A stretch of 64,000 bases of DNA from Dehalococcoidia bacterium (lineage in GTDB: Bacteria > Chloroflexota > Dehalococcoidia > GIF9 > UBA5629). The position numbers were made by a program, and so were the translations under genes. Below are positions 1 through 64,000 of the stretch, piece by piece; positions within the stretch are counted from its first letter, which is position 1, and the number at the start of each line of letters is the position of its first letter. The notes beneath the pieces were generated by a model. That model did no database searches, had not been told where the DNA came from, and saw only the letters and a program-made list of their open reading frames with translations. The stretch spans positions 5,994 through 69,993 of the forward strand of contig DAOTVU010000060.1 of assembly GCA_034436215.1 (NCBI GenBank), given 5' to 3'.

Positions 1-334
1 CACCGATAAGTATCAATCCCGTGGCAAGGTCATGTAACCGGCCAAGCAGCAGTAGAGCCAGCAGCCAGCATAAAAAGGGTGCAAAAATGAAGTTAAGACC
101 GAGTCCCAAAATAAACGCTCGCCAATCACGAATTGCCATAGCAATGCCCCTTATAACGACAGTAAAGCCCATGGCCCCAATCATGATGACAATCAGCGGA
201 GTATTAAACTGCCTGATAAAAATACCCGGAGCAGGTGATATCAATCCTGTTATTATACCTATGCCAAGGGCACATAAAATTAAATAAGCGTAATTCTTAC
301 GTACAAATTCAGCATAAGCCTGCAACCATTTCAT
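1..334 (-). CDS. BART-superfamily (ACR3/BASS-like) transporter, 5' fragment (N-terminal ~111 aa; rest lies beyond window start)
   Basis: Minus-strand translation from ATG at 334: MKWLQAYAEFVRKNYAYLILCALGIGIITGLISPAPGIFIRQF... hydrophobic multi-TM. ATGA overlap with stop of the next gene. Absent from the ORF track because the ORF is open at the window edge. Confidence 0.45.
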   Translation of the reverse strand, partial: MKWLQAYAEFVRKNYAYLILCALGIGIITGLISPAPGIFIRQFNTPLIVIMIGAMGFTVVIRGIAMAIRDWRAFILGLGLNFIFAPFLCWLLALLLLGRLHDLATGLILIG

Positions 335-1083
335 TTCAACAAATCCCAGACCATTTTTATGGCAATTAAATACAGCACAATCCCTAAAGTCAGTTTAACC
401 TGAGATGGGTTCAGCTTTTTCCTCATTAAATAAGCTCCCAGAAGCGCACCACCTATAGAACCGACGACGCAGAGAGCTAACAGGTAGATATCTACATTCC
501 CCGTGCTTACATGACTTAGAAACCCGGCCAGTGAAGAAAATATCACTATAAAAGCCGTAGTAGCCACCGCTTTCCTGGTATCAATCCCCAGCAAGACCAG
601 TGCCGGCGCAATGATATTTCCTCCACCCACTCCCAGAAGACCGCCCAGAAAACCCGCCAGAGAACCAACGCCCGCACCGAAAGCAATTTCTTTATTAGGG
701 CTTGCTTCAATATGTCTGTCATGTGGTCTGTAAAACAACATCATTGTCGCTGCAAAAACAATAAAGCCTGTTAATATCCATTTAAGCAGACTCTCGGGCA
801 GGCGGCCGGCGGTAACAGCTCCCAGGGGAGACAGTACGGTAGCAGCGACCAGCACAGGTACAGCCGTTCTGAAAAGGATCAGCTTTGCCCGGCTAAAGCT
901 GATTGAGGCAAAAGCCATGGATACGGAATTCAGTAAAAGCGCAGTCGACATGGCAGTCAGCAACGGAATACCCATGGCGATAAAAACGGGGATAAGAATG
1001 AAGGCCGCTCCTACGCCGGATATCGTCAGCACCGTGGTAAAAGCAAAGGTTATCAGAGCCGCAATAAGATACAGTTGGTTCAT
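331..1083 (-). CDS. TauE/SafE family anion (sulfite) exporter, membrane protein
   Basis: 250 aa, ~8 TM, Gly-rich repeats (GLLGVGGG) typical of DUF81/TauE. Confidence 0.7.
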   Translation of the reverse strand: MNQLYLIAALITFAFTTVLTISGVGAAFILIPVFIAMGIPLLTAMSTALLLNSVSMAFASISFSRAKLILFRTAVPVLVAATVLSPLGAVTAGRLPESLLKWILTGFIVFAATMMLFYRPHDRHIEASPNKEIAFGAGVGSLAGFLGGLLGVGGGNIIAPALVLLGIDTRKAVATTAFIVIFSSLAGFLSHVSTGNVDIYLLALCVVGSIGGALLGAYLMRKKLNPSQVKLTLGIVLYLIAIKMVWDLLK

Positions 1084-1169
1084 TTAATCAGTACTCCCGT
1101 ATCATCTCCCGCTTTAGATACAAGATACAAGCTTTAAACTTTTACAAAGCAGTACATGGGCCATTCGAT

Positions 1170-1817
1170 TCAACTGTAAATCGCCTCTACCCATATCAGG
1201 TTATTAGCACTGACGACTTCCTTTAATTGTTCTACCATCGGACGTATGTCCTCCATCTGTGTGGATGTAATGTAAAAGCTCATATATCCGGGAGTCTTTT
1301 CCATAAGGCCTTTGATGGTGGGAATATCAAGCTTCAATTCAACTATATCGAACGGTTTATCCTTAATCAAATCCTCTAATTTAAGTAAAAAGCGCTGCTC
1401 TCCGAACACGCCAGAGATACGTATCTGTGCCCGCGTGGCCCTTGATGTGATTTTTTCTTCTGCTATTTTACGATCCTCAGCTACCTCAGATTTAGTGCGT
1501 TTAGCCGCCGCCTCTTTATGCACCTCCTTGAAAATCTTGTACTCCCGTTCTATTTTCCAGACAGTATCCCTCGAAGGAAAGGCAATGGCCTGAGTAGGAC
1601 AGACCATGGCACAGGTAGTGCAACCTACCATGCAGTTATAAGGACGCTCTACAGTTGCTTTATGCCTGTTATCAGGATTAATCTCAAAAACTTCTCGGCC
1701 GCAGGTTACATAGCATAATTCACACCCGATGCATTTCTCAGCATCGATTGTCGGAAACCATGGGATATTCTTCCTGGGCACACCGTGCCATAATGTCTGG
1801 CTTAAATCCTTAGCCAT
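1170..1817 (-). CDS. 2x[4Fe-4S] ferredoxin-domain protein with C-terminal NIL-like domain
   Basis: Two CxxCxxCxxxCP motifs (CIGCELCYVTCGREV; CMVGCTTCAMVCP). C-terminal ~110 aa extension. Confidence 0.7.
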   Translation of the reverse strand: MAKDLSQTLWHGVPRKNIPWFPTIDAEKCIGCELCYVTCGREVFEINPDNRHKATVERPYNCMVGCTTCAMVCPTQAIAFPSRDTVWKIEREYKIFKEVHKEAAAKRTKSEVAEDRKIAEEKITSRATRAQIRISGVFGEQRFLLKLEDLIKDKPFDIVELKLDIPTIKGLMEKTPGYMSFYITSTQMEDIRPMVEQLKEVVSANNLIWVEAIYS

Positions 1818-1926
1818 TTTATACCTCCTTATAACTCGGGTATGAAACCCATACCTGTTTTTTTCAATTTACCGGTTAATAAATCCCGGAATAATGAATA
1901 TACCCAAAATCTACATAATGAATTTT

Positions 1927-2964
1927 TCATTTTAATTTTCTTATCTTCCTCAGCATCAATGAAACGGGATGCCGCTTCTTTCTTTTTTCTAACTCATTTT
2001 CGACAAATTCTTGCTCTTCTTTCCTGATAAATCTGTAGAATAAACTCAACATCGGCATTTGAACGATAAAACAAAAAATCACAGCCAGAACGATGGGGCC
2101 GGAAAAAGTTGAAAGTGCCAGGGCGATGCCAATGGAGAGGTTTTTGGAAGTGGTACCATAAACAATGGGCATCTGATTGTCGTAGGAATTAATAAACAGG
2201 CCGGAAAAAAAGAGCGTGACCAGGAACGTAATCAGATAGTAACTTAATGAAAGCAGTAATCCCCAAATGATTAACTGGGGCTGGCTGATAATCGCTCCGA
2301 CTTTCAGGGAGACGGAGATAAAAACGACGAGCAGGGCACACATGCTGGAAATCGTGGATAAGGAAGGTTTCCATGATTTAATCTGTTTTGAGGAATATTT
2401 TTTCTTTAATAATAGCTGGGTAATAAAACCGGCAATTAAAGGCAGAAATATATAAAGCAGGAGATTTTGAATTAACAGCCATTGAGAAAACTTAACGGAG
2501 TTTGGAAGAAGCAAGGCCAGAGTTAAAGGTATGGTTAAAAGAGCTAAAATAAAAGTCGCAGTCTGTAAAATCATCGCTAATTCAATATTGGCATCCAGGA
2601 GTCCCGTCCAGGAGACGATCATTCCACCGGGTGGCATTGTAGCTGCCAGGATTAAGCCGCTCTTCAAATAATCGTATTTTTCTGGAAAAGCAAAATTTAT
2701 CAAATAAGCAACCAGCGGCGCCAAAACTAAAATCGCTAATATCCCCCAAACAAGTTCCCTCCTATATTTACGAATATCGACCAGTTCTTTAAAGTCTATG
2801 GCAATAACCATTACAAAAATCATTAAAAACAGAACGGGCACAATAAGAACCTGCAATAAAGAAGCTATATGAGGGAACAGCCAGCCGAAAAGAAAACCAA
2901 CTAATATCGAAGTTAAAACCAGTGAAAATAAATTCTTCCTAAAAAATTGATTGATTTTTTCCAT
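1927..2964 (-). CDS. BART-superfamily transporter (bile acid:Na+ symporter / ACR3-like fold)
   Basis: 345 aa, ~10 TM, two-repeat architecture. Lacks the conserved Cys of genuine ACR3 arsenite carriers, so substrate is left open. Confidence 0.55.
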   Translation of the reverse strand: MEKINQFFRKNLFSLVLTSILVGFLFGWLFPHIASLLQVLIVPVLFLMIFVMVIAIDFKELVDIRKYRRELVWGILAILVLAPLVAYLINFAFPEKYDYLKSGLILAATMPPGGMIVSWTGLLDANIELAMILQTATFILALLTIPLTLALLLPNSVKFSQWLLIQNLLLYIFLPLIAGFITQLLLKKKYSSKQIKSWKPSLSTISSMCALLVVFISVSLKVGAIISQPQLIIWGLLLSLSYYLITFLVTLFFSGLFINSYDNQMPIVYGTTSKNLSIGIALALSTFSGPIVLAVIFCFIVQMPMLSLFYRFIRKEEQEFVENELEKRKKRHPVSLMLRKIRKLK

Positions 2965-3014
2965 TTATACGTTGTCTCCCATGGGAGATAATAAGATTAT
3001 CCTAAATGGCACTC

Positions 3015-3452
3015 TCACTCTTTCAGGCTTTTCAAGATTAATTCCTTAGCCTTCCTCACATCGTCAGGATCTATATATTCCATCAGATCTTTTATTCCTT
3101 CACCTATATCTTCGTGAAGCGCTTTTTTCTTCATGCCGATATCTTTTACCAGCACAATACTTTTAGTCGGTTTCATGCCGGACTGTTCCACCGTCTTCCT
3201 CGCGCACTCAAACAGGCAGCCATCCACAGTGATGATTTTCTTGGCCGCCCTTGTCTTGCCGAGCACCGGCTTTACTCCCAGCGGCAGTGCTCCCAGACAG
3301 CCGATTGCCACCTTCTCCAGCCCTAACTCTTTGACGGCATCCAGACAGGCCAGCGCACTGGTAATACCGGTATTCGACAGACCACCAAAACAGGAAAAAA
3401 TGATGTTCTCATGTGTCTTCATTCCTTCTTCCCAGTGTTTTTCTTCTGCCAT
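3015..3452 (-). CDS. DGC-domain (putative Zn-binding) protein
   Basis: 145 aa with motif VDGCLFECARK and several conserved Cys. Confidence 0.5.
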   Translation of the reverse strand: MAEEKHWEEGMKTHENIIFSCFGGLSNTGITSALACLDAVKELGLEKVAIGCLGALPLGVKPVLGKTRAAKKIITVDGCLFECARKTVEQSGMKPTKSIVLVKDIGMKKKALHEDIGEGIKDLMEYIDPDDVRKAKELILKSLKE

Positions 3453-3525
3453 CTTAAAAATAAACTCCTTAAAAAATATATTATTCGTTATATGATGGTT
3501 ATATTACGTATTTCGTCCGTTTAGT

Positions 3526-5253
3526 TCACTTCAAATATGCATTGAGTATCTTCTCCAGCTCTGCTGCGCTATTGAATTGCAGGTTATTATTTAAAACTAT
3601 CCCCGACTTATCCAGCAGATAATATGTCGGGACAAACAAAACGTTATATGCGGCCCCGACTTTATTTTCGGCATCGTATAATACCGGAAATCTAAAATTC
3701 TCAGCGGTTACATAATTTTTGATGGCTGTTTCTCTGCCCGCTCCATGAATTGTAACTATGGCTACTTTATCCGTCGGGATCTTATCATACACTTCCTGAA
3801 CCATCGGCATTTTCATCTGGCAGGTGGGGCAGGATATGTTCCAGAAGGCCAACAGCGTAATTTTCCCGCGGAGCTGGTTTGAGTTAAAAGGCTCGCCATT
3901 AATGGTTTTAAGTTGAAACGAGGGTGCACGCTGGGTAACTGCAGTTCCGGCGGCCAGTGAAAAACTGCCCGTATATTCCGCCATCAGCCTGTGCCCGTAG
4001 GGGTCTATGGATTTAATCCTGAACTTATATATACCGTTTTCCGCCAGGCCGGTAAGCGAAACGGCATGATTTGTTGAAGCTTCAATTCCGGTGATAGACT
4101 GGAATTTATTTTCTCCTTCCAGCCAGTAATCCACCTCTGCCGTGGTAGGACGGTCAGTTTCCCATACGATAGTAACGGCATCGCCCGTCATATCCTTAAT
4201 GGCAGGATTTATGATAACAGGCGGCTTTTCCAGCGTGGTAAACGAATACTGCGGAGATATGCCTTTACCGCCTTTTCTGTCACTGAACAGTATCTGAAAA
4301 TAATATGTGGTGGCCTCATTAAGATTATCAATCACGATGCTGTGCACGGTGCGGGTTGTGTTCTCCGACCAGGTACCCGCTATTGCCCCATTTCTGTCAT
4401 ATACCAGTATATCTACGATTTCGGGATTTGCTGTGGTAAACGTAATACGGGCATTGCTGGAACCGATATCTACAACCGTAACGTTATCGGTTACAGCAAA
4501 GCCGTTCGTCTGCCCGCTGTTTTTTGCTTCTTTGAAGTTGATCGTGCCGGTCACTGTCAGGACTGCGAGAACAATACCCGCAATCCCGATCAAATAGCCC
4601 AGTGAGGCCCACAGGTTGTTACGATATAAGCGCGATAACTTCCATAAAGTGGTCGACCACAGGGAATTTACCCTGCTCTTTACCGGGCATGTCAGCGGTC
4701 GGCCGGCACTTAATCGAAGCGTTACGAAATCGATTAATTGTATGGCAGGCCACCGGCTGGCCAGAAACCTTCCCGGTTGCATGAATATAACGATTAAAGC
4801 CAGCAGCATCAGGACTATGTCAATGATCAGCGATTGCAGAGGTGTAAGGTGGCCGAATATCATCTCCCAGATACCGAAACAACCTGCACAGGTAGCATAA
4901 CTCCCGGCAATAATCGCCCATACATTGGTAGCGGCGAAAATCGCTGAGAGCGGTATACAGAGCAGTGCGGACAGACGCGGTACAAAACCCAGCAACAGTA
5001 GAATGCCCAGCAACAGTTCAGCAATGGGGAAGATATACGGCACAACTATTTTAACAATGAAATGCAGCAACCACGGCGACAGAAGAAATTCCGGCAACAC
5101 GGCATAAATAAAATTCATTACCTGAGACGATGTCTCCAATTCTCCGAGCAGTTTACCGGTCCCTGAGGCAAGAAAAGTCAGCCCGATCAACAGGCCTGCT
5201 ATCAGGCTGGAATATTCACGCACTGGTAACAATTTTGTGCTGTCAAGACGCAT
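3526..5253 (-). CDS. Fusion protein: MauE/DoxX-like membrane domain + FN3/Ig-like domain + TlpA-like thioredoxin (CPTC)
   Basis: N-terminal ~230 aa multi-TM, central beta-rich domains, C-terminal AFWNISCPTCQMKMPMV thioredoxin motif. Confidence 0.65.
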   Translation of the reverse strand: MRLDSTKLLPVREYSSLIAGLLIGLTFLASGTGKLLGELETSSQVMNFIYAVLPEFLLSPWLLHFIVKIVVPYIFPIAELLLGILLLLGFVPRLSALLCIPLSAIFAATNVWAIIAGSYATCAGCFGIWEMIFGHLTPLQSLIIDIVLMLLALIVIFMQPGRFLASRWPAIQLIDFVTLRLSAGRPLTCPVKSRVNSLWSTTLWKLSRLYRNNLWASLGYLIGIAGIVLAVLTVTGTINFKEAKNSGQTNGFAVTDNVTVVDIGSSNARITFTTANPEIVDILVYDRNGAIAGTWSENTTRTVHSIVIDNLNEATTYYFQILFSDRKGGKGISPQYSFTTLEKPPVIINPAIKDMTGDAVTIVWETDRPTTAEVDYWLEGENKFQSITGIEASTNHAVSLTGLAENGIYKFRIKSIDPYGHRLMAEYTGSFSLAAGTAVTQRAPSFQLKTINGEPFNSNQLRGKITLLAFWNISCPTCQMKMPMVQEVYDKIPTDKVAIVTIHGAGRETAIKNYVTAENFRFPVLYDAENKVGAAYNVLFVPTYYLLDKSGIVLNNNLQFNSAAELEKILNAYLK

Positions 5254-5271
5254 ATTATTCCTCCCTGCACA

Positions 5272-5964
5272 TCAATATCGGGGGCAACAAAATACATCGA
5301 AATCGACCTGACCTTTCGCTTCATTTCGCATTCCATCTTCAGCCATAACTGTAATCAGATAATGGCCGACATTCGGCGGGGCGGTGAAAAAAGCCGTATC
5401 GCATGAACCCGAATCCAGTGCTGGTGACCCGGGGTCGGCCTTTAAAAATCCACCGCTCTTAGACCATCGATATTTTATTTCTCCGCCTGCCGCATTATCT
5501 ACGATGCAGTGTATGCGTGTTCTGGTGCCGACTTTCACCGTACGTTTGATCAGTACATTTTCGCCTGATGACATGGAAAGCTTTAAATCGACATTGGGGG
5601 TTGTTGTGCCATCCGCATTGGTCAGCACCCGGATGCCAACCGATTTCGTGGCCACTCCGCCTTTTCCATCGCTGACCCTGACTTCTACAGTATAATCTCC
5701 CATCGTATCCGGCGTTATCCAGACTATGTTCGATCCACCGCCGTGAAACTGGCCACTATCCGCCGCCCACTCATATTTCAAAGGGTCGCCATCGGGATCC
5801 TCTGAGATACAGATCAGCTCAAGATCCTGTCGGGCCATGGCGTCGTGAGCGCAGACTAACTCCTTTATTACCGGAGCCGCATTGTGCGGTGCGGAAATTT
5901 TCGGCGGTTCTGCACAGCCGGCACATAGGGCAATCACAAAAGCAGCAACCATCAGCCGTCTCAT
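5272..5964 (-). CDS. PKD-domain lipoprotein ending in vicinal Cys pair (…DVFCCPRY)
   Basis: Signal/lipobox LCAGCA. PKD-like motif DPDGDPLKYEWAADSG. Paralog of 7105..7812. Confidence 0.55.
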   Translation of the reverse strand: MRRLMVAAFVIALCAGCAEPPKISAPHNAAPVIKELVCAHDAMARQDLELICISEDPDGDPLKYEWAADSGQFHGGGSNIVWITPDTMGDYTVEVRVSDGKGGVATKSVGIRVLTNADGTTTPNVDLKLSMSSGENVLIKRTVKVGTRTRIHCIVDNAAGGEIKYRWSKSGGFLKADPGSPALDSGSCDTAFFTAPPNVGHYLITVMAEDGMRNEAKGQVDFDVFCCPRY

Positions 5965-6590
5965 CGCTGAGATATCCCCACCTTTTCCAGTATCTTCAAT
6001 ATACTGTCCTTGTCTATATATCCGAGATTGCGTGCGACCTCCTTACCATCCGCAGTAAAAAATATCTGAGTCGGTATTGCCCTGATACCATAACGGGTAA
6101 CCAGCTTCTCCTGTTCGGGGTCATATACTTCCACAATTACCACATTCAACCGGTCTTTATATTCAACTGCCAGTTCTTCAAGAATGGGCTTCATAGCCTT
6201 GCAGGGGATGCACGTGCGCCAGCCGAAGTCGGCCAGCGTGGGTCTGCCGTTTCCCAGAACGCTATCCAGAGGTATCCTGGTTATATCAGCTCCGTCGCCA
6301 CTTTTATTTTGTCCGGACGTATCGACGCCGGTCTGTGTCCTGTCCATCGAGTTGCTACCGCCATCATTTTTATAAGGTATGTCGGCAACCGGCGTAGCAG
6401 CCGTCGATGTATTTGAACAGCCCAGCACGGCTGCAATCAGAATAAACAATGAAAATGTCAATATCGCTTTAACCCGAATAAATCCCCGCAATGCGCCTCC
6501 GGCAGACCTCATATTTATAGAAACTTTGCTTCCATCTTCACACATTTTTAACTTCTCCGGTTTAGCCGATATTTTCCAGCCGTTTTCCAC
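5961..6590 (-). CDS. Membrane-anchored thioredoxin-family protein (CIPC active site)
   Basis: N-terminal TM, Ser/Thr/Gly linker, WRTCIPCKAMKP...AIPTQIFF thioredoxin fold signature. Confidence 0.7.
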   Translation of the reverse strand: MENGWKISAKPEKLKMCEDGSKVSINMRSAGGALRGFIRVKAILTFSLFILIAAVLGCSNTSTAATPVADIPYKNDGGSNSMDRTQTGVDTSGQNKSGDGADITRIPLDSVLGNGRPTLADFGWRTCIPCKAMKPILEELAVEYKDRLNVVIVEVYDPEQEKLVTRYGIRAIPTQIFFTADGKEVARNLGYIDKDSILKILEKVGISQR

Positions 6591-6622
6591 GGCCCATTTT
6601 CGCCCTCAATTCCGTCCATATT

Positions 6623-7108
6623 TCAATAATCGCCCTCCAATGCTCTGGTGATAACCTGCTTCAAAGCCTGTTTGAACTTTGCCTTATCGGTAAAGTACTC
6701 CCAAACCTCATCAGCGAAAACGATACGCTGGGACTGACCATGAACTATGGTCATACCCAGACAAAATGGGGCAGGATCATATTTTTTGACAATGGCGGCA
6801 TTCTGAGCCACATCAGAGGCTACAAACAGGAACTTAAGTTTGCCCGATTCGATCTCATTTTTAAACTCCTGCGTCACGGTTTCTCTGATATTTTCACCCG
6901 CCTCGGCCAGACATTCACAGGGAGGCGGATTACTCTTATAAAAATAGACGACCTCGACGCTATCCGGAGGTCCGGAAGGCTTAGCAGTCCCCGAAGTACT
7001 GGCCACCGGCCTGCCGCATGACGTTAGTATTACCAAAACAACGATGGAAACAATTAATATAAATTTAGGATTAGTGGTATATTTCATAGGTCTCCTTTTT
7101 AAACTCAA
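6623..7108 (-). CDS. Lipoprotein with CxC motif (paralog of 8625..9221), possible thioredoxin-like/ArsD-like fold
   Basis: LTSCG lipobox. VEVVYFYKSNPPPCEC...SGKLKF shared with 8625..9221 (VDVIYFHPNQRCVTCLC...SGKLTY). Confidence 0.45.
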   Translation of the reverse strand: MSLKRRPMKYTTNPKFILIVSIVVLVILTSCGRPVASTSGTAKPSGPPDSVEVVYFYKSNPPPCECLAEAGENIRETVTQEFKNEIESGKLKFLFVASDVAQNAAIVKKYDPAPFCLGMTIVHGQSQRIVFADEVWEYFTDKAKFKQALKQVITRALEGDY

Positions 7109-7812
7109 TTACCGCAACAGAAAACATGTATGTTAACCTGCCCTCTGGCCTGCTTTCCGCTGCCATCTTTTACCACGACATCAACTGTATAATCACCGAT
7201 GCTACCGGGTGCTATCCATCCGATAGTATCTGCCCTTCCTTCCTGTAAATCTCTGGCTTTTATCTTCCCGCCGGTGGACGACCACGTATATGTCAGCCGG
7301 TCACCACCACCGTTTTCCACCAGACAGACTATATTGGTTGTTGTCCAGATACGGGCGCGCTGATTACCGAGAACAACCGGCTGGTCATTACCCAGTTTCA
7401 GTTTTAATTCTATAGTCGGCGTTGCAGTACCGTCAGCATTGGTAACCACTCTTATTTCAATAGTGCGATTAGCAACACCGCCTTTCCCATCCATCACCCT
7501 GACAGACACGGGATAGGTGCCCATTTTCCCAGGCGGAACCCACACAATACTTGCCCCATCACCCCGGATATTGCCTGCATCTGCTGTCCATGTATACATA
7601 AGATTATCGCCATCCGGATCACTGGCCACGCACTGTATTTCTACGTCCGAATTGGAGAATACATCTTTAGGATAAATCACGTCTTCAATTACAGGTGGCC
7701 TATTGGCCTGCATGGACACATGGCCTGTTCCCGAACACGAAAGCAACGACCCAAACAGTGTGGCTATCGTTATCAGCAGAAAAACCGTATATATTACTCC
7801 TGTTTGCCTCAA
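7105..7812 (-). CDS. PKD-domain lipoprotein ending in vicinal Cys pair (…HVFCCGN)
   Basis: DPDGDNLMYTWTADAG...MDGKGGVANRTIEIRVVTNADGTATP, near-identical blocks to 5272..5964. ATGA overlap with upstream gene. Confidence 0.55.
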   Translation of the reverse strand: MRQTGVIYTVFLLITIATLFGSLLSCSGTGHVSMQANRPPVIEDVIYPKDVFSNSDVEIQCVASDPDGDNLMYTWTADAGNIRGDGASIVWVPPGKMGTYPVSVRVMDGKGGVANRTIEIRVVTNADGTATPTIELKLKLGNDQPVVLGNQRARIWTTTNIVCLVENGGGDRLTYTWSSTGGKIKARDLQEGRADTIGWIAPGSIGDYTVDVVVKDGSGKQARGQVNIHVFCCGN

Positions 7813-7835
7813 GATATAATCATTCCTCCATCAAA

Positions 7836-8555
7836 TTAACTCTGGTTCAAGCCACTGAGAATCAGGGGAACCATGTAATAAATGCCGACGCCAATAAACA
7901 CCAGGGCAATGACAATACGCAGAATTTTTTCACTTCGTGTAACAGCATCAATCCATTTCGATAAACTGGCCACGCCAAGAGATATAAGCATTCCAAATAA
8001 TAACACAGGCAACCCGGTCCCGATAGCGAAAAAGGCCGGCAGAATCACGCCCTCGGTTGTTCTCAGAGCCAGTGGAATCAAAACGGCGAAAAACAGAACC
8101 GCGCTGTACGGACAGAAGGCCAGGGCAAAAATCGCACCCAGGGGCAATCCACCGATCATACCCAGGTCGGCAACTTTTCCTCCCGCCGATGAGAGGACAT
8201 TCCCACTGCTCCCGAAGGAAATCCGGTCTATAAAAAGCATTAACAGCCCGACGACAACTAGAAACGGGCCCAGTGCCTTCTCACCCACCTCCTGCACAAA
8301 TATCGAAATACCGGGAATGCTGAGGCCGAGGTAGATAATCAGCGCCCCCAGAACCGTATAGGTTAGCATGCGCCCTGCGGTATAAAGCGAAGCCGTCAGC
8401 ACTGCATACTTGCGATCGGTCAATTTGCGCCCCACATAGGCCAGGGCCGCAATGTTGGTGGCCATTGTACACGGGCCGATGGTCGCCATCAGCCCCAGGA
8501 AAAAGGCCGATATGATGGGGATATTGTTACCCGAGGTAAGCGCAGATAAATCCAT
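7836..8555 (-). CDS. CcdA/DsbD-family thiol:disulfide interchange membrane protein
   Basis: 239 aa, 6-8 TM, conserved Cys in TM1 (IGPCTMATN) typical of the DsbD transmembrane family. Confidence 0.6.
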   Translation of the reverse strand: MDLSALTSGNNIPIISAFFLGLMATIGPCTMATNIAALAYVGRKLTDRKYAVLTASLYTAGRMLTYTVLGALIIYLGLSIPGISIFVQEVGEKALGPFLVVVGLLMLFIDRISFGSSGNVLSSAGGKVADLGMIGGLPLGAIFALAFCPYSAVLFFAVLIPLALRTTEGVILPAFFAIGTGLPVLLFGMLISLGVASLSKWIDAVTRSEKILRIVIALVFIGVGIYYMVPLILSGLNQS

Positions 8556-8624
8556 TACATCTCCTATTTAATAATATTAATAATACATATTGCTTGAGCT
8601 TTATGCGCAACGTTCATTTTCTCA

Positions 8625-9221
8625 TCACTGTATTTTAAGCAGGCTCTGGTCAATAGCATCCTTAACCTTGAGCTGAAAGCCGCGAGGGTTTGTTTCACAT
8701 TTCCAGTTCCATATACCCTGAATATCCTTTATATTATCGACGCCCCCGATTATGGTGTTCACAAACAGCTGTGAACCCACGGCACGATATTTTCTGACGA
8801 TGTCAGCATTTTCCTGTTTCTGGATATTCAGAACCCTGTAGGTCAATTTCCCGCTGGCCATGGCATCCTGATAATATTTTTCTATTACCGTGTTGATATT
8901 TTGTTCAAAACACAAACAGGTCACACATCGCTGATTAGGGTGAAAATAAATGACATCCACACGGTTTATTTTATCCGAATTGGCCGGCGGTTGATGTTTA
9001 ACAGAATCTGCTGCCGCTGCGGCATCCTGATCGGATGAACTCTGACCTGCCGCTTGATTTCCAGCAGGGGGCTGGTCAGAATTCTTCTCTCCCGCCTGCG
9101 GTTGGCCTGCTGCCGGCACCTGAGGTTGTACACCGGATGATGCCGGGCTACAGCTCACCGCAACCGGCACAAAAATACAACTCACGATTATCAATAATAT
9201 CCCGATAAGCGTCGGCTTCAA
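8625..9221 (-). CDS. Lipoprotein with CxxCxC motif and Q/A/P-rich linker (paralog of 6623..7108)
   Basis: VAVSCS lipobox, low-complexity linker, conserved C-terminal domain shared with 6623..7108. Confidence 0.45.
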   Translation of the reverse strand: MKPTLIGILLIIVSCIFVPVAVSCSPASSGVQPQVPAAGQPQAGEKNSDQPPAGNQAAGQSSSDQDAAAAADSVKHQPPANSDKINRVDVIYFHPNQRCVTCLCFEQNINTVIEKYYQDAMASGKLTYRVLNIQKQENADIVRKYRAVGSQLFVNTIIGGVDNIKDIQGIWNWKCETNPRGFQLKVKDAIDQSLLKIQ

Positions 9222-9332
9222 AATATTCGCTCTCTCCCCATAGCAAATCGAGAATTCATTTCATGTGGATCATCCACGACAGGTTTAAATATAAACTGTA
9301 AATTTTCGCGGATAACCCACAAATTTATCCAT

Positions 9333-9599
9333 TTACCGGCTTTTGGCTTCTTCCTCATAAGCCATGGCGTTCATGATTAACTGTTCAACCTCGGCTCTGG
9401 TCGGAACCTTGCCGCTGAGTACCACCTTATCGTTAATAACCAAACCGGGGGTCATAAGTATAGGGTATTGCATAATCTTCCGCATATCCCTGACCTCCTC
9501 GACGGTAATATCAAGCTGCAAGGTGGATACCACTTCCTTAACAATTTTTTCCAGTGCCACACATTTGGCACATCCGGGACCGAGAACTTTGATATGCAT
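9333..9599 (-). CDS. Thioredoxin-like 'redox-active disulfide protein 2'
   Basis: 88 aa, MHIKVLGPGCAKC N-terminal CxxC, classic small thioredoxin-fold family. Confidence 0.75.
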   Translation of the reverse strand: MHIKVLGPGCAKCVALEKIVKEVVSTLQLDITVEEVRDMRKIMQYPILMTPGLVINDKVVLSGKVPTRAEVEQLIMNAMAYEEEAKSR

Positions 9600-9616
9600 G
9601 CATTTACCTCCGATTG

Positions 9617-10657
9617 CTATTTAGCGATAAATCCGAATATATATCCCGTAATAGTCGCCATGATACAAACCAGTGCTACATAAACCAGGGTCTTTTTCCA
9701 TCCCATTATTTTGCCCAGTGCCAGCATACTGGGCAAGGATAGCGCCGGACCCGCCAGCAGAAGGGCCAGCGCCGGCCCCTTACCCATTCCCATATCCAGA
9801 AAGGCCTTAACTATGGGAACCTCGGTGAGTGTGGCAAAATACATCAATGCACCGAAAATCGATGCCACGAAATTACCGAGTATGGTGTTACCTCCCACAA
9901 TGGATGCCACCACCTGCTGGGGCACAATTGCCTTTAATATGCCGGCGATAAACACACCTATCAGCAGCCACGGCACAATCAAAAGGAAAAACCGCCATGT
10001 TTCCTTCATCCACAGTTTGAACTCATCCAGGGTAAACCAGCGCCACAGGATAATGACCAGACCTGCAAGCAGAATACCCAGAACAAGCCACAGCTTGGAA
10101 GAGGCGGTGATAAGGATGCCCACCAGCAAGGCAAAATATATGATCTCCTGCCACCAGGGTTTTTCCGGGTCGGCAGCGGCCAGAGCCTCGAAACGGCCAT
10201 CATCGATTCTTTTCTTTTCTCCTCTGGCAAAAATATACGCCATAATTAGCCCGATGATTACCGAAAAAGAAACCGCTCCGATTACACGCGCCAGGCCGAT
10301 ATCCCAGCCCAGAAGTCTGGCCGAATATACAATGGCCAGCACATTAATAGCAGGCCCTGAATACAGAAACGCTATGGCGGGCCCCAATCCTGCTCCGGCC
10401 ATATATATACCGCTGAACAAGGGCAACACCGTGCAGGAACAAACAGCCAGGATTGTCCCTGAGACCGCACCAACTCCGTAGGCTAAGAATTTATTGGCAC
10501 CGGGTCCGAAATATTTTAGAACCGATGCCTGTGAGACGAACACCGATATGGCTCCCGCAATAAACAATGCCGGGACCAGACAGGTGAGTACATGAAGCGA
10601 TAGATAATCCAGAAGCGTATCCCAGCCCGATTTAAGCAACATTAAAATAAAATCCAT
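9617..10657 (-). CDS. Two-repeat permease (DUF318 family) commonly paired with ArsR and redox-active disulfide protein 2
   Basis: 346 aa, ~10 TM, internal duplication, SGTILAVCSCTVLPLF motif. Confidence 0.7.
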   Translation of the reverse strand: MDFILMLLKSGWDTLLDYLSLHVLTCLVPALFIAGAISVFVSQASVLKYFGPGANKFLAYGVGAVSGTILAVCSCTVLPLFSGIYMAGAGLGPAIAFLYSGPAINVLAIVYSARLLGWDIGLARVIGAVSFSVIIGLIMAYIFARGEKKRIDDGRFEALAAADPEKPWWQEIIYFALLVGILITASSKLWLVLGILLAGLVIILWRWFTLDEFKLWMKETWRFFLLIVPWLLIGVFIAGILKAIVPQQVVASIVGGNTILGNFVASIFGALMYFATLTEVPIVKAFLDMGMGKGPALALLLAGPALSLPSMLALGKIMGWKKTLVYVALVCIMATITGYIFGFIAK

Positions 10658-10700
10658 TTCATCTACCTTTTTGCTAATTTTCCGTAATCATGCACCGGTT

Positions 10701-11084
10701 TCAGGAAGAATGGACACATTCCGGATAAACACGGCATACAGTTGAGAGTTTCTCCAGATCGGACTTCGACAGCTCATTGACCATCAGTCGTTTCCTGACG
10801 GACTTTAAAAGATCGACGGTTGCTTCATCCATATTATCCCAATCGATCAGGTAAAATGAGAACAGTCCGCGATGTCTGACCTTTAATATCCCTGCATTGT
10901 GCATAATTCCGAGATGGTGAGAGACCCTGGGTTGCGATATCCCCAGCACCTGGATAATCTCACACACACAGCACTCACGCTCAAACAGCATATTGAGCAT
11001 CCTCAATCTCGTCTCATCGGCAAGCGCCTTCAATAATTTGACCGTGTCCTGCATATTTTTACTCCCGTAGAATCTATATAACAA
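10701..11084 (-). CDS. ArsR/SmtB-family metalloregulator (HTH)
   Basis: LADETRLRMLNMLFERECCVCEI...ISQPRVSHHL helix-turn-helix with metal-site Cys pair. Confidence 0.8.
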   Translation of the reverse strand: MLYRFYGSKNMQDTVKLLKALADETRLRMLNMLFERECCVCEIIQVLGISQPRVSHHLGIMHNAGILKVRHRGLFSFYLIDWDNMDEATVDLLKSVRKRLMVNELSKSDLEKLSTVCRVYPECVHSS

Positions 11085-11103
11085 TATTATTATATAGTTA
11101 TAT
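11076..11103. promoter_or_regulatory. Inverted repeat ATATAAC-N14-GTTATAT immediately upstream of arsR start (candidate ArsR operator)
   Basis: Read directly from sequence. AT-rich, overlaps the expected promoter of the minus-strand operon. Confidence 0.3.
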
Positions 11104-11448
11104 TTAGTTATAATGATATCGCTCGGATTTTTAGATTGTCAAATGGCAGCTATTTTGATAAATATACGGCCTACTATAGAAATGATGATTAAATGGCAGA
11201 TAAAATTATATGCAGACCAACACCGAAATGAAATCCGCAAAAAAGAACGGTTGCTGGATTTTCAATTTTTATCTGCCCCACATATTTGAATTGCATGGTT
11301 GCGCATTATTGCAATTATCTATGAGCTTTGATATCATTATATTTAGGTATTTAATATCCGTTCAATTTCAAATTAAGGGGGTAACTGCGATAGACGGGAT
11401 TAAATTAGAGAGAAATTCGCAACTGGAAAATATTTAAGGAGGTTTTAT

Positions 11449-11904
11449 ATGTTTGCCAAGGTACTCTACCCAACCGATTTTTCCGATGTATCCACCAAAG
11501 CTCTGGAGTATGTTAAAAAACTGAAGGAAGCCGGAACTACCGATGTTGTTGTCGCCCACATAATCGATAAAAGGGAAACTGTTTGCGTGGGACCATGTGC
11601 AGCGTGGGGAAATATGACAGTGAGCGAAGCTGAAGCAAACTTGAGAAAGACACTGGAAACAGACGCACAAAAAAAATTGCGCTCCATCGAGGCCAAATTA
11701 AGAAAATCCGGCTTCGAGGTCAAGATACGATTGGAAACGGGCAGCCCCGTACAGGAGATTTTAAAGATCGAAGAGGAGGAGAAGGTTTCTGTCATCGTCA
11801 TTGGTTCTCACGGCAAGAGCAATATCAAAGAAGTTTTTCTTGGCTCAGTTTCAGAGAATGTTATCAGACACTGTAAGAAGCCCGTTCTGGTCGTAAAGAG
11901 ATAG
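11449..11904 (+). CDS. Universal stress protein UspA
   Basis: 151 aa. VIGSHGKSNIKEVFLGSVSENVIRHCKKPVLVV C-terminal ATP-binding motif. RBS AAGGAGG upstream. Confidence 0.8.
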   Translation: MFAKVLYPTDFSDVSTKALEYVKKLKEAGTTDVVVAHIIDKRETVCVGPCAAWGNMTVSEAEANLRKTLETDAQKKLRSIEAKLRKSGFEVKIRLETGSPVQEILKIEEEEKVSVIVIGSHGKSNIKEVFLGSVSENVIRHCKKPVLVVKR

Positions 11905-11912
11905 GCATTAAA

Positions 11913-12260
11913 ATGCATAAGCTGGTGAAAATATCCAAAGCCCTCTCCGATGAGACGAGAATCAGGATGCTTAAGTTATTACTGGATGAGGACATCTGCG
12001 CCTGTGAAATGAGAAAAATATTCCCTCTTTCACTCCCCCAGCTATCGAGAAATCTGAAAATGCTGATGGAGGCGGGCTTTTTAAAATGCTGGCGTGATGG
12101 AAAATGTTTGGTTTACATAGCGGACAGAGACAGCGCTGATGACTATTGCCGTACACTGATGGATTTACTATCAGCCTCATATAATAATTCTGAAACGGTA
12201 TTAAAAGACCGTATGAAATTAAAACAGGTAAAAGCAAACAAAGTAAGGGTATGTTGTTAA
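11913..12260 (+). CDS. ArsR-family transcriptional regulator
   Basis: LSDETRIRMLKLLLDEDICACEM...SLPQLSRNL HTH. Confidence 0.75.
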   Translation: MHKLVKISKALSDETRIRMLKLLLDEDICACEMRKIFPLSLPQLSRNLKMLMEAGFLKCWRDGKCLVYIADRDSADDYCRTLMDLLSASYNNSETVLKDRMKLKQVKANKVRVCC

Positions 12261-12354
12261 TAACCGATATATTTTTAAATTTATACTTTCATGGTTGTGC
12301 ATAGCTACAATTATATAATTATAAAGACATATCTTCCCGAGGGAGGGAGTATTA

Positions 12355-13221
12355 ATGCCGCAGGTAGCTATAGTCACAGATAGTGCGTCATGTGTACCCG
12401 ATGAGTTAATTCAGCAATATGCCATCGAAGTGGCCCCCATGGTATTGATCTCCGAAGGTAAAGCCTATCGGGACGGAATAGATATCACATCACAGGAATT
12501 TTATGAGAGGCTTTCCCGCAATAATAACAGATGGACAACTTCCGCTCCCTCACCGGGTACTTATCTTGAACTTTTCAGAAAACTGGCCGGTAAAGTCAGT
12601 AGTATCTTGGTTATAACAACGTCATTAAAATTCAGCCATTCATTTGAGTCAGCCGTGATCGGCGTAGAAGCAGCCGGGGAAGAGTTAAGCAATCTGAAAA
12701 TAGAGGTCCTCGATTCCGGAACCGCTGCGGGTGGACTGGGACTCGTGGTAATAGCTGCAGCCAGAGCGGCGGAACAGGGAAAACCGTTGAGCGATGTGAT
12801 CGCTTCGGCACGGAGTACAATGTCTAAAGTCAATTTAATTGCATTTTTAGATACGCTTTACTACCTGGCCAGGGGCGGAAGGGTACCCCAAATAGCTGCG
12901 CTGGCAACTTCACTGCTCGATATCAAACCCGTTATAGAGCTACTTCCATTATCGCAGGGTATCCGTTCCTTACAGAAAGTCAGGACGAGACTTAATGCTG
13001 TTAATAAGCTGGAAAAGATCGTAAAAGAAAGAGTAAAAAGAAGTCCCGTTCACTGTATCGTTATGCATTCCAATGTTATCGACGAAGCCGAGGAGTTGAA
13101 AAAACACCTCGCCGGCGAACTCGACTGTGTCGAAATCTACGTTGCAGATTTTACGCCGGTAATGGGGGTGCACACGGGGCCCGGCCTTCTGGGGGTTGCT
13201 TTCTATGTGGAAAGCGGGTGA
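12355..13221 (+). CDS. DegV-family fatty-acid-binding protein (FakB-like)
   Basis: 288 aa, IVTDSASCVP N-terminus, full DegV fold length. Confidence 0.8.
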   Translation: MPQVAIVTDSASCVPDELIQQYAIEVAPMVLISEGKAYRDGIDITSQEFYERLSRNNNRWTTSAPSPGTYLELFRKLAGKVSSILVITTSLKFSHSFESAVIGVEAAGEELSNLKIEVLDSGTAAGGLGLVVIAAARAAEQGKPLSDVIASARSTMSKVNLIAFLDTLYYLARGGRVPQIAALATSLLDIKPVIELLPLSQGIRSLQKVRTRLNAVNKLEKIVKERVKRSPVHCIVMHSNVIDEAEELKKHLAGELDCVEIYVADFTPVMGVHTGPGLLGVAFYVESG

Positions 13222-13292
13222 AATTTAGAGATCCATATGAATATGCTGAATTTGCCATCACCATTTTATCTATCAAAATACAGTAAGTTTAA

Positions 13293-14090
13293 ATGGAGGT
13301 TATCATGAGTGCACTTGCATACGCTATACTATTTGTCGTCGGCATACTGGCCGGTGGTCTTGGCGGTTTGATCGGCATCGGAGGCTGCGTACTGATGATG
13401 CCAACCGTCCGCTTCGGTTTTAATTTTTCACCCGCACTGGCGGTGGGGACAACCTTGACGGCAGTGGTGTTCACCGCCGCATCCGGTGCCTATCAGCACT
13501 GGAAGCTGGGCAACGTCGACTGGCAATCAGTAAAATACATAGCTCCGGCCGGCATCCTCGGGGTAATAGTTGGCTCGGTTGTTTTTTACTATATTTCATC
13601 ATACGGTAAGGTTATCGATCTGATTGTTGGACTGGCCTTTATTTGGGCAGCTGCCAGAATGGTTTATGAAGGCTTCTTCCAGCGCAAAATGCCGGAGATC
13701 GCCGGTGACAAAATCGTGGGATCAAATGCGACCAAAGCCGGCATAGGCGGCGGAGTTGGCATCCTGACCGGCATTGTTGGACTGGGTGGTGGCTATGCAC
13801 TGGTGCCGAGCTTTATTTATATAACCAAATCTCCATTAAGGATAGCCGTAGGTTCATCACTGGCATCTTTCGTCTGGTTTGCTCTGGTGGGAGCTGCAAT
13901 TAAATATGTGGAAGGCTTTACCGACTTGGTGGCCGCACTGGTTATGGGCGTGGGCGCAGCCAGCGGAGCCATTCTGGGGGCAAGGCTTATGTCCAGGGTC
14001 AAGCCGGCAACACTGAAAGCCATTTTCGGCATTATCTTCCTTTATGTTTCACTTAAGTACATCCTGCTCTTCTGGAACATTCAGATATAA
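13293..14090 (+). CDS. TauE/SafE family anion exporter (second copy)
   Basis: 265 aa, multi-TM, GGLGGLIGIGG motifs. Confidence 0.7.
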   Translation: MEVIMSALAYAILFVVGILAGGLGGLIGIGGCVLMMPTVRFGFNFSPALAVGTTLTAVVFTAASGAYQHWKLGNVDWQSVKYIAPAGILGVIVGSVVFYYISSYGKVIDLIVGLAFIWAAARMVYEGFFQRKMPEIAGDKIVGSNATKAGIGGGVGILTGIVGLGGGYALVPSFIYITKSPLRIAVGSSLASFVWFALVGAAIKYVEGFTDLVAALVMGVGAASGAILGARLMSRVKPATLKAIFGIIFLYVSLKYILLFWNIQI

Positions 14091-14245
14091 TCGGGCTTAG
14101 TAGATAAAAGGTGAATAGATGGTGCACGGTGATTTTTCATTGCAATATGGGCAATAACATGACAACAATCGATAACAGCCTTTGAACAATATTTTGTGGT
14201 TGCCGGATGCCATGAATATGATTTTGATGGCCGTAACCGGACACC

Positions 14246-14878
14246 GTGATACAGGGTGCAATTGTGGAAATATGTTTAACCATAATACTGGCCATCGGTG
14301 CTTTCTGGCTGGGAGCATGTCCTTTTGCCGTCTGGATTGGCAGATGGAAGCTTCACAAGGACATCAGAGCATACGGCGACCACAATCCCGGAGCAGCTAA
14401 CGTTTTCAGAGCCGGCAGCATAAAATGGGGGGTTGTTGCCGGATTAATCGAGGTCGCAAAGGGCATGCCATTCGTAATGCTGGCACATCTATATTTCCTT
14501 CTGAGCGAACCGCAAATTTATTTGATCGCCCTGTGCCCGGTGGCTGGGCATGCCTTCTCACCATTCCTGAAATTTAAAGGGGGCAAAGCGACGGCAGCCA
14601 CATTTGGCGTTCTTTTGGCTATTCCCCCAAAGGAATTCATCCTGATTTTAATTATCATCCTCATTATCGGTTTTTTATTACTCGAAGGCGATGGCTGGAG
14701 AATATTTTTAGCTGTAGCCACGTGTTTAATTTACGCCATAACTGCAGGAAAGGGTATCTGGCTAACCCTATTTCTGGCTAGCATAACAGTGATTATAGCC
14801 TTTAAAAATCGGGGTGACCTAAAATCACTGCCATCTCGAAAGAAAAAAATCTATATTGGTTTTGGCCAGGAAAAATAA
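14246..14878 (+). CDS. plsY: Glycerol-3-phosphate acyltransferase PlsY (acyl-phosphate dependent)
   Basis: 210 aa membrane protein. HNPGAANVFRAGS (GSGNxGATN-like) and AGHAFSPFLKFKGGKATAATFG motifs. Confidence 0.7.
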   Translation: MIQGAIVEICLTIILAIGAFWLGACPFAVWIGRWKLHKDIRAYGDHNPGAANVFRAGSIKWGVVAGLIEVAKGMPFVMLAHLYFLLSEPQIYLIALCPVAGHAFSPFLKFKGGKATAATFGVLLAIPPKEFILILIIILIIGFLLLEGDGWRIFLAVATCLIYAITAGKGIWLTLFLASITVIIAFKNRGDLKSLPSRKKKIYIGFGQEK

Positions 14879-14900
14879 GATAGGATAAATGAGGGGATAA

Positions 14901-16028
14901 TTGCTTTACGATGTAATTATAAGTATATGCCTGGTCTTATTTACCTTCAATCTGATATTGAATCTGCGAAATCTAAAGGTGCCCAAAAACATCAGGATCC
15001 TACAACCGGCACCTATGGTATCCGTGCTCGTGCCGGCAAGAAATGAAGAGGACAACATAAGAAACTGCCTTACATCACTGCAAAATCAGGATTATTCCAA
15101 TTTTGAAGTGGTGGTGCTCGATGATAACTCAACGGACGGTACAGCGTCGATAGTACGTGAATTTGTAAAAAACGATAGCAGATTCCATTTGTTGACCGCT
15201 GAGCCACTGCCCGAAGGTTGGGTAGGAAAATCTTACGCCTGTTACCGGCTGGCTAAAAATGCTAACGGCACGTGGCTTCTATTTACAGATGCCGATACTA
15301 TCCACAGCCCCGTTATGATAAGCAGTGTGCTCACACTTTCCCTCGAAAACCAGCCCACCCTGCTTTCAGGGTTCCCACAGCAAAAAGCCGGTTCGTTTAT
15401 TGAAAAGATTACCATACCGGTATTTTATTTTATACTTATGACATGGATGCCACTGTGGTGGATGCAGCGTTCCAAAAAATTAAGGCCGAGCATGGCAAAT
15501 GGACAGTTCCTTCTGTTCAAACGGGAAGACTATTGGAAAATAGGCGGACACGAGGCTGTTAAATCGCGAATACTCGAGGATGTCTGGCTTGGCGCCGAAG
15601 TATACCGGAAAGGTGGGCGTGTGCTCGCAGTGGATCTATCACCCGTGGTCGCCTGCCGCATGTATAAGGATTTCGGTTCCATGTGGCAGGGATTTGCCAA
15701 AAGCATATACGGCGTTACCCGGTCAGCTCTTATTTTACTAATACTGGAAATATTTGGTTATATGCTTTTCTTGGGACCGATTTATGCATTATGTGATAAA
15801 TTTATCAATCAGGCATACTTGGAGCCATGCTTCGTACTTATTGCCACTCAGGTGCTGATTATAATCTTTATGCGCTTGCTTATGCGCTATCGATTCAAAG
15901 AATCCATTTATGCCACTATCCTGCATCCCCTGGGACTGCTCTTTTTTATGGGAAACGGTATTTATGTTATTTACCGGAGAGTATTCGGAAAAGGAATCGA
16001 ATGGAAGGAGCGTCATTACAATATATAA
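14901..16028 (+). CDS. Family-2 glycosyltransferase with C-terminal TM helices (lipid/glycolipid-type GT)
   Basis: VLVPARNEEDNIRNCL...VVVLDDNSTDGT (DxD), C-terminal 4 TM like diacylglycerol glycosyltransferases. Confidence 0.7.
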   Translation: MLYDVIISICLVLFTFNLILNLRNLKVPKNIRILQPAPMVSVLVPARNEEDNIRNCLTSLQNQDYSNFEVVVLDDNSTDGTASIVREFVKNDSRFHLLTAEPLPEGWVGKSYACYRLAKNANGTWLLFTDADTIHSPVMISSVLTLSLENQPTLLSGFPQQKAGSFIEKITIPVFYFILMTWMPLWWMQRSKKLRPSMANGQFLLFKREDYWKIGGHEAVKSRILEDVWLGAEVYRKGGRVLAVDLSPVVACRMYKDFGSMWQGFAKSIYGVTRSALILLILEIFGYMLFLGPIYALCDKFINQAYLEPCFVLIATQVLIIIFMRLLMRYRFKESIYATILHPLGLLFFMGNGIYVIYRRVFGKGIEWKERHYNI

Positions 16029-16074
16029 TATCACCACGATTTGATAAATCAGTTTTCAAGGTCGCTTATCACTG

Positions 16075-16935
16075 ATGGATCGCAATAATAAAAAGTTATA
16101 TGTGTTAGTAACGGGTGCCTCAAGAGGTATCGGAGAAGCCAGCGCACTGTATCTTGATAAACTGGGATTTATTGTTTTCGCCGGCATTCGAAAAGAAGAA
16201 GATGGATTAAAATTAAAGAAAAACTCATCAAATAGAATAATGCCTGTCTATCTCGAAGTTACCGACAGCCAATCGATTGAGAAAGCTGCCCGCACGGTCT
16301 CAAATGAAGTGGGAGAGCACGGGCTATACGGACTGGTCAATAACGCAGGTATCGCGATCGCAGGTCCACTTGAATTGATACCCGTCGATAAAATACGCGA
16401 ACAGTTCGAAATCAACGTAGTAGGTCAAATAGCTATAATACAGACATTCCTTCCACTCCTCAGGAAAGCAAATGGTCGAATTATAAATATAAGTTCAAAA
16501 GAAGGCTTATTAGCCACGCCTTTTGTCGGGCCCTACTGCGCCGCAAAATTTGCCATGGAGGCGTTTAGCGACGTCCTTCGTATAGAATTAAAACCATGGA
16601 AAATTCCGGTATCCATTATAGAGCCCGGTGTTGTTGCCACTCAGCTGCCGCGAAAATCTCTCAACGACGCCGAAATACTGATCAGCCAGCTACCCGGTCA
16701 GGCAAGCGATCTGTATAATTCCTGTATTGCTAATGTGCGCGGAATTGCTGAGAATATTATTAATTCAGCTATATCAGCAGATAAGGTAGCCATAACGATA
16801 GCCAAAGCGCTTACTGCCAGCAAACCGAAGAACCGGTATGTCGTTGGCGGTGATGCCCGGTTGATTGCATTTCTTGCAAAATTTGTACCTGAATGGCTGC
16901 GCGACCGGATGATAATCAAGCAACTAAAAATATAA
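16075..16935 (+). CDS. Short-chain dehydrogenase/reductase (SDR)
   Basis: TGASRGIGEA Rossmann motif. YCAAK catalytic Tyr/Lys. Confidence 0.8.
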   Translation: MDRNNKKLYVLVTGASRGIGEASALYLDKLGFIVFAGIRKEEDGLKLKKNSSNRIMPVYLEVTDSQSIEKAARTVSNEVGEHGLYGLVNNAGIAIAGPLELIPVDKIREQFEINVVGQIAIIQTFLPLLRKANGRIINISSKEGLLATPFVGPYCAAKFAMEAFSDVLRIELKPWKIPVSIIEPGVVATQLPRKSLNDAEILISQLPGQASDLYNSCIANVRGIAENIINSAISADKVAITIAKALTASKPKNRYVVGGDARLIAFLAKFVPEWLRDRMIIKQLKI

Positions 16936-17017
16936 CAGTTATTTTCCCTTACACAGACTCGCTCCTAAATATTAATAATAAAAGTTTAAATCGATCTTAA
17001 AAGGCGTAGAAATCGAT

Positions 17018-17422
17018 ATGATCGTTTTCATTTGCATTTTCAGTATATTAGTATATACTTATATTGTGATCGATTCTGAGCAGAAAACAACCGAACTGCA
17101 AGCAGCATTGTTCGGCACGTTAGCCGATCCTACCCGTCTTAAATTGATAAAATTGCTGTGCAGGCAGCAACCCCATGCCCTTTGTGTCAATGCCCTCGCA
17201 GGTATTTTGGGCGTCAGCCAGTCTGCTGTTTCCCAGCACTTAAGGTTGCTTAAATCCATCGGTCTGGTAAGAGGTGAAAGGCGCGGCTATCACATCCATT
17301 ATTACGTTAACGCGGACGTGATAAAAGGTTATCGGGATCTTGTATTGAACGTATTTACAATCGAAGAAACTCTCCCGGGACAGCCATGCCAGAACAATTG
17401 TTTAAAAAGGGAGGATGCTTAA
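17018..17422 (+). CDS. ArsR-family transcriptional regulator
   Basis: LADPTRLKLIKLLCRQQPHALCVNALAGILGVSQSAVSQHLRLL. Confidence 0.75.
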   Translation: MIVFICIFSILVYTYIVIDSEQKTTELQAALFGTLADPTRLKLIKLLCRQQPHALCVNALAGILGVSQSAVSQHLRLLKSIGLVRGERRGYHIHYYVNADVIKGYRDLVLNVFTIEETLPGQPCQNNCLKREDA

Positions 17423-17425
17423 AAT

Positions 17426-18376
17426 ATGTCTTTAAAAGAATTAAATCGTAATTTTATCATGGAGATAGATAATCTGACCAAGCATTTCGGAGAGCTTGTC
17501 GCCGTTGATCATTTAAGTTTTAAGGTAAAGGAAGGTGAATTTTTTGGCTTCCTGGGTCCCAACGGCGCGGGCAAGACAACTACCGTTCGCATTTTGACCG
17601 GCGTAATTAAAGCAGATGGGGGTGATGCGTTTATCGCCGGATTTCGTGCCGGCAGCCTGCGGGCCAAGCAAATAACAGGTGTGCTGCCCGAGATGGCCAA
17701 TGCTTATCCCGACCTGTCGGCCTGGGACAATATGATGCTGATGTGTGAGCTATACGGTGTTCCTGCTGGCATGGCACGAGAAAAAAGCAAAAGTATGCTC
17801 GAAGAAGTGGGGCTGTTTCAGCGCAGAAATGAGCCCACCAAGAGTTATTCCAAAGGCATGAAGCAACGCCTAATCCTGTGCATGGCACTTGTTAACGATC
17901 CCACAGTGCTATTTCTGGATGAACCGACTTCAGGGCTGGATGTGCAGAGCGCACGGCTGACGAAGGACATGCTACAAAAACTAAATCGTGCCGGCAAGAC
18001 CATATTCCTTACAACCCATAATATGGATGAGGCAAATCAGCTCTGCGACCGGGTTGCCATTATAAACAGAGGGAAAATAGTAGCTTTAGACACTCCTGAA
18101 AAATTGAGATTAGCCACAAGCAGCAAGCACTCCGTTGAAGTGAGCTTTGCCACACCTGTAGATGCTAATGCCCTGTCACAACTGCCAGGGGTGATCGATA
18201 TGCAAACGATCGGGGATAAGTACCGCCTGTACACCAAGGATCCAGGTGAACTGGCGGTATCATTGGTCAAATACTGCAGCGTACACGGTCACAGGATAAT
18301 ATCGCTGAACATACTGGCACCTTCACTCGAAGATGCCTTTGTAGCACTCACACAAAAGGAGAGTGAACATGCTTGA
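17426..18376 (+). CDS. ABC transporter ATP-binding protein (ABC-2 type exporter)
   Basis: Walker A GPNGAGKTTT, signature SGLDVQS-type, Walker B FLDEPTSGLD. Confidence 0.85.
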   Translation: MSLKELNRNFIMEIDNLTKHFGELVAVDHLSFKVKEGEFFGFLGPNGAGKTTTVRILTGVIKADGGDAFIAGFRAGSLRAKQITGVLPEMANAYPDLSAWDNMMLMCELYGVPAGMAREKSKSMLEEVGLFQRRNEPTKSYSKGMKQRLILCMALVNDPTVLFLDEPTSGLDVQSARLTKDMLQKLNRAGKTIFLTTHNMDEANQLCDRVAIINRGKIVALDTPEKLRLATSSKHSVEVSFATPVDANALSQLPGVIDMQTIGDKYRLYTKDPGELAVSLVKYCSVHGHRIISLNILAPSLEDAFVALTQKESEHA

Positions 18377-19124
18377 TACGATGGTAATATGGCAACAGAT
18401 ACAGAGGGCGTTAGCAATTGCTCGCAAAGATATCCATATCTATTATTCTAAAGGACCGGTAATTATATTTGGAGTACTTTTCCCCATTTTTTTATTCCTT
18501 TCTTTTACTATAGGCAGACAGCTCTCTATTGAGTTCATGCTACCCGGCCTCCTGGGGATGATTCTTTTCTTCACCGCTACCTCCGTATCACCTATCGTAG
18601 TGCCATGGGAGGCCCAGTCCAGAACCCTTGAGCGCCTCATGTCGTGCCCTATCAGGATAGAAACAATCATTATAGGCGACATGCTGGCATCATTCATTTT
18701 TGGTATTTGCATTGCACTTATCCCCCTTATTATCGGTCTTTTTATTGGAATAAATATATCAAATGCAATCGTCTTCAGCCTGGGACTTATACTGGCATCG
18801 CTTTGCTTTGCTTCACTGGGCAATATCTTCTCTATTCCACCTACTAATGTGCCAGCTACAGTCAACATGATTGCTGCAGTGGTGAAATTCCCGGTAGTTT
18901 TCATCAGCGGTATTTTCATACCGCTTGATCAGCTGCCCATTTATGGACAGGCGATTGCCTATATCTCCCCACTCACCTATTTTACCGATATCGCTCGCAG
19001 CAGCATTCAGGGCAGCAGCCATCTTCCTACTGCCGTTGATCTTCTTATTTTGCTGGCATTCACCATCATATTCCTGGCTGTAGCGATAAAAATGCATGCG
19101 AAAACAATGCCCCGTAGAATATAA
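18363..19124 (+). CDS. ABC-2 family transporter permease
   Basis: 253 aa, 6 TM, overlaps ATPase gene by 14 nt. Confidence 0.65.
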   Translation: MNMLDTMVIWQQIQRALAIARKDIHIYYSKGPVIIFGVLFPIFLFLSFTIGRQLSIEFMLPGLLGMILFFTATSVSPIVVPWEAQSRTLERLMSCPIRIETIIIGDMLASFIFGICIALIPLIIGLFIGINISNAIVFSLGLILASLCFASLGNIFSIPPTNVPATVNMIAAVVKFPVVFISGIFIPLDQLPIYGQAIAYISPLTYFTDIARSSIQGSSHLPTAVDLLILLAFTIIFLAVAIKMHAKTMPRRI

Positions 19125-19498
19125 TTACATAAATATATCCGATGCATCTTTGATTCTAAAGGATCTCACCATGCTCAGCCTAAACCACAGCGAGCTTGAT
19201 AAATAGCTATCCTTTCCCTGTATTGTGGACAAACTATTTGTGTTAAAATTATCCATAAGTAATGTCCGATGCCGTGTATTATATCTGTTTAAATTCAGGC
19301 CATATCGTGCGTAAGTTCCGCTATCACCATGAAGAGAGGCCGAAAGCAGTATATTGATGCGCTTTCCCCATTCCGATATGGAGGCCTTTGAGCGGGTGCT
19401 GGATAAAATGGCGGAGCCACAGTATCGGATATAAAATACCATTCATATAAAATACCGGAAAGGACGGCACGAATTCATTACGCTGAGGTGTGTAATCG

Positions 19499-20422
19499 AT
19501 GGAATACGAATTAAGATCTAAGCCCGACTGGTTAAAACCGTTATTCCCATGGAGGCAGAAATTCATCAAGGTCAACGGCTATCATATGGCCTATATCGAT
19601 GAGGGTGACCGCAACGGAAAGCCTGTTATACTGCTATCCGGAAATCCCACCTGGGGATTTCTCTACCGGGATTTTATCAATCCACTGGTTGAAGCCGGTT
19701 ACAGAGCAATTGCTCCCGACTGGATCGGCGCTGGATATTCCGATCATCCACGTATCGATGCCCGTCTGACCGCGGCACACCATATCGCCGACCTGGTTTC
19801 ATTTATGGACCAGCTCGAACTGAGGCGCTTTGTAATAGTGGGTCAGGACTGGGGTGGCCCCCAGGGTGTGGGAGCCGCACTTCAACGCATTGAACGGCTG
19901 ATTGCCGTAGTACTGATGAATACATGGCTGTACGTCGGCTACGTCGGCAAATTCCATTCATCCCCCAGGCCATGGACCACATGGCATGCACCTCTCATCG
20001 GTCAATACCTTCTGAAAAGACACAAGTTGCTCTCACACGGAGGACCATCTGTTGTAAGCAAACGGGGCATGTCAGAAGCCGAAGCACGCGGCTACCACCA
20101 TGTTTTCGATGAGCCGGATTCCGACCACGTGGTTCTGACATGGCCACGAACCATACCAATGAAGGAAGGAGACCGCGGCTGGAAGGATATGCAATACATC
20201 CAGAGTCGTCTGAACGAGCTATCGCAGACACCCATCCTGCTGCTGTGGGCACCCGAAGATAACGTCTTCCCAATGGAGTATGCCGTCAGATTGAAGGAGC
20301 TTCTGCCGCATGCTGAAGGCCCTATCACCTTTGATAAAGCCGGCCATTTTCTGCAGGATGACCGTGGATCGGCGCTGGTTAAAGCCATCATCGAGTTTCT
20401 GAAAAGGAGGTTACCGAAATAG
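19499..20422 (+). CDS. Haloalkane dehalogenase-like alpha/beta hydrolase (DhlA-type, HLD-I)
   Basis: GNPTWGFLYRDFI, nucleophile elbow VGQDWGGP, C-terminal His region. Confidence 0.75.
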   Translation: MEYELRSKPDWLKPLFPWRQKFIKVNGYHMAYIDEGDRNGKPVILLSGNPTWGFLYRDFINPLVEAGYRAIAPDWIGAGYSDHPRIDARLTAAHHIADLVSFMDQLELRRFVIVGQDWGGPQGVGAALQRIERLIAVVLMNTWLYVGYVGKFHSSPRPWTTWHAPLIGQYLLKRHKLLSHGGPSVVSKRGMSEAEARGYHHVFDEPDSDHVVLTWPRTIPMKEGDRGWKDMQYIQSRLNELSQTPILLLWAPEDNVFPMEYAVRLKELLPHAEGPITFDKAGHFLQDDRGSALVKAIIEFLKRRLPK

Positions 20423-20424
20423 CC

Positions 20425-21696
20425 ATGGATTTTATAAAGCCTGCCATTGAAGAACTATCCCATCTCCGTGAAGACCCTCTCCTGGTTGAACAGGAACTCG
20501 ACGTCCGCCCAGATGTTGCCCTGGCGCTGGAAAAAGCCACCGGCATACGCTCGGGACGCGTGTACTGGCGGTCGCAGCATGAATATCTGTACGCTCTCGA
20601 GCTGGGAGATCTGGGCAGAGGAAGGCCATCAACAGCTACCGTGTACGGTTTCTGGGATCGTTATGAGCCCAGGCCGGTTGATAATGAGATCGATGCTGAC
20701 CTTCTGGAATTCATCTACTGGTTTGCCGGTATAACAGAAAGCATTAATCCGGATGATGTTAAACAGACGGTCAAATTCGCACAGATTCAGTCCACCCATC
20801 TGGATGGGACCTGGCCTGCTGGCTCTTTTATGCGCACACCCGATGAGCGTTTTGGCGATCTGCCGGGCTTCGATTATCAGCCGCGATATGTAGATGTCGA
20901 AGGGTTGCGCATGGCCTATTATGAGGCAGGTGAAGGCAATCCCATACTGTGTCTGCATGGCGAGCCTATGTGGGGATACCTCTACCGACGTATGATTCCG
21001 ATCCTTGCAAAAGCGGGACGCGTTATCGTCCCCGACCTTATCGGTTTCGGCCGCTCGGACAAACCGGTTGCGGAAAACGCTTACAGCTATAAATCGCACG
21101 TCCGCTGGATGAAGAAATTTCTCGATGCACTTAAACTTGACCGGATTACAGTTATCGGACAGGACTGGGGCGGCTCGATTGGTCTACGGTTGCTGGCCGC
21201 GTTACCCGGTATCTTCACACACGCAATCTGGATGAATACCGGCATCGCAGGAGGGCTGCCGTTCGGTCAGGCGTTTGCGACATGGAGGCGCTTTTCACAG
21301 GACCAGGTTTTCATGGATGTGCCCGCACTGGTAAAACTATCACTTCAGCGGAAATTAAGCGAGTCCGAGTATGCCGCCTACGGTGCTCCCTTCCCATCAA
21401 AAGAATACTGCAGGGGAGCACTCGTCTTTCCGCGCCTTGTACCCATACGCCCCGATCATCCCGGCACTTACGACAATCTGAAAGCCATCGAAATCCTCAG
21501 GAAACTTGATATCCCCGTGCTTTTGTTATGGGGAGATAAAGACGATATCACCAAACCCGGAGTATATTTTTTGAAATCGATCTTCAAAACAGCAAATGAA
21601 CCGATCGTAATTAAAGGCGCCGGCCATTTTATCCAGGAAGATGCCGGCGAGGAAGTCGCCGATCGCATAGTAGAATGGCTGAAGAACAACAGTTAG
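20425..21696 (+). CDS. Haloalkane dehalogenase-like hydrolase with extra ~150-aa N-terminal domain
   Basis: LCLHGEPMWGYLYRRMIPILAKAGRVIVPDLIGFGRSDKP is almost DhlA-identical block. IGQDWGGS nucleophile. N-terminal domain has no recognisable family. Confidence 0.75.
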   Translation: MDFIKPAIEELSHLREDPLLVEQELDVRPDVALALEKATGIRSGRVYWRSQHEYLYALELGDLGRGRPSTATVYGFWDRYEPRPVDNEIDADLLEFIYWFAGITESINPDDVKQTVKFAQIQSTHLDGTWPAGSFMRTPDERFGDLPGFDYQPRYVDVEGLRMAYYEAGEGNPILCLHGEPMWGYLYRRMIPILAKAGRVIVPDLIGFGRSDKPVAENAYSYKSHVRWMKKFLDALKLDRITVIGQDWGGSIGLRLLAALPGIFTHAIWMNTGIAGGLPFGQAFATWRRFSQDQVFMDVPALVKLSLQRKLSESEYAAYGAPFPSKEYCRGALVFPRLVPIRPDHPGTYDNLKAIEILRKLDIPVLLLWGDKDDITKPGVYFLKSIFKTANEPIVIKGAGHFIQEDAGEEVADRIVEWLKNNS

Positions 21697-23231
21697 ATCT
21701 AAATGAGCAGTTCAAATACGCGCTCCACTTGATGGAGGATACTGGAAAGAGCGTTTTCATCACGGGGCGCGCCGGCACCGGCAAATCAACCCTTTTAAAC
21801 TATTTCCGCCAAACCACAGGGAAAAAAGTGGTAATTCTGGCTCCCACGGGAGTTGCCGCCCTCAATGTACGGGGGCAAACAATCCATTCCTTCTTTCGAT
21901 TCAAGCCCGATATCACGCCGGAAAAGGTTAAAAAACTCCGCTTCGATAATGATAATAAAAATATCTATAAAAAGCTGGATACGATCGTTATCGATGAGAT
22001 CTCCATGGTACGGGCAGACCTGCTCGATTGTGTGGATAAATTCCTGCGATTGAACGGACCGATGTTTGATAGGCCATTCGGAGGTCTGCAGATGATTTTT
22101 ATCGGAGATCTTTATCAGCTACCCCCGGTTGTAACCGGTGCTGAAAAAAAGGCCTTCACGGGCATTTATGAGACGCCTTATTTCTACAGCGCCGCTGTAT
22201 TTAATGCCATGGAAGCCGAGTTTGTAGAGCTGGAAAAGGTTTACCGGCAACATGACGAAGCATTTATAGACCTGCTTAATTCCATCCGGAATAGATCCAT
22301 TACTGAGGAGGGACTAAATCTGCTAAACCAGAGATATATCCCGGACTTCAAACCTCGCCCGGGCGATTTTTACGTTTATCTTACCACTACCAATGCCCTT
22401 GCCGATGAGATCAATAACAAAGAGCTTGCAAAGCTGAAAGGCAAACCCCACACATTCACCGGCCTCATCGAGGGTGAGTTCGGCAACGAATACCTGCCGA
22501 CGCTGGTCGATCTCAATGTTAAACCGGGGTCGCAGGTCATGATGCTGAACAATGATGCCCGCGGGCGCTGGGTAAACGGGAGTATAGGAAAAATCACCCG
22601 CATAATCCAGACAAGAAATGAGGACCCGATTATCGTCGTTGACCTGAAAAACGGCGAAACTGTGGATGTTACACCCCACACATGGGAAGTATTCCGCTTT
22701 TTTGCCGAAGAAGGCGAGCTGCGCTCGGAGGTCATCGGGAGCTTTACGCAGTATCCTCTCACGCTTGCCTGGGCATTGACCATACACAAAGGGCAGGGCA
22801 AGACTTTCGACAGAGTGATTATCGATATCGGCAAGGGAACATTTGCCCACGGCCAGACATACGTGGCACTGAGCAGATGCACCACGCTAAATGGCATCGT
22901 GCTGAAACAACCAATCCTGAAAAAACATATATGGACGGATCGCAAAGTGGTAGATTTCCTGACGAAATATCAGTACAAAAAGGCAGACCAGGCCCTTTCT
23001 GTAAATGCTAAAGTCGAGATAATAGAGAATGCAATCAGAGATAAGAAATTGCTTGAGATAGTATATCTTAAGCCGAACGATGAAAAATCCATCAGAATTA
23101 TAAAACCCGAGTGGGTGGGCGATATGGAGTACGGGGGCAAGTGCTATCTGGGGATGCAGGCATTCTGCATGAAGCGTAATGAGGAGAGGGTCTTCCGGGT
23201 CGACAGGATATTGAAAATACGGGTAGTGTAA
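21675..23231 (+). CDS. Pif1-family SF1B helicase with C-terminal WYL domain
   Basis: Walker A GRAGTGKST, DEISMV, QLPPV motifs. C-terminus GKCYLGMQAFCMKRNEERVFRVDRI matches the WYL consensus (…WYL…R.FRLDRI). Confidence 0.75.
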   Translation: MAEEQQLDLNEQFKYALHLMEDTGKSVFITGRAGTGKSTLLNYFRQTTGKKVVILAPTGVAALNVRGQTIHSFFRFKPDITPEKVKKLRFDNDNKNIYKKLDTIVIDEISMVRADLLDCVDKFLRLNGPMFDRPFGGLQMIFIGDLYQLPPVVTGAEKKAFTGIYETPYFYSAAVFNAMEAEFVELEKVYRQHDEAFIDLLNSIRNRSITEEGLNLLNQRYIPDFKPRPGDFYVYLTTTNALADEINNKELAKLKGKPHTFTGLIEGEFGNEYLPTLVDLNVKPGSQVMMLNNDARGRWVNGSIGKITRIIQTRNEDPIIVVDLKNGETVDVTPHTWEVFRFFAEEGELRSEVIGSFTQYPLTLAWALTIHKGQGKTFDRVIIDIGKGTFAHGQTYVALSRCTTLNGIVLKQPILKKHIWTDRKVVDFLTKYQYKKADQALSVNAKVEIIENAIRDKKLLEIVYLKPNDEKSIRIIKPEWVGDMEYGGKCYLGMQAFCMKRNEERVFRVDRILKIRVV

Positions 23232-23351
23232 AAAGGCGATCACCATAAATGGCGGAGGCAATTGATACAACCGTTAATTTGCAGGAACAGATACGAATTT
23301 TTGACATAGGCTGAGAAAATATGTTAAAATTATAAATAAAGTTGAAAGCAT

Positions 23352-23373
23352 GCCTCCGTATGGAGGCTTTTTT
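23352..23373 (+). terminator. Rho-independent terminator after pif1 (GCCTCC-GTAT-GGAGGC + T6)
   Basis: Perfect 6-bp GC stem followed by TTTTTTG. Confidence 0.6.
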
Positions 23374-23488
23374 GTTGCCCTTTAATATATGCGACAGCAA
23401 ACATCTCTTTTGCATTACCCGATTTGCCAGTATTTTTTCAACTCATTATACTCTTCACAGGTACAAGCTTAATGTTTGAGAGGTTAAC

Positions 23489-24475
23489 ATGATAAATTAT
23501 CCCAGGCCTTTTTCAGTCTTATTCGCGCTGTTTATTATTGCTCTGGTGTTAGTTTCATGCGGCACCAGTATCACCCATCACCCTTCTACGCTTCCGAGCA
23601 GGATTGCCTATTCTTCAGACCGCGACAACACCGTACACGTCTACACGATTAAGCCCGATGGAACCGACAACCGCTCCACGTCAAATGATCCTCAGATACT
23701 TGATGGATTGCCCACATGGTCACCCGACGGCACAGTGATCGCCTTCACCTCCAACCAGGCCGAAGACTTTGACCTGTGGATAATGAAAGAAGACGGCAGC
23801 AACCGCCTGCGGCTGACGTCTATGAAGGGGTGGGACGGATCACCAAGATGGTCTCCAGATGGTGGCAAAATAGTTTTTGTCGGCGAGCGCAACAACGCCG
23901 AAGGCCATAAGAGTTTCGAGATATTCATTATGAATTCCGATGGCAGCGGGGTTAAACAGCTTACCGACAGCGAATCATGGGGGCCCGAAGCCACAGGCGA
24001 TACCGGGGGACATGAGGAGCCTGTGCGATGGAACGGCTGTCCAACCTTTTCACCCGATGGAACTAAAATCCTCTTTGCCTCCAACCGCGGCGGCGACTAT
24101 GCCAGGCCCGTTCTCTACATTATGAATCTCGATGGCAGCGATCAGAAGAAATTCGGGTTCCCGTTTGAGATCGACGGCACCGATGCAGACTGGTCACCCG
24201 TCACCAACCGGATCGTTTTCTGCAGAGGAACGGCGGCCAAAGGCGAGATCTGGGTTATGGACGGCGGTTCTCCCTTCCCCCTCCTGACAGCCAAAAAAAT
24301 CACAAATAACACGGACAACAATCAAAATCCGGTCTGGTCGCCCGACGGCACGCAGATAGCCTTTGTCTCCGACACCTACGGCAACGACGACATTTTTATC
24401 ATGAACGCCGACGGCACCAACATCCGCCGCCTGACCTACGATAAGTCCAACGAGAGACATCCTTCCTGGCGGTAA
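23489..24475 (+). CDS. TolB-like periplasmic beta-propeller (PD40/WD40-like repeats) protein
   Basis: Signal peptide. Repeated WSPDG(T/G)xIAF/VFV motifs. Confidence 0.7.
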   Translation: MINYPRPFSVLFALFIIALVLVSCGTSITHHPSTLPSRIAYSSDRDNTVHVYTIKPDGTDNRSTSNDPQILDGLPTWSPDGTVIAFTSNQAEDFDLWIMKEDGSNRLRLTSMKGWDGSPRWSPDGGKIVFVGERNNAEGHKSFEIFIMNSDGSGVKQLTDSESWGPEATGDTGGHEEPVRWNGCPTFSPDGTKILFASNRGGDYARPVLYIMNLDGSDQKKFGFPFEIDGTDADWSPVTNRIVFCRGTAAKGEIWVMDGGSPFPLLTAKKITNNTDNNQNPVWSPDGTQIAFVSDTYGNDDIFIMNADGTNIRRLTYDKSNERHPSWR

Positions 24476-24508
24476 ACACCACCCGCACACTAACCGTCAT
24501 TCTCCAAC

Positions 24509-24538
24509 TTGACATTAGTACATTTGTTCTATTATAAT
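24509..24538 (+). promoter_or_regulatory. Sigma70-type promoter TTGACA-N18-TATAAT with embedded LexA-box-like palindrome AGTACATTTGTTCT (GAAC-N4-GTTC class)
   Basis: -35 at 24509-24514, -10 at 24533-24538, palindrome 24517-24530 in the spacer. Lies 35 bp upstream of the small ORF + dnaE2. Confidence 0.4.
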
Positions 24539-24571
24539 CGGATCACGCCTCTATAAAAGGAGAGTGGATCT

Positions 24572-24820
24572 GTGGCCAGACTGATCGATGAACCGATAGT
24601 TGTGCATGTCAGCGGCGAGTACAGTCCGGCGGCCTTCATCTGGCGTAAGCGTGTTTACCGTGTAACCGAGATACACGACTGGTGGCGCGAGCCGGCGGAA
24701 TGGTGGAACGGCGAGCCGGTGTGCCTGATCATCCGCCTCAGTGCCGGCGCCACCGCTTCGGGTCTTTATGAGCTATGCAAGCGCGGTTCCGGCTGGTATT
24801 TGCATCGAGTCCTTGACTGA
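24572..24820 (+). CDS. Small Trp-rich hypothetical protein (82 aa) co-operonic with dnaE2
   Basis: GTG start with AAGGAGAG RBS. Stop 20 nt before dnaE2 GTG. No recognisable family. Confidence 0.5.
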   Translation: MARLIDEPIVVHVSGEYSPAAFIWRKRVYRVTEIHDWWREPAEWWNGEPVCLIIRLSAGATASGLYELCKRGSGWYLHRVLD

Positions 24821-24839
24821 TCTCGAGGTGTAAACGAAC

Positions 24840-27800
24840 GTGTCTTTTGTACATCTTCATGTGCATTCTTATTACAGCTTTCTTGATGGTGCCGTCAGCC
24901 CGGCCGGTCTGGTGGACAGGGCGGCTCATTTCGACATGCCGGCACTGGCGCTTACCGATCACAACCGCCTTACCGGCGCCGTAAAGTTTTACGACTGTGC
25001 CCGCAGGGCCGGGATCAAACCAATCATCGGAGCCGAGATCGAGGTTGAGGAAGGGTACCACCTTACCCTTCTCTGCCGTGATATGACGGGCTACTCTAAT
25101 CTGTGCCGTCTGCTTACATCCATGCACTGTGATAAAAAGGGCAACAGGCCTGCTGCCACACGCAGCCTGCTGGCCGAGCGCAGCGAGGGGCTGATAGCGC
25201 TGTCAGGCTGCAGTCGGGGTGAGATACCCTCGCTGTTAAGAAAAAGAGAGATAAGGCTGGCAGAGGCAGCCGTCAGCTATTACAGAGAGGTTTATGGCGA
25301 TAATTTTTTCATCGAGTTATTTCGCTACCCCAGCAGGTACGGTACGCCGCTCTGTTGTGCACTCTATCAGTTCGCCAGAGACCGGTGTCTGCCTTTTGTG
25401 GCTACCAACAATATCCACTATGCGGGTATGCGCGACTACCGGCTGCATGAGCTTCTACGGGCGATTGACCTCCTCACACCGGTGGCACAGCTACCCGGCC
25501 CCCGTACGGTTGAACAATACTTCAAGTCACCGTCCGAGATGGAGCGGCTGTTTAAAGATTTTCCCGGTGCCACTGCCATGTCACTGGAGATAGCTGCCCG
25601 CTGCAATCTTGAATTGAAGCTCGGCATCCCCCGGATTCCCGAATTCAACCTCCCCACCGGTAAGAAAGCCTCAGCTCTCCTGCGCAGGCTGGCAGTAGAA
25701 GGAACAGAACGCAAATACGGCGAATTAACCCCAGATATAAGAGATCGACTGGAAAGAGAGCTCAACACTATCGAAGAACTGGGCTTCGATAGCTATTTCC
25801 TCATAGTCCATGATATCGTCCGCTGGGCCAGGGCGCACGGCATACGCTGTCAGGCACGCGGCAGTGCTGTGGACAGTCTGGTGGTCTATGCACTGGATAT
25901 CAGCGTAGTGGATCCCATCCATTATAACCTGCTATTTGAGCGCTTCATGCACCCGCTGCGCGGAGAGCCACCCGATATCGATCTGGACATCGACCGCCGC
26001 CGGCGCGATGAGGTCCGAGACTATATCTATAACAGGTACGGGCGGGACAATGTTGCCTGCGTGGCTACCGTGAACACTTATATGGCACGCAGCGCCATCC
26101 GTGATGCAGGCAAGGCACTTCAGCTGCCGCAGGCAACCATCGATGAAGCCTGCAGCGGCATACACTACCTGTCCGCCAGAAGCCTTCTGGAAAATGCAAA
26201 ATCCCTGCCCGAGCTCAGGCACAGCACCGTTTACAGACGTCCCGAGCTCAGGGAGTTCTTCGATCTGTGTGCTGCCATCGATGGTTTCCCCAGGCATCTC
26301 TCCGTACATCTGGGCGGGCTGCTCATTGGTGAGGGATATCTCTGCGACATCGTCCCGCTCGAGCCTTCCAGTGGCGGCGATGTCATCAGCCAGTACGATA
26401 AAGACGACATTGAAAGGCTGGGACTGGTCAAGCTGGACCTGCTGGCATTGCCGACCATTACTGTCATCGAGGATACGCTATCCAATATCAAACAATCCCG
26501 CGGCATCGAGCTAAATATCGATACAATACCACAGGATGATCAGGCCTGCTTTACCATGCTCCGGGAGGGCCGAACCATCGGCGTCTTCCAGCTCGAGTCG
26601 CCGGCACAACGCGAGATGGCCGGCAGGTTGCTGCCGCAGAGCTTCGACGACATTGTAATCTCCATCTCACTGGTAAGGCCGGGGCCGCTCAAGTCCAGCA
26701 TGGATAAGGTCTATCTATCCCGTCGGCACGGAAAGGAACCCATCAGCTATCCGCATCCCAATCTAAAGGATGCTCTGGAGGAGACGCTGGGTGTTATCCT
26801 GTACCAGGAACAGGTGCTGCGTGTAGCCCATGACCTGGCCGGCATGAGCTATGCGGAGGCAGACGGGTTCCGCCGCGGCATGACCCACAATCGTACCGTG
26901 GAAGAAATGGAGAAGATGCGTTTGACTTTCATCAATCATGCTATGAAGAACAACATTGCCCGGAGCGTGGCAGAGGAGATATTTGAACAAGTGGCCGCCT
27001 TTGCTGCCTACGGGTTCTGCAAGGGACATGCCGCAGCTTATGCTGTACTCGCCTATCAGACGCTCTGGCTCAAATGCCACTATCCTGCCGAATTCTTCGC
27101 CGCCCTTCTTTCCAACCAGCCCATGGGTTACTACCCTCCCCGCGTGCTGGTGTCAGATGCCCGGCGTTGCGGCATTACAATCCTCGCTCCCGATGTGAAT
27201 CACCCCTGTAATCACTACCAGGTCGAGAATGGAGCCATTCGAATAAGTCTTGCACAGGTAAAGGGAATCACGTCGCAAACACTATCTTCCATCATCCGTG
27301 AAAGAGAAAAGGGGCCGTTCACTTCCCTCCTCGACTTTGTAATGCGGATCGAGGCCAGCCGGCCTGAGATCGAGAACCTGATCAAAATCGGAGCACTCGA
27401 TGCCCTGGGTGGACGGGGCGATATGCTCGCCAGATTACCCCACATCCTTCTTTATAAACACCATACTCATCATGCCGGCCTTTTCTCCATACAGGATATC
27501 CACAGCAGTGCAGAACAGCCCAATTCTGTATCCACCAATGCCGGTAAAACCCGGGTTAACTATAAACAGGACATACGGGCATCGCTGCTTGCCGAGCGAG
27601 AGATACTCTCACTCGACCTGTCGGGGCATCCACTGGATTTCTGCAATCTTGACGAAGGATTTACCCGTATCAAGGATCTGCAGTTCTTATCCAGCGGGCA
27701 ACAAGTCAGGGTTGCCGGCTCCGTTATACGCTATCAGACACCACCCACCCGCAGCGGCAGACGCGTGGTGTACATCATCATGGAAGACGGTACCGGGGTG

Positions 27801-27965
27801 GTAGATGTGACCGTTTTCCAAGATGTCCAGGAGAAATTCGGCAGGGTGCTCTTCCGTTGCGGCTGGCTGGAAATCAGGGGCAAAATACAACGCCGCGGCC
27901 CCGGGGCCCTATCCCTCATTGCAGACGAGATAAAACCGCTCAGGTCGGGCACAATACCGGCCTAA
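24840..27965 (+). CDS. dnaE2: Error-prone DNA polymerase, DnaE2/ImuC-type PolIII alpha (PHP + polymerase core, no tau-binding tail)
   Basis: N-terminal PHP motif HLHVHSYYSFLDGA. 1041 aa (shorter than replicative DnaE1). FGFCKGHAAAYA and DIDLDI polymerase motifs. Confidence 0.8.
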   Translation: MSFVHLHVHSYYSFLDGAVSPAGLVDRAAHFDMPALALTDHNRLTGAVKFYDCARRAGIKPIIGAEIEVEEGYHLTLLCRDMTGYSNLCRLLTSMHCDKKGNRPAATRSLLAERSEGLIALSGCSRGEIPSLLRKREIRLAEAAVSYYREVYGDNFFIELFRYPSRYGTPLCCALYQFARDRCLPFVATNNIHYAGMRDYRLHELLRAIDLLTPVAQLPGPRTVEQYFKSPSEMERLFKDFPGATAMSLEIAARCNLELKLGIPRIPEFNLPTGKKASALLRRLAVEGTERKYGELTPDIRDRLERELNTIEELGFDSYFLIVHDIVRWARAHGIRCQARGSAVDSLVVYALDISVVDPIHYNLLFERFMHPLRGEPPDIDLDIDRRRRDEVRDYIYNRYGRDNVACVATVNTYMARSAIRDAGKALQLPQATIDEACSGIHYLSARSLLENAKSLPELRHSTVYRRPELREFFDLCAAIDGFPRHLSVHLGGLLIGEGYLCDIVPLEPSSGGDVISQYDKDDIERLGLVKLDLLALPTITVIEDTLSNIKQSRGIELNIDTIPQDDQACFTMLREGRTIGVFQLESPAQREMAGRLLPQSFDDIVISISLVRPGPLKSSMDKVYLSRRHGKEPISYPHPNLKDALEETLGVILYQEQVLRVAHDLAGMSYAEADGFRRGMTHNRTVEEMEKMRLTFINHAMKNNIARSVAEEIFEQVAAFAAYGFCKGHAAAYAVLAYQTLWLKCHYPAEFFAALLSNQPMGYYPPRVLVSDARRCGITILAPDVNHPCNHYQVENGAIRISLAQVKGITSQTLSSIIREREKGPFTSLLDFVMRIEASRPEIENLIKIGALDALGGRGDMLARLPHILLYKHHTHHAGLFSIQDIHSSAEQPNSVSTNAGKTRVNYKQDIRASLLAEREILSLDLSGHPLDFCNLDEGFTRIKDLQFLSSGQQVRVAGSVIRYQTPPTRSGRRVVYIIMEDGTGVVDVTVFQDVQEKFGRVLFRCGWLEIRGKIQRRGPGALSLIADEIKPLRSGTIPA

Positions 27966-28702
27966 GTTCCACCCATCCTTGGCCAACCTACAGCAGTAAG
28001 GTAAAGCACACTCTCCTGCTGGCCATCAACATCTATAATCGAGTTGACTTCATCATCATAAACAGCAGCCACAGGGCAACTTCCCAGCCCCAGCCCTGCT
28101 GAAGCCAGCGCCAGGTTCTGGGCGATATGCCCCGCATCCAGATAGATGTATCGATAGGCGCGCTCGCCATACTTATATTTACACCGGGCAAACACCGCAG
28201 TCCAGATAAATACGACGCCGGCACGTGCACAGAATGCCTGACCCATAGCGGCTGATGAAATACGCTGGCTGTAATCGCCCAGATGCAATTGCTCAAGCTC
28301 ATGCTCTCTGATACCGTAATGATAGATACCTTTTCCCAATCCCGCCACATTATTAACAACCACGTACGTCTCCACAGGGTAAAGCGCGCCTGCCGAAGGT
28401 ACAGTGCGGAATTCGCAGCCATTTTCAATTCTCTGGATACCCGTAGAAGCCCATAATAGATAGGATAGCTGTTCCAGCCTGATCGGAGCAGATGTAAATG
28501 TCCTTACACTGCGGCGGCGCCTTAAAGCATGATCAAGGAAAATCTCAACATCCATTCGGGCAAGAGGCAGCTTAATTTTTATACTGGCAGGGTAGATTTT
28601 ATACATGTCCGGCTCTACCGCGGGTTTGTTCTCCCACCGCGGCATCTTAAATGGATAGTATTTCGTCTCCTGTTGAAAACGATCGCCTATCCCTTCGGCC
28701 AT
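27962..28702 (-). CDS. SagB-type dehydrogenase (nitroreductase superfamily)
   Basis: RRSVRTF, YPVETYVVVN, GLGSCPVAAV motifs. 246 aa. Confidence 0.7.
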   Translation of the reverse strand: MAEGIGDRFQQETKYYPFKMPRWENKPAVEPDMYKIYPASIKIKLPLARMDVEIFLDHALRRRRSVRTFTSAPIRLEQLSYLLWASTGIQRIENGCEFRTVPSAGALYPVETYVVVNNVAGLGKGIYHYGIREHELEQLHLGDYSQRISSAAMGQAFCARAGVVFIWTAVFARCKYKYGERAYRYIYLDAGHIAQNLALASAGLGLGSCPVAAVYDDEVNSIIDVDGQQESVLYLTAVGWPRMGGT

Positions 28703-28767
28703 TATTTATCTCCTTTATGGTTTTATTTTACTTCAACAGATAATTCCTGTTAAACGTTCCGAAAAGC

Positions 28768-28797
28768 AGAAGGCGCCCGGGAATCGGGCGCCTTCTG
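28768..28797 (-). terminator. GC-rich hairpin AGAAGGCGCCCGG-GAAT-CGGGCGCCTTCT (candidate terminator of small-peptide gene)
   Basis: 13-bp perfect stem, 4-nt loop. Confidence 0.4.
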
Positions 28798-28821
28798 CCG
28801 TAGGAGGAGAACCGCAGAAAA

Positions 28822-28950
28822 CTATAACATGCAAGTTATCACAGCTACTGCGCACATGATTAAAGCCAGACAAACCACCATCGACCAGAAAAGGGCCATG
28901 GCCTTCCAATCCGTCCTAATTGTGGTGACCATGGTCTTAAGTGCCATCAT
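28822..28950 (-). CDS. Small hydrophobic peptide (42 aa, one TM, 4 Cys)
   Basis: MMALKTMVTTIRTDWKAMALFWSMVVCLALIMCAVAVITCML. RBS AAGGAAAGGA 5 nt upstream. Below the ORF-track size cutoff. Confidence 0.4.
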   Translation of the reverse strand: MMALKTMVTTIRTDWKAMALFWSMVVCLALIMCAVAVITCML

Positions 28951-29080
28951 TTTTCCTTTCCTTACTTTTTAACTTTTATCTGAGAATTATTTTATTTCCC
29001 ACCTATATGTTAAACAATAGCGTAACCGTACTGGTCTGTCTGTGACGTTAGTACTAATTCAGCGTCATTCCCATCGCCAT

Positions 29081-29111
29081 AAAATAAAAAAGGGGACGGA
29101 ATTCCGTCCCC
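29081..29111 (-). terminator. Rho-independent terminator: perfect palindrome GGGGACGGAATTCCGTCCCC followed by T-run on minus strand
   Basis: 20-bp perfect palindrome. Minus strand reads hairpin + TTTTTTATTTT directly after the 43-aa peptide gene. Confidence 0.6.
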
Positions 29112-29134
29112 TTTCAGCCGGTAATGCTTCAGAC

Positions 29135-29266
29135 TTACAGAGCAATGATAACACCCATGATTATCAAAGCAGCCAGCAACAGCCCATCGGCAATCATGCC
29201 ACCTGTCAGCAACCTTATTCTGCTGTCCTTTTTCCAGATTTCGCCGAAATTAATTCTCTGTTCCAT
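29135..29266 (-). CDS. Small membrane peptide (43 aa, single TM)
   Basis: MEQRINFGEIWKKDSRIRLLTGGMIADGLLLAALIIMGVIIAL. Strong SD GGGAGGT 7 nt upstream. Own terminator downstream. Confidence 0.45.
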   Translation of the reverse strand: MEQRINFGEIWKKDSRIRLLTGGMIADGLLLAALIIMGVIIAL

Positions 29267-29485
29267 GATAACCTCCCGGTATTTGCCTTTTCTGCTGTTT
29301 AATTTGTCTATTTAATTATGCTGTAATTAATCTGCAGATTAAACAGCATTGAGTACGGTTTAGAAGGCACTGGGAGTATGACTTTAACGGGAATAAGGTG
29401 GTAGTACCGGAGTATGACGGGCTAAGACTTACGGCGGGTGCAGAGTCCACGGCAGATTTCGTCAATCATTACAGAGGAGGGGAAA

Positions 29486-30253
29486 TCATGGCTTAAACCA
29501 GTTATATGTTAATTTAACATTTTCCCTTTTGAAGCATGGTATAAACCTGCTGTAGATGACGGTTTCGCCAGGCGGAAGAGTGGTAATTATCAATGCCGAA
29601 CCGGTGCTGGCAGAAATGGTAACATCCTTCATATACCACCATTTATCGGTATTGGTAATGCTTCCGCTGACCACACAGCTACTGGTTGACGCGTACTGCA
29701 CCAGATCGTTTTGATTCTTCCAGACAACGGCCGAATCGGCGGGCGGTAAAGCCAGGGCCACGGACTCTGGTACAGCCGATTTATCCTGTCCGAACCTGCC
29801 TGCACCCGGCTGGGAAACGGTCAGGAACACCGGTATATGATACGGGCTGCCCAGTGCTCCTTCAGCGGTAACTGTAACAATGCCTGTATATTCACCGCCG
29901 GCCATACCGGATGGATCGACTATAATCCTGACCACTCCGTTTTTACCTTTATCCGTAACCGCCTGATATTGCTCATCAATCCAGGGTACGTTATCACTGA
30001 CCGACCAGTTGAGCACCCCCCCGCACATACTCAATATGTTGATTGTGGCTTCCAGCGTTGATGTCTGCCCCTGCTGCACTACAAATTCAAGTCTATCCGG
30101 CCTGCAAATCAGGCACGGTTGAACGATTTCGGGTAGTGTTGGCGAAACCTGCGCGGCAGAACCGCAGCAGGCAAAGCAAAACAGTGCAACAACCACCCCC
30201 GATAAAGCAAAGCCCCTGACCAACTTACCGCCGTTCATTTCAACCCCTTCCAT
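29486..30253 (-). CDS. Secreted BACON-like domain protein
   Basis: Signal peptide, then LEFVVQQGQTSTLEATINILSMCGGVLNWSVSDNVPWI...GIVTVTAEG beta-sandwich signature. Confidence 0.4.
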   Translation of the reverse strand: MEGVEMNGGKLVRGFALSGVVVALFCFACCGSAAQVSPTLPEIVQPCLICRPDRLEFVVQQGQTSTLEATINILSMCGGVLNWSVSDNVPWIDEQYQAVTDKGKNGVVRIIVDPSGMAGGEYTGIVTVTAEGALGSPYHIPVFLTVSQPGAGRFGQDKSAVPESVALALPPADSAVVWKNQNDLVQYASTSSCVVSGSITNTDKWWYMKDVTISASTGSALIITTLPPGETVIYSRFIPCFKRENVKLTYNWFKP

Positions 30254-30322
30254 TTAAATATCTACAGAATTATAACTTTGACATATGATAATCTCAACTT
30301 TATGCTATAAACATACAGGAAA

Positions 30323-31141
30323 ATGGATAATAAGAATCAGTCTGCTGCAATCCGTACAGATTTAGTAATAATGCTTTTCTCAGTTTTCTGCCTGGCATTT
30401 ATGCCGTCATGTGTTACCAAGGAATATGCAGTTGTAGAAAACTACACGCGTACCGAATACAGATTTGATTACAACAGCAAAGCTCAAGAAGATAGACAGC
30501 AGGATCATGCTGCCGGTCAATCTGAAAATGTGGTATGCGAACTGACACCTTATTACCAATGGAATTCACGCGATATCCTTTTCAAGGACAGGGAAAACGT
30601 CTGGTACTATGGCTATGATCTGCCAGATTTCGCCACAGATAGTGTGCTGATAAAAATCCATATATTGCCACAGCTGCAGTATGAGCCCATGGCGATAAGC
30701 GTATTCGATATGACACAGGCAGGAGAGCTGGAACATCCCGATGCCATTGGCCCTACCGGTACCCTGGAGAAGGGTTTGATTGAATGGAACTGGATAACCG
30801 GCCTGAGTACCAGAGCCTGGCTGGACCGCGCTAACGAGCAGATGAACCACGCCAGGTTCCTGGCGGGCAGATCAAATCTCTGGTCTAAACCTTCTGATCA
30901 ACAGGTTATAGAGATCAATGTTTACCGGACCCGTATGCTTGCAGTTATAATCTGCGGACCCGAATATAAATGGAATGGAAGGGTTACCGTTACGGCCGAG
31001 CCCGCCGGGATAAAATTCGATAATCCACCGGCACGAAATGACAGCGATGGATATCATCCTGTACCCTACCAGGTACAGGAACAACACATGACTTATCACT
31101 TCAAACAAATCCCCATCTGGGAGGCTCTTTTCCAGCCATGA
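30323..31141 (+). CDS. Lipoprotein of unknown family (paralog A)
   Basis: Signal peptide + Cys. Shared blocks VWYYGYDL, SVFDMT, RFLAGRSNLW, IPIWEALFQP with downstream paralog. Confidence 0.5.
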   Translation: MDNKNQSAAIRTDLVIMLFSVFCLAFMPSCVTKEYAVVENYTRTEYRFDYNSKAQEDRQQDHAAGQSENVVCELTPYYQWNSRDILFKDRENVWYYGYDLPDFATDSVLIKIHILPQLQYEPMAISVFDMTQAGELEHPDAIGPTGTLEKGLIEWNWITGLSTRAWLDRANEQMNHARFLAGRSNLWSKPSDQQVIEINVYRTRMLAVIICGPEYKWNGRVTVTAEPAGIKFDNPPARNDSDGYHPVPYQVQEQHMTYHFKQIPIWEALFQP

Positions 31142-31941
31142 AATGCCGACGAAACATCTTTCTCATATGCCTTGTGCTAATTTCCTCTCCTACCTTCCCG
31201 GCGTGTTTGACAGTGGTCACACCCACCGAAGAAACATACACGTCCACTGAATACTACAGCGAAAACCGAACTGAAACCTATTTAGAAAAAAGCGCACAGG
31301 CAACAGTCATGTCCGGTGAGGATATAATTACTCCCTGTGTAGCCTGGAGCAATGGGGCACTTAAATTCAAGGGGCACCAGCGGGTCTGGTATTATGGGTA
31401 TGATCTCTCACTTCTGCAGCCCCATGACCGGGAGGGACTTAAAATCTATCTGAGCCAGCAGCAATTTTACGAATACACCATCCTCAGGGTATTCGATATG
31501 ACGTTTGTGGGCCATATACTACCACCACCGCAGATCTCCGTGACTGATGCAATACCACCATCGGGGATAAAAAGGGAGATACTCACTATGGGCGGAGACA
31601 CAAGCTCGCTGGATAACTGGTTGAACCTGGCTAATGTAAAGCTAAATCGAGCGCTCTTCCTGGGGGGTAAATCAGACTTGTGGCTGAATCGTGAAACTCC
31701 TCAGATATTAGAATTAAATATCCATGACGGCAGACAGGTAGCCATCGTCATCAGCGGGCCCAGCGTACCGCAGAATGTCCGTTTTAATACTGTAAGGACA
31801 TGGTCAGATATTAACAACGTGTACATGGAGCAAACCGCCACACGCGTTACAACCTATCAATTGGAAAAACCAGTAATGAGACACCTCTCCGTTCTTCAGT
31901 TCCGCCAGGTTCCATTCTGGGAAGCACTGCTGAATAGATAG
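31138..31941 (+). CDS. Lipoprotein of unknown family (paralog B)
   Basis: ATGA overlap with paralog A. VWYYGYDL, RVFDMT, LFLGGKSDLW, VPFWEALLNR. Confidence 0.5.
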   Translation: MKCRRNIFLICLVLISSPTFPACLTVVTPTEETYTSTEYYSENRTETYLEKSAQATVMSGEDIITPCVAWSNGALKFKGHQRVWYYGYDLSLLQPHDREGLKIYLSQQQFYEYTILRVFDMTFVGHILPPPQISVTDAIPPSGIKREILTMGGDTSSLDNWLNLANVKLNRALFLGGKSDLWLNRETPQILELNIHDGRQVAIVISGPSVPQNVRFNTVRTWSDINNVYMEQTATRVTTYQLEKPVMRHLSVLQFRQVPFWEALLNR

Positions 31942-32089
31942 ATAGCCATCTTCAATTACGATTTCCGAATTATAGAAGATTACATCTTAAACAGCCACGC
32001 CATATGATCCTGCTGGCTCATTTCAATTAGCCATCTGGATTGTATTTTTGAGCCAGCTGTCTCATAATTAAATTAAAGAGTGATTCCAT

Positions 32090-32458
32090 ATGGATATAAC
32101 AGTTACACAGACAGTCAAAAGAGAAAGGCAGGTGATCAACCGCGGTCATATGATATTTGCCCTGTCACTGATGGCACAGTTTCAACTGTGGGATGGCCTG
32201 ATAACTCAGACATTTGTCAAAAGGGGGCTGGCAGTTGAGGGCAATATGTTGATGAGCGGTCTGGTTCAGTCCGGTAGTTTTCTCATTTTTAAAATTATCG
32301 GTGTAGTGGCTGTATCAGCACTGCTGTGGCTGTTATATAAAATGTATCCCAGACTGGCCATCGGTGCTTCTATAGCCATAGCCGTATTCTATGCGGGAGT
32401 TGTTACATGGAATCTATTAGTTGTCTTCGATAAAGTTCTCCCGATCAGTTTCGCATAG
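32090..32458 (+). CDS. Small 3-TM membrane protein (DUF5658-like)
   Basis: LSLMAQFQLWDGLITQ...VEGNMLM motif pattern. 122 aa. Confidence 0.4.
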   Translation: MDITVTQTVKRERQVINRGHMIFALSLMAQFQLWDGLITQTFVKRGLAVEGNMLMSGLVQSGSFLIFKIIGVVAVSALLWLLYKMYPRLAIGASIAIAVFYAGVVTWNLLVVFDKVLPISFA

Positions 32459-34259
32459 CTATTTTGCTCGGTCTGGAAACGTCAAAATCGAAATCAAACT
32501 CGTTATGCTCCAGGATATCAAGCAGCAGATCAACCACCCTGGCATCGTAAAGACGGTCTCTACCGTTCTGCAACTCGCTTACTATCTCATCTCGTGATCG
32601 TGCTGGTCTGTACGGTCTATGGGAACCCATTGCTTCGACTACATCGCAAACGCCCAGGATCCTCGATTCGAGGCCAATCTTCTCACCGGTGATGCCGTTG
32701 GGATAACCGCTCCCATCCAATCTTTCATGATGCTGTAGTATCATATTCATAACGCGCTGGGGAAGGTTCATGTTCTGTAACATTTCGCAGCCACGTTTAA
32801 CATGCGAGCGGATAAGTATCCATTCTTCTTCGGTTAGCCGTCCGGGCTTGGCCAGAATTGTAGTGGGCACCGCTGCCTTACCGATATCATGCAACAGTGC
32901 CCCCACCTGAAGCCATTCAAGCTGTTCTTCGCTCAGGCCAAGACGTTCACCAACCATGCCCGCCAGAGTGGCCAGCCTTTCCTGATGGCTGACCGTATAA
33001 GGATCCACAGCAAGCAGGGCGCTGGAAATCATGCGCGTCATCTGAATGAAGTGCTGCTTTATCTGCCTGCTGGTTTGCATACGCTCGATAGCCTGTGCCA
33101 GCATGGTCGCAGATGTTGCCAGCAAATTGATTTCAACCGGTTTCCACCCTCTTGTTGCCGCCGATTTCTCAAACCCGATTACACCCGCAAACGCTGAGTT
33201 GACCATAATCGGTAGTATCACACTGGAAGTCTCTCCATTTACCGAACTGACAATCGCCCCTTCCTTCCTGGACAAGTCCATCAGCCCCGGCCTAACATTA
33301 TCACCCTTCAGGATAGTCATCGGTTTGATCTTTCCTCCAGAATTTCCATTTCCGTTTTTTACATCTTCGCCGACATAGCTCACATATGTCCTCTGCTCCT
33401 TAGGAGACCTGCGGCTTTTCTCATTTACATCATCGATCTTCGATGGTTTCCCGGTGCTAATAACCTCATCAGACGTTCTGTCGTTGAGAAGAATAAAAGC
33501 ATTGCTTATATCGGCTGTCTTGCAGAGTATTTCCAGTATCTTTTTATACGGTATATCCTTCCCCGTTTCCAGCAACAACTGTCCTACCCTTGCAATTGTC
33601 TTCAAATACTGTTCTTTCTCTTTCTGAGCTTTTTCCACCTCTCTTCTCTCGGTTATATCCCTGGCCACACCCTGAAAACCGGCCAGTTCGCCGTTCCTGG
33701 TTCTGATAGGCAGAAAACTCATTTCAACAGGCACTTTGCTGCCATCCATCTTCATTATATCTATATACAGATGTCTGCCGGCTATATCCTTATATTGCTT
33801 CAGTTGCTCAAGTATAAATGACCTGTATTCAGGAGCGAGTACGCTCTGGATATTGCTGGTTAATATTTTATCGATCGGTAAACCGCTCATATTTTCAATT
33901 GCCCGGTTGGCAAACGTAAAGTTGCCGGCTCTATCAAGTGTAAAAATAATATCCTGAGTCGAATCTATAATATGCTGCATTCTCTTTTCGGCTTTACCAG
34001 CCTGCTCCCGCTGTGCAATCAGCTCATTCTGCATTTTATATATCTCACGGAAGCTGAAATGCACAAGTAGAAATATAATAGACATGCCGAACAGCCAGTC
34101 CAGCAGCATCTGCAATGCCGTGATAGCGATGCCGGAGCTTAAAAATACGTAATGTATAATCTGCAGAGATGCAAGGGTGGCCCCTGCCATAAAAAGTATT
34201 AGAGCTTCCAGTTGCCTTATCTGAACCCTGGTTTCCCTTCTGATAAAATCATCCGACAT
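32445..34259 (-). CDS. HD-GYP c-di-GMP phosphodiesterase with N-terminal TM, PAS and GAF sensor domains
   Basis: HDIGKAAVP...QHHERLDGSGYPNG. PAS (FTFANRAIENMSG) and GAF regions. 604 aa. Confidence 0.8.
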   Translation of the reverse strand: MSDDFIRRETRVQIRQLEALILFMAGATLASLQIIHYVFLSSGIAITALQMLLDWLFGMSIIFLLVHFSFREIYKMQNELIAQREQAGKAEKRMQHIIDSTQDIIFTLDRAGNFTFANRAIENMSGLPIDKILTSNIQSVLAPEYRSFILEQLKQYKDIAGRHLYIDIMKMDGSKVPVEMSFLPIRTRNGELAGFQGVARDITERREVEKAQKEKEQYLKTIARVGQLLLETGKDIPYKKILEILCKTADISNAFILLNDRTSDEVISTGKPSKIDDVNEKSRRSPKEQRTYVSYVGEDVKNGNGNSGGKIKPMTILKGDNVRPGLMDLSRKEGAIVSSVNGETSSVILPIMVNSAFAGVIGFEKSAATRGWKPVEINLLATSATMLAQAIERMQTSRQIKQHFIQMTRMISSALLAVDPYTVSHQERLATLAGMVGERLGLSEEQLEWLQVGALLHDIGKAAVPTTILAKPGRLTEEEWILIRSHVKRGCEMLQNMNLPQRVMNMILQHHERLDGSGYPNGITGEKIGLESRILGVCDVVEAMGSHRPYRPARSRDEIVSELQNGRDRLYDARVVDLLLDILEHNEFDFDFDVSRPSKIAMRN

Positions 34260-34311
34260 TTCTTAATCCTCCAGAATAAAGCTTTAAGCTGTGTCCTTAC
34301 ATGCCTGAATA

Positions 34312-36120
34312 TTATTTCCCCTTCCAATCGTTTGAGCCGGAGTTATATCCGTACTCATTCGATGCATATTCATCCTCTTCCTCTTCGTATTCCTCATCGT
34401 CCAGGTTTCTGAGCTTACGTATCGTATGTCCGATCCAGAAGAACATAAAACCAAAGAGCGCCAGACCGAGGATAATCAGTATCCACTTCACCCATTCCGG
34501 CATATTGCTGACGATTGTAAAGAAGGTATGGCCTTTATAGAAGGAGCTGACCAGCGACCAGTTGCTTTCATTGGAGGCACGATCAACTGCCTTTACACGC
34601 CAGTAGTAAGGTTTATCCCTGCCGGGCAACATCTTGCTGTCTTCAGTTATATCAATATAATTAGCCACGATATTGGCCTGCGACATGATGATATTGGTAA
34701 ACTTGGGATCTTCGGCTATTTCCAGTGTATACGTGACGCCGCTCGGGTCTGATACCGGAGCCCATTCGAAATGAACATCCTTGGTCATACGCTCACCATC
34801 GGAAGGGAGTGATAGAGATGGAGCTGTAGGCGGCGTTGATTCAACGGTAAAAACAACGCGCTGCATATTCACACCATCGCTGGCCACGATGGTATGCTGA
34901 CCGAATCGGCTGACCGGGATTTTAAATATCTGTGAAAAACTTCCCGTTGAATCCACCGCCGTTCCTTCAAGTTTGATATTATCGTAAGTCAGGCTGACCG
35001 GGAAGCCCGGCCTGAAACCCAGGCCTCTAACCGCCACCTGCATACCTACAAATCCGGTTGCAGGGCTGATGGATAAAGCGGAACTCACGTTGATGTCTTT
35101 AAAAGCCTTATTAACACGATCATCAACTTTGATCCTGTGGGTGCCATCGCCACAGGCGGGCACGATGACCCCGGTGGTGAAGCTGCCGTTCGCATCGGTC
35201 TGGGTAACGCCGATGTCCTTATCATCCCAATAAATCAACACATCGGAAACGGTTTGAAAACCTGTTCCCATCACGGTAACGTTATCACCCACTGCGGCCG
35301 ATGTGGGTATAATATCCATCTGCTGTCTGACATTGAATACCTGCGTGGCAATGTTATTATCGCTATCCTGAGCTTTGATATGATGATTACCCCTGCCAAG
35401 TGCGGGTATGGTTAATTTCAAATCGTAAAAGCGCCCCTTTTCATCGGTTTCCGCAGTTACCAGTTTGGAATCGTCGACGCCTACATAAACGAGCTTTTTA
35501 CAGGCGAATCCGTAACCGTTAACCAGAACAGTATCACCGACAAAACCACTGACCGCATTATTTCCCAGGGTAATAGAGGGATTGACTTTAAACCCGGCGG
35601 TAAGTTTGTTGACTCCATCATCAGCCATGATGATATAGCGGCCGGCCGGGTAAATATCAATGGGAAAATCAACCACACCATAACCGGTGCTATCGGTCGT
35701 CAACCTGGTTGCCACAATAGTCTTGACTTCGGCTGTCGTACCGGTTCCAATTACAGTTGTCGTGCCGAAGGTAATAATTACCTGCTTGTTAACCTGATAA
35801 TTAATCACACGTATGTAAACCTGGGTGCCCACCGTCCCTTCCTGTGGCATTACTTCAAGTACAGGGGGACCAACGGTGGTTGAGTTATCCGCTACAACCC
35901 GCTCACAGGGAATATTTACACTCAGAATATACAACGGCAGTAACGAAAGCAATGTCAGCAATCTGATAATAACCACATAATAGCAGAAAGGTTTTGTTTT
36001 TCCCTTATTACATCCCCAGGTTGCAATCAGCCGGAAAAACGCTGACTTTATCACTTGCAGCACCTTGATAAAATTATCGACTATCATGTTTCCCTCCTCT
36101 TTATTCTGAGTGTAAACCAC
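34312..36120 (-). CDS. Large cell-surface protein: N-terminal TM, four Ig-like repeats, FN3, C-terminal TM and acidic cytoplasmic tail
   Basis: Repeats G.V.V.G.GF...HxIxAxD. HFEWAPVSDPSGVTYTLEIAEDPKF FN3. WILIILGLALFGFMFFWIG TM. DDEEYEEEEDEY tail. Directly downstream of arlJ in same orientation. Confidence 0.5.
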   Translation of the reverse strand: MVYTQNKEEGNMIVDNFIKVLQVIKSAFFRLIATWGCNKGKTKPFCYYVVIIRLLTLLSLLPLYILSVNIPCERVVADNSTTVGPPVLEVMPQEGTVGTQVYIRVINYQVNKQVIITFGTTTVIGTGTTAEVKTIVATRLTTDSTGYGVVDFPIDIYPAGRYIIMADDGVNKLTAGFKVNPSITLGNNAVSGFVGDTVLVNGYGFACKKLVYVGVDDSKLVTAETDEKGRFYDLKLTIPALGRGNHHIKAQDSDNNIATQVFNVRQQMDIIPTSAAVGDNVTVMGTGFQTVSDVLIYWDDKDIGVTQTDANGSFTTGVIVPACGDGTHRIKVDDRVNKAFKDINVSSALSISPATGFVGMQVAVRGLGFRPGFPVSLTYDNIKLEGTAVDSTGSFSQIFKIPVSRFGQHTIVASDGVNMQRVVFTVESTPPTAPSLSLPSDGERMTKDVHFEWAPVSDPSGVTYTLEIAEDPKFTNIIMSQANIVANYIDITEDSKMLPGRDKPYYWRVKAVDRASNESNWSLVSSFYKGHTFFTIVSNMPEWVKWILIILGLALFGFMFFWIGHTIRKLRNLDDEEYEEEEDEYASNEYGYNSGSNDWKGK

Positions 36121-36742
36121 CTAAAAACTGTGAAATTTCCGAACCCAATTTAGTTATATTATCTATATCCACATCAAAAAGATTGGCAGCCAGATCGGAG
36201 GTTGAGGAATCTTCAGCCTCTTCAACCTCGAAGACACTCATCAGGTCTACCTGCTCTTTAGGCATCTCCTGTTCTCCGTCGGTCAATGTATCCAGTGAAG
36301 GGAGATCAGGCAATTCCAATCCCCCGCCAGGTCGGTCGGCTGCCCGACCTGCAGGAGCAGCTTCCGATGCAGGCATTTCCGGTTCGGTGATGGCTTCCGG
36401 AAGAGTTATATTATCCTCCCCTTCCGTTTCAGCCATTTTCTGGGCTGCAGCCCTACTGCTATCTCTGTCACTCGACTTACCCGATGCACTGGCCTTCTCT
36501 TTCTTAGCTTTACCGTCCGGCAGGAGCCTGCTTTCGGGATATTCCTTAAGCTGCATCAGTCCATCCTGTTTATCTCTCTTTTTGCCATCGGCGGCAATTT
36601 GCGCCTTTCTCCCGCCAGCACCGCGCTTCACTCGACGCTTGCGAGGCACCATGCTTCTGATAATCATCCACATGACACCGAACACCGCGCCCGACGCTAC
36701 CAGTATCATCAGTAAATAGATACCAATCTCGTAAAAATCCAA
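36101..36742 (-). CDS. Single-TM protein with basic juxtamembrane segment and long acidic disordered tail
   Basis: MDFYEIGIYLLMILVASGAVFGVMWMIIRSMVPRKRRVKRG then Lys-rich, then E/D-rich low complexity. Confidence 0.4.
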   Translation of the reverse strand: MDFYEIGIYLLMILVASGAVFGVMWMIIRSMVPRKRRVKRGAGGRKAQIAADGKKRDKQDGLMQLKEYPESRLLPDGKAKKEKASASGKSSDRDSSRAAAQKMAETEGEDNITLPEAITEPEMPASEAAPAGRAADRPGGGLELPDLPSLDTLTDGEQEMPKEQVDLMSVFEVEEAEDSSTSDLAANLFDVDIDNITKLGSEISQFLGGLHSE

Positions 36743-36765
36743 GACCGACTCCTGTTTTATTTCAT

Positions 36766-38337
36766 TTAACCGCCCATAGGCATTGCTCCGAACATACCCT
36801 TAACCATGCCGGGAATAAATATGAATGCCAGACCCGATATAATCATCATGATTGTTAGAAGATAGAGATATTTATAGTTATGTCCTCCATCGACCACTTT
36901 TATAGCCGCCGGATTGACTACCGTAAGCATCAGAAGCATGGCCGTAACCATCAGGTTGAGTATCTGTAGCTGGCCTGTAGAATTGGAGAAAAAGGCAAAG
37001 GTTGGCAGAGATGATATAGCTGAGAGATCCTGTGTACCCCCGGTGGTCTGCATTTTCTGCATAGCCTGAGCGAAATTCCACATAATCTGATAGATGCCTA
37101 CCAGCAAAACAGCCATCGTCACATGCATGGCAACGCATAAATAAAAGAAGGCAGATGATACCGCCTTCCTTTTTCCACGCAGCAAAGCTATCTTCATAGC
37201 AAACATCGAAGCCTGATTACCTACCGCTCCAGGATCTCCGCCCACAGCGATACCGTCCCAGAATATGCGGACACAGCGATTTATATGCTCGCTGCCCGAT
37301 TCGCACACAAACTTATGCCAGCAAAGGTCAGGCCGAATGCCAAAGCGTAGAGCATTATTCAGTCTGATAACCGGCTTTTTAAGAGAAGCCAGCGAGCCGA
37401 AATCAAGCCGGCTGATGCCTTCGGTAATGGTTGCACCTATTACCTTGGTTATCCCGCCGAGAGACCTGAGAAAACCGGCTATATCGGCATCGTTCTTATC
37501 TATTTTCCTGTCATCCCACCATATCAAGATACCCGGCGGCGCGATAATAAGCGCTATAACTATCAGCGACCAGCCCATGCCGGCATTCATCAGAAATAAT
37601 ACCGGCAACGATAGCACTGCCAGTGGAACGGAAACATAGAACAATACCTTACGCGCCAGTTCCTGTGCCCTTGATGTCTCCGGCAGTGAGTGTGTTTTTA
37701 CCTCTTTGGGCGATGCCCTGTAAAGTATCCATGCACCTGCAATGACAGAAATCAGCATCAAAAAAGTAAGCACCGACGAAAAAGTGGGTGGCATGGGGAA
37801 AATCAGCATCGATACCACGCTGATAACAACCACCATAGAAGCCGAGATTATTAAAGCCGCATAAGCATCTGTCCACTTACGCAGGCTTTCGATCTGCCTT
37901 TCGTACTCATCAGCGTAAGTCTCACCCATAACTTCGGCTTCGCGCTTGAGAAACTGCGCCTCATCTTCACCCGAAGCCATAGCACCCGACATCCGCAATA
38001 AAATAGCCTTGGGCTCGGCCTCCCTGGTAGATTCACCGACCATGCGACACGCCTCCGAATAATCGTAATTCAATCTTTTAGCCAGGAAATGCACCTTGCG
38101 CAGATAAACCGAAGAAGTAAAATTCAACCGGGATGCATATTCAAACATCAGCGATCTGGGTAAAGATGACGTAGCCAGAGCCGACATATAAGTAATCTGA
38201 CAGAACAGGTCTCCCTTGAGAAGATCGGTGTTCATCTTGATCTTCCCGTTACCTGAGCCGGATATTACATCGGCTTCTGTACGCGAATTAGAAAAGCCCT
38301 TCCCGTTGTGCTTTAGCAAGGACCTTAAGGAGATCAT
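36766..38337 (-). CDS. arlJ: ArlJ/FlaJ-like polytopic membrane platform protein (TadC/GspF superfamily)
   Basis: 523 aa, two blocks of TM helices separated by cytoplasmic domains. Position immediately downstream of FlaI-like ATPase. Confidence 0.65.
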   Translation of the reverse strand: MISLRSLLKHNGKGFSNSRTEADVISGSGNGKIKMNTDLLKGDLFCQITYMSALATSSLPRSLMFEYASRLNFTSSVYLRKVHFLAKRLNYDYSEACRMVGESTREAEPKAILLRMSGAMASGEDEAQFLKREAEVMGETYADEYERQIESLRKWTDAYAALIISASMVVVISVVSMLIFPMPPTFSSVLTFLMLISVIAGAWILYRASPKEVKTHSLPETSRAQELARKVLFYVSVPLAVLSLPVLFLMNAGMGWSLIVIALIIAPPGILIWWDDRKIDKNDADIAGFLRSLGGITKVIGATITEGISRLDFGSLASLKKPVIRLNNALRFGIRPDLCWHKFVCESGSEHINRCVRIFWDGIAVGGDPGAVGNQASMFAMKIALLRGKRKAVSSAFFYLCVAMHVTMAVLLVGIYQIMWNFAQAMQKMQTTGGTQDLSAISSLPTFAFFSNSTGQLQILNLMVTAMLLMLTVVNPAAIKVVDGGHNYKYLYLLTIMMIISGLAFIFIPGMVKGMFGAMPMGG

Positions 38338-40066
38338 AGAAGTTCTTTACCCCCTGTTGACCCAGTTTTTCGAGTATTTTTGCCCGCCGTTCTACCTCAG
38401 CATAAATACGGCGCTTCTTATGCGGTGGTATTCCCAGCTTGGGTGCGATTTTATGTTCGAGGATGTAGCTGTTGCCATCACCCGAGAAAATAAAAGTATC
38501 GGTAATAGGGTCCCAGCGAAATGCCTCCACAAAAGAGAATGATTGAGCTACGGGATCGTAGCCTACGATTTCGTTTATACTGGTCATGCGTCTGCCAGTT
38601 TTGCCGTTGGGCAACTTGACCGCCTGCTGGATAATGCAGATATTCAGGTTATCCATATAGGATTTGGGCACATTGATGGGTGAACCGGTAAGACGTTGAA
38701 TAAGCCTTTCAACCGAGGCGGCGTGGAAGGTGGCCATAACGGAGTGGCCGGTCTGCATTGCCTGAAAAGCAATTGCACCCTCAACACCACGGATTTCACC
38801 CACGATGATTTCATTGGGCCTCTGACGTAATGCAGCCTTGAGCAGATCGAACATCCCCACGCCCGCATCCCCCTCCTTGGTAGTCGAAACAACCTCTCTA
38901 ATCCAGTTCTGGTGCGGCACCTGAAGTTCCGGTGTGTCTTCGATAGAGACAATTTTGGCATTTGGATGGATGAAGGTAGTCACCGCATTAAGGGTAGTGG
39001 TTTTACCGGAAGCCGTTTCCCCGCAGACAAATACATTCATTCCTTCACCGATGGTAATGGACAGGTATGCCGCCATCTTATAATCAAGGGTACCCATATC
39101 GATAAGCTCGAGTATCGACAGCGGTGTCTCGCTGAATTTTCTGATGGTGAAATTGGAACCGCGTTTGGAAACATCGGTACCGTAAACGATATTGATACGC
39201 GAGCCGTCCGGCAGAGTAGCATCCACTATCGGGCTATGCACGCTGACCGGCTTTTTAATTCTCTCGGCCAGTCTCATGACAAATTGATCGAGGTCTTCAG
39301 ATGTAGAAAAATTGATTACCGTTTTCAGACTTTTAAAGATTTTGTGCTCAACGAAAATCACACCCATGCCGCTGCAGCTCACATCCTCGACATATTTATC
39401 ATACACGATGGGATCCAGCACACCCATGCCCACCTTATCCCGTATAATCAGATATTTAATTTCCTGTAACTGCCGGGGTGTCACTTCCAGCGGCCTTATC
39501 CTGTTATTGACTGATATCCTGTCCATGAGACCGATACCGCCTTTACCTTTGCCATTTACATTTCCTCTGAGGCCATTTCGCATACCCATTGGCGAAGGCT
39601 GGCTACCCTTGATAACACATATCTCATCGATACAGCGTGAAAATGCCTCTCTTTTTTCTTCCTCAGTTTTTATGGAAAAGTCACCCAGTCTATCAGACAT
39701 ATCCAGCAGGCGTTTCTCCACTTCAATTAAAAGATGATCGATGTTATGTGTTAATGTAGGTTCGATCGGGATGTATGTATTTCTGCCGTCTCCGTGATCG
39801 TAAATTATATGTGTAAATACACCATCTTTAACCGGATAAATAAGATTGGGATTGGGGGTTGAGCCCATGCTGCGTTCGAGCTTCTCATAATATTTAGGCA
39901 TACCGTAGTTATCTATGGGCACCAGTTGCAGATACTCCAGGAGGTGTGGGTTCTTTTGAACGACCTCCTGAGCCTGTTTGGATAGCAGACTGAGTATATT
40001 ACAGCTATCAGGCCTTTTCTTATTTTTAGCATCTGCTACAGGGAAAGGGAGTATAATTTCCGGCAT
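38288..40066 (-). CDS. arlI: ArlI/FlaI-like secretion-superfamily ATPase (type IV filament assembly motor)
   Basis: Walker A VCGETASGKTTTLNA, Asp/His boxes, IIVGEIRG Walker B. 592 aa with long N-terminal domain as in archaeal FlaI. Confidence 0.8.
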   Translation of the reverse strand: MPEIILPFPVADAKNKKRPDSCNILSLLSKQAQEVVQKNPHLLEYLQLVPIDNYGMPKYYEKLERSMGSTPNPNLIYPVKDGVFTHIIYDHGDGRNTYIPIEPTLTHNIDHLLIEVEKRLLDMSDRLGDFSIKTEEEKREAFSRCIDEICVIKGSQPSPMGMRNGLRGNVNGKGKGGIGLMDRISVNNRIRPLEVTPRQLQEIKYLIIRDKVGMGVLDPIVYDKYVEDVSCSGMGVIFVEHKIFKSLKTVINFSTSEDLDQFVMRLAERIKKPVSVHSPIVDATLPDGSRINIVYGTDVSKRGSNFTIRKFSETPLSILELIDMGTLDYKMAAYLSITIGEGMNVFVCGETASGKTTTLNAVTTFIHPNAKIVSIEDTPELQVPHQNWIREVVSTTKEGDAGVGMFDLLKAALRQRPNEIIVGEIRGVEGAIAFQAMQTGHSVMATFHAASVERLIQRLTGSPINVPKSYMDNLNICIIQQAVKLPNGKTGRRMTSINEIVGYDPVAQSFSFVEAFRWDPITDTFIFSGDGNSYILEHKIAPKLGIPPHKKRRIYAEVERRAKILEKLGQQGVKNFYDLLKVLAKAQREGLF

Positions 40067-40090
40067 TTTGACAATTCCTTGAAAATAATC

Positions 40091-40816
40091 TTAAGCCCTG
40101 GCCCTGCCGATCGGCATCACGCGCATGCCGATACCCGGATCGACATCAAAGCTCATGATATTACCGGTATTTTTATCGGCACCGCGTACTTTAGCCACTT
40201 CCAGCACCTTGACCAGCTTGTCACCTACCTCCTCGATACGCAATCTCAAGTGGGCATCACAAACCGATCTAATGCGTATCAATACCTGTTCATCAAACGC
40301 ATATGTATGCGTGATATTAATTATTGTCCTGCCACCATCGCAGAGCTTCTTGCACTGCTCAAAATAATCGATAATCTGTTCGGTGGACGTATGGGCTATA
40401 ACCGGTGTGAGGGAATCCACTACAATCAACTTGTAAGTCGGATATGCCATGACTCCGGCTATGATAGTTGAGAAAGTATTGACGGTTTTCATCTTCGACG
40501 GTTCGATAGTAAATATTTTGATCCATCCCAGCAATAACGGGTCGAGTATGCTCAAACCGAGGCTTTCCATCTGGCTGTGCAGACTTTTAACCGTATTTTC
40601 GGTTGTAAACAGCAGCACTTTATGACGCGCATTCAGGGCACCCCACATCATCTGCTGTGAAAGGACCGATTTACCAGCGTCCGACTGTCCTTCGATCAAT
40701 GTCAGTGACCCGACGGGGATCCCGCCGCCCAGTCTTTTATCGATCTCTGAGTGACCCGTACATATTATTTCGTCCTGCGATCGTTCTTCTTCATCCGATG
40801 CCAGTATCTTCGTCAT
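40091..40816 (-). CDS. arlH: ArlH/FlaH-like KaiC/RecA-superfamily ATP-binding protein
   Basis: 241 aa. GIPVGSLTLIEGQSDAGKSVLSQQM Walker A in the FlaH arrangement. Located between arlG and arlI. Confidence 0.7.
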   Translation of the reverse strand: MTKILASDEEERSQDEIICTGHSEIDKRLGGGIPVGSLTLIEGQSDAGKSVLSQQMMWGALNARHKVLLFTTENTVKSLHSQMESLGLSILDPLLLGWIKIFTIEPSKMKTVNTFSTIIAGVMAYPTYKLIVVDSLTPVIAHTSTEQIIDYFEQCKKLCDGGRTIINITHTYAFDEQVLIRIRSVCDAHLRLRIEEVGDKLVKVLEVAKVRGADKNTGNIMSFDVDPGIGMRVMPIGRARA

Positions 40817-40976
40817 GTCAGCCTCGTATCCGTATAATCATTACCTTCACCATCCAAACGTAGCCTGGCTTTTCACGCCGTTGGGCGCAACCACTGTGAC
40901 CAGATTGGTGGTATTTTCTGTAACTGCCGGGCTTAGGTTTAGGGTTATTCTCATAGTTTCACCCGGATTCAAAATG

Positions 40977-41345
40977 TCAGGCTCGTAAATTTCCGGCTTC
41001 CCCTGGAAAAAAAAAGCCGGCCGTTACCCATCCCGGGATGGCAGTCCCATAGGGAATCCACAGGGTATCGCCATCCTGGTAACGTACGATTACATCCCAT
41101 TTAGAATAGTTATACAGGTCCGCTTTACCGGTATTCTGGATATCGACGTTGACCACAGACCCTCTGCTCAGTGTGGAGGTGGCGGTACAACTTATATTCG
41201 AATCGATCATGTTACGTGTAATCGATTCCTCGGTCCGCAGTGCCTCAGAAATACTGTTCACAGCGTTGAGTGTGCTGGTTGCAACCGACACCGCACCGAT
41301 AATTAATAAAGCAATGCACACAAGTGAGATAGCGAAATTCTCCAT
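40977..41345 (-). CDS. ArlG/ArlF-like N-terminally anchored beta-sandwich protein, probably truncated by a frameshift at an A9/T9 homopolymer (true end likely ~40847)
   Basis: N-terminal TM MENFAISLVCIALLIIGAV. ORF ends just after FFF (T9). +1 frame continues 52 codons open with protein-like sequence up to 40847. Confidence 0.45.
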   Translation of the reverse strand: MENFAISLVCIALLIIGAVSVATSTLNAVNSISEALRTEESITRNMIDSNISCTATSTLSRGSVVNVDIQNTGKADLYNYSKWDVIVRYQDGDTLWIPYGTAIPGWVTAGFFFPGEAGNLRA

Positions 41346-41821
41346 GGCACTCCAATACTCGTACTGTAAATTTCCTGGTCGGTTATACCGTTGGGCAGTA
41401 CAAACTTCAGATAATACGATCCGGACGGCGCAGAATTTAAATATATGGTGATCTTAATGGTAGCTGTGGGTTCCCAGGCGGAAGCATTTTCGATAATATA
41501 ATTCCAGCACGGTCTGCTTGATGCCAGCGCATCATAAGGTATCCTGCTGAAATCGCCTTCAGGCCCGAAAAACAGGTCGCTTTTATCAATGCCCAGTATA
41601 CGCGTCACCCCCACGTTTTTAACCCAGACGTAAACATTATTTCCGCTATCTGAAACTTCTATAATTTCGATTTTCGACCGGATTTTGTCATCGATTTTAC
41701 CCGTAGCCTCTGCGATAGCCCCTGTGCTGTCCATAATAGCCGGGAATATCGCATTAACCACCACCATACAGCACACCACACCGCCGATTATAAGTAGAAG
41801 CGTAACTATTACCTTATCCAC
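41303..41821 (-). CDS. ArlF/ArlG-like N-terminally anchored protein
   Basis: N-terminal TM LLLIIGGVVCCMVVV then beta-rich domain (VYVWVKNVG). Synteny between archaellin and arlH. Confidence 0.45.
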   Translation of the reverse strand: MDKVIVTLLLIIGGVVCCMVVVNAIFPAIMDSTGAIAEATGKIDDKIRSKIEIIEVSDSGNNVYVWVKNVGVTRILGIDKSDLFFGPEGDFSRIPYDALASSRPCWNYIIENASAWEPTATIKITIYLNSAPSGSYYLKFVLPNGITDQEIYSTSIGVPWRISLSHLCALLY

Positions 41822-42776
41822 GGGCTGACTCCTTCATCATAGACAGTACCGACAGCAGGGCATTATCCTGACCGGGTGAGCCGCCCATGAGGCTTTCCAG
41901 CTGTGCCAGCGTTGCCAGATAATCGGTAGCGGTTGGAGTCTGTCCGTTAGCCTCGTAGCGAGAAATGCGTATCATGCGTATCATCACATCTCTTAATTTT
42001 TCGGGTATTCTGCCCATAGCGGTAGACATTTCAACCAGTGCTTCCGTCCGGTCTTTGCCCAGCTTGGCTGTTGCCTGATCCACCCATTGAGTTAAGCCAG
42101 CTATAACCACCAGGTCGGCTCTGGTACCAACGGTAGAGCTGGCAAGGTTCTTTTTCTTTCCTCCACGTCCTGTTAAGCTCTTTGATGCCCGTCTATCCTC
42201 CTGATCTTCATCTTCCTCGTCAGCCTCCTCATGGAGTTCCATTTCCTCCTCGACTTCCATCTCTCTTTTCTTCCTGCTGCGCGAGCTTTTGGCTTTCTGA
42301 GCAGGTTCTGCGTCCTCTTCATCTTCCGTACGCAACTCGGTCTGAACCCCGGCTGACGATACCGGTCCGGATGACGGCCCCGGGCCGGCGGCTTCACCCA
42401 TACCTGCCTGTAAGCCGGGTTTATCCAATTTTCCTGTCAGATCGGGAAAAGGTTTACCGAAACTCATATCCGGCGTATCCTCAACAGGAGCAGGAGACAG
42501 CTGGTCGTTTTCTCCAATATCCACTTCCTCCTGGCTCACCTCTTCTGGATTATCCTTGATATCCGGGCTGACACCGGCAGGTGGCGTGCCGGTATTGGCC
42601 ACCAGGGCATTAAAGGGGTTCTGGATGTTCAAATATTGCTCTCTGATATCGAGCAGGATGGTTTTTACCTCGTTCTTCAGAATTTTCACTTCTTCTTCGA
42701 GCAATTTTATGCGCTGTTCTTCGTTCATGTTTTTCCCCTTTTTACAGTGGGCATCCGCTTTGCCGCGGATGCCCAC
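41814..42776 (-). CDS. Coiled-coil / acidic low-complexity protein with conserved C-terminal ~110-aa domain (candidate archaellum switch/stator-side component, ArlCDE/ArlX position)
   Basis: N-terminal heptad-like EEQRIKLLEEEVKILKNEVKTILLDIREQ. Long E/D-rich linker. Globular C-terminus. Confidence 0.4.
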   Translation of the reverse strand: MGIRGKADAHCKKGKNMNEEQRIKLLEEEVKILKNEVKTILLDIREQYLNIQNPFNALVANTGTPPAGVSPDIKDNPEEVSQEEVDIGENDQLSPAPVEDTPDMSFGKPFPDLTGKLDKPGLQAGMGEAAGPGPSSGPVSSAGVQTELRTEDEEDAEPAQKAKSSRSRKKREMEVEEEMELHEEADEEDEDQEDRRASKSLTGRGGKKKNLASSTVGTRADLVVIAGLTQWVDQATAKLGKDRTEALVEMSTAMGRIPEKLRDVMIRMIRISRYEANGQTPTATDYLATLAQLESLMGGSPGQDNALLSVLSMMKESARG

Positions 42777-42815
42777 CTTTCACATTACCACCTGTAAATC
42801 AATCGTCTTCAGTGA

Positions 42816-43430
42816 TTAGTGCAAATCCATAACCTTATTAAGAGAAGGCGGCAGTGTCCTCTGTACGGTGATGGTGGAGCCCAGGGACGGTTTAACCTGC
42901 AGGTTAAATGTATCATTGGCAGTCAGGTTTTCGGAAAGGGATTTATTATCGCCCAGATCAAACAGATCGATGGTTATTTCAAACTGCTCACCCTGCTCCA
43001 GCAGGTTGTTGCTGTTGGCTTTACCTATAGCAATTTTGCTCCATTTGACGTTATTGAGATAATCGTTCTTGGTTGTAAGGCTGATCACCGTCTTATTGGT
43101 TGCACTGGAAGTTCCGTCGCACTCGGTTAGATCGATAGGATTACCGGCAATAGCATTTTTAACCGTGAAGAGGATATATCTAACGTTTGTTTCGTCATCA
43201 CTCTTGGCCAGTACCGAGCCGGATAATTCCATATTGCTCTTGGCTTCCTCGAGGCCGGCATAGATGGTTTCCTTGCCTCTTTCGGCTGAGAAGAGGCCTG
43301 CGCTCAACACGGCATAGCCGAACACTGCTGCCACAGTGACGAAGGCAATAAGGATGATGGCGGTCTCGAGACCGGTCATACCTTTTTCACCTCTGTGCAG
43401 CTTTTCCATGGCTTTCATTAACTTCGACAT
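42816..43430 (-). CDS. arlB: Archaellin (ArlB/FlaB-type class III signal peptide filament subunit)
   Basis: MSKLMKAMEKLHRGEKG|MTGLETAIILIAFVTVAAVFGYAVLSAG : basic leader, KG cleavage site, conserved hydrophobic N-terminal helix. ATG with AAGGAGGAAAAA SD. Confidence 0.75.
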   Translation of the reverse strand: MSKLMKAMEKLHRGEKGMTGLETAIILIAFVTVAAVFGYAVLSAGLFSAERGKETIYAGLEEAKSNMELSGSVLAKSDDETNVRYILFTVKNAIAGNPIDLTECDGTSSATNKTVISLTTKNDYLNNVKWSKIAIGKANSNNLLEQGEQFEITIDLFDLGDNKSLSENLTANDTFNLQVKPSLGSTITVQRTLPPSLNKVMDLH

Positions 43431-43611
43431 TTTTTCCTCCTTTTCTTGGCTTTAATCTTTTGAATTTTGCGTTTTTCTTTTTAAAACCCTGAATCAAACA
43501 ATATTTACGCTTCCCCGGATAGGCATTCACCTCCTGCGCATTTTGTTATACGGCATTCATTTTGAACTTACCTGCACCTCCTTATCTGAACTCAAATAAA
43601 TCATTTCCAAC

Positions 43612-44076
43612 TCAAAGTTTTACCAGTGTAAAGTGACTCCCCTGCTGGAAGAGCACCATCCTCCACAGATGAACGATGCGGATGGCTCCGATTAAGTCGT
43701 TGCGGCCCACGTCTCCGGTCAGAAAGCCGGAAGCCCCATTCTCGATGGCCGGCACCAGGAAATCCTGCTCATCATTTAAAACAATGATGCCTACCTGGGG
43801 AGAATTCTCTTTTATATGAGAGATTACCCTGGTGCTGTCCATTCCCCGTAAGCCGCCGTCCAGAATCACGATATCCGGCATTACCTTCATCACCAAATCC
43901 AGGACTTCTTTACCGTTGCGTGCCTCGCCAACCACCTTAATACTGTCGTCTCCGGCCAGCATATGTCTGATTCCCTCCCGCATGGCCTCACTGCTGTCTG
44001 CTACCACCACACGTATTGCGTCATCAACAACACTCACACCGGCTTCTGGGTATATATCTGATGACCGCGTTATCAT
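43612..44076 (-). CDS. Stand-alone receiver (REC) domain protein with atypical active-site residues
   Basis: VVVADSSEAMREGIRHML...DIVILDGGLRGMD (phospho-Asp present, acidic pocket ADS instead of DD, Lys replaced). Confidence 0.6.
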   Translation of the reverse strand: MITRSSDIYPEAGVSVVDDAIRVVVADSSEAMREGIRHMLAGDDSIKVVGEARNGKEVLDLVMKVMPDIVILDGGLRGMDSTRVISHIKENSPQVGIIVLNDEQDFLVPAIENGASGFLTGDVGRNDLIGAIRIVHLWRMVLFQQGSHFTLVKL

Positions 44077-44255
44077 GACCCTCCTCAGTTCTCCTTAGTT
44101 TCACATACAGCAATCGCTGTTATGCTATATTTTGGCATTAAGAGCAGGAAGCTGTAAGTCCCAAACGGTTTCAGTCCGGTGACCGTTTTAGCTCAAACTT
44201 TTGACACCTTACCGGTAGCCGGCAGTAGCATATGAAATTGAGGATAATTGACCAA

Positions 44256-44285
44256 CAAAAAAGGCCCCGATGGGGCCCTATTTTC
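44256..44285 (-). terminator. Rho-independent terminator (GGCCCCGATGGGGCC flanked by A-run/T-run, bidirectional)
   Basis: AAAAAAGGCCCCGATGGGGCCCTATTTT 21 nt after the NarL-family gene stop. Confidence 0.65.
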
Positions 44286-44305
44286 ATGATGGTAGCATTT
44301 ATAAA

Positions 44306-44950
44306 TCACAACAGATTTCTGCGGTAGGCTTCGGCTACCGCCTGTGTACGATCAACCGCATCCAGTTTGGCGAATATCGTATTTGTTTCTCGTTTGATGG
44401 TCGCTTCGCTAACACATAATTTGGCTGCGATTTCCCTGTTGGTGACTCCGGCCGCAATAAGCCTTAGTATATCCAGTTGCCGCGGGGACAGGAGCGAATT
44501 ACGGCTGAGCTGGGCTACATTGCCGAACTGTGTAAAAAGCGTTCGGGTTATCGAAGGAGCAAACGGTGACTGTCCTTCATAGGCCAGTTTAATGGACCTG
44601 GAAAGGTCTTCCCGGCCGATATCTTTGAGCAGGTAACCTACAGCTCCCGCCTCGGCGGCCTGTGCCAGATATTTATCCTCGTAAACCGTTAAAATAATTA
44701 TATTTGCCCGGCAGTTCCTTGACTTTAATTGGCGGGTAGCTTCTATTCCTCCCATCCCGGGCATACGCACATCCATTAAAATAATATCCGGATCATATTC
44801 TTCGGCCTTGATAATCGCTTCTTCGCCCGATTTGGCTTCACCCACGACCTCGATCTCACCATCCAGCTCGAGCATACGACGCAGGCCTTCACGCACAAGC
44901 TGCTGGTCATCTACCAGCATCACCCTGATCTGCTTATCCGTCTTACTCAT
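44306..44950 (-). CDS. NarL/FixJ-family response regulator (REC + LuxR HTH)
   Basis: [16 protein letters not shown]...[15 protein letters not shown]-terminal [33 protein letters not shown]. Confidence 0.85.
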
Positions 44951-46538
44951 CCGTACCTATCACCGATGCAATATGTTTCACATCACCTGTTATCATCAGC
45001 GGCAACTGCACAAATATCTTCGTGCCTTCGCCCGGTGCCGTCTGTATCTCAAATTTGCCCCCGAGCATTTCCGCCCTCTCTTTCATCGTAATCAATCCGA
45101 TACTGCTCTTAGCCACCTTATCACTGAGTGCAAAGGCCAGGTCAAAACCCTGCCCATCATCTGTTACTTCAACTATGACATATTCTAAATCAAATTTCAA
45201 AACCAGGTCAACGTGTGAAGCACCAGCATGCTTTCGAATATTGTTCATAGCTTCGAGAATTATACGATAAATACTTACTTCCTGTATTAGCGATAGTGAA
45301 TCCATGCTGCCAATGATGCGGAAATCGCAGAACGCGCCGTTTTCACGGTTAAAACTTTCCACATATCGTCGCAATGCTTCGATCAGCCCCAGTTCAGCCA
45401 GCGCGATGGGATGCAGGTCGAGTATTATGCGCCTCAGCTCTTTCACGCTCTGTGTAAGAATATCATTGGTCCGTTTTATCTCATTAAGCGTATCTTCCTG
45501 GCGCTGACTGTTGAGAAAAGCCTCACACAGCTGTAAGCCATAGGAAGCGCTGACCAGCCATTGTGCCAGGCCATCATGCAGTTCGGACGAAATACGCCTG
45601 CGTTCATCTTCCTGTGCCGTCAGCGATTTCTTGAGGAACCTCTCCAGATTCCTCTGCTGCAGCCTTATGTTCTCAAAAAGGGTGGCGTTTTCAATAGCGA
45701 TAGCCGCCTGTCCCGCCAGGATATACAACAACTCGAGGTCACCTTCAGTAAACGGAGTACGAGATGTGATTTTACTGCAGTTAATCACGCCGATAACCTT
45801 CTTTTTAAGCAGCAACGGCACGCACAGAGATGATGCGATGCTGGAATTACCGCTCATGTTTATCTGTCTGGCTTCACCGTTAAGCAGAATTGCCCGGCCG
45901 GTATCAACCACAGACCAGGCTATGCTATCGTTGGATAAGTCCTCGGCTCTGCCGATAAATTCGCCGGGTAATCCTATGGCTGCCTTGATAACCAGCTGCT
46001 GTGTCTCGTCATCCAGCAGCATAAGCGATACACGGTCAGCTCTCGTTTCAATACACACCAGATTAACGATTCTGCTGAATATCTTCTGGGCATCCAGCTC
46101 AGAAACCAGTGATTTATTCAGCTCAAACAGCGGCAGCAGAGTTTTGAGCCGCATGTTTTCCTTGGCAAGCCTGCTCCTCTGAAGGACTTCTTCCACCACT
46201 TTTTTCAGGTTAGCATCATCCACCGGTTTTTCCAGAATCGACTGAGCCCCTGCCTGGAAAGCTTTTATAATCGCATCCGGCGGATCATTCTGCGTCATAA
46301 TGATAATGCCTATTTCCGGGCTGATAAAACGGGCACGCTGAAAGACTTCAAGACAGTTTCCCTGCGGCAGTGAAAGACTGTATATGAGGACATCTATACT
46401 TTTTTTCTGCATAATCGAAAGTGCTTCCGCGCCCGAACCCGTTTTTATAACAGAAAATCCCTCCTCTGACAGCACGTTTTTAACGGTCGTCAGTGTAGAT
46501 CGATCGTCATCGACCAGCAGTATGTTCTCTTTATACAT
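44943..46538 (-). CDS. Hybrid sensor: N-terminal REC + GAF + HisKA_3/HATPase histidine kinase (NarX-type)
   Basis: [11 protein letters not shown]...[14 protein letters not shown] core. H-box [10 protein letters not shown]. ATPase GDGQGFD. Overlaps the RR gene by 8 nt. Confidence 0.75.
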
Positions 46539-46598
46539 TCACAAATTAAAAACTATATTAATCAAATCACGAGAAGTTATCAATACCCGCATGCGGGT

Positions 46599-47162
46599 TT
46601 ATTTTTTCTTCGGCCACCACCCCCACCAGTTTTCCTGTCCGCATTTGGTGCATTTAACCTTTACGGCAACCACACCCACAGATCCGCAGGCGCTGCAGGT
46701 GAATACTTTGCTCAAATTATATCCGGCCGTGCCGCGCAATCCTTCTGAAATCACCTCCACCTGACTGCTCACGTTCTGTATCTGCTGTATGGCTGCTTTC
46801 AAAGCGGCCGGATTCACCTGTGCGGTCTGGTTTTTACCGCTTCCATCGAGTTTTGCCACCATCGCTTCAAGCCTGGAAACACGGTTGGCCAGTTCGCCCA
46901 GCCTCTCATACAAAGCATTGATATCGCCGGCGGCGATACACTCCTCATGGTGATGCCCCCCACCAGGAGGTGCTTCAGGCATGCTCTTTACCCTGGTCAC
47001 ACTCACCTGCTGAACATCGGAGGCCGTCGCCTGAGATGCCGGAATTACCTTGGGAGCAGGCGCCGCAGATACCACCTTGTGCGCGGGAGCAGGCTTACCC
47101 GGTGTTTTGGAAAACATCGCATCTATTTCTTCCTGGGTTAGCATCCTGCTTGTATCATCCAT
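46599..47162 (-). CDS. Small protein with FliM-N-terminus-like CheY-binding motif (LTQEEIDAMF), coiled coil and C-terminal CxxC...CxxC zinc ribbon
   Basis: ATG at 47162 with GGGGA SD (ORF-track start at 47186 is a TTG). MDDTSRMLTQEEIDAMFSK ~ FliM/FliY LSQxEIDALL. C-terminus CSACGSVGVVAVKVKCTKCG. Confidence 0.5.
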   Translation of the reverse strand: MDDTSRMLTQEEIDAMFSKTPGKPAPAHKVVSAAPAPKVIPASQATASDVQQVSVTRVKSMPEAPPGGGHHHEECIAAGDINALYERLGELANRVSRLEAMVAKLDGSGKNQTAQVNPAALKAAIQQIQNVSSQVEVISEGLRGTAGYNLSKVFTCSACGSVGVVAVKVKCTKCGQENWWGWWPKKK

Positions 47163-47194
47163 AGTATATCCCCGTTTAAATATCAATCACCTTT

Positions 47195-48376
47195 TCAAAA
47201 TTCACTTATCTCGCTGATCAGCACATTTCTTTTCGATTCCCTGGAAAGATCAATGTCCTTCTTAGACTCCTTTATCGTCTGACGCTCACTGCATTCAAGC
47301 TGACAGCCCGTACAGATACTGTTCGGCTCATCCACGTCTTTTATAGAGCCGCCGATTATTCTCAACTTTGGCCTGCGTACGCATTCAGGATTTGATTTAC
47401 TCACAATCCCGACCCTGCCGTCGTTCAATTTAACCATCGTCCCGGTGGGGTAAACCGGAACGACTCTGGTAAAAACCCGTACCAGTTCCGGATCGAAAAG
47501 CTCACCGCTGTATGCGTAGATATATTCTATGGCATCCTGAGATGAAACGATGCTCTGCTCAATGGCAAATGACGGCAAGAATTCTTCACGATGGGGACGT
47601 TTGGAAGCCAGTGCAAAACATACATCGGTTATACCGATTATTCCTGCCGATCTGGATATCTCCTGCTCACGCAAACCGTAGGGATATCCGCTGCCGTTCC
47701 ATCTTTCATGATGCTGGAGGACGATATCAACCACTTCCGGATCCACCCCGGTGTACTTTGCCAGAATCTGTGAACCATAGGTCGGATGCCTCTGCACGGC
47801 CTTTATCTCGGCGCTGTTTAAATAACCAGCCTTTTCCAAAATGCCCTGGGGAATAAGCATGTAACCGACATTCTGAAAAACCGCGGCCAAGCCCAGCTGT
47901 TTTATTTCACGTTCATCCATGCCGCATTCTTTCCCGACCAGGATGGACAGACTGGCAACCTTCACCGGATGAACGAAATTATAATCGCGCAGCGAGTAAC
48001 AGCCGGCGATAGATGCGTCTCCACGGTTGTTAGATAACAGATAGGCGATCAGCTCATCAATCAGATTGTTGAGCAATGAGAGATCAATTGGCTGCTGGCT
48101 GCGGCTGACCAGTACGGATCGGCAGTCTATCAGTGCCCGGCGCAATGCCTTTGATATGGCGCCCTCCAGTTCGGGTGGCACCAGAGGTATCACGTTGATA
48201 TCTTCGGTCTTTTTACTGCAGATGAATAGCTCACCCACACCTATATCGTCAACCTTGGCGATATCTCTGGCATCCAGCTTTGTGCCGGCCGGTAAAACCA
48301 TGTCGCCCCAGTTATCATACACCGGTCTGGCCAGCTCCATGCCGGGTTTTACATAGATAGCCGAAATACGCTGCAT
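47195..48376 (-). CDS. HD-GYP c-di-GMP phosphodiesterase (paralog 1) with N-terminal DUF3391-like domain and C-terminal Cys-rich tail
   Basis: QHHERWNGSGYPYGL. CTGCQLECSE near C-terminus. Confidence 0.75.
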   Translation of the reverse strand: MQRISAIYVKPGMELARPVYDNWGDMVLPAGTKLDARDIAKVDDIGVGELFICSKKTEDINVIPLVPPELEGAISKALRRALIDCRSVLVSRSQQPIDLSLLNNLIDELIAYLLSNNRGDASIAGCYSLRDYNFVHPVKVASLSILVGKECGMDEREIKQLGLAAVFQNVGYMLIPQGILEKAGYLNSAEIKAVQRHPTYGSQILAKYTGVDPEVVDIVLQHHERWNGSGYPYGLREQEISRSAGIIGITDVCFALASKRPHREEFLPSFAIEQSIVSSQDAIEYIYAYSGELFDPELVRVFTRVVPVYPTGTMVKLNDGRVGIVSKSNPECVRRPKLRIIGGSIKDVDEPNSICTGCQLECSERQTIKESKKDIDLSRESKRNVLISEISEF

Positions 48377-48403
48377 TTTCTTTCACCTTTGTGTCTCTGC
48401 CGG

Positions 48404-49558
48404 TTAATATTCCATCACCTCTACGATTAATTTACGCTGATGTTCGGCATCGGCCAGGTTTATATCCACGGGCTTTTCCAGCTCACGCAACTCGCTATCA
48501 TAGCAGATACGTACTTTCGGTCGTGAAAAATATCCGCAGTTGGCATTGGAAACGATGCCGACCTCTCCCGTATTCAGCTTTACCATAATGCCCGATGGAT
48601 AGGTCGGCAGTTGTTTGGTGAAGATTTTAACCAGATCGGGATCAAACAGCTCACCGCTGTAAGCAACGATAAACTCCATAGCCTGATGTGGCCGTAAAAA
48701 GTCAGCATCGCCCAGATCACCTGAAAAGGCGTTGACAAATTCCTGTGCCTCTCTGGGCAGGATACAGCCGCGATGCGGCCGTTTGGAAACAAGCGCCACC
48801 ACGCTATCGGTGATGGCGATTATACGTGCACCGTGGCAGATATTCCTCCCCTTCAACCCCGAGGGGTAGCCGCTGCCGTTCCAGCGCTCGTGATGCTGCT
48901 GGATTATCAGAACCGTTTCCTGTGAAGCCTGACCGTATCGTCGAACGATCTCAGCTCCGTAAGCGGCATGCTTCTGAACCGCCTTTGCTTCTGCCTCCGT
49001 CAGCGGCCCCTCTTTATCTATAACGCCCTGTGGCAGGGCAGCATAACCTATATTCTGCAACATAGAAGCCATACCAAGGTTGATAAGTTCGGTCTGACCC
49101 ATGCCGGCAGCTTTCCCGATCAGTAAAGACAGACTGGTTACCTTCACAGGATGTACAAAATCGTAATCCCTTACCGAGTGGCAACCCACAACTACCGGTT
49201 CACCCATAGCTACCGGGAAGAGCTGCTGCACCATCTCGAAAACACCCTGTCTGATGGCAGTTAGATCCAGCATCATGGCCTTCCTGGAGGTGATAATAGA
49301 CTGAGCCTTAAACAGAATCTGTTTCAATGCGGCGGCCAGCGACCCTTCAAGTTCCGGCGTTATGAGAGGCCAGGCAGTCACATCATCTACTCTTTTATCC
49401 ATGATAAAAAGCTCGCCTACGCCCACTTCATCCAGGCTGGCAATATGGGATGCTGTCAGCTTGGTTCCCTCCTTTAAAAGCATCCTGCCGTAAGGGTCGT
49501 AGAGGGCGCGGCCCAGCATCATCGTCGGCTTGGCATATCTGGCAGATATGCGACGCAT
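48404..49558 (-). CDS. HD-GYP c-di-GMP phosphodiesterase (paralog 2)
   Basis: QQHHERWNGSGYPSGL. Same architecture and N-terminal MRRISARYAKP... as paralog 1. Confidence 0.75.
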   Translation of the reverse strand: MRRISARYAKPTMMLGRALYDPYGRMLLKEGTKLTASHIASLDEVGVGELFIMDKRVDDVTAWPLITPELEGSLAAALKQILFKAQSIITSRKAMMLDLTAIRQGVFEMVQQLFPVAMGEPVVVGCHSVRDYDFVHPVKVTSLSLLIGKAAGMGQTELINLGMASMLQNIGYAALPQGVIDKEGPLTEAEAKAVQKHAAYGAEIVRRYGQASQETVLIIQQHHERWNGSGYPSGLKGRNICHGARIIAITDSVVALVSKRPHRGCILPREAQEFVNAFSGDLGDADFLRPHQAMEFIVAYSGELFDPDLVKIFTKQLPTYPSGIMVKLNTGEVGIVSNANCGYFSRPKVRICYDSELRELEKPVDINLADAEHQRKLIVEVMEY

Positions 49559-49587
49559 TCTATCCGCTCCTTTTCATATTTATCATT

Positions 49588-50385
49588 TCAAACATCCGCC
49601 GTTGACCTTGCAGCCTTCCGGTAAAAACAGGTACCCATCTTCTGATAGCCGGCCTTCAGCGCATTTATCATGAACTCGGTGGCGCCAACAAACAGGACTC
49701 CGTTTTCGTTAAGAGACCGGTAAAAACGCCTGTTTAAGGAATCCTTGGCTTCTTCTGTGAAATAGATGGTCACATTTCTGCAGGCGATCAGATCAAAACC
49801 CACTTCAAATGGATCCGATAAAAGGTTATGTTTTTTAAACACCACCCTATCCCTTATCTCCTTCTGCAACCAGAAATCGTCTCCGTCTCTGGAGAAGTAC
49901 CTGCTGAGGTATTGCGGTGGTACGTTTTTAAGCAGGTCTGCTCTGTAAGGGCCGCCTGCCCTGGCGCGTGATAAACTGATCTCGTCCATATCGGTACCGA
50001 GTATCTGAAATGATATCTTCCGCGGCAGACTGTTCAAAATCATGGCGATTGAATACGCTTCCGCACCGTTGGAACATCCCGCGCTCCATATATTTATACG
50101 CGTTTTATTTGCTATCAGTCCCGGCAGGACGTTCTTTTCCAGATCATCAAAAGCCCACTTATCGCGGAAGAACTCGGTTACGTTTATAGTTAGAAAATCG
50201 CAGAGCTTTCTGAGGCTCTCCTCATCTTTCTCGATAGTGCGGCAGTAGGTAATAACATCAGAGTAAAGATTCTCAATAAAAGACTCGAGGCGGCGGCGCA
50301 TCTGCTGGCTCTTATAGTTGTCGAGATCGATGCCGGTCATCGTCAGCACCTTCTTTTTCAGCAGCATATATTCCTGATCGGTCAT
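49588..50385 (-). CDS. cheR: Chemotaxis protein methyltransferase CheR
   Basis: VTEFFRDKWAF, SAM-binding IWSAGCSNGAEAYSIAMIL. Confidence 0.85.
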   Translation of the reverse strand: MTDQEYMLLKKKVLTMTGIDLDNYKSQQMRRRLESFIENLYSDVITYCRTIEKDEESLRKLCDFLTINVTEFFRDKWAFDDLEKNVLPGLIANKTRINIWSAGCSNGAEAYSIAMILNSLPRKISFQILGTDMDEISLSRARAGGPYRADLLKNVPPQYLSRYFSRDGDDFWLQKEIRDRVVFKKHNLLSDPFEVGFDLIACRNVTIYFTEEAKDSLNRRFYRSLNENGVLFVGATEFMINALKAGYQKMGTCFYRKAARSTADV

Positions 50386-51482
50386 AACTGCACCTTCATA
50401 TAGGCTTTATCCGGCTCACGACAAAAGGCAGTGATCTCACTGACCATCTTTTGAACCGGTGCCACCCTGTCTGCCAGACCCGCTTCGATGACACTTCTGG
50501 GCATCCCGTAGACCACACAGGTCGATTCATCTTCGGCCAGCACCTTTCCTCCGGCGGCCTTTATCAAAGCGCATCCGTGTGTGCCGTCCGAACCCATTCC
50601 CGTCATAACAACTCCGATGCAGCGTGAGCCATATATCTTTACAGCCGATTCCATAGTAACATCCACTGCCGGCCTCAAACCGCAGCGCGGTTTGTCCTGA
50701 TTGAGGGAGATCTGGCCACCGGGCATCACCGCCATATGATAGCCGCCGGGCGCAATGAGGGCCTGCCCCCTCCTGACCATGTCACCCACCTCAGCCTCCT
50801 TAACAGTCACCCGGCTCAGTTCGTTAAGCCTTTCCGCAATAGACCGGGTGAATTTAGGCGGCATATGTTGCACGATTAAGAATGCTGCGGGCAGATCATC
50901 GGGTAAATTGGGCACGACTTCATACAATGCCCTCGGTCCGCCCGTAGAACTGCCGATAATGACCACCCTGTCTATGTGGCCGTTGCGTAGCGGTGGTTTC
51001 TCCTTCTCTTTCCGGCTGCCGCGCTGCAAAATAGCCAGCACATTTTTCAAACGGGCGTTTATACCGGCCACATCCACGCGGGCGGCATTCTTAACTTTGC
51101 TGATGAGCTCGCTGTTATTTCCCTCGCCGACAGGACTGACGAGCGATTGTTTGAGAAAAAAATCGACTGCCCCCATTTCCAGCGATTTTATGGTCACCTC
51201 CGCGCCTTCGGCAGTAAGGGCGCTCAGCATAATGACAGGGGTGGGGCATTCGGTCATAATTTTCTCCAGCGCTGTGATGCCGTCCATACCCGGCATCTCG
51301 ACATCCAGAGTAACCACGTCCGGTTGAAGATTTTTTATCTTCGCAACAGCATCATTCCCGTTACGCGCCATTCCGATAATTTCTATTTCCGGATCAAGAG
51401 ACAGATTTCTGGCGATCATAAATCTGGCATAAGCAGAATCATCAACCACCAGGACTCTGACAAATTTATCGACGGTTTTCAT
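50382..51482 (-). CDS. cheB: Chemotaxis response regulator protein-glutamate methylesterase CheB
   Basis: N-terminal REC (VLVVDDSAYAR...VTLDVEMPGMDG) + esterase domain GSSTGGP. Confidence 0.85.
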   Translation of the reverse strand: MKTVDKFVRVLVVDDSAYARFMIARNLSLDPEIEIIGMARNGNDAVAKIKNLQPDVVTLDVEMPGMDGITALEKIMTECPTPVIMLSALTAEGAEVTIKSLEMGAVDFFLKQSLVSPVGEGNNSELISKVKNAARVDVAGINARLKNVLAILQRGSRKEKEKPPLRNGHIDRVVIIGSSTGGPRALYEVVPNLPDDLPAAFLIVQHMPPKFTRSIAERLNELSRVTVKEAEVGDMVRRGQALIAPGGYHMAVMPGGQISLNQDKPRCGLRPAVDVTMESAVKIYGSRCIGVVMTGMGSDGTHGCALIKAAGGKVLAEDESTCVVYGMPRSVIEAGLADRVAPVQKMVSEITAFCREPDKAYMKVQL

Positions 51483-51509
51483 TTAATCTACCTTCCAGCA
51501 GACGGAATC

Positions 51510-51866
51510 TCAACTTATCATCTTTTTAACCGCAGCCAGCACCCGATCAGCATCAAAGGGCTTGACCACAAAATCCCTGGCACCGCTTTTCAGAGCTTCC
51601 ATGACCATGGACTGCTGCCCCATTGCTGTAACCATGGCCACCCTGGCACCGGGATCGATCTTAATTATCTCCTTCAATGTGGTCAGCCCGTCCATATTTG
51701 GCATTGTTATGTCCAGCAACACCCCATCCGGTCTGCATTCACGGTATTTTTCAATGGCCTCTGCACCATCAGCAGCTTCGGCAATTTCATATCCATTATC
51801 TGCCAGCAGCTTGGTACATCTCATACGCATAAATGCCGCGTCATCGACTACGAGTATCCTGGCCAA
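51510..51866 (-). CDS. cheY: Chemotaxis response regulator CheY
   Basis: 118 aa REC: ILVVDDAAFMR...LLDITMPNMDG...VVKPF. Confidence 0.85.
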   Translation of the reverse strand: MARILVVDDAAFMRMRCTKLLADNGYEIAEAADGAEAIEKYRECRPDGVLLDITMPNMDGLTTLKEIIKIDPGARVAMVTAMGQQSMVMEALKSGARDFVVKPFDADRVLAAVKKMIS

Positions 51867-52049
51867 CGCTTACCTCCTGTAAAGCTGTCTCCAATTTTTC
51901 CAATCCTCATCATCCCGGGGAGTGGCCGCTGTCGGCAGACCCCCGAAACGATATACAGATTTTTCCCGTATCAATTTTCATCGAGCCCGTAATCCAGCAC
52001 AAGGCACACAAGGTTATATTTCATGAGCCAGGCGGCTATTCCCGTCATT

Positions 52050-54158
52050 TCACAGCTTCTGGTGAGAGACCTGCCGGCTGAAATCCTCAGCCGCCTGGAG
52101 CAGGGCCTTACTCATCTGTGCCACCTGCTGCATTTGAGCGGTGATTTCCTCGGCCGAAGCGGATACCTGTTCGGTAGAGGCGCTGTTCTGTTCGGCAATG
52201 CCCGCAACCGACTCTATCGATTTCGATACCTGCCTCGCCGTAGCCGCCATCTCTTCGGTGGCGGCGGTGTTCTCTTCCACCACCGCGCTTATGCTATCGC
52301 TCAGTTTGACCATTTCACTGCTGGCCTGTGCCAGTTCCTGTGTGGCCGCAGAAATCCTGGCCACCTTTTCTCCCATATCTTTAGAGCGGGCAAGGATCTC
52401 CTCCAGAGCTACACCTGCGCGGGTTGCCAGCTCATAACCCCCGGCAATCTGGCCTGTACCTTTTTCCATGGCAGCAATTGTCTGTGAAACACCCGCCTGG
52501 ATATTGCCGATAAGCTCGGCGATTTCCTTAGTAGAGGCAGATGAACGCTCTGCCAGCTTACGTACCTCATCGGCCACCACGGCAAAACCCCTTCCCTGTT
52601 CTCCGGCCCGTGCCGCCTCAATAGCGGCATTGAGTGCCAGCAGATTGGTTTGATCGGCTATATCATTGATAGTAGCTACGATTTTACCTATTTCCTTGGA
52701 CCTTGAACCTAACTCGCTTACCTTTTCCGATGCCTTGTCAATGGTATTCTTGATCTCTTCCATCTCTTTGATCGTCTTCTGCACCATCTGAGCACCGTTA
52801 TTGGCAGTCTCAGAAGCCGCCTTAGAACTATCTGTTGCCTGAACAGCATTCACGGATACCTGATTAATAGCGCCGGACACCTGATTGACCATGCCCACGT
52901 TTTTCTCTATCATCTTGGCCTGATCCTGTGCACCCCTGGCAATCTGGTCGATGGCACCGGCAAGCTGTTCCAGGGCTTTCAACGTATCCTGCATAGAATG
53001 TGCCTGCTCGGCGGCGCCTTTGGCTACCTGCTGGGTTGCGCCGGCGATCTGACCGGTAGCCTGTTCGGCCTGACCGGCAGCTTTAGAAAGATCTTGCGCC
53101 GATTCGTTCAAAAGCCTGGCCACATCACGCAGGCTGACGACCATGTTCCGGTTGTTATCGACCACCTTGTTGGTGGAATCCTTCAGTCTTATAAGATCTC
53201 CTTTAAAATCGCCCTCGACTCTGCAGGTCAAATCTCCGCCTGCCAGCCTGTACAAAACATCCGTTACCTCATTTACCGGTTTGATAATGGCATCGAGCAC
53301 ATTATTAATACCACCCACGATGTCCGCCCATGCTCCCTTAAATTTGCCCGGATCGCTCCTGGCATTCAGATCTCCCTCGCTGGCGGATCTGGTCAGCCTG
53401 TCGACCTCTGACATAAAATTATTTATGCTGTCAATAAATTCATTAAAGGCAATGGCCGACTCCCGCCACGCACCATACGAAGTTTCCTTCTGATCCGCCC
53501 AGCGCTCCAGATTTCTCTCACCCCGGCCGATTTTTAGAAAGTACTCATGATGCCCTCTGAAAAGACCCAGAAGGCCGTCGAGGCACAGGTTGGTACCCTT
53601 GGCCGCTTTGCGCAGAACACCGTCGTATTTTTTATAGTCCATTCTCGATTCGAGCTTGCCCTGACCGATATCGTTATATACACTCCCCATATCAAGCGCA
53701 AATAAGAGCTCGCGGCTGGCATCAATAAAATATTCAATTGCCCCGATTATCAGGCCGCTATCATCCTTAACCGGGATGGTAAAACTGCGGTAGAGACACT
53801 CACCGGCCGGGGATTTCAGCACCACTTCACTGCTGTATATCCTGCCATCGGCAAATACCCTCGCTGCCTGGCAGTTGGGCGTGTTGCACAGGGGGAACTT
53901 AAATACATCATGGCACTTACGGCCAGTACAATCTTCCCTGCTGCACCCCAGTGCTTCCGCCATGGACCGATTGGCAAAATGGATATTGAATTCCCGATCA
54001 AGAAATACCATCGGTACAGGCAGGATATCGATAAAGCTGAGACGTGAAAAGTCCGACCTCCCGTTCTTTTTCCCGAATGGTAATCTGCCCTTCATACCGG
54101 TCTTTCCGTCGCCAATTCTTTTTTTATCTATCAGTACTGCGCTCATATACCTCTCCAC
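52050..54158 (-). CDS. Soluble (no TM) methyl-accepting chemotaxis protein with N-terminal Cys-rich PAS-like sensor and HAMP repeats
   Basis: MCP signalling domain ([30 protein letters not shown]). N-terminus C-x7-C-x4-C-H...C-x4-C. Confidence 0.8.
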
Positions 54159-54334
54159 TGTATTTATTTATTTAATATTTGACATGTAAACAGATGCACG
54201 CCGAAAAATACCTCTGTCGGTTCACGACTTTCATTTGTGTACTTACTTTTTAATAATTTTCCCAATCACATAATCCCCGTACAAGTGGCAAACGTATCGT
54301 TATTGTGACCCGTATGGCTACCATTCCGTATCGG

Positions 54335-54847
54335 CTACAGCTCCACCACGGGACCGGCGGTTGTCCTGACACGGGTTACACCGGTAGCTATGTAAAGCCA
54401 CATCGAGCGTCCCAGTTTGCCCCTTAAATCGGCCGCCTTTAATTCCAGCCGGTTCTGTTCAATCGCCGTCATAACCGCCTCAATATTCCGTTCGCCGATA
54501 TCCAGCGCACTTTTACCGGGTATGGTATCGATAATCCTGGCGCCGCCGGCGATCTTGATTATCAGCCTGCTCCTGCTGGCACCATATTTTTCCATCTCCC
54601 TGAGCATAGCCGGCAGGGCGGTATCGGCATATCTGGCAGTAGACTTTTCCGAACCGGCATTGCTTGAGTGCGGCAGAACGACGTGAACCATGGCACCCAC
54701 CTTCGCTACCGGATCGTAGGCGCTTATGCCTATACATGAACCGAGACCCAGGCAGGAAAGCACAGTATTGGGGTCATTGGAGACATGCATCTCACCCAGC
54801 CCGACCATTATCGTCGTCTGCTGACCGACGTCCTGGCATGCCGTCAC
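54335..54847 (-). CDS. cheD: Chemoreceptor glutamine deamidase CheD
   Basis: 170 aa. GLGSCIGI catalytic Cys motif. Confidence 0.8.
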   Translation of the reverse strand: MTACQDVGQQTTIMVGLGEMHVSNDPNTVLSCLGLGSCIGISAYDPVAKVGAMVHVVLPHSSNAGSEKSTARYADTALPAMLREMEKYGASRSRLIIKIAGGARIIDTIPGKSALDIGERNIEAVMTAIEQNRLELKAADLRGKLGRSMWLYIATGVTRVRTTAGPVVEL

Positions 54848-55461
54848 CGCTTAGCTCCGCTTGGAGCTAACGGCAGCTGCAGGAAACTGGCATTGGGCAT
54901 AATCAGGAACTTCCCCTGAATAGTCCGATCGCTAACTCCAAACGAAGACTCCACAATAAACACATCGTCCCTTTCCGCCAGGATTTCCGCAAGTGCGATA
55001 TCCAGAATAGCTCCGGCCATATCATATAAAACTACAGGAGGAGATGGGTTGAGCGTTACACCCAGTGCATCGGCAACGGCATTCAGGAAAAACGTGCCGG
55101 TGACATTTCCCATCTCGCCCAGAGCAGACTGCGACATCTCATCCAGACTTTTACCTGTACCCCGTGGACTGCCTATAAGTAAATCGAGTATGGTGTAGGC
55201 GAATTCCGGCTGATGTGCCAGCAGGATATGGCCGTTGCTGGCGCCAGAAAATGTGATATAAATGCCCACCACCATACATTCAGGGCCGCCCAGCAGTTCG
55301 GGCATATCCACAGCGGATATCTGCCTGATATTTATGGAATTGATTTGAAACTCGCGGCCGACCATCTGCGAAAGACCGAAGATGGCGTTTGCCATACCCC
55401 GCCTGATCAACTGATCCCAGATCAACATACTGTTAAATTCTTTGGTCACATTGTTTTCCAT
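54844..55461 (-). CDS. cheC: CheY-P phosphatase CheC
   Basis: Two (A/S)ALGE(M/I)GN repeats characteristic of CheC/FliY. Confidence 0.8.
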   Translation of the reverse strand: MENNVTKEFNSMLIWDQLIRRGMANAIFGLSQMVGREFQINSINIRQISAVDMPELLGGPECMVVGIYITFSGASNGHILLAHQPEFAYTILDLLIGSPRGTGKSLDEMSQSALGEMGNVTGTFFLNAVADALGVTLNPSPPVVLYDMAGAILDIALAEILAERDDVFIVESSFGVSDRTIQGKFLIMPNASFLQLPLAPSGAKR

Positions 55462-55509
55462 TACGCAGTTACATCCTCCTGTAATCCATTACGTTTATAA
55501 TTTTTACAT

Positions 55510-57606
55510 TTAAGACCCCTGTTGGCCCTGCTGGGCAAACATCCGGATCAACGTAGGTACATCGAGTATAAGGGCGACCGTACCATCGCCCAGGATAGTC
55601 GCCCCGGCGATGCCCTTCAGCTCTCCCAAATACTTACCCAGCGATTTGATAACGAATTCCATCTGCTCCTTCAGCTCATCCACCACTATCCCGGCCACCC
55701 TGTCACCCGCCCTGACCACCAGCACATATTCCTCGTTCCTATCAACAGATTCCTGCCCTAAACCCAGCACCCGGCTCATCCTCATCAGAGGAACTATGGT
55801 ATCTCTGAGCACCAGCACCTCTCGCATCCGGACTGTTTTTATATCCCGTTTTCTGATTTTAATAGTCTCCACAACCGAGACCAGCGGTACAATGTAGCTG
55901 GCTCCGGACACGGTAACCACCAGACCCTGGAAAACCGCTACGGTAAGCGGAAGTTTGAGTATAAAAGTGGTACCACGATCGACACGTGTTTCCAGTGTAA
56001 TAGTGCCATTAAGCCGTTCTATATTGGTTCTGACTATATCCAGCCCCACACCACGGCCCGAAACCTCCGTTGTCCTTTCAGCAGTGGACATGCCCGAAGC
56101 AAAAATCAGGTCGATGGCCTCTGAATCCGACATTTTGGCCGCAGATTCTGCGCTGATAAAGCCCTTCCTCACAGCGGCCTCTCTAACCTTTTTCGGGTCT
56201 ATGCCGCGGCCGTCGTCTTCGAGCCGAATTACGATATGTCCCTCTTCGTGGTAGGCTTCCAGCCTTATCAATGCCCGCTCGGGTTTCCCTTTAGCCCTTC
56301 GTTCACCCGGGGATTCGACCCCGTGGTCGACAGCATTCCGCAGCAGATGGACCAGCGGATCCTGTATCTTTTCTATAATCGTTCGATCCAGTTCGGTACC
56401 TTCGCCTTTAATTACAAAGTCGAGGTTTTTTTGCTGTTTCTGTGCCAGATCGCGTACCAGCCGGGGGAACTTGTTGAAGACGAGACTGATGGGAACCATT
56501 CTCACCTTCATAATATCCTGATACAGCTCATTGATTACCTTTATTATATGGTTGGAGGTATCACCCAGATCTCCGACCAGCTCATCATCGGGGTATTTCC
56601 CTTCAAGTAGCCTGCCCACCTGGCTGATGCGTGAGCGGTCGATAACCAGCTCTTCGACCATGTTCATCAGGCTATCCAGAACCTTTACATCCACCCTGAT
56701 GCTGTTCAACGATTCCGATCTTATCTGTGAGGCCGGCACCTTCAGGTCCGATTTCTTTTCTTCCCTGTTTTCCGGCAGGGCACCACCCGATATATCATCT
56801 GCTGTGCCGGGCTTGATAAGGCTCCTGGCCTGAGCCGTACCGTACGGGGCAACAGACACCCTGACCACATCACCTATCAGCTTAAGCATATTCTCGATCT
56901 CATCGGCCTTTCGCAGGCAGCAGACAATTGCCGTATAATCACCATCGACGCTGCCCTGCTCTATCTCCGCAAGAGTTGGTCTGGAAGCTATAACCTCACC
57001 CATGGAAGCGAGATCATTGTTCACCTGCAGGGTTCTTACAGCCAGCCATTCGCTGGCAGGATCGAAGAAAACCCGTACCGTATAAGCAAGCTCTCCTTTC
57101 TTTACGGCATCATCCACCTTCTTCTGCCCGGCTTTATTGAGTTCCAGCGGCCTTCCCCGTTTCCTGTCGCTTGCAGGGCGTCCATTGTTCATCAAAGCCC
57201 CGTCTTTTTTAGTGCTCCCGGCCGCATCGTTAAGCTGTTTGACAATGGTGGCTACATCTAAATCGCTCTCCTGCCCGGTTCTGACCTCATCTTTTAACAC
57301 CTTAAGTGCATCCAGGCCGAACAGCAGTGCATCGATCACCCGGCTGCTGACAGCGATTTTCCTGTTGCGCAGTTTATCAAGCAGGCTTTCCATCGCATGC
57401 GTCACCTCGGCCATTCTCTCATGCCCGAGCATAGCCGAGGATCCCTTCAACGTGTGGGCAGATCGGAAAATCTCCTGCAGCAGTTCCTGGTTATCGCCTT
57501 CATTTTCCAGCTTTACCAGATCCTCATCCAGAAGCTGGATGTGCTCCTCCGCTTCCTCCATGAAAACCTTGAGCTCTTCAGGGCTGATTTCACAACTGAC
57601 AATCAT
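55510..57606 (-). CDS. cheA: Chemotaxis histidine kinase CheA
   Basis: Hpt HTLKGSSAMLG, dimerisation, HATPase (DDGRGID, GRGVGLD), C-terminal CheW-like P5. Confidence 0.9.
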   Translation of the reverse strand: MIVSCEISPEELKVFMEEAEEHIQLLDEDLVKLENEGDNQELLQEIFRSAHTLKGSSAMLGHERMAEVTHAMESLLDKLRNRKIAVSSRVIDALLFGLDALKVLKDEVRTGQESDLDVATIVKQLNDAAGSTKKDGALMNNGRPASDRKRGRPLELNKAGQKKVDDAVKKGELAYTVRVFFDPASEWLAVRTLQVNNDLASMGEVIASRPTLAEIEQGSVDGDYTAIVCCLRKADEIENMLKLIGDVVRVSVAPYGTAQARSLIKPGTADDISGGALPENREEKKSDLKVPASQIRSESLNSIRVDVKVLDSLMNMVEELVIDRSRISQVGRLLEGKYPDDELVGDLGDTSNHIIKVINELYQDIMKVRMVPISLVFNKFPRLVRDLAQKQQKNLDFVIKGEGTELDRTIIEKIQDPLVHLLRNAVDHGVESPGERRAKGKPERALIRLEAYHEEGHIVIRLEDDGRGIDPKKVREAAVRKGFISAESAAKMSDSEAIDLIFASGMSTAERTTEVSGRGVGLDIVRTNIERLNGTITLETRVDRGTTFILKLPLTVAVFQGLVVTVSGASYIVPLVSVVETIKIRKRDIKTVRMREVLVLRDTIVPLMRMSRVLGLGQESVDRNEEYVLVVRAGDRVAGIVVDELKEQMEFVIKSLGKYLGELKGIAGATILGDGTVALILDVPTLIRMFAQQGQQGS

Positions 57607-57723
57607 TTATTTTTCCCTTATATCAGCCGGCCGCCAGCGGTTTATTCACGTTCCTCATCATCTCTAAATCAATTCGACATTAAGACATAACTGCTAATAT
57701 CCCTTACATATAAAGGGCCTGTG

Positions 57724-58341
57724 TCAAACCTTGGCATATTCCTTGCTGTTATTTCCTCTGGGTGATTCCTGCTTCTTTTTAACGTGATTCCCATTTCCGG
57801 GCTCAGCAGACTGTTCTTCATAAACTTCGGTTCTGCCTTCGGCGAGGCTCTCGTTGATAACACGGGCGATTTCAGCGCTGTCCGCCCCGGTTGAAAGCAG
57901 CTTGTTCATATCGAGCAGGATGATAAGACGGTCGGTCAGCTTGGCAATGCCGCGCAGGTAGTCTGCATTTCCCCGGGTCACCATAGAGGAAGGCGGTTCA
58001 ATTGAAGACCCTGAAACGCGCAGTACCTCGGTAACAGCATCGACAATCACACCAACTTCTCCTTCACTGATATCGATAACCACAATACGGCTTTCCTCGG
58101 TCTGATCGGCTACCCTGAGACCCAGCCTTTTACGAAGGTCCAGAACCGGTAATACCTTACCTCTCAGATTTATAATCCCTTCGACATAAGAAGTTGCGCC
58201 CGGCACTCTGGTGATATTCTGCATGCGTATGATCTCCCTTACATCCGATATATCCACGCCGTAGTGCTCGGAGGCCAGATCGAAGACCACCAGTTGAATT
58301 TCAGTCACTGCATTATTATTTTTCTCCGCCATTGTAATCAA
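57724..58341 (-). CDS. cheW: Chemotaxis coupling protein CheW (with disordered C-terminal extension)
   Basis: QLVVFDLASEHYGVDISDVREII...INLRGKVLPVLDLRKRLG. Confidence 0.85.
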   Translation of the reverse strand: MITMAEKNNNAVTEIQLVVFDLASEHYGVDISDVREIIRMQNITRVPGATSYVEGIINLRGKVLPVLDLRKRLGLRVADQTEESRIVVIDISEGEVGVIVDAVTEVLRVSGSSIEPPSSMVTRGNADYLRGIAKLTDRLIILLDMNKLLSTGADSAEIARVINESLAEGRTEVYEEQSAEPGNGNHVKKKQESPRGNNSKEYAKV

Positions 58342-58540
58342 TCTCCTTCTTAATAATACTTATTGATACTGCGACCGCCGATCGCCTGTTGACGTCGTTT
58401 TTATACTATCAGCACCCGATACTCATATAGATTTTCCCAGCCGAAATGGGTTGTAACAAGTATTACAAGGTTAAACATCATGAGCCAAACGGTTATCTTC
58501 CAGCCGGAAAATACGCCCTGTTTTCAACCGGCGGGCAGTT

Positions 58541-58578
58541 GGTAACGGGTGCTACCGGAACCGGCAGCACCCGTTACC
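58541..58578. other. Perfect 13-bp stem hairpin GGTAACGGGTGCT-N12-AGCACCCGTTACC between MCP stop and cheW start
   Basis: Seen in sequence. No adjacent T-run on the minus strand, so an attenuator/RNA-processing site is as likely as a terminator. Confidence 0.3.
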
Positions 58579-58589
58579 GGCACCTTCAC

Positions 58590-61298
58590 TCAGTTTTTGC
58601 TAACTTTAACCTTTAAAGGAGCCGGCTGTCCGGACAGTTCAATCCGACTTTCGGATTCGCTTCCGTTGCCATGTCCGTTGCCGCCGGCCTTCCCATCATC
58701 AGCCAGCTTATATTTGGAAACGAGCTTATCGAACTCGTCGCCCATCTGTGCCAGCGTAGCGCCTGAAGCAACCACCTCTTCTACCTGAGCGCTGATTTCC
58801 TCGGCCGCGGCTGAAACCTGCTCGGCGGCGGCACTGTTCTCCTCGGCAACCCCGGCCACGCTTTCGACGGCTTTAGATACCTGTTTGGCGGTAGCCGCCA
58901 TTTCCTCGGTTGCCGCCGTGTTCTGTTCGACAATCGCACTGATATTATCGCTCAGCTTGACCATCTCCGTGCTCATAGCGGTCAGCTCCTCGACGGCACT
59001 GGAAATCTGCTCCACCTGCACACCAACATCTCTGGCATGGTTGAGGATTTGCTCCAGCGCCTCACCCGCCTTATTTGCCAGCTCATAGCCTGCGTCAACT
59101 TCCTTGTTCCCGTTTTCCATTGCCCGGATGGTCTCTGCCACCCCGTTCTGTATTCCCCCGATAAGGTCAGCGATCTCCTTGGTAGCCTCCTGCGAGCGTT
59201 CAGCGAGCTTCCTGACCTCATCAGCAACCACGGCGAAGCCGCGGCCCTGTTCACCCGCTCGTGCAGCCTCCACCGCCGCATTAAGCGCCAGCAGGTTGGT
59301 CTGGTCGGCTATATCATCGATGGCCGACACGATCTTGCCTATCTCTCTGGACCTTTCACCCAGCCCGTTGACCTTGCCGGAGGCCGCATCCATTGTTTTC
59401 TTGATATTCTCCATTCCACGAACGGTCTCACGCGCCATAGCAGCGCCCGTTTGAGCGGACTCGGATGCCACCCGGGCACCGGCCGCCGCCTTCTGTGCAC
59501 CTGCCGAAATGTCATTGATAGCGCTTGATACCTGGCTCACCAGCTGCACGTTTTTCTCAATCATCTGCGCCTGTTCCTGTGCGCCCCTGGCTATCTGGTC
59601 GATAGCACGGGAGAGATTTTCCATAGCCTTCATCGTCTCCTGCAGTGCGCCCGCCTGGTCGGCGGCTCCTTTAGCCACCTGCTGACTGGAAGCCGCTATC
59701 TGCTGTGTGGCCTGACCGGCCTGCTCCGACGCCATGATGAGCTGTTTGCTGGACTCCTGCAGTTCCCGGGTAACCTGCTTGAGTTTAACCACCACCGCTA
59801 TCCTGTTGTCCAGTGATGAGTTGATGGCATCTTTAAGCTTCTCCAGCTCTCCCTGGTAATTACCCGCCACATGTGTTGTCAGATCGTAATTAACCTCACG
59901 TGCCAGCACGGCACCCGCTTCATTAAGCGGTACAACGATACTATCAAGAGTTTTATTAAACCCGTTGATTATCCTCAGATAGTCCCCCTTGAACCTGCCG
60001 GCATCACCTCTCACGTCCAGTCTGCCTTCCGCCGCCGCCATAGTCAGTTCATCGAGCTCCTGTATGATGGCCATGAGATTGTTGCGCAGCATATCCATTT
60101 TCTCATTGGCAACAGCCTGCTTGCCCGGCAGCTTTTCCAGCACCGGCTTAAAATCGCCGTCCGCGTAGGAGCTCAGAATACCCAGTATTTTGAGTATGTT
60201 ATCCACGTGCATCCTGATGGCCGCATTAAAACCCTCGGCAACCTCTTTAAAGGCACCCCGATATTTATCAGCGGCCATATAGTAGTCTATATCTCCGGCC
60301 ATCTGCTCCAGATAAACCTTCTGCATATTGGAGATCAAATCCTTCAAATTGGCGACCACACTGCCGAAGGCATGGGAGAGTGCATCTTTGTCCGATTTAG
60401 GGGCAATCTCAACATTGAGGTCGCCTCCGGCCAGCTTTTCCGAGGCGGCGGCCAGATCCTTCATGTAGGCCACCACGTCGGCAAAAGCCCGGGTCGCCTC
60501 TCCGACCTCATCATCCGATTTTACGACAACATCCTGTTCAACATCACCAACCGCGACGGCTTTGCCCACGCCCACCAGTGATTTAAGCGGCCTGCTTATC
60601 ATAATTCTGACCAACCAGATGCAGAACAGCACGCTGACAAGCATGATTACCAGCGAGATTATCAATATCTGCGTTCGGACGGCACCTATCGTCTCTTCCA
60701 CATCCACGGTATAGATGTCCGTTCCCACAATCCAGCCCCACGGCTCAAAGGACTTAATATATGACGTTTTGGGTACGATGCGGTTGGCCTCGTTCTTGTA
60801 CTGCCACATATAGGAAGTGAACCCTTCCTTCTGCGATCTGGCCAGCGCGACCATCTTCTGGAACATAAGGTCTCCATTTGCATCCTTGTACTGGCTGACA
60901 TCGGTATCCACCAGCCTGGTATTGAAGGGATGCACAATCATATAAGGCCGATAATCGATAACAAAAAAATAGTTCATGTTCTCGGGCCCGTAACGCAGGG
61001 ATGCTATCGCGGTCTTGGCATCCTTCTGCGCATCCTCTCTGGTCATGGCACCGCATTCCTCAAACATATAATAGTACTGCAGTATACTGCAGACGGTCTG
61101 AACCTGATCCTGCGTTTCGACCTTTTTGGCCTCGTAAAGCGAGCTCTGCATCTGCGGCAGCAGGTAGCCGAGGATGAAGGCCATAAAGACTACCACCACC
61201 GCCATCACTATCAGAGTGACTTTCCACTGAACCCCCAGCCTGAATCTCTTTTTCCCACCCTGAGATGAACTGATGCTATTACCGGTCATAATAGTCAA
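58590..61298 (-). CDS. Transmembrane methyl-accepting chemotaxis protein with periplasmic Cache-like sensor, HAMP array and MCP signalling domain
   Basis: TM1 [20 protein letters not shown], ~190-aa periplasmic domain, TM2 [21 protein letters not shown]-terminal MCP motif identical in class to 52050..54158. Confidence 0.85.
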
Positions 61299-61481
61299 TC
61301 CTCCTCGATAATCATATTACGGCAAATACAAGCCTTTTTAATTTTTCCACATAATCTCCGGGTGGATAAGAGTCGGGAGGATAATTTTTTTGACCGCCGA
61401 GTCTCAGCAATAGTGAGCCGAAAAGTAACAATCACAAACGCAGGATACAGTTTGAAGGATGGATAGGTAAAGAGGGAAATT

Positions 61482-62297
61482 TTACAGCAACTGCGCTAGA
61501 TACCAGTGCAACAGCTCCCTCCCCCAGAGCATAGCCAGAACGGCGCCCAGACATAAAAATGGACCGAAGGGTATGGGGTCCTTTCTCCCTTTTCTGCGGG
61601 CAATCAGCAGCACCACCGCCACCAGACCGCCCACAATTACAGCCAGGAAGAGCGCAACCAGCACGGCGGGAAATCCGACCATAGCGCCGATCAGTGCCGC
61701 CAGCTTGACATCGCCCAGCGCCATCCCTCCCCGGGAAGCGACAACCACCAGCATTAAAAGCAGCAATCCGCAAAAGGCTCCGATTAAAATGTTATAGAAA
61801 TAGATGTTTACGAATGCCAGCATATCCGGCAGAGGGAGTACCAGAGACCAGGGAGGCCTCAGATGTAGAAGCGTTATGGATGCCGATAACAGCAGGGCTA
61901 TGATAAACCCGGGGTAGGTGATGGCATTGGGAAGGAGCATTTTCTCAGCATCGGTGATCATCAGTATCATCAACAGCAGTATGTAAATAGCGGACAGGGA
62001 AAGCACCCAGGAAAAGCCGTACCTGCAAAATATGCAGGTGAAAAGCAGCCCGCCGACTATCTCCACCAGCGGTATGCGCACCGACAGAGCGGCTCCGCAG
62101 CCGGGACACCTTCTTTTAGCCATAAAAAAGCCGGCAACCGGGATTATAAGGTATAAAGACCATGGTCTTCCGCACCCGGTACAGTTTGAAGGGATAAACG
62201 AACGCGGCTCGCGCAGCAGACCGGCGGCAACCAGATTGGCCAGACTGCCACAGCATAGCCCGACTAAAAAAAACAGGAAATACCGGACTATTTCCAT
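61482..62297 (-). CDS. pilD: Type IV prepilin-like leader peptidase (A24 family, PilD/FlaK-class) with N-terminal CxxC...CxxC Zn module
   Basis: CTGCG...CPGCG. Catalytic Asp in ITDAE and GMALGDVKL. 8 TM. Confidence 0.8.
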   Translation of the reverse strand: MEIVRYFLFFLVGLCCGSLANLVAAGLLREPRSFIPSNCTGCGRPWSLYLIIPVAGFFMAKRRCPGCGAALSVRIPLVEIVGGLLFTCIFCRYGFSWVLSLSAIYILLLMILMITDAEKMLLPNAITYPGFIIALLLSASITLLHLRPPWSLVLPLPDMLAFVNIYFYNILIGAFCGLLLLMLVVVASRGGMALGDVKLAALIGAMVGFPAVLVALFLAVIVGGLVAVVLLIARRKGRKDPIPFGPFLCLGAVLAMLWGRELLHWYLAQLL

Positions 62298-62358
62298 AAT
62301 AAAATAAATAAATGTAATTATTCTGTTAAATCAAAGGGAGGCAGGGTTCTCTGAACGT

Positions 62359-62514
62359 TCAGGATTTCTGCGCTATATCTCTCCATGCAGCCATAGCAAA
62401 GATCAGGCCGAGAAGGGCAAAAGCTACAGCAGTCAGCGGTGTGTGTTCGAAAAAGGAACCGGCAATGGCACCATAAATCGCGGCAACGGCCGCAAACAGC
62501 CATATATACTTCAT
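62359..62514 (-). CDS. Small 2-TM membrane protein (51 aa)
   Basis: MKYIWLFAAVAAIYGAIAGSFFEHTPLTAVAFALLGLIFAMAAWRDIAQKS. AAGGAGG SD 6 nt upstream (the longer ORF-track start lies inside the RBS). Confidence 0.35.
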   Translation of the reverse strand: MKYIWLFAAVAAIYGAIAGSFFEHTPLTAVAFALLGLIFAMAAWRDIAQKS

Positions 62515-62629
62515 ATCATGCCTCCTTTTTCTAATAATGCCCCAACAGGCCGCAAAGGTCAATAGGTGGCCGTGCACTTATTTTGTATAAATGATATGAT
62601 AAATACGTCACGATATTTTTAATTTTAAT

Positions 62630-63511
62630 GTGACATTTTATATTATGACTTCGACTATAAAATCTTTCTATTTAAGGCAGGCGATCAGCGGTGAAGGTGT
62701 ATTTTTCTGGCCTGTATATGAGGAAAAATTCCGAATCACCCATCGGGCCGGACGTCTGTTGTCCCCATCAAAGCATGGCGACACGGCCGATCTGGACAGC
62801 AGGCCTCCCTTCATAGTATGTGCAGGTAAAAGGAAGCGTTATTATGCCCCGTTGAGAAGTGTTCCCGTACTTCACCGCAGGTTCTGCTTGATTGAGGACG
62901 GCAGGGCAATGGTGGATTTCGCCTCCCGTTACGGTCTGCTGGGCTTTACCGCAGAACGGGTGAAATACAGTCGAAAAGGACTCCCTCCAGCCTTTCTGCT
63001 GGCTGAGTCCACGGCCAGGTGGCAGTTCGAGCTCAATGAGATGAGGCGGTTAATCTACCTGTGGGACCTGGTCAGAGAGGGGAAGGATTCAACTATCGCA
63101 TCCCTGATCTGCCGGGAAGATGACGGCCTGTATCTGAAGCTGGATAAACGAAGCCAGCTAATTGCCGCCGCCGATTCCCGTCTTTACCGTAAATGGCAGC
63201 TGCTGGGCGGGCGGCCCCGTGAAGCCGCCAGCCATTATATAATCGACCGCATCAATGAAAGGATAGGGGGATATGTCCGGCCGCAGATCAACCCGGAACA
63301 TGCGGGGCGCATTTATCTGCACCCCATTCGACTGCTGGATGCCATGTGGCTGATGTTTATGTGGGAGGTGATGGGAGAAGTTAGACCGGTCCGGTGTCCC
63401 ATCTGTCTGGAATGGTTCGATTCGGAAAGAAGCACGCGTAAGACCTGCAGCGATCGATGCCGCCAGAGGCTCTCGAGACTGAAGCGCAAATCATCCAGAG
63501 GCAAAGGTTAG
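62630..63511 (+). CDS. Hypothetical protein with C-terminal CxxC...CxxxC zinc-ribbon and basic tail
   Basis: VRCPICLEWFDSERSTRKTCSDRCRQRLSRLKRK. No family recognised for the N-terminal 250 aa. Confidence 0.4.
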   Translation: MTFYIMTSTIKSFYLRQAISGEGVFFWPVYEEKFRITHRAGRLLSPSKHGDTADLDSRPPFIVCAGKRKRYYAPLRSVPVLHRRFCLIEDGRAMVDFASRYGLLGFTAERVKYSRKGLPPAFLLAESTARWQFELNEMRRLIYLWDLVREGKDSTIASLICREDDGLYLKLDKRSQLIAAADSRLYRKWQLLGGRPREAASHYIIDRINERIGGYVRPQINPEHAGRIYLHPIRLLDAMWLMFMWEVMGEVRPVRCPICLEWFDSERSTRKTCSDRCRQRLSRLKRKSSRGKG

Positions 63512-63545
63512 CCGTGCCTTCCCCAAACTTCAATCAGCCCTGCCC

Positions 63546-64000
63546 TCAGTCACCATGTACATCCTGCAGAACATCCCCCTTCTCACGCAGGAGCTTGAGG
63601 CAGATATCCACCACCCGGGGGTCGTAAAGTATCCCTTTTTTCTGCTCCAGCTCCTCAATTGCCGCATCCATGCCGAGGGCGGCACGATAGGGGCGGTGTG
63701 AAACCATGGCTTCAACCACATCAGCCACAGCTAAAATCCTGGCCTCCAGCATGATCTCATCGTCCTTGAGCCCCCGGGGATATCCAGAACCATCCAATCT
63801 CTCATGATGCTGAAGGGCGATCTGTGCGATCGGCCAGGGAAACTCGATCTTGCTCAATATGTCATAGCTGCCCCGAGCATGGGTCCTGATCAGCTCCCAT
63901 TCTACGGGGCTGAGTTTACCCGGTTTGCTCAATATATCGGATGGGACATAAATCTTGCCGATATCATGGATAAGCGCTGCCGTCCTGATATACCGCACCT
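63546..64000 (-). CDS. HD-GYP c-di-GMP phosphodiesterase, C-terminal part (gene continues past window end)
   Basis: HDIGKIYVP...QHHERLDGSGYPRGL. ORF open at the window edge. Confidence 0.75.
   Translation of the reverse strand, partial: VRYIRTAALIHDIGKIYVPSDILSKPGKLSPVEWELIRTHARGSYDILSKIEFPWPIAQIALQHHERLDGSGYPRGLKDDEIMLEARILAVADVVEAMVSHRPYRAALGMDAAIEELEQKKGILYDPRVVDICLKLLREKGDVLQDVHGD

Follow-up and report, generated by a model that had tools for sequence, protein, structure and literature searches.

An ArsR-headed operon of a Dehalococcoidia bacterium combines the ArsE/ArsF/ArsG module with surface lipoproteins bearing terminal adjacent cysteines

The analyzed window comprises 64,000 nucleotides of a contig from an uncultured Dehalococcoidia bacterium. 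Ten co-directional minus-strand genes were found at positions 3526–11084, in the following order: arsR, a DUF318 permease gene, arsE, arsF, arsG, a gene for a lipoprotein with PKD domains and a C-terminal Cys-Cys tail (herein referred to as PKD-CC), a second arsF, a gene for a thioredoxin lipoprotein, a second PKD-CC gene, and a gene for a MauE-FN3-TlpA fusion. All ten genes listed in the original prediction were recovered in the stated order by open reading frames, by Pfam and NCBIfam matches and by independent gene calls on the source contig, and the domain assignments proved correct; the count of eleven was wrong. The genes are indeed packed, with gaps of 17–111 nt, but of the claimed overlaps a single true one was found, the ATGA at 5961–5964 between the thioredoxin lipoprotein and second PKD-CC genes. 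An apparent overlap at 7105–7108 is a longest-ORF artefact, as the second arsF starts at the ATG at 7087 with the ribosome-binding site AAGGAG. The same gene order was found in many independent Dehalococcoidia MAGs, with protein identities of 45–84%. This arrangement is far beyond chance, and its conservation bears out the claim that the genes form one unit. The initial observation is confirmed, and the interpretation placed on it is partly supported.

The regulator gene, arsR1 (10701–11054, minus strand), encodes an ArsR/SmtB repressor of 117 aa (HTH_5, 63.6 bits; NF033788, 84.5 bits vs a cut-off of 55). It most likely starts at the ATG at 11054, with the ribosome-binding site GGGAG, and position 11084 is therefore merely the maximal ORF end. 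The CCVC motif of ArsR1 lies within the DNA-binding region, and all three cysteines are kept in 9/9 homologues. A promoter-like site, TTGACA-18 nt-TATCAT (11113–11142, minus strand), shows 11 of 12 matches. Directly downstream lies a palindrome core, CTATATAA-N8-TTATATAG at 11074–11097, within a palindromic block at 11074–11103 that is a putative ArsR operator; the inverted repeat proposed earlier at 11076–11103 exists as a nested register of this block. Among the homologous loci (denoted by L and a number), four have orthologous arsR genes preceded by an equally positioned TTGACA box, with the same palindrome, as ACTATATAA-N8-TTATATAGT, between the box and arsR (L003, L005, L013, L014).

The next gene (9617–10657, minus strand) encodes a permease of the ArsP_1 (DUF318) family (PF03773, 275 bits), in which the Cys pair of the CSC motif (Cys73, Cys75) is kept in 7/7 full-length homologues. 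NCBIfam matches of this protein are sub-threshold only, to SaoE and to the Cu/Zn exporter SO_0444, and the ArsP assignment stands at the Pfam level only. The arsE-like gene (9333–9599, minus strand) encodes an 88-aa cytoplasmic thioredoxin-like protein with the motif GPGCAKC (Thioredoxin_3, 93.4 bits), assigned to TIGR00412, 'MTH895/ArsE family', with 97.8 bits vs a cut-off of 62. Neither a signal sequence nor a hydrophobic segment was found in a hydrophobic-segment scan of this protein, and its CxxC is kept in 10/10 homologues. The first arsF-like gene (8625–9221, minus strand) encodes a lipoprotein that combines a Pro/Gln-rich linker and a thioredoxin-fold domain, the latter containing YFHPNQRCVTCLC (NF040494, 87 bits vs 60). 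The arsG-like gene (7836–8555, minus strand) encodes a membrane protein of the DsbD_2/CcdA superfamily (PF13386, 72.6 bits; ArsG equivalog NF040495, 247.5 bits vs 200) with about six hydrophobic segments. Its only cysteines, Cys29 (GPC) and Cys148 (FCP), are both kept in 14/14 full-length homologues; a sequence search with ArsG matched no solved CcdA or DsbD. The CcdA-like protein and the CxC lipoproteins had been taken for new additions to a trio of unresolved function. Instead, the Thioredoxin_3 protein, the lipoprotein and the DsbD_2 protein represent the named ArsE/ArsF/ArsG module, all three scoring above the NCBIfam cut-offs and retaining the E-F-G order. The ArsR, ArsP and ArsE/F/G core is already named; the surface lipoproteins with terminal adjacent cysteines are undescribed.

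The second ArsF-like lipoprotein, ArsF2 (6623–7087, minus strand; 154 aa from the ATG at 7087), belongs to a CxC (PCEC) subfamily and matches NF040494 with 49.2 bits, below the cut-off of 60. This subfamily occurs just upstream of ArsG in L012–L014, and its CxC is kept in 9/9. The description of both ArsF proteins as CxC lipoproteins holds for ArsF2 (CEC) but not for ArsF1, which carries CxxCxC (CVTCLC). With 23% identity, and in two distinct, separately conserved subfamilies, the pair did not arise by recent internal duplication. The motif of the wider family is YFHxxxRCxxC; NCBI records of related MAGs already bear the ArsF name. A lipobox is present in ArsF, and the CxxC lies at the N-terminus of helix 1. 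The thioredoxin fold of ArsF1 was predicted by AlphaFold2 with a pLDDT of 97.6, and all PDB matches listed by Foldseek are thioredoxin-fold proteins, mostly thioredoxins and PDI domains.

The function of ArsEFG reportedly goes back to Chen, Zhang and Rosen in 2019. According to the NCBIfam names, and to PMC9144182, where that study is cited, the published assignment of ArsEFG is a nitroreductase with an efflux permease. On a literal reading, trivalent roxarsone or nitarsone would have its nitro group reduced by ArsE and ArsF together, ArsG would export the amino products, and the additional lipoproteins would be passengers with no part in the process. The above-threshold scores and conserved order of the three genes agree with this assignment; however, ArsF is a lipoprotein here, and a hydrophobic N-terminal signal or anchor was found in 122 of the 129 assessable ArsF-family representatives, whereas ArsE has neither. 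Predicted to lie on opposite membrane sides, ArsE and ArsF are therefore a poor fit to a soluble two-subunit enzyme. ArsF also appears as a plain thioredoxin fold with CxxC and with no flavin or metal-cofactor domain in the AlphaFold2 and Foldseek results, and its family includes at least 3,406 clusters at 50% identity. Related loci come, by their record titles, from peat as well as from lake and other sediments, and synthetic nitroaromatic arsenicals are an unlikely selective agent there. The PKD-CC, thioredoxin and MauE genes belong to the conserved unit and are even fused; they are thus not passengers. We consider the literal assignment improbable for this operon.

PKD-CC-1 (7105–7812, minus strand) contains a lipobox, two Ig-like (PKD) domains (Pfam PKD/Big_9) and the C-terminus VFCCGN-COOH. 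PKD-CC-2 (5272–5964, minus strand; Pfam PKD), whose start overlaps the preceding stop, ends in FCCPRY, and the FCCPRN/Y subtype was also found in L010, L012–L014, L016, L022 and L023. The two proteins are 40% identical; like the ArsF pair they are old and divergent paralogs, and the notion of an internally duplicated module is overstated. The family is restricted to Dehalococcoidia/Chloroflexota. Its lipobox Cys is invariant, and the CC tail is nearly invariant, being kept across all subtypes. An AlphaFold2 model shows two beta-sandwich domains with the CC exposed just past the last strand. PKD-CC genes adjoin ArsG, ArsF or ArsE homologues in 18 of 23 distinct loci, lying directly downstream of ArsG in most, and PKD-thioredoxin fusion lipoproteins were found in four related operons (L012, L013, L014, L022). 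In the gene-neighbourhood comparison suggested earlier, the linkage of these lipoproteins to thioredoxin/CcdA genes is thus conserved elsewhere. A separate PKD-CC clade with the same CC tail was found in a PKD-PKD(-PAC2) context in four MAGs, and ars genes are absent around its loci there; the CC tail is therefore not intrinsically arsenic-specific. One MAG carries both ars-linked and non-ars PKD-CC genes (L011 and L021).

Two further proteins of the operon are thioredoxin-like. The first (5961–6590, minus strand; PF00085, 50.2 bits) has the active site CIPC, with the CxxC kept in 8/8; the gene caller puts its start at 6545. Described earlier as a membrane thioredoxin, it is a thioredoxin with the lipobox VLG|C and hence joins both ArsF paralogs and both PKD-CC proteins as lipoproteins by sequence. 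The second (3526–5253, minus strand) consists of a MauE/DoxX-like membrane domain (CAGC), an extra transmembrane helix, two FN3 domains and a TlpA/ResA-like domain (CPTC), with Pfam scores of 39.5 (MauE), 31.5 (fn3) and 71.8 bits (AhpC-TSA). The best PDB sequence matches of the TlpA-like domain are ResA and StoA, which are CcdA clients. L014 retains all four cysteines, and L013, where the match stops at the contig edge, retains the CAGC pair; L022 has a standalone MauE/DoxX-like gene in the same position. The role of the MauE/DoxX domain may be either oxidising or reducing.

The PKD-CC proteins could also be ordinary surface or S-layer-associated structural lipoproteins, with terminal cysteines for intermolecular disulfides or covalent anchoring. 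The thioredoxin, TlpA and MauE proteins would then be Dsb-like maturation machinery, and arsenic stress would merely raise the demand for it. This is consistent with the lineage-wide spread of the family, which includes a housekeeping-type clade outside ars loci, with the presence of both kinds in one MAG, with the Foldseek matches of PKD-CC, which are only generic tandem-Ig surface proteins, adhesins and S-layer proteins, and with the MauE plus thioredoxin architecture, which resembles disulfide-forming MauE/MauD and VKOR-Trx. However, the ars-linked clade is found repeatedly right after ArsG, under an ArsR promoter, and no thioredoxin or MauE genes were found beside the non-ars copies in the four MAGs; PKD-CC proteins thus do not generally depend on such machinery. 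A purely structural role therefore seems quite unlikely.

The arsenic island continues downstream with an SBF/ACR3-like transporter gene (1927–2964, minus strand; PF01758, 82.7 bits), weakly ACR3-like with 61.9 bits vs a cut-off of 282.8. It also contains a TauE/SafE-family exporter gene (331–1083, minus strand; domain match), the orthologue of which lies downstream of the operon in L014. On the source contig past the window edge, the TauE/SafE gene is followed on the same strand by genes for an SBF protein, an ArsC-like LMWP, ACR3 (446.5 bits vs 282.8) and ArsM (342 vs 263). Homologous operons are accompanied by ArsM, an ACR3-like gene, ArsD and ArsA in L023, and contain an SBF/ACR3-like gene in L024. 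Opposite the operon, L010 and L023 have ArsR-DsbD_2-SBF(-ArsM) mini-operons, and L012 has ArsR and SBF-like genes with no DsbD_2 match between them. The earlier proposal of a thiophilic substrate, either a metal(loid) or reactive sulfur, is plausible, but it missed the narrowing to arsenicals that these neighbours allow.

A general reading along the lines of this proposal is an envelope thiol-redox/soft-metal system for Cu, Hg, Cd, Sb or reactive sulfur species that is not specific to arsenic, the arsenic genes being just a neighbouring component of a metal-resistance island. Regulators of the ArsR/SmtB family respond to many effectors, and ArsR1 also matches the TsoR, BigR and CmtR models of NCBIfam, every score being below the cut-off. 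The SaoE and Cu/Zn exporter models nearest to the permease, the flanking TauE/SafE exporters and the non-ars PKD-CC paralogs point the same way. By contrast, in several independent genomes the operon is accompanied by arsenic-specific genes (ACR3 equivalog, ArsM, ArsD/ArsA), no Cu, Hg or Cd determinant (CopA, MerA, CadA or similar) was found among the called genes of the source contig and the homologous loci, and the three-cysteine CCxC site of ArsR is compatible with an S3 metalloid site. A general soft-metal system is thus unlikely, although less so than the two alternatives above.

We give roughly even chances to an ArsR-repressed arsenical-resistance operon in which the ArsE/F/G relay is extended by surface thiol lipoproteins handling trivalent arsenicals. 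The term periplasmic, used previously, is doubtful for Dehalococcoidia, and a location on the outer side of the cytoplasmic membrane is the safer description. In its folds, its cysteines and its predicted topology, the trio resembles a CcdA-type relay that carries reductant across the membrane. Electrons would pass from cytoplasmic ArsE (CAKC) to the pair of membrane-embedded cysteines in ArsG, the DsbD_2 protein, and from there to ArsF, the thioredoxin-fold lipoprotein facing outward (CxxC, or CxC in its second subfamily). Lineage-specific extensions would be the lipid-anchored two-Ig-domain proteins whose C-terminal tail presents vicinal Cys-Cys, at least one additional thioredoxin lipoprotein, and the MauE/DoxX-FN3-TlpA membrane fusion. 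The Cys-Cys tails may capture trivalent arsenicals at the membrane outer face, whether these come from outside or have just left the cell through ArsP/ACR3. The arsenicals in question would be As(III) and organo-As(III), methylated forms included, and they may be handed among thioredoxin-fold proteins via thiol exchange. The relay would keep the surface dithiols reduced, and we propose that surface proteins would thereby be shielded and re-entry limited. The analysis shows which genes are present, in what order and how well they are conserved, together with the folds, the conserved cysteines, the predicted topology, the conserved putative operator and the arsenic genes nearby; which way electrons flow, that the CC tails bind arsenicals, what the inducer is and what net benefit the cell gains are what we infer here.

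Vicinal dithiols are classic ligands of trivalent arsenicals, as exemplified by ArsD Cys12/Cys13 and by phenylarsine oxide. Hand-over of a soft metal by a Cys-Cys tail at the C-terminus is known from MerA. Against capture, stoichiometric binding on a surface protein alone would be a weak detoxification strategy. The DsbD/LysE superfamily also includes true transporters, and the membrane cysteines of ArsG could therefore equally form an As(III) transport site.

Two more minus-strand genes lie between the operon and the TauE/SafE gene. One (1170–1817; domain matches) encodes a 2x[4Fe-4S] ferredoxin-domain protein with a C-terminal extension, and its membership in the operon or island is uncertain. 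The other (3015–3452; PF08859, 57.6 bits) encodes a cytoplasmic DGC-domain protein with five cysteines and probably belongs to the same unit as the operon. Orthologues of this gene follow the operon in L005 and L014, and its paralogs were found between ArsE and ArsF in L003, L014, L022 and L023.

The operon consists of ten consecutive genes on the minus strand (window 3526-11084, by ORFs), and genes called independently on the source contig (ENA ERZ27247220 k141_609985, 182.7 kb) are the identical ten. In order, they encode an ArsR/SmtB regulator (ArsR1) and an ArsP_1 (DUF318) permease; a Thioredoxin_3 protein of 88 aa with a GPGCAKC motif; a lipoprotein with CVTCLC (ArsF1); a DsbD_2 membrane protein of the ArsG family; a lipoprotein with two PKD/Ig-like domains and a terminal FCCGN (PKD-CC-1); a second Cys lipoprotein, with PCEC (ArsF2); a thioredoxin with CIPC; a second PKD lipoprotein ending in FCCPRY (PKD-CC-2); and a 575-aa protein in which a MauE/DoxX-like membrane domain is fused to two FN3 domains and a TlpA/ResA-like domain. 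This gene run had been recognized in the original prediction, which counted eleven genes although its own list held ten; all of its domain calls were matched by Pfam and NCBIfam. Sequence inspection found a lipobox in all five secreted proteins of the operon, and the one in the CIPC thioredoxin, its "membrane thioredoxin", marks this protein as a lipoprotein. The lipoprotein module had also been described as internally duplicated. A recent internal duplication was ruled out: ArsF1 and ArsF2 are 23% identical, the two PKD-CC proteins are 40% identical, and separate orthologues of each paralog type exist in other genomes.

The start of ArsR1 is probably ATG 11054. ArsF2 starts at ATG 7087 with an AAGGAG site ahead, which means that it only seems to overlap the gene before it. 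By contrast, the ATGA at 5961-5964 is a genuine overlap. A terminator scan found no intergenic terminator inside the operon, and its counts did not exceed those of shuffled sequence. The limits of the operon are therefore set by spacing and synteny alone.

The best promoter-like site within the first 12 kb of the window, TTGACA-18-TATCAT, was found at 11142-11113, with an AT-rich palindromic block directly downstream. The core of this block, at 11074-11097, is CTATATAA-N8-TTATATAG. An inverted repeat noted earlier at 11076-11103 is present, but as one register of the larger palindromic block. The identical palindrome lies between the TTGACA box and arsR in four related loci (L003, L005, L013, and L014), whose ArsR proteins have 56-59% identity to ArsR1. 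Because the palindrome is kept despite this divergence, the site at 11074-11097 is a credible putative ArsR operator. ArsR1 itself matches NF033788 (84.5 bits, cut-off 55), and its cysteine-rich CCVC motif is kept in nine of nine homologues. A second ArsR-family regulator (ArsR2, window 11913-12260, plus strand, 115 aa), with a CAC motif and a terminal VCC-COOH, is located in a divergent Usp-ArsR2-DegV-TauE cluster opposite the operon. A C-terminal vicinal Cys pair is thus common to ArsR2 and the PKD lipoproteins.

The operon belongs to an arsenic island. Downstream on the same strand are genes for a DGC-domain protein, an SBF/ACR3-like transporter, a ferredoxin, and a TauE exporter, in this order. 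Beyond position 1 of the window, the source contig continues on the same strand (L001, 17479-20708) with an SBF transporter, an ArsC-like LMWP, ACR3, and ArsM; the ACR3 equivalog (446.5 bits) and ArsM (342 bits) lie approximately 1-2.9 kb past the window edge, which truncates this context of the operon. The ferredoxin gene (window 1170-1817, minus strand), between the SBF and TauE genes, encodes a 2x[4Fe-4S] domain, and no family match was found for the C-terminal half of the protein (~130 aa).

The permease of the operon belongs to PF03773 (275 bits) and has a conserved Cys73-x-Cys75 in a transmembrane helix; in characterized ArsP, the cysteine pair is reportedly required. Its nearest NCBIfam models, SaoE (122.6 bits, cut-off 325) and SO_0444 (103.8 bits, cut-off 300), are both below their cut-offs, and no ArsP-specific NCBIfam model was matched. 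ArsP of Campylobacter jejuni is a methylarsenite efflux permease (as cited in a passage of PMC11653729), and ArsP of anaerobes is a methylarsenite exporter associated with ArsM (PMC11653729). The presence of ArsM in the island of the window operon resembles this association. The operon also shares families and order with the ArsR-ArsP-small thioredoxin trio, from which it differs in two respects: the window permease is ArsP at the Pfam level only, and the small thioredoxin is read here as a donor for an ArsG relay, not as a protein that works with the permease.

The next three proteins have family names. The small thioredoxin matches TIGR00412 (MTH895/ArsE family; 97.8 bits, cut-off 62), the first Cys lipoprotein matches NF040494 (nitrophenyl compound nitroreductase subunit ArsF family; 87 bits, cut-off 60), and the DsbD_2 protein matches NF040495 (ArsG equivalog; 247.5 bits, cut-off 200). 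The second Cys lipoprotein matches NF040494 weakly (49.2 bits, below the cut-off of 60). The ArsF name is already found on NCBI records of related MAGs. The original interpretation is supported in part: the conserved Cys-based extracytoplasmic system that it proposed stands, but the core is the already named ArsP/ArsEFG set in an arsenic island, which had been overlooked.

The NCBIfam names ArsE, ArsF, and ArsG reportedly originate from work of Chen, Zhang, and Rosen. ArsE and ArsF are said to mediate nitroreduction of trivalent roxarsone and nitarsone, and ArsG is said to mediate efflux of the amino products. To our knowledge, the described ArsEFG has neither PKD-CC proteins nor the thioredoxin lipoprotein or MauE-FN3-TlpA fusion. 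ArsEFG is attributed to Shewanella putrefaciens 200 (Chen, Zhang & Rosen 2019, Environ Sci Technol 53:6182, as cited in a passage of PMC9144182). The window operon shares with it the families (Thioredoxin_3/ArsE, ArsF, and DsbD_2/ArsG), their identical order, and the ars locus. Unlike the Shewanella system, it has two divergent ArsF paralogs, both lipoproteins, and its trio has ArsP alongside it and PKD-CC, the thioredoxin lipoprotein, and MauE-FN3-TlpA after it. Full-text searches of the literature for ArsEFG, ArsEF, and ArsG returned citations only, and no publication combining the Pfam names of the operon was matched.

ArsE contains no hydrophobic segment, and its CAKC is kept in 10 of 10 proteins. 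The C-terminal domain of ArsF1 was modeled with high confidence (AlphaFold2 pLDDT 97.6). All Foldseek matches listed for it in the PDB have a thioredoxin fold, being mainly thioredoxins and PDI domains, and in the predicted fold CVTC occupies the canonical active-site position at the start of helix 1. A sequence search of ArsF against the PDB gave no match. The ArsF family comprises at least 3,406 clusters at 50% identity in a profile search. Among the top 150 profile matches, the family motif is YFHxxxRCxxC, with a lineage-specific third cysteine; proteins of the ArsF2 type carry CxC instead. A hydrophobic N-terminal signal or anchor was found in 122 of the 129 assessable ArsF representatives. 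ArsG contains about six hydrophobic segments (PF13386, DsbD_2, 72.6 bits), and its sole cysteines, Cys29 (GPC) and Cys148 (FCP), are kept in 14 of 14 proteins.

A literal ArsEFG function, with a nitroreductase and an efflux pump, is consistent with these family names but hard to reconcile with the anatomy of the proteins. ArsF, as a lipoprotein, and ArsE, which lacks a signal sequence, lie on opposite sides of the membrane, which speaks indirectly against a soluble ArsE-ArsF enzyme, and ArsF has a thioredoxin fold without a cofactor. The habitats of the related loci, which are peat as well as lake and other sediments, also speak against a literal function. The predicted topology of the trio instead favors a transmembrane thiol relay. 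CcdA relays run from thioredoxin through CcdA to ResA, StoA, or CcsX, and DsbD relays run from thioredoxin through DsbD to DsbC, DsbE, or DsbG. The operon has parts of the same types: a cytoplasmic CxxC protein (ArsE), a DsbD-superfamily protein with one cysteine in each of two TM helices (ArsG), and an extracytoplasmic thioredoxin-fold lipoprotein (ArsF1). The thioredoxin lipoprotein and the ResA/StoA-like TlpA domain likewise qualify as extracytoplasmic thioredoxin-fold CxxC acceptors. Compared with the CcdA and DsbD relays, the window unit is regulated by ArsR and located in an arsenic island, its donor, an MTH895-type protein of 88 aa, is dedicated to it and encoded in cis, its acceptors include a family with YFHxxxRCxxC or CxC, and its probable clients are Cys-Cys-tailed Ig-domain lipoproteins rather than cytochromes or spore proteins. 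A caveat for the relay is that the DsbD/LysE superfamily also includes true transporters and that a sequence search of ArsG against the PDB returned noise and matched no solved CcdA. Cytochrome c maturation, the usual job of CcdA and ResA, was ruled out by the ArsR control and by the absence of cytochrome and Ccs genes from all the loci.

Related loci were searched with one genome per species and a narrow alignment as the query, a scan biased towards close relatives, which returned 15 loci, all from the Dehalococcoidia/Chloroflexi lineage, in peat as well as lake and other sediments. Mapping of the window proteins onto these loci and three further look-ups revealed a conserved unit, ArsR-ArsP-ArsE-(DGC)-ArsF-ArsG-PKD-CC, often followed by the thioredoxin lipoprotein, further PKD-CC genes, and a MauE-type gene. 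Near-complete long forms were found in L013 and L014. All redox cysteines are conserved across the loci. One locus, L023, additionally contains ArsM, an ACR3-like gene, ArsD, and ArsA, and another, L024, has an SBF/ACR3-like gene within the operon.

The DGC-domain protein (window 3015-3452, minus strand) follows the operon and has five conserved cysteines; a paralog sits between ArsE and ArsF in L003, L014, L022, and L023. This protein is probably a cytoplasmic component of the arsenic system. Several MAGs also have a divergent mini-operon opposite the ArsP operon, encoding ArsR, a second DsbD_2 paralog, and SBF/ACR3, in some cases with ArsM (L023, 3572-4547 and 1594-3525; L010, 4158-6301). 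The same position in L012 contains ArsR and SBF-like genes only. A further cluster of L023 has the order ArsR-?-DsbD-CARDB protein-ArsD-ArsA, where the second gene is unassigned. DsbD-type proteins are thus repeatedly linked to ars genes in the Dehalococcoidia lineage.

Comparison of lipoprotein gene neighborhoods across genomes bore out the predicted linkage: PKD-CC genes are ars-linked at 18 distinct places and not ars-linked at 4, with one locus (L009) assigned to neither group. The family comprises approximately 100 clusters at 90% identity, nearly all of about 234 aa and all named from Dehalococcoidia or Chloroflexi MAGs. In the model of PKD-CC-1, a signal helix and a linker precede two beta-sandwich domains, and the last strand is directly followed by the Cys-Cys pair. 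The vicinal pair is kept in all tail variants, including FCCGN, FCCPRN/Y, CCGKELTED, YCCHE, and SCCAK. A C-terminal sorting signal was ruled out, as neither a hydrophobic helix nor a basic tail follows the CC motif. A Foldseek search returned generic tandem-Ig proteins only and was uninformative on function.

The four remoter genes (L018-L021) have 41-45% identity and retain the CC tail in a different conserved context: a tandem PKD-PKD pair adjoins a CoA ligase, and a PAC2-family gene follows the pair in three of the four MAGs (an example is L018, 8242-10593). No ars or thioredoxin genes were found beside these copies. MAG JAPLHK01 carries both kinds, an ars-linked one (L011) and a non-ars one (L021). 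These four loci point to a lineage-specific family of surface lipoproteins with an ars-recruited clade, so that PKD-CC is not an arsenic-only invention. They also fit an explanation in which PKD-CC proteins are structural surface proteins with a Dsb-like maturation set alongside, which is consistent with a housekeeping clade. This explanation leaves the strict placement of PKD-CC after ArsG under ArsR unexplained, and the non-ars copies have no such maturation machinery beside them. The same paralogs, the varying effectors of ArsR proteins, and the Pfam-level assignment of the permease make a non-arsenic thiophile or general thiol homeostasis possible as the role of the unit; the repeated company of ACR3, ArsM, ArsD, and ArsA favors arsenic.

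A functional connection between PKD and thioredoxin domains is indicated by gene fusions. In four loci (L012, ~6275-6970; L013, ~11140-11829; L014, ~11116-11805; L022, 9117-9821), a single lipoprotein combines one PKD/Ig domain with a CIPC thioredoxin domain and lies where the window operon has its thioredoxin lipoprotein. Such fusions are Rosetta-stone evidence for a joint role of the two domains. The MauE fusion matches the MauE Pfam family (39.5 bits, cut-off 27), and its TlpA domain is closest to ResA and StoA among PDB sequence matches. Hydropathy and charge distribution suggest that four MauE helices, with CAGC on an outer loop, are followed by a basic cytoplasmic loop and a fifth helix, and that the FN3-FN3-TlpA part is external. 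Comparable systems are MauE/MauD, involved in methylamine dehydrogenase maturation, and VKOR-thioredoxin fusions. The window fusion similarly unites a polytopic domain, a predicted outer-loop CxxC, an extra TM helix, and an external thioredoxin-like domain. It differs from MauE/MauD in its two FN3 spacers, its ars context, and a match to the MauD equivalog far below the cut-off (41.8 bits against 188.6).

On these grounds we tentatively propose, as a possibility with the chances somewhat against it, that ArsE, ArsF, and ArsG are not a nitroreductase with a pump but a dedicated reductant relay of the CcdA type, which in this lineage powers a previously unrecognized apparatus for extracytoplasmic arsenical capture and exchange by the PKD-CC Cys-Cys tails together with surface thioredoxin-fold proteins. 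The relay would apply to Dehalococcoidia and possibly also to the more than 3,400 ArsF clusters. Electron flow, ligand binding, and inducer are all inferred. ArsE would be the cytoplasmic CxxC donor and ArsG the two-cysteine conduit; ArsF, the thioredoxin lipoprotein, and the TlpA domain would be the outward-facing thioredoxin-fold acceptors, and the PKD-CC tails likely clients or partners. The unit may capture and exchange As(III) and organo-As(III) at the outer face of the membrane, keeping surface thiols reduced, beside the ArsP and ACR3 exporters and ArsM. Capture at the outer face is proposed because vicinal dithiols are classic ligands of trivalent arsenicals and the C-terminal Cys-Cys tail of MerA hands over soft metals. 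Vicinal-cysteine chemistry suits Hg(II), As(III), and R-As(III), and ArsD has such a site at Cys12/Cys13. Like these sites, PKD-CC has adjacent cysteines in an exposed terminal segment near redox-active CxxC proteins. It is non-homologous to MerA and ArsD, however, and its tail, a putative ligand-binding site, is carried by an extracytoplasmic Ig-domain lipoprotein.

We consider the PKD-CC lipoproteins, the PKD-thioredoxin fusions, the MauE-FN3-TlpA fusion, and the topological argument for an ArsEFG relay to be new. Arsenic detoxification as known to us is cytoplasmic, including reduction, methylation, efflux, and ArsD/ArsA chaperoning. If true, the proposal would describe the first extracytoplasmic chaperone or shield system for arsenic that relies on thiols, and a surface thiol layer would be a new compartment of arsenic defense in abundant anaerobic bacteria of sediment and peat that also methylate arsenic. 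In databases, the names nitrophenyl compound nitroreductase subunit ArsF and aminobenzylarsenical efflux permease ArsG are carried by thousands of proteins. The fold and topology of these proteins suit a CcdA-type relay, and the annotations would mislead if the relay is right. The PKD-CC family is compact, lineage-specific, and uncharacterized; its members should be easily expressed, and their two cysteines are an obvious site to test.

Elsewhere in the window, two large ORFs on the minus strand (34312-36120, 602 aa; 36766-38337, 523 aa) gave no Pfam match at 1e-6; they adjoin a gene for a T2SSE-type secretion/pilus ATPase (38288-40066). Additionally, the window contains a PIF1-like helicase with a C-terminal WYL domain (21675-23231, plus strand), a gene for DnaE (24840-27965), and a chemotaxis cluster (~52050-61298) that includes two MCPs and CheA.

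Follow-up and report, generated by a model that had tools for sequence, protein, structure and literature searches.

Vicinal pairs of cysteines, or of cysteine and selenocysteine, close to the C-terminus are found in MerA (..CCAG) and in the high-molecular-weight thioredoxin reductase (..GCUG, or ..SCCS in Drosophila), where the terminal pair hands over a thiophilic metal or electrons; the MerP-MerT thiol relay is comparable. Vicinal cysteines also form arsenical-binding sites, namely C12-C13 of ArsD, C95-C96-C102 of AfArsR, C101-C102 of SpArsR and C96-C97 of ArsI. Among the membrane enzymes that handle disulfides, it was not until 2026 that MauE was recognised as a widespread, DsbB-like generator of disulfides; it is able to replace DsbB, its active site consists of a C-x-C-F-G motif together with a lysine and a glutamate, a fusion to a thioredoxin fold is seen in approximately 8% of MauE proteins, and MauE is expected to work via a partner protein (bioRxiv 10.64898/2026.03.05.709764, a 2026 preprint). 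A reductive relay of the DsbD/CcdA type is exemplified by CcdA-Etrx-MsrAB2 of S. pneumoniae (PMC3914529). In the ArsEFG system of Shewanella putrefaciens, as summarised in PMC9144182 from Chen, Zhang and Rosen (2019), ArsG is described as a permease for efflux, and ArsEF as nitroreductases that act on aromatic arsenicals.

The window analysed here, a 64,000-nucleotide stretch of Dehalococcoidia DNA, encodes two lipoproteins of a kind that we term PKD-CC. As the original prediction had read them, both end in a V-F-C-C motif followed by a few residues (VFCCPRY and VFCCGN). Both lie on the minus strand: protein A (5272..5964; 230 aa) terminates in DVFCCPRY and protein B (7105..7812; 235 aa) in HVFCCGN. 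The codons of the vicinal pair, Cys226-Cys227 of A and Cys232-Cys233 of B, are located at 5284..5289 and 7114..7119, respectively, on the same strand, and the start codon of A overlaps the stop codon of the upstream thioredoxin gene by 4 nt. The two proteins share one architecture, in which a signal peptide with a hydrophobic helix (residues 4-26) and a lipobox (LCAGC in A, LLSC in B) is followed by two PKD/Ig domains; the lipobox cysteine is invariant in 42-43 aligned homologs and, judged by motif and alignment, A and B are predicted bacterial lipoproteins. Membership among PKD and bacterial Ig-like domains (PF00801, PF18911, PF17963) was assigned by gathering threshold together with a beta-sandwich fold, and includes both proteins: the two ORFs scored 37.3 and 46.0 bits for PKD (Pfam gathering cutoff 23.5) and 35.7 and 50.5 bits for Big_9 (Pfam cutoff 23.6).

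AlphaFold models (pLDDT 89 and 87) showed two all-beta domains in each protein, with the Cys-Cys pair placed directly after the last beta-strand of the second domain and followed by a tail of just 2-3 residues, so that the flexible terminus originally envisaged was an overstatement. Foldseek against the PDB returned generic tandem Ig/PKD matches (ColH, KIAA0319L) and a likeness to the Ig stalks of adhesins and S-layers; beyond such generic tandem domains, neither Foldseek nor phmmer found a solved relative of PKD-CC in the PDB. In BLASTP, A and B aligned with 40% identity over 225 aa (E 1e-63), with VFCC inside the alignment, and by this comparison the two are paralogs. The shared, near-identical PKD blocks of the original prediction hold for short stretches, e.g. 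DGKGGVA and IRV(L/V)TNADGT, but not for the proteins as a whole, given 40% overall identity and no DNA-level repeat between the two genes. The lack of a shared repeat also led us to reject recent gene conversion between A and B.

The PKD-CC family is defined here as lipoproteins of ~225-250 aa with a lipobox, two PKD domains and a Cys-Cys pair directly after the last strand, at most 9 residues from the C-terminus, a definition that includes A and B. Conservation of the terminal pair in orthologs, on which the original prediction had staked itself, was borne out: Cys-Cys lies inside the last 9 residues in 168 of 169 full-length homologs. The pair is invariant in three alignments (A1, A2 and A6) in which mean column identity is 49-52%, homologs bearing it reach down to 25% identity, and it is the most conserved feature of the family. 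With regard to selenocysteine variants at this position, all family genes that reach the C-terminal tail read Cys-Cys; one ORF (L017) stops 12-13 residues short of it. In 70 distinct genes the pair is encoded by TGC-TGC (37), TGT-TGC (23) or TGC-TGT (10); since the codons vary synonymously, selection works at the protein level. The residues that follow are strictly kept within subfamilies (CCGN in 78 proteins, CCPRN in 55, CCGDS in 21 and CCPRY in 6), which is compatible with recognition by specific partners; tails of the form CSxC..FG(C) occur in related PKD arrays.

Neither Pfam nor NCBIfam has a model specific to this family, and a literature search turned up no publication on PKD lipoproteins that end in Cys-Cys. 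A profile search of 1.84 billion representatives gave 54,903 matches, dominated by giant proteins with multiple PKD repeats, and was uninformative as to how widely the family is distributed. C-terminal sorting signals (LPXTG, PEP-CTERM or GlyGly-CTERM, comprising a motif, a transmembrane helix and a basic tail) are absent, only 2-3 residues following the pair. Readings of Cys-Cys as a sorting signal, a prenylation-like site or a cofactor-attachment site were set aside, as the motif has nothing after it and the neighbourhood lacks a matching enzyme.

Genes A and B belong to a co-directional cluster on the minus strand, the first gene of which encodes an ArsR-family repressor (10701..11084) with an ECCVCE motif in its DNA-binding domain. 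A promoter and terminator scan gave overall counts at chance level; the best sigma-70-like match in the region (11113..11142, minus strand; TTGACA-18-TATCAT, 11/12), a consensus match only, is located just upstream of arsR, a position that is suggestive. The repressor gene is followed, on the same strand throughout, by genes for an ArsP_1 (PF03773) permease with a conserved CSC motif (9617..10657), a small cytoplasmic thioredoxin-like protein of the MTH895/ArsE family with CAKC (9333..9599; NCBIfam ArsE 97.8 bits, cutoff 62), an ArsF-family lipoprotein with a long low-complexity linker and an invariant CxxCxC (8625..9221; NCBIfam 87 bits, cutoff 60) and, directly upstream of B, an ArsG-family/DsbD_2 (CcdA-like) membrane protein (7836..8555; NCBIfam 247.5 bits, cutoff 200; Pfam DsbD_2), whose two transmembrane cysteines are invariant in 16/16 homologs. 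The three genes of this ArsEFG cassette, each above its NCBIfam cutoff, are contiguous at 7836-9599. Between B and A lie an ArsF-like lipoprotein with an invariant CxC motif (6623..7108; 49 bits, under the NCBIfam cutoff of 60) and, directly upstream of A, a thioredoxin lipoprotein with CIPC (5961..6590). Directly downstream of A, a fusion protein (3526..5253) combines a MauE domain (CAGCFGIWE; 39.5 bits, cutoff 27), a transmembrane helix, two FN3 domains and a TlpA/MauD-like thioredoxin (CPTC); it is followed by a DGC-domain protein (3015..3452), recurrent in such islands, and an SBF/Acr3-type transporter (1927..2964). The island goes on with Fer4, TauE and SBF genes and extends past the start of the window, where genes for LMWP-ArsC, SBF and a methyltransferase are located.

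In homolog alignments, the cysteine motifs of ArsF, the ArsF-like protein, the thioredoxin, ArsE and ArsP were all invariant; phmmer found no PDB relative of ArsF. A second ArsR-family protein, encoded on the plus strand (11913..12260), ends in VRVCC and is, besides A and B, the sole protein in the window with a C-terminal Cys-Cys.

In order of frequency, the gene directly upstream of 65 distinct CC-tailed PKD proteins, a biased sample because the loci were collected by homology, encoded MauE (19), another PKD-CC protein (16) or ArsG/DsbD_2 (9), and more rarely a thioredoxin lipoprotein (4), ArsE (1) or ArsP (1); a thiol-redox gene was present within 2.5 kb in 44 of the 65. Three kinds of setting could be distinguished: arsenic islands, MauE pairs and tandem pairs in the core genome. 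Arsenic islands are ordered ArsR, ArsP-type permease, ArsE, ArsF, ArsG and one to three PKD-CC genes, often with thioredoxin lipoproteins, the MauE-FN3-TlpA fusion being a further component in the window; the operon order of the window recurs in at least 10 Dehalococcoidia species (including loci L001, L172 and L173), and sister islands contain ArsD/ArsA. Two or three paralogs with differing tails are often found together (CCH[EP] with CCGN; CCRDP with CCTTE; CCGK.. with CCGN and CCPRN). Two-domain CARDB lipoproteins ending in SCCGGGxCP or SACCP, encoded behind another DsbD_2 and in front of ArsD-ArsA, repeat the theme on a different scaffold.

In the second setting, that of a diverged PKD-CC subfamily, each distinct protein from the CC-tailed loci recovered from metagenomes is encoded immediately after a stand-alone MauE (19 of 19). 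These 19 pairs occupy one syntenic position wherever the flanks are known, and may represent one or a few evolutionary events rather than 19 independent ones. MauE and PKD-CC form a two-gene unit, with unrelated flanks on the opposite strand in the four loci with flanks annotated or read (L032, L037, L087 and L090); no thioredoxin-fold gene was found near the unit in any of these four. The stand-alone MauE, for which PF07291 is recorded at loci L087-L091, carries an invariant C-x-C-F-G between TM3 and TM4, plus a conserved lysine in TM1 and glutamate in TM2; in the MauE alignment (A4), C122, C125, F126, G127, K34 and E79 are invariant. The third setting is that of a large clade of tandem pairs at a conserved housekeeping locus (CoA ligase, rubrerythrin, amino-acid permease, Nramp, MgtE and IcmF-like mutase), where no MauE, DsbD, Trx or other redox or ars gene was found within 10 kb. 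Redox adjacency is therefore not universal, and arsenic is not the ancestral role.

Together these data bear on both functions that had been proposed for the pair. Given that the usual position of family genes is immediately after those of membrane enzymes forming or breaking disulfides, the Cys-Cys pair is very probably a working thiol/disulfide site and not a coincidence. Exchange with the adjacent thioredoxins agrees with a gene order conserved in three diverged subfamilies, but the strongest partners are membrane oxidoreductases (MauE, CcdA-like) and not thioredoxins alone. Soft-metal or metalloid binding has in its favour the arsenic-island context and chemical precedent, but it is not the general role of the family, as many members occupy core-genome loci without ars genes.

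We propose that A and B are lipid-anchored two-Ig stalks that display a redox-active vicinal Cys-Cys, serviced by neighbouring membrane thiol relays, with a role in arsenical handling in the island; as a whole, we give this explanation an even chance of being correct. The two PKD/Ig domains would form an extracytoplasmic stalk with Cys-Cys as its working end, and the thiol:disulfide oxidoreductases encoded next door would toggle the pair between dithiol and disulfide (vicinal or intermolecular). In the ArsR-controlled operon, a reductive relay would run from cytoplasmic ArsE through the ArsG membrane protein to the ArsF, ArsF-like and thioredoxin lipoproteins, the MauE-FN3-FN3-TlpA fusion would serve as an oxidative module, and both PKD-CC paralogs would be extracytoplasmic clients of the two. 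We infer redox activity of the pair and the direction of thiol exchange, and likewise that ArsG carries electrons rather than arsenicals, from the conserved gene order and the invariant cysteine motifs of the partners. Because the cluster sits inside an arsenic island (ECCVCE-bearing ArsR, accompanied by Acr3/SBF, LMWP-ArsC and a methyltransferase), the likeliest specific role would be the binding of trivalent arsenicals by the reduced dithiol; by context and chemical precedent, the pair is probably kept reduced for this purpose here. Binding would take place outside the membrane, would favour organic and two-coordinate species, and could make PKD-CC a trap, or an acceptor for arsenicals released by the ArsP/Acr3 exporters. 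Against this explanation, inorganic As(III) prefers coordination by three sulfurs and is poorly served by a site with two cysteines, and stoichiometric trapping is a weak resistance mechanism.

A rather unlikely alternative is that metal chemistry is primary, PKD-CC being a chaperone or trap whose dithiol binds As(III), MAs(III), Sb(III), Hg or Cu, and which DsbD_2 and the thioredoxins merely keep reduced with no catalytic redox cycling. The ArsR-controlled island with ArsP_1, Acr3 and ArsC, the ArsD/ArsA of sister islands, the CC-x3-4-C tails of the unrelated CARDB lipoproteins in the same islands, the VCC end of the window's ArsR paralog and the arsenical-binding vicinal cysteines of ArsD, AfArsR, SpArsR and ArsI would all agree with it. 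However, the surroundings of the MauE-linked and tandem-pair subfamilies are free of ars and metal genes, MauE as an oxidase would destroy a metal-binding dithiol, and the site offers just two sulfur ligands, types A and B lacking a further cysteine close to the tail.

An unlikely, structural reading holds that intermolecular disulfides made by MauE link the paralogs into covalent hetero-oligomers, or the stalk to an S-layer or envelope partner, the island copies being induced by arsenic to take the place of an envelope component sensitive to arsenite, and having redox enzymes of their own for maintenance. Frequent co-occurrence of 2-3 paralogs with distinct subfamily-specific tails, the association with disulfide-forming MauE, the adhesin- and S-layer-like fold and the CSxC..FG(C) tails of related arrays are in keeping with such crosslinks, but they leave unexplained why two adjacent cysteines, not one, are invariant and why in 9 cases the gene directly adjoins that of the reductive ArsG/CcdA-like protein; this reading also calls for a hypothetical partner.

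It is improbable that PKD-CC is instead the mobile partner of MauE (as DsbA is for DsbB) or of ArsG/ArsF (as DsbD-alpha is in DsbD), handing on disulfides or electrons by way of a vicinal disulfide under strain, carried by a fold other than that of thioredoxin. The strongly oxidising character of small-ring CxC and CC disulfides speaks for it, as does DsbD-alpha, a redox domain whose Ig fold bears a redox-active cysteine pair; against this, we know of no disulfide carrier without a thioredoxin fold, DsbD-alpha excepted. The four MauE-PKD-CC units with flanks annotated or read, near which no thioredoxin-fold gene lies, would suit such a carrier, as would the expectation of a MauE partner (bioRxiv 10.64898/2026.03.05.709764) and the parallel between the window fusion (MauE, two Ig-like FN3, Trx-CxxC) and the arrangement of MauE plus a lipoprotein with two Ig domains and CC. 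Downstream substrates would have to be postulated, and a dedicated substrate accounts for the same gene order more simply. A chance, neutral Cys-Cys in two recently duplicated genes, favoured by nothing but the paralogy of A and B, has a negligible probability and is refuted by conservation of the pair down to 25% identity, synonymous codon changes and the absence of a DNA-level repeat.

PKD-CC is co-transcribed with MauE across diverged Dehalococcoidia, and the terminal Cys-Cys is, besides the lipid anchor, its sole invariant feature; it is a concrete, testable candidate partner or substrate of MauE. Arsenic is mobilised in the peat, lake and aquifer sediments in which uncultured Dehalococcoidia abound, and the arsenic-island copies suggest that these bacteria handle arsenicals partly outside the membrane via a thiol relay and, further, that the ArsEFG cassette may encode an electron relay of the CcdA type. 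Envelope redox biology or arsenic resistance would gain a new component with either outcome; if Cys-Cys were just a structural crosslink, the result would be a modest family annotation. A bolder proposition, which we consider decidedly unlikely, is that PKD-CC is a new class of extracytoplasmic thiol-redox carrier, the native MauE partner in Chloroflexota in place of DsbA/MauD, which after duplication into ArsR-controlled islands became the outward end of an ArsE-ArsG-ArsF electron relay capturing or processing trivalent arsenicals. Were the carrier reading true, ArsEFG would have to be recast as a split DsbD-type relay, not a nitroreductase plus permease.

Compared with the described systems, PKD-CC resembles ArsD, AfArsR, SpArsR and ArsI in having adjacent cysteines in proteins of ars operons, and the CC-x3-4-C arrangement of AfArsR is shared by the CARDB relatives; those proteins, however, are cytoplasmic and of unrelated folds. 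PKD-CC gave no HTH match, and a role as an ArsD metallochaperone was rejected (no PF06953 match), as was one as a MerP/HMA domain (GMTCxxC; no HMA match, Ig-like fold). With MerA and TrxR it shares a Cys-Cys 2-3 residues from the C-terminus followed by small residues, but these are cytoplasmic flavoenzymes with a long mobile arm, whereas PKD-CC is extracytoplasmic and its pair abuts a beta-strand. The shortness of the tail, not a long swinging arm as in MerA or TrxR, counts against the explanation proposed above. A redox arm of the MerA/TrxR type was discarded, as PKD-CC has no FAD or NAD domain and is extracytoplasmic, the likeness being one of motif only.

The components of DsbD and CcdA relays are found again in the window: a thioredoxin-like protein in the cytoplasm, a membrane protein of the DsbD/CcdA superfamily with two cysteines, lipoproteins of thioredoxin fold at the surface, and a client. 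The client here is something other than an Msr, an apoprotein of cytochrome c or a disulfide isomerase. Unlike those of E. coli DsbD (beta, gamma, alpha), whose alpha domain is marked by a cysteine pair in the cap-loop hairpin, the PKD-CC cysteines are vicinal and C-terminal, and no Pfam or NCBIfam match to the DsbD N-terminal (alpha) domain was found at E <= 0.01. The genes at 9333-9599, 8625-9221 and 7836-8555 pass the ArsE, ArsF and ArsG cutoffs in an ArsR-headed arsenic island, a likeness to the ArsEFG of S. putrefaciens; that system, as summarised in the source cited above, comprises three genes and no PKD-CC protein, whereas a cassette of the window type adds 1-3 Cys-Cys lipoproteins, extra thioredoxins and a MauE fusion. 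In functional terms, an ArsEFG cassette is defined by nitroreduction of roxarsone/nitarsone and export of amino-arsenicals. The permease and nitroreductase roles given for ArsG and ArsEF in that summary count against an electron-relay reading of ArsEFG.

With the MauE/MauD pathway, finally, the comparison is closest in the membrane enzyme: the MauE domain of the window and the stand-alone MauE share C-x(1,2)-C-F-G, the lysine and the glutamate with active MauE, the window domain having CAGC (CxxC) and not CxC, and it is fused to a thioredoxin fold, as are ~8% of MauE proteins. A thioredoxin-fold oxidoreductase such as DsbA, MauD or TlpA was rejected as an identity for PKD-CC itself, A and B having no thioredoxin-family match and all-beta Ig models. 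The described partner of MauE is a thioredoxin-fold DsbA or MauD, whereas here it would be a two-Ig lipoprotein with a bare C-terminal Cys-Cys.

Two PKD-domain lipoproteins, here called PKD-CC, are encoded in the window: protein A (5272-5964, minus strand; 230 aa, ending VFCCPRY*), whose start overlaps the stop of a thioredoxin gene by 4 nt, and protein B (7105-7812, minus strand; 235 aa, ending VFCCGN*). Both scored above Pfam's cutoffs for PKD and Big_9, and the N-terminus of each is a hydrophobic helix closing on a cysteine (LCAGC in A, LLSC in B), a lipobox residue that was invariant across the family alignments. The original prediction of two paralogous PKD lipoproteins ending in V-F-C-C was borne out by the open reading frames, their termini and an alignment that reaches VFCC (40% identity over 225 residues, E 1e-63); the PKD blocks had also been called near-identical, which this identity and the lack of any common DNA repeat contradict, indicating instead that the paralogs are old. 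AlphaFold2 models built on 42-sequence alignments (pLDDT 89 and pTM 0.55 for B, pLDDT 87 and pTM 0.52 for A) each place two all-beta domains behind an N-terminal helix and a short linker. The final strand closes with Phe231 (B) or Phe225 (A), the Cys-Cys coming straight after it; at such pTM values the relative orientation of the two Ig domains is uncertain. The supposed flexibility of the terminus was overstated, since the tail after the cysteines is just 2-3 residues long; model confidence fell over the final residues.

Foldseek searches of the PDB returned only generic tandem Ig proteins (for instance adhesins, S-layer proteins, surface glycan- and B12-binding lipoproteins), PKD domains were the sole matches in a PDB sequence search, and neither Pfam nor NCBIfam holds a family-specific model. 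A and B are lipoproteins of the PKD/Ig superfamily; membership of DsbD-alpha, thioredoxin, ArsD, HMA/MerP or MerA/TrxR was rejected, each defining feature having been checked and found absent. Naming sources call PKD-CC proteins only 'hypothetical' or 'PKD domain-containing protein', and no description of the family was found in the literature searched.

Homolog searches yielded 100 proteins with B as query and 102 with A, almost all of them 225-250 aa and from metagenome-assembled genomes of Dehalococcoidia/Chloroflexota. The loss of the terminal pair in orthologs, against which the original prediction had been staked, was not seen; Cys-Cys lay within the final 9 residues in 168 of 169 full-length sequences. 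The tails split into sharp subfamilies, namely CCGN (78), CCPRN (55), CCGDS (21) and CCPRY (6). Family alignments averaged 49-52% column identity, and what stayed invariant in them was essentially a set of PKD core residues plus three cysteines, that of the lipobox and the terminal two. Across 70 distinct genes, the pair was encoded as TGC-TGC (37), TGT-TGC (23) or TGC-TGT (10), a synonymous variation which indicates that constraint acts on the amino acids. The PKD-CC family is large, its members being two-Ig proteins with a lipid anchor and an invariant terminal Cys-Cys.

Between position 11084 and the window start every gene is on the minus strand, with little space from one to the next. The series opens with ArsR (10701-11084, ECCVCE motif), just upstream of which lay the top promoter-like match, a consensus match only, and continues with an ArsP_1 permease (9617-10657, CSC motif), an ArsE-family thioredoxin-like protein (9333-9599; 97.8 bits, cutoff 62), an ArsF-family lipoprotein (8625-9221; 87 bits, cutoff 60) and an ArsG-family, Pfam DsbD_2 protein (7836-8555; 247.5 bits, cutoff 200). 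Protein B comes next and is followed by an ArsF-like lipoprotein (6623-7108; 49 bits, below the cutoff of 60) and a thioredoxin lipoprotein (5961-6590, CIPC), and protein A by a MauE-TM-FN3-FN3-TlpA/MauD-like fusion (3526-5253, CAGC and CPTC), a DGC protein (3015-3452), SBF/Acr3 (1927-2964), a Fer4 protein (1170-1817) and TauE (331-1083); beyond the window, the source contig continues the cluster with SBF, an LMWP-type ArsC, SBF and a methyltransferase. Cysteine motifs were invariant among homologs throughout: the two transmembrane cysteines of ArsG (16/16), CxxCxC of ArsF (9/9), CxC of the ArsF-like protein (8/8), CxxC of the thioredoxin lipoprotein (7/7) and of ArsE (11/11), and CxC of the permease. 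Signal and lipobox sequences and transmembrane helices, read straight from the sequences, predict that ArsE is cytoplasmic and that ArsF, the ArsF-like protein, the thioredoxin, both PKD-CC proteins and the FN3-TlpA part of the fusion are extracytoplasmic.

The two ArsF-type lipoproteins differ, that at 8625-9221 (minus strand) having CxxCxC plus a distal cysteine and that at 6623-7108 (minus strand) CxC; no Pfam family or solved relative was found for either. A second ArsR-family protein (11913-12260, plus strand) carries an ICACE motif and is the only other window protein with a Cys-Cys end, KVRVCC, which resembles metalloid sites at the C-terminus of certain ArsR proteins. G+C content is 0.42-0.49 over positions 1-20000, the arsenic-island half, against 0.50-0.54 at 48000-64000, with a block of 0.55 at 24-28 kb; from its lower G+C, the island may have been acquired.

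Comparison loci were gathered by homology (79 from GTDB species genomes, 80 from metagenomes and several via exact-protein look-ups) and annotated by BLAST against the window proteins; they fell into three settings. In arsenic-type operons, an order found in at least 10 species, ArsR, ArsP_1, ArsE, ArsF and ArsG are followed by 1-3 PKD-CC genes and often a thioredoxin lipoprotein, with CCG[N/DS] or CCGKELTGD types behind ArsG and CCPR[N/Y] types behind the thioredoxin lipoprotein; sister islands carry additional ArsD, ArsA, ArsC and Acr3. Gene order differed at one locus (L146, 2402-6422), which reads ArsR, ArsP_1, PKD-CC (tail VTCCDK), ArsE, ArsF, ArsG and so has the Cys-Cys protein directly behind the permease; at another (L008, 7451-7615) a 54-aa DsbD_2 gene fragment between two PKD-CC genes suggests a duplicated ArsG-PKD-CC module that later decayed.

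In the second setting, a diverged PKD-CC subfamily with 25-36% identity to A and B (tails VHCCSG, VKCCG[VN], V[AL]CCGGG[FY] and VLCCGRG) was directly preceded by a stand-alone MauE of ~181-205 aa in 19 of 19 distinct proteins (loci L032, L037, L087-L125). Four of these loci were annotated or read into their flanks (L032, L037, L087, L090); the neighbours were unrelated, oppositely oriented genes, and thioredoxin genes were absent from the vicinity. Where flanks are known the pairs occupy one common syntenic site, and they may therefore reflect few independent events. The third setting comprised tandem pairs (CCH[EP] with CCGN tails, or CCRDP with CCTTE) at a conserved housekeeping locus, where a distance of 10 kb took in no redox gene; on chromosome OY970123.1 an island copy coexists with a tandem pair (L010, L021). 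Among these homology-gathered loci, 44 of 65 distinct CC-tailed proteins had a thiol-redox gene no more than 2.5 kb away. Membrane thiol:disulfide oxidoreductases and thioredoxin-fold lipoproteins are recurrent neighbours of PKD-CC, in subfamily-specific arrangements.

According to a 2026 preprint, MauE from two phyla substitutes for DsbB in E. coli, has an essential periplasmic CXC between TM3 and TM4 followed by conserved F and G, bears conserved K and E in TM1 and TM2, and is fused to a thioredoxin fold in 8.2% of entries; the same preprint makes no mention of Chloroflexota, PKD domains or vicinal cysteines (bioRxiv 10.64898/2026.03.05.709764). In our MauE alignment C122, C125, F126, G127, K34 and E79 were invariant, and the published features (Cys motif, F, G, K, E) are common to the MauE upstream of PKD-CC and to the N-terminal domain of the 3526-5253 fusion. 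The latter has CAGC, a CxxC, whereas the published active site and the stand-alone MauE beside PKD-CC have CxC.

Cys-Cys tails recur in the islands outside the PKD-CC family. CARDB-type two-domain lipoproteins of ~245 aa lay behind another DsbD_2 gene and before ArsD(-ArsA) in every sister-island case (L001 15871-16611; L172 10001-10720; L173 10001-10738), and most of 68 homologs, many of them sharing a contig with PKD-CC genes, ended SCCGGGxCP, SSCCPGG...CP or SACCP. Upstream of the CARDB-linked DsbD_2, a ~190-aa extracytoplasmic protein lacking a Pfam match (L001 14522-15121) ends CVPGSGCCGQ. A C-terminal Cys-Cys on extracytoplasmic proteins beside DsbD_2 is a recurring island design, beyond one family. 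At metagenome loci L103-L171, PKD lipoprotein genes (220-380 aa) stood in tandem arrays of 2-4, and the tails of their products, CSxC(E/T)FG(C), FYVPSCACGF and VVTCPACILG, have CxxC or CxC in place of CC; most lacked a redox neighbour within 4 kb, the exceptions being L104 (ArsF-ArsG upstream) and L140 (DsbD_2-MauE upstream).

This context points to PKD-CC as either a client of an extracytoplasmic thiol relay or a binder of thiophilic ligands, and the Cys-Cys is best explained as a thiol-reactive, redox-active site, which MauE would oxidise and which would be reduced via ArsE, ArsG and then ArsF or the thioredoxin. This redox and arsenical reading relies on ArsG being a CcdA-like electron transporter, a role suggested by its DsbD_2 membership and two invariant transmembrane cysteines; its published function is that of an efflux permease, as cited in PMC9144182. 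Both ArsF and the thioredoxin have long low-complexity linkers, and the TlpA fusion has a stalk of two FN3 domains; these would hold the active sites at about the height of the Cys-Cys on its two-PKD stalk, an argument from geometry as read in the sequences. With lower confidence, we infer that in this ArsR-controlled island the reduced Cys-Cys acts as an extracytoplasmic binding site for trivalent arsenicals; a two-sulfur site would prefer methyl or aromatic As(III), matching the substrates attributed to ArsP and ArsEFG.

That the pair serves purely as a metalloid trap is consistent with the arsenic island but at odds with the MauE-linked and housekeeping copies, and we consider it doubtful. 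A structural interchain disulfide would account for the MauE link and for the frequent paralog pairs with distinct tails, yet it explains neither the invariance of two adjacent cysteines nor the neighbouring reductive ArsG, and is unlikely. A true carrier role, like that of DsbA or DsbD-alpha, might be read from two facts: none of the four annotated MauE-PKD-CC units has a thioredoxin gene nearby, and MauE plus lipoprotein-PKD-PKD-CC mirrors the MauE-FN3-FN3-Trx architecture. A dedicated substrate would be the simpler account of these data, and a carrier is quite improbable. A chance origin of the terminal pair was excluded.

The signal is strong and clean, and bears on the newly recognised MauE pathway and on environmental arsenic cycling. 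In function, PKD-CC would be nearest to the clients and shuttles that serve DsbD/CcdA relays and the MauE pathway; in motif, its tail presumably stands closest to the vicinal pairs at the C-termini of MerA and TrxR, and also to the arsenical sites that vicinal cysteines form in ArsD, ArsR and ArsI.

Follow-up and report, generated by a model that had tools for sequence, protein, structure and literature searches.

Whether a complete stator protein can be made from an archaellum gene whose reading frame closes 9 codons past a run of nine T's, and by what route, is the question raised by a 64-kb stretch of DNA (64,000 nucleotides, here called the window) from a Dehalococcoidia bacterium. The sequence-only reading of the window had noticed an A9 run at 41007..41015, an early stop beyond it on the minus strand and a +1 frame open to 40847, just before arlH, and had left the choice between an assembly indel, a true pseudogenisation and a slippage-based phase switch. 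Re-reading of the DNA confirms the run, the stop and the open +1 frame. From the comparison of related loci it appears very probable that some recoding takes place, at the RNA or the ribosome level; given recoding, slippage by RNA polymerase is the likelier main route, and the combined proposal, that the T9 of arlF is a conserved recoding site acting mainly through such slippage, is on balance the one favored here.

The interrupted gene and its operon

On the minus strand the site reads ...GGC TTT TTT TTT CCA GGG GAA GCC GGA AAT TTA CGA GCC TGA, the run always having a C on its 5' side and C-CAG-GG on its 3' side. Standard decoding ends in the tail ...GFFFPGEAGNLR, which varies from 4 to 15 codons among orthologs, and the +1 frame entered from the run reads FFFQGKPEIYEPDILNPGETMRITLNLSPAVTENTTNLVTVVAPNGVKSQATFGW up to a TGA at 40849..40847, 30 nt 5' of the arlH ATG (40816). 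With one shift the product is 165 aa long with an FFF junction or 166 aa long with an FFFF junction. The run is the sole A/T homopolymer of nine or more within the window, where A8 matches number 4 observed versus 4.1 expected; its length by itself is not improbable, and what lies far beyond chance is its conservation in relatives. No known RNA family was detected when the entire window was scanned with Rfam.

Table 1. Features of the arl locus, with positions numbered along the window
Feature	Position	Strand	Description
arlB (archaellin)	42816..43430	-	Pfam Arch_flagellin, E 1.6e-25
arlC/D/E-like	41814..42776	-	assigned by position only; 320 aa, acidic, no family match
arlG	41303..41821	-	172 aa; NCBIfam ArlG, E 7.6e-8; phmmer 5tug, E 2.7e-10
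Complete arlF-like gene, one shift	40847..41345	-	N-terminal helix and archaellin-type beta-sandwich
Zero-frame ORF	40977..41345	-	122 aa by standard decoding; without the last three beta-strands
Putative slippery run	41007..41015	-	T9 on the sense strand (U9 in mRNA), A9 on the plus strand
+1-frame extension	40847..41005	-	52 codons and stop; encodes QGKPEIYEPDILNPGET...ATFGW
arlH (KaiC-like ATPase)	40091..40816	-	NCBIfam FlaH, 272.8 bits, above cutoff
arlI (motor ATPase)	38288..40066	-	Pfam T2SSE, E 2.2e-39
arlJ (membrane platform protein)	36766..38337	-	weak Pfam T2SSF match; syntenic in orthologous loci

The gene order arlB-arlCDE-arlG-arlF-arlH-arlI-arlJ is found in the window and in 10 orthologous loci, and places the interrupted gene beside its paralogue and upstream of arlH-arlI-arlJ. 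The end of arlG, directly upstream, overlaps the arlF start by 43 nt. Products of the neighboring genes are 51-60% (arlC/D/E-like), 88-94% (arlH) and 80-85% (arlI, full length) identical across the orthologous loci. In the 10 clade loci none of the remaining arl genes is disrupted or out of synteny, and there is a che cluster close by.

Identity and fold of the product

The restored protein aligns with Pfam Arch_flagellin (PF01917) over profile positions 12-161 of 162 (E 1.1e-5), at 26.2 bits slightly under the gathering score of 29.5; the truncated 122-aa ORF has no Arch_flagellin match in Pfam. An AF2 model of the in-frame ortholog P0002, which was built from a shallow alignment with a modest pLDDT of 66 and was used for strand topology and fold family only, consists of a helix (2-47) and 8 strands, 3 of them beyond the shift site. 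The match and the model together bear out the earlier description of the C-terminus restored by the +1 frame as beta-strand-rich, and an N-terminal hydrophobic helix followed by an archaellin-type beta-sandwich is the ArlF/ArlG family architecture. The archaellum stator proteins ArlF/ArlG (FlaF/FlaG) in Chloroflexota arl2-type loci (PMC12488501) share the same helix and beta-sandwich, and the position between arlG and arlH.

The ArlG-like label of the sequence-only reading is less well sustained; arlF is the more probable identity of the interrupted gene. This assignment rests on three sequence features: profile scores that lean to FlaF (FlaF 4p94 is top in the profile search of PDB sequences, E 1.1e-5, with FlaG at 0.026), an upstream neighbor that is clearly FlaG-like by phmmer against the PDB (S. 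acidocaldarius FlaG 5tug), and the arlG-arlF gene order reported for Chloroflexota arl2-type loci (PMC12488501). The NCBIfam equivalog scores are 6e-5 for ArlF and 1.6e-4 for ArlG, both far under the 110-bit cutoff. Counting against the ArlF label, a Foldseek search with the P0002 model has S. acidocaldarius FlaG 5TUH as its top match (TM 0.80 on target), slightly ahead of FlaF 4P94.

Conservation of the run among relatives

Of 111 homologous loci fetched, 27 have a gene interrupted in this way, and a further contig, L057, is cut at the run. These 27-28 loci represent 20 distinct sequences and include 11 species-representative Dehalococcoidia/Chloroflexota genomes and at least 14 metagenomes from different assemblers. 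That they are copies of one contaminating sequence was discarded, as the 20 distinct contexts are at 50-98% protein identity. The run is T9+C in 22 loci and T10, by a C-to-T change at the tenth base, in 5-6; an identical +1 shift is required in every one, and no T7, T8, T11 or T10+C exists among the 27-28 interrupted loci. All interrupted genes group in a single clade. Its sister clade consists of relatives whose gene is uninterrupted, and in-frame homologs occur in that sister group and also in clades further away. At the position of the run the in-frame relatives have three residues (I/T-F/Y-L/F, mostly with TTC codons), so that an FFF product would keep the ancestral spacing.

The ortholog-length comparison that had been proposed as a check yields, in a protein search, lengths of 114-130 aa for 37 of the 38 clade clusters at 49% identity or more. 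Orthologs that terminate at the same point had been named as a finding that would speak against the interpretation; literally they do so, but the meaning is reversed, since the shift site and the +1 frame are both conserved.

A homopolymer assembly error, or a recent pseudogene in a degenerating motility operon, is one alternative: no sequencing or mutational error is commoner than a homopolymer indel, and the zero-frame ORF does end inside a domain. However, the exact 122-aa product of the window is found on 13 contigs of the strain group, and the same state recurs over about 28 loci that were assembled independently and sequenced on different platforms, including JGI, MEGAHIT, SPAdes and Logan assemblies and Microflora Danica (MFD) genomes, one a 2.46-Mb chromosome. 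The MFD genomes are, we assume, long-read. The site is moreover kept throughout a clade with nearly saturated synonymous sites, and the selection acting downstream of it, described below, together with the intact neighboring arl genes, is not that of a decaying gene. Artefact or decay thus appears highly improbable, and both the assembly indel and the pseudogenisation of the earlier reading are effectively refuted.

The same loci bear on phase variation at the DNA level, in which T9 would be an OFF state, T8 or T11 alleles produced by replication slippage would be ON in a subpopulation, and the samples would be mostly OFF. A 9-base homopolymer is prone to replication slippage, surface motility genes are a typical class of phase-variable genes (PMC3711429), and purifying selection downstream of the tract is expected under reversible switching as well. 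A single in-frame T8 allele, that of contig L112 (the source of P0002), shares 1097 nt of otherwise identical sequence with the T9 contig L050, so that the tract can also vary in DNA or assembly. Apart from this sole exception, the tract lies in a surface-structure ORF without the length polymorphism of a contingency locus: it is essentially fixed in the 27-28 loci, and eight near-identical strain contigs and the window (nine assemblies) all have T9 with zero length variation. At classical contingency loci the tract differs in length from strain to strain. All of the supposed OFF alleles share one phase, although random indels should give both, and in-frame alleles (FFF, FFFF) of nine lineages, the window and 8 orthologs, are absent from 15 billion proteins by exact look-up, a search blind to slipped transcripts. 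Phase variation is accordingly an improbable explanation. Of the phase switch first suggested, the sequence element suited to slippage remains and the switching does not: a run length that is essentially fixed (22 T9C, 5-6 T10, one T8) is better fitted by constitutive recoding at the RNA or ribosome level than by DNA ON/OFF switching.

Selection on the two halves of the gene

In the +1 frame the downstream 52 codons have a pN/pS of 0.21 and a median dN/dS of 0.10 at a pS of 0.65, with the upstream 110 codons at 0.15, while the same downstream DNA read in the zero frame gives a dN/dS of about 1.7. By these measures purifying selection is strong on either half of the gene. The +1 frame is open to a conserved FGW stop in 18 of 18 sequences; the zero-frame tail is without selection, and a function for the truncated ArlF is therefore not indicated. 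The relaxed selection and further downstream lesions expected of a pseudogene are not seen, extra indels being confined to contig L051, which has a 1-nt deletion 27 nt past the run and two more 1-nt deletions upstream. This contig was considered as a natural second-site suppressor and then dropped, as the additional deletions point to low-quality sequence or a decaying copy.

The nucleotides of the run are conserved beyond what its amino acids require. Only 3 of 45 degenerate codons with an invariant amino acid are invariant in nucleotide sequence, and 2 of these 3 are inside the run; the run is invariant in 17 further distinct orthologs, with Phe codon usage about 45% TTT and synonymous sites around the run near saturation. 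The control codon Phe163 is TTT in 7 and TTC in 10, and the TTT fraction in flanking genes is 0.37-0.58. At a genomic G+C content of about 49-51% the run is the only one of at least nine in each locus, which argues for selection to keep it rather than tolerance.

A further alternative is a split gene, in which the downstream ORF is translated as a second polypeptide from its own start or by reinitiation; a TTG (40972) and a clade-invariant Met codon (restored residue 131) do lie in the +1 frame. Yet no start codon is conserved in that frame from the upstream stop to the EIYEP motif, none at all being present in 4 of 18 sequences, and the TTG (codon 125) is replaced by TTA, CTG or CTT in orthologs. 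The 17 codons between the run and the Met are the most conserved part of the extension and are conserved in the in-frame relatives as well; a separate C-terminal peptide would in addition be without a signal or membrane anchor for export. Two separate polypeptides are hence a very unlikely outcome.

Polymerase slippage or ribosomal frameshifting as possible routes

In the favored proposal the gene is the second of the stator pair in an archaellum operon that Dehalococcoidia-like Chloroflexota of one clade acquired by horizontal transfer. Unshifted decoding would give a 122-aa fragment missing three strands of the beta-sandwich, and the full 165-aa ArlF would arise only upon a +1 phase move at the U9 run. 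The bacterial RNA polymerase would realign on T9 (dA9 template) to produce a minority of U8 mRNAs with the junction GFFFQG and some U11 mRNAs with the junction GFFFFQG, and complete ArlF would be translated from both. The ArlG stator filament is anchored by ArlF as its cap, and the purpose is probably to hold ArlF at a low fixed fraction of ArlG despite the shared operon mRNA, a stoichiometric rationale that is extrapolated from Sulfolobus and Pyrococcus.

That the slippage would be at the RNA level we infer from the run and its conservation. Runs of 9 A or T bases cause efficient slippage by bacterial RNA polymerase, as is used in mxiE (T9), Thermus dnaX (A9) and tssM1 (A11, 20-25%) (PMC1088944, PMC4256274), and by analogy an efficiency of 15-30% may be expected here. 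The locus has the A/T run of about nine or more inside a coding sequence by which Baranov et al. 2005 (PMC1088944) recognize slippage sites, in the form of T9 or T10, and by their further criterion the organization is common to 18 non-identical genes and in-frame homologs exist. No G+C-rich hairpin or terminator-like site is present at the run, and conserved RNA structure near it is absent (consensus -7.9 kcal/mol with almost no covariation; single-sequence z-score -0.6). An intrinsic terminator or attenuator, and slippage stimulated by a stem-loop as in the Roseiflexus IS, were set aside for want of a hairpin at the run. In studied cases the commonest outcome of slippage is a one-base insertion. 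Here that would lead into the unproductive third frame, and the productive loss of one or gain of two nucleotides is rarer, so the yield may be low.

Programmed ribosomal frameshifting on a uniform U9 mRNA is the strongest competitor of polymerase slippage, although we regard it as rather unlikely. A P-site tRNA-Phe would re-pair from UUU to UUC or UUU (+1), or two tRNA-Phe would slip by -2 (FFFF). The two routes are inseparable by sequence alone, U9 followed by C or U being a plausible +1/-2 site also. Re-pairing of tRNA-Phe from UUU to UUC/UUU is perfect in both the T9C and T10 variants, as is expected of the P site. Past the run the zero frame continues with CCA GGG, the rarest codons for Pro (13%) and Gly (16%) in the window, so that the A site could decode slowly, but their rarity is dictated by the +1-frame codons CAG GGN. 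A homopolymer frameshift in chloroplast atpB is ascribed to ribosomal rather than transcriptional recoding (PMC8254509).

Several features are less readily explained by the ribosome. A +1 slip of a single tRNA needs only the last UUU and the next base, which leaves the constancy of the third positions of the first two Phe codons across 17 diverged sequences unexplained; the first six T's are invariant although such a slip can spare them, and this argues for a mechanism sensitive to the length of the run. In the A site the zero-frame codon varies (CCA, UCA or CGG), and neither an upstream Shine-Dalgarno-like sequence nor a downstream structure is conserved, so that the conserved slow A-site codon and conserved stimulator of a prfB-like site are both lacking. 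A -2 shift, finally, adds a fourth Phe and departs from the ancestral three-residue spacing.

Comparison with known recoded genes

A close parallel to the proposed slippage by the polymerase in arlF is mxiE of Shigella flexneri which, with mxiA, spa13 and spa33, belongs to a type III secretion system with slippage at T9 or A-runs. In mxiE a sense-strand T9, as in arlF, joins two overlapping ORFs, and the functional longer protein is made only from slipped transcripts; the reported efficiencies are 15-55% (PMC1088944, PMC4256274). Both genes belong to operons for envelope nanomachines. However, mxiE needs one base added and arlF one lost or two added, and mxiE is a plasmid-borne regulator of one pathogen, whereas arlF is a stator gene with a clade-wide site whose slippage is deduced from sequence. 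Components of a membrane machine are likewise interrupted past a homopolymer in tssM1 of Citrobacter rodentium (A11) and tssM3 of Yersinia pseudotuberculosis (type VI secretion), where slippage sets a truncated to full-length ratio of about 3-4 to 1 that is important for function (PMC4256274); tssM differs in having a poly-A of 11 with base insertion and in being known from two species only, unlike the clade-wide arlF site. Thermus thermophilus dnaX has a run of nine as well, A9, from which slippage by bacterial RNA polymerase yields two products (PMC1088944), but there slippage leads to the shorter product (gamma) and each of the two has a known function, while in arlF slipped transcripts would give the full-length one.

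Retention of poly(A)/poly(T) frameshifts between species without gene decay is described for Blochmannia and Buchnera (Tamas et al. 2008; Wernegreen et al. 2010, in PMC3017870), with rescue by transcriptional slippage and about 30% full-length transcripts. Those are AT-rich reduced genomes with weak selection and many tracts; the arlF hosts are free-living, at about 49-51% G+C. Like arlF, prfB (RF2) is a chromosomal cellular gene that requires a +1 shift for its full protein in many species. Its site, CUU UGA C, places a stop codon in the A site and is stimulated by a Shine-Dalgarno element upstream; the arlF site is without an A-site stop and without a conserved Shine-Dalgarno element. In the literature searched, no frameshift or slippage in arlF, flaF or archaellum genes, nor slippage in Chloroflexota, was found; the only match concerns frameshift mutations of laboratory strains in the arl genes of Pyrococcus furiosus.

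Significance and annotation

Conserved recoding sites in cellular genes that are not mobile are rare, being known from prfB, dnaX, chlD and a few secretion-system genes. The arlF site would be a phylogenetically deep case, of single origin and present in at least 18 diverged sequences with synonymous sites at saturation, in the recently recognized bacterial archaellum. A broader proposal, to which we give not quite an even chance, is that the T9 is an adaptive, clade-wide programmed signal, kept against easy reversion to T8, which limits the ArlF cap per ArlG, possibly in a condition-dependent manner through nucleotide pools or growth rate, and is the first such signal in any archaellum or type IV filament machine. 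If this is true, a bacterial host has imposed its own polymerase-slippage control on a motor imported from archaea. The locus also lends itself to the study of possible regulation of slippage frequency in nature, and it gives a testable idea of stator assembly, that ArlF must stay scarce relative to ArlG. The organisms live at peat and fen sites, for which paired metagenome, metatranscriptome and metaproteome data may exist.

In these Dehalococcoidia genomes arlF is now called a 117-130-aa "hypothetical protein" or "FlaG", which archaellum-completeness tools may score as truncated; one gene with recoding is the annotation that the locus should carry.

Structure of the interrupted gene

The minus-strand arlF-like stator gene is interrupted at a run of nine T (GGC TTT TTT TTT CCA GGG GAA GCC GGA AAT TTA CGA GCC TGA), and the sequence-only reading described the interruption accurately: the zero-frame ORF stops nine codons on, and the +1 frame stays open from the run, with the translation FFFQGKPEIYEPDILNPGETMRITLNLSPAVTENTTNLVTVVAPNGVKSQATFGW, until shortly before arlH. 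No other A/T homopolymer in the 64-kb window reaches nine bases; by chance a run of this length is unremarkable there, and it is the comparison with relatives that counts. Two other long A runs (A8) lie within unbroken ORFs and the ORFs of the window are dense and intact throughout, so that the assembly has no general homopolymer problem.

Positions of features in the window
Feature	Position	Strand	Remarks
T9 run	41015..41007	-	A9 on plus strand
Base 5' of run	41016	-	C
First non-T base 3' of run	41006	-	C
Zero-frame ORF	40977..41345	-	122 aa; stop nine codons past run
ATG in +1 frame	40952..40954	-	residue 131 of restored ArlF (GETMRI)
Stop of +1 frame	40849..40847	-	30 nt upstream of arlH start
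arlH start	40816	-
Upstream stator gene	41303..41821	-	direct match to S. acidocaldarius FlaG (E 2.7e-10); also to NCBIfam ArlG model
arlC/D/E-position gene	41814..42776	-	320 aa
Complete archaellum operon, arl2-type	43430 to 36766	-	arlB (archaellin), arlC/D/E-like, two archaellin-fold stator genes, arlH, arlI, arlJ
Two genes directly downstream of arlJ	34312..36742	-	213 aa and 602 aa
HD_5 domain (HD-GYP type) proteins	32445..34259, 47195..48376, 48404..49558	-	flank motility genes
Chemotaxis cluster	49588..57606	-	CheA, CheC, CheD, MCP, CheB, CheR; 6 kb from archaellum operon
dnaE	24840..27965	+	DNA polymerase III alpha subunit
Two hydrolase genes	19499..21696	+	adjoining paralogs
A8 run	11669..11676		within ORF 11449..11904 (+)
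A8 run	62266..62273		within ORF 61482..62297 (-)

When the two frames are joined by removal of one T, the restored 165-aa protein covers profile positions 12-161 of 162 when aligned to the archaellin domain of Pfam, to which the 122-aa ORF alone gives no match. The AlphaFold model (pLDDT 66) of the sole in-frame ortholog, P0002, consists of a helix (2-47) and eight strands, three of which (130-137, 146-152, 158-164) follow the shift site; the soluble domains of both FlaG and FlaF can be superposed on it, over 114-131 columns. Since the archaellin match needs both frames and three modelled strands lie past the site, the product of standard decoding would be an incomplete beta-sandwich; the +1-frame extension, earlier noted as protein-like and beta-strand-like, is part of the protein. 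The gene had been labelled ArlG-like. However, its upstream neighbor is the FlaG match, and its own profile best matches FlaF 4p94 (E 1.1e-5, vs 0.026 for FlaG), although Foldseek with the P0002 model places FlaG slightly above FlaF. The interrupted gene is thus most probably arlF rather than arlG, an assignment within the ArlF/ArlG family that is likely but not certain.

Conservation of the interruption

A protein search returned 37 clusters of 49-98% identity and 114-130 aa, covering just 65-78% of the restored query, and the C-terminal tails of all 37 resemble FFFPGxxGNIRA, the zero-frame reading of DNA that codes for FFFQGxPEIYEP in the +1 frame. Among 111 homologous loci fetched, 27 have the site at an identical codon position, and one further locus (L057) ends at the run at a contig edge. 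The run is T9 followed by C-CAG-GG in 22 loci and T10, by a C-to-T substitution of the tenth base, in 5-6; T8 or T11 occurs in none of the 27, and all require the identical +1 shift. In every one the +1 frame stays open up to a conserved stop after ...FGW, directly 5' of arlH (MTKILASDE...). Orthologs do terminate at about the same point, which the sequence-only reading had named as a refutation, yet they do so by sharing a conserved shift site, and the downstream +1 frame is conserved with it. The site-bearing loci comprise 20 distinct sequence contexts, and 11 species-representative genomes are among their sources, every one labelled Dehalococcoidia or Chloroflexota. The loci derive from assemblies by JGI, MEGAHIT and SPAdes and also from genomes of Microflora Danica (MFD), which we take to be long-read and one of which is a 2.46-Mb chromosome. 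In the strain group of the window the identical 122-aa product is found on 13 contigs from independent samples, and T9 is present in each of eight near-identical contigs, which show 1-11 mismatches over ~4.4 kb.

In a neighbor-joining tree the interrupted genes group into one clade, and in its sister clade the gene is uninterrupted. Where the interrupted genes have FFF, the in-frame relatives show a hydrophobic triplet (I/T-F/Y-L/F, mostly TTC), so a three-Phe product keeps the ancestral spacing. Across ten loci of the interrupted clade the remaining arl genes keep their full length and synteny, with ArlH 88-94% identical. One contig, L051:1380-1900 (Ga0124853_1302773), keeps T9 but carries an additional three deletions of a single base; that at 27 nt past the run returns the C-terminal part to the zero frame. 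This contig is either low-quality sequence or a truly decaying copy.

Selection on both halves and on the run

Eighteen distinct restored genes were made by deleting one T from each, and 17 were compared, leaving out L055 with its 2-codon insertion. The downstream 52 codons in the +1 frame give pN/pS 0.21 and median dN/dS 0.10 at a pS of 0.65, near saturation; the same DNA in the genomic zero frame gives a median dN/dS of 1.7, and the upstream 110 codons 0.15. By these ratios the downstream +1-frame part is under purifying selection. An assembly indel and pseudogenisation, both considered in the sequence-only reading, are ruled out, the former by independent recovery and clade-wide conservation of the interruption and the latter by this downstream selection and the intact operon; together, artefact and pseudogene are left with a negligible probability. 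Separate initiation of the downstream ORF, i.e. a split gene, is just as improbable: the +1 frame has no conserved start codon, 4 of the 18 sequences have none at all, and the 17 codons from the run to the first Met are the best-conserved stretch of the extension. Met131 is invariant in all interrupted genes, its equivalent in in-frame relatives being L, V, I, A or M; with the conserved EIYEP motif already encoded ahead of it, separate initiation at this Met is implausible.

The run itself is constrained in nucleotides. Only 3 of 45 degenerate codons with an unchanging amino acid are also unchanging in nucleotides, and two of these are Phe codons of the run; as a control, the invariant Phe codon 163 is TTT in 7 and TTC in 10, and TTT makes up just 37-58% of Phe codons in neighboring genes. 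The base 5' of the run is C in 18 of 18 distinct sequences (codons GGC, GCC, GAC, TCC, ATC), and the first non-T base 3' of it is always C; these flanking bases may matter for RNA-DNA hybrid realignment or may be mere codon preference.

Few mutations are as frequent as the loss of a T from a nine-base run, which would repair the gene. Since this repair has spread in no lineage while synonymous sites became saturated, we infer that the interrupted state itself is favored. The phase switch proposed earlier is disfavored as DNA-level variation of the T-run, which we consider unlikely: tract length is fixed, the phase is always the same, in-frame alleles of nine lineages, looked up in a collection of 15 billion proteins, are missing from it, and a single in-frame allele turned up in the clade. 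That proposal did single out the right sequence element, but the fixed run fits constitutive recoding at the RNA or ribosome level better. The sole in-frame allele found in the clade, L112 (ENA k141_696158), has T8 at locus position ~842 and encodes P0002; it is otherwise identical over 1097 nt to a T9 locus, L050 (Ga0116202_10149858), and may be a rare variant, from real tract heterogeneity in that population, or may stem from how a short contig was assembled.

Proposed mechanism and role of recoding

Conserved functional recoding, of whatever kind, is very probable, and RNA polymerase slippage is somewhat favored as its main route. Full ArlF needs a +1 phase change at the run, and sequences of this sort are known to undergo it by either of two routes, polymerase slippage or ribosomal frameshifting. 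Slippage would give productive transcripts with U8, whose junction is GFFFQG, or with U11, whose junction is GFFFFQG. U10, which slippage yields most often, would enter a short dead-end frame, so that probably little full ArlF is made. Runs of nine A or nine T support efficient bacterial RNA polymerase slippage, adding one or more bases or less often omitting one, and are used in Thermus dnaX (A9) and in Shigella mxiE (T9) and other secretion genes, as is A11 in Citrobacter tssM1, with efficiencies of 15-55% (PMC1088944, PMC4256274). Insect endosymbionts, too, have conserved frameshifts at homopolymers that transcriptional slippage rescues (PMC3017870). Ribosomal frameshifting is a less probable main route, although a tRNA-Phe paired with UUU can shift onto UUC or UUU (+1), or a pair of tRNAs can slip by -2. 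A single-codon +1 slip would constrain the last codon alone, whereas the whole nine-base run is invariant; the zero-frame A-site codon varies (CCA, UCA or CGG), and neither a Shine-Dalgarno-like element nor an RNA structure is conserved at the run among orthologs. These three features favor polymerase slippage, but the two routes look alike from sequence and both may contribute.

In archaea the ArlG filament spans the pseudoperiplasm and is capped by ArlF, which binds the S-layer, and added ArlF disturbs ArlG polymerisation (PMC8667602). Inefficient recoding would set a low ArlF:ArlG ratio from a single operon mRNA, and this is likely its purpose. As the zero-frame tail is not under selection, nothing points to a dedicated role for the truncated product. 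The mechanism class is already well known; literature searches for recoding in arlF, flaF or other archaellum genes found no such case, papers on Chloroflexota archaella included. The site is of interest to the recoding and archaella fields and has a direct consequence for annotation.

Genomic surroundings

The window is bacterial DNA, a chromosome fragment that encodes DnaE and whose closest relatives are Dehalococcoidia MAGs. Chloroflexota, Dehalococcoidia among them, are known to have archaellum loci that came from archaea, with the stator gene order arlG-arlF, the "arl2" arrangement (PMC12488501); the archaellum and chemotaxis loci here fit these recently described archaella. The arlC/D/E-position product has a long acidic low-complexity middle part, is 51-60% identical across related loci, and has no significant match in Pfam or NCBIfam. 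Of the two genes downstream of arlJ, one encodes an acidic, low-complexity 213-aa membrane protein and the other a 602-aa protein that has several Ig-like segments in repeat and ends in a membrane helix at its C-terminal side; both may be co-transcribed with the archaellum genes and act in the envelope or in anchoring. The three HD_5 proteins, one with PAS domains, suggest cyclic-di-GMP-type signalling beside the archaellum. The two hydrolase genes encode haloalkane-dehalogenase-like alpha/beta hydrolases, the second with an N-terminal extension of ~130 aa.
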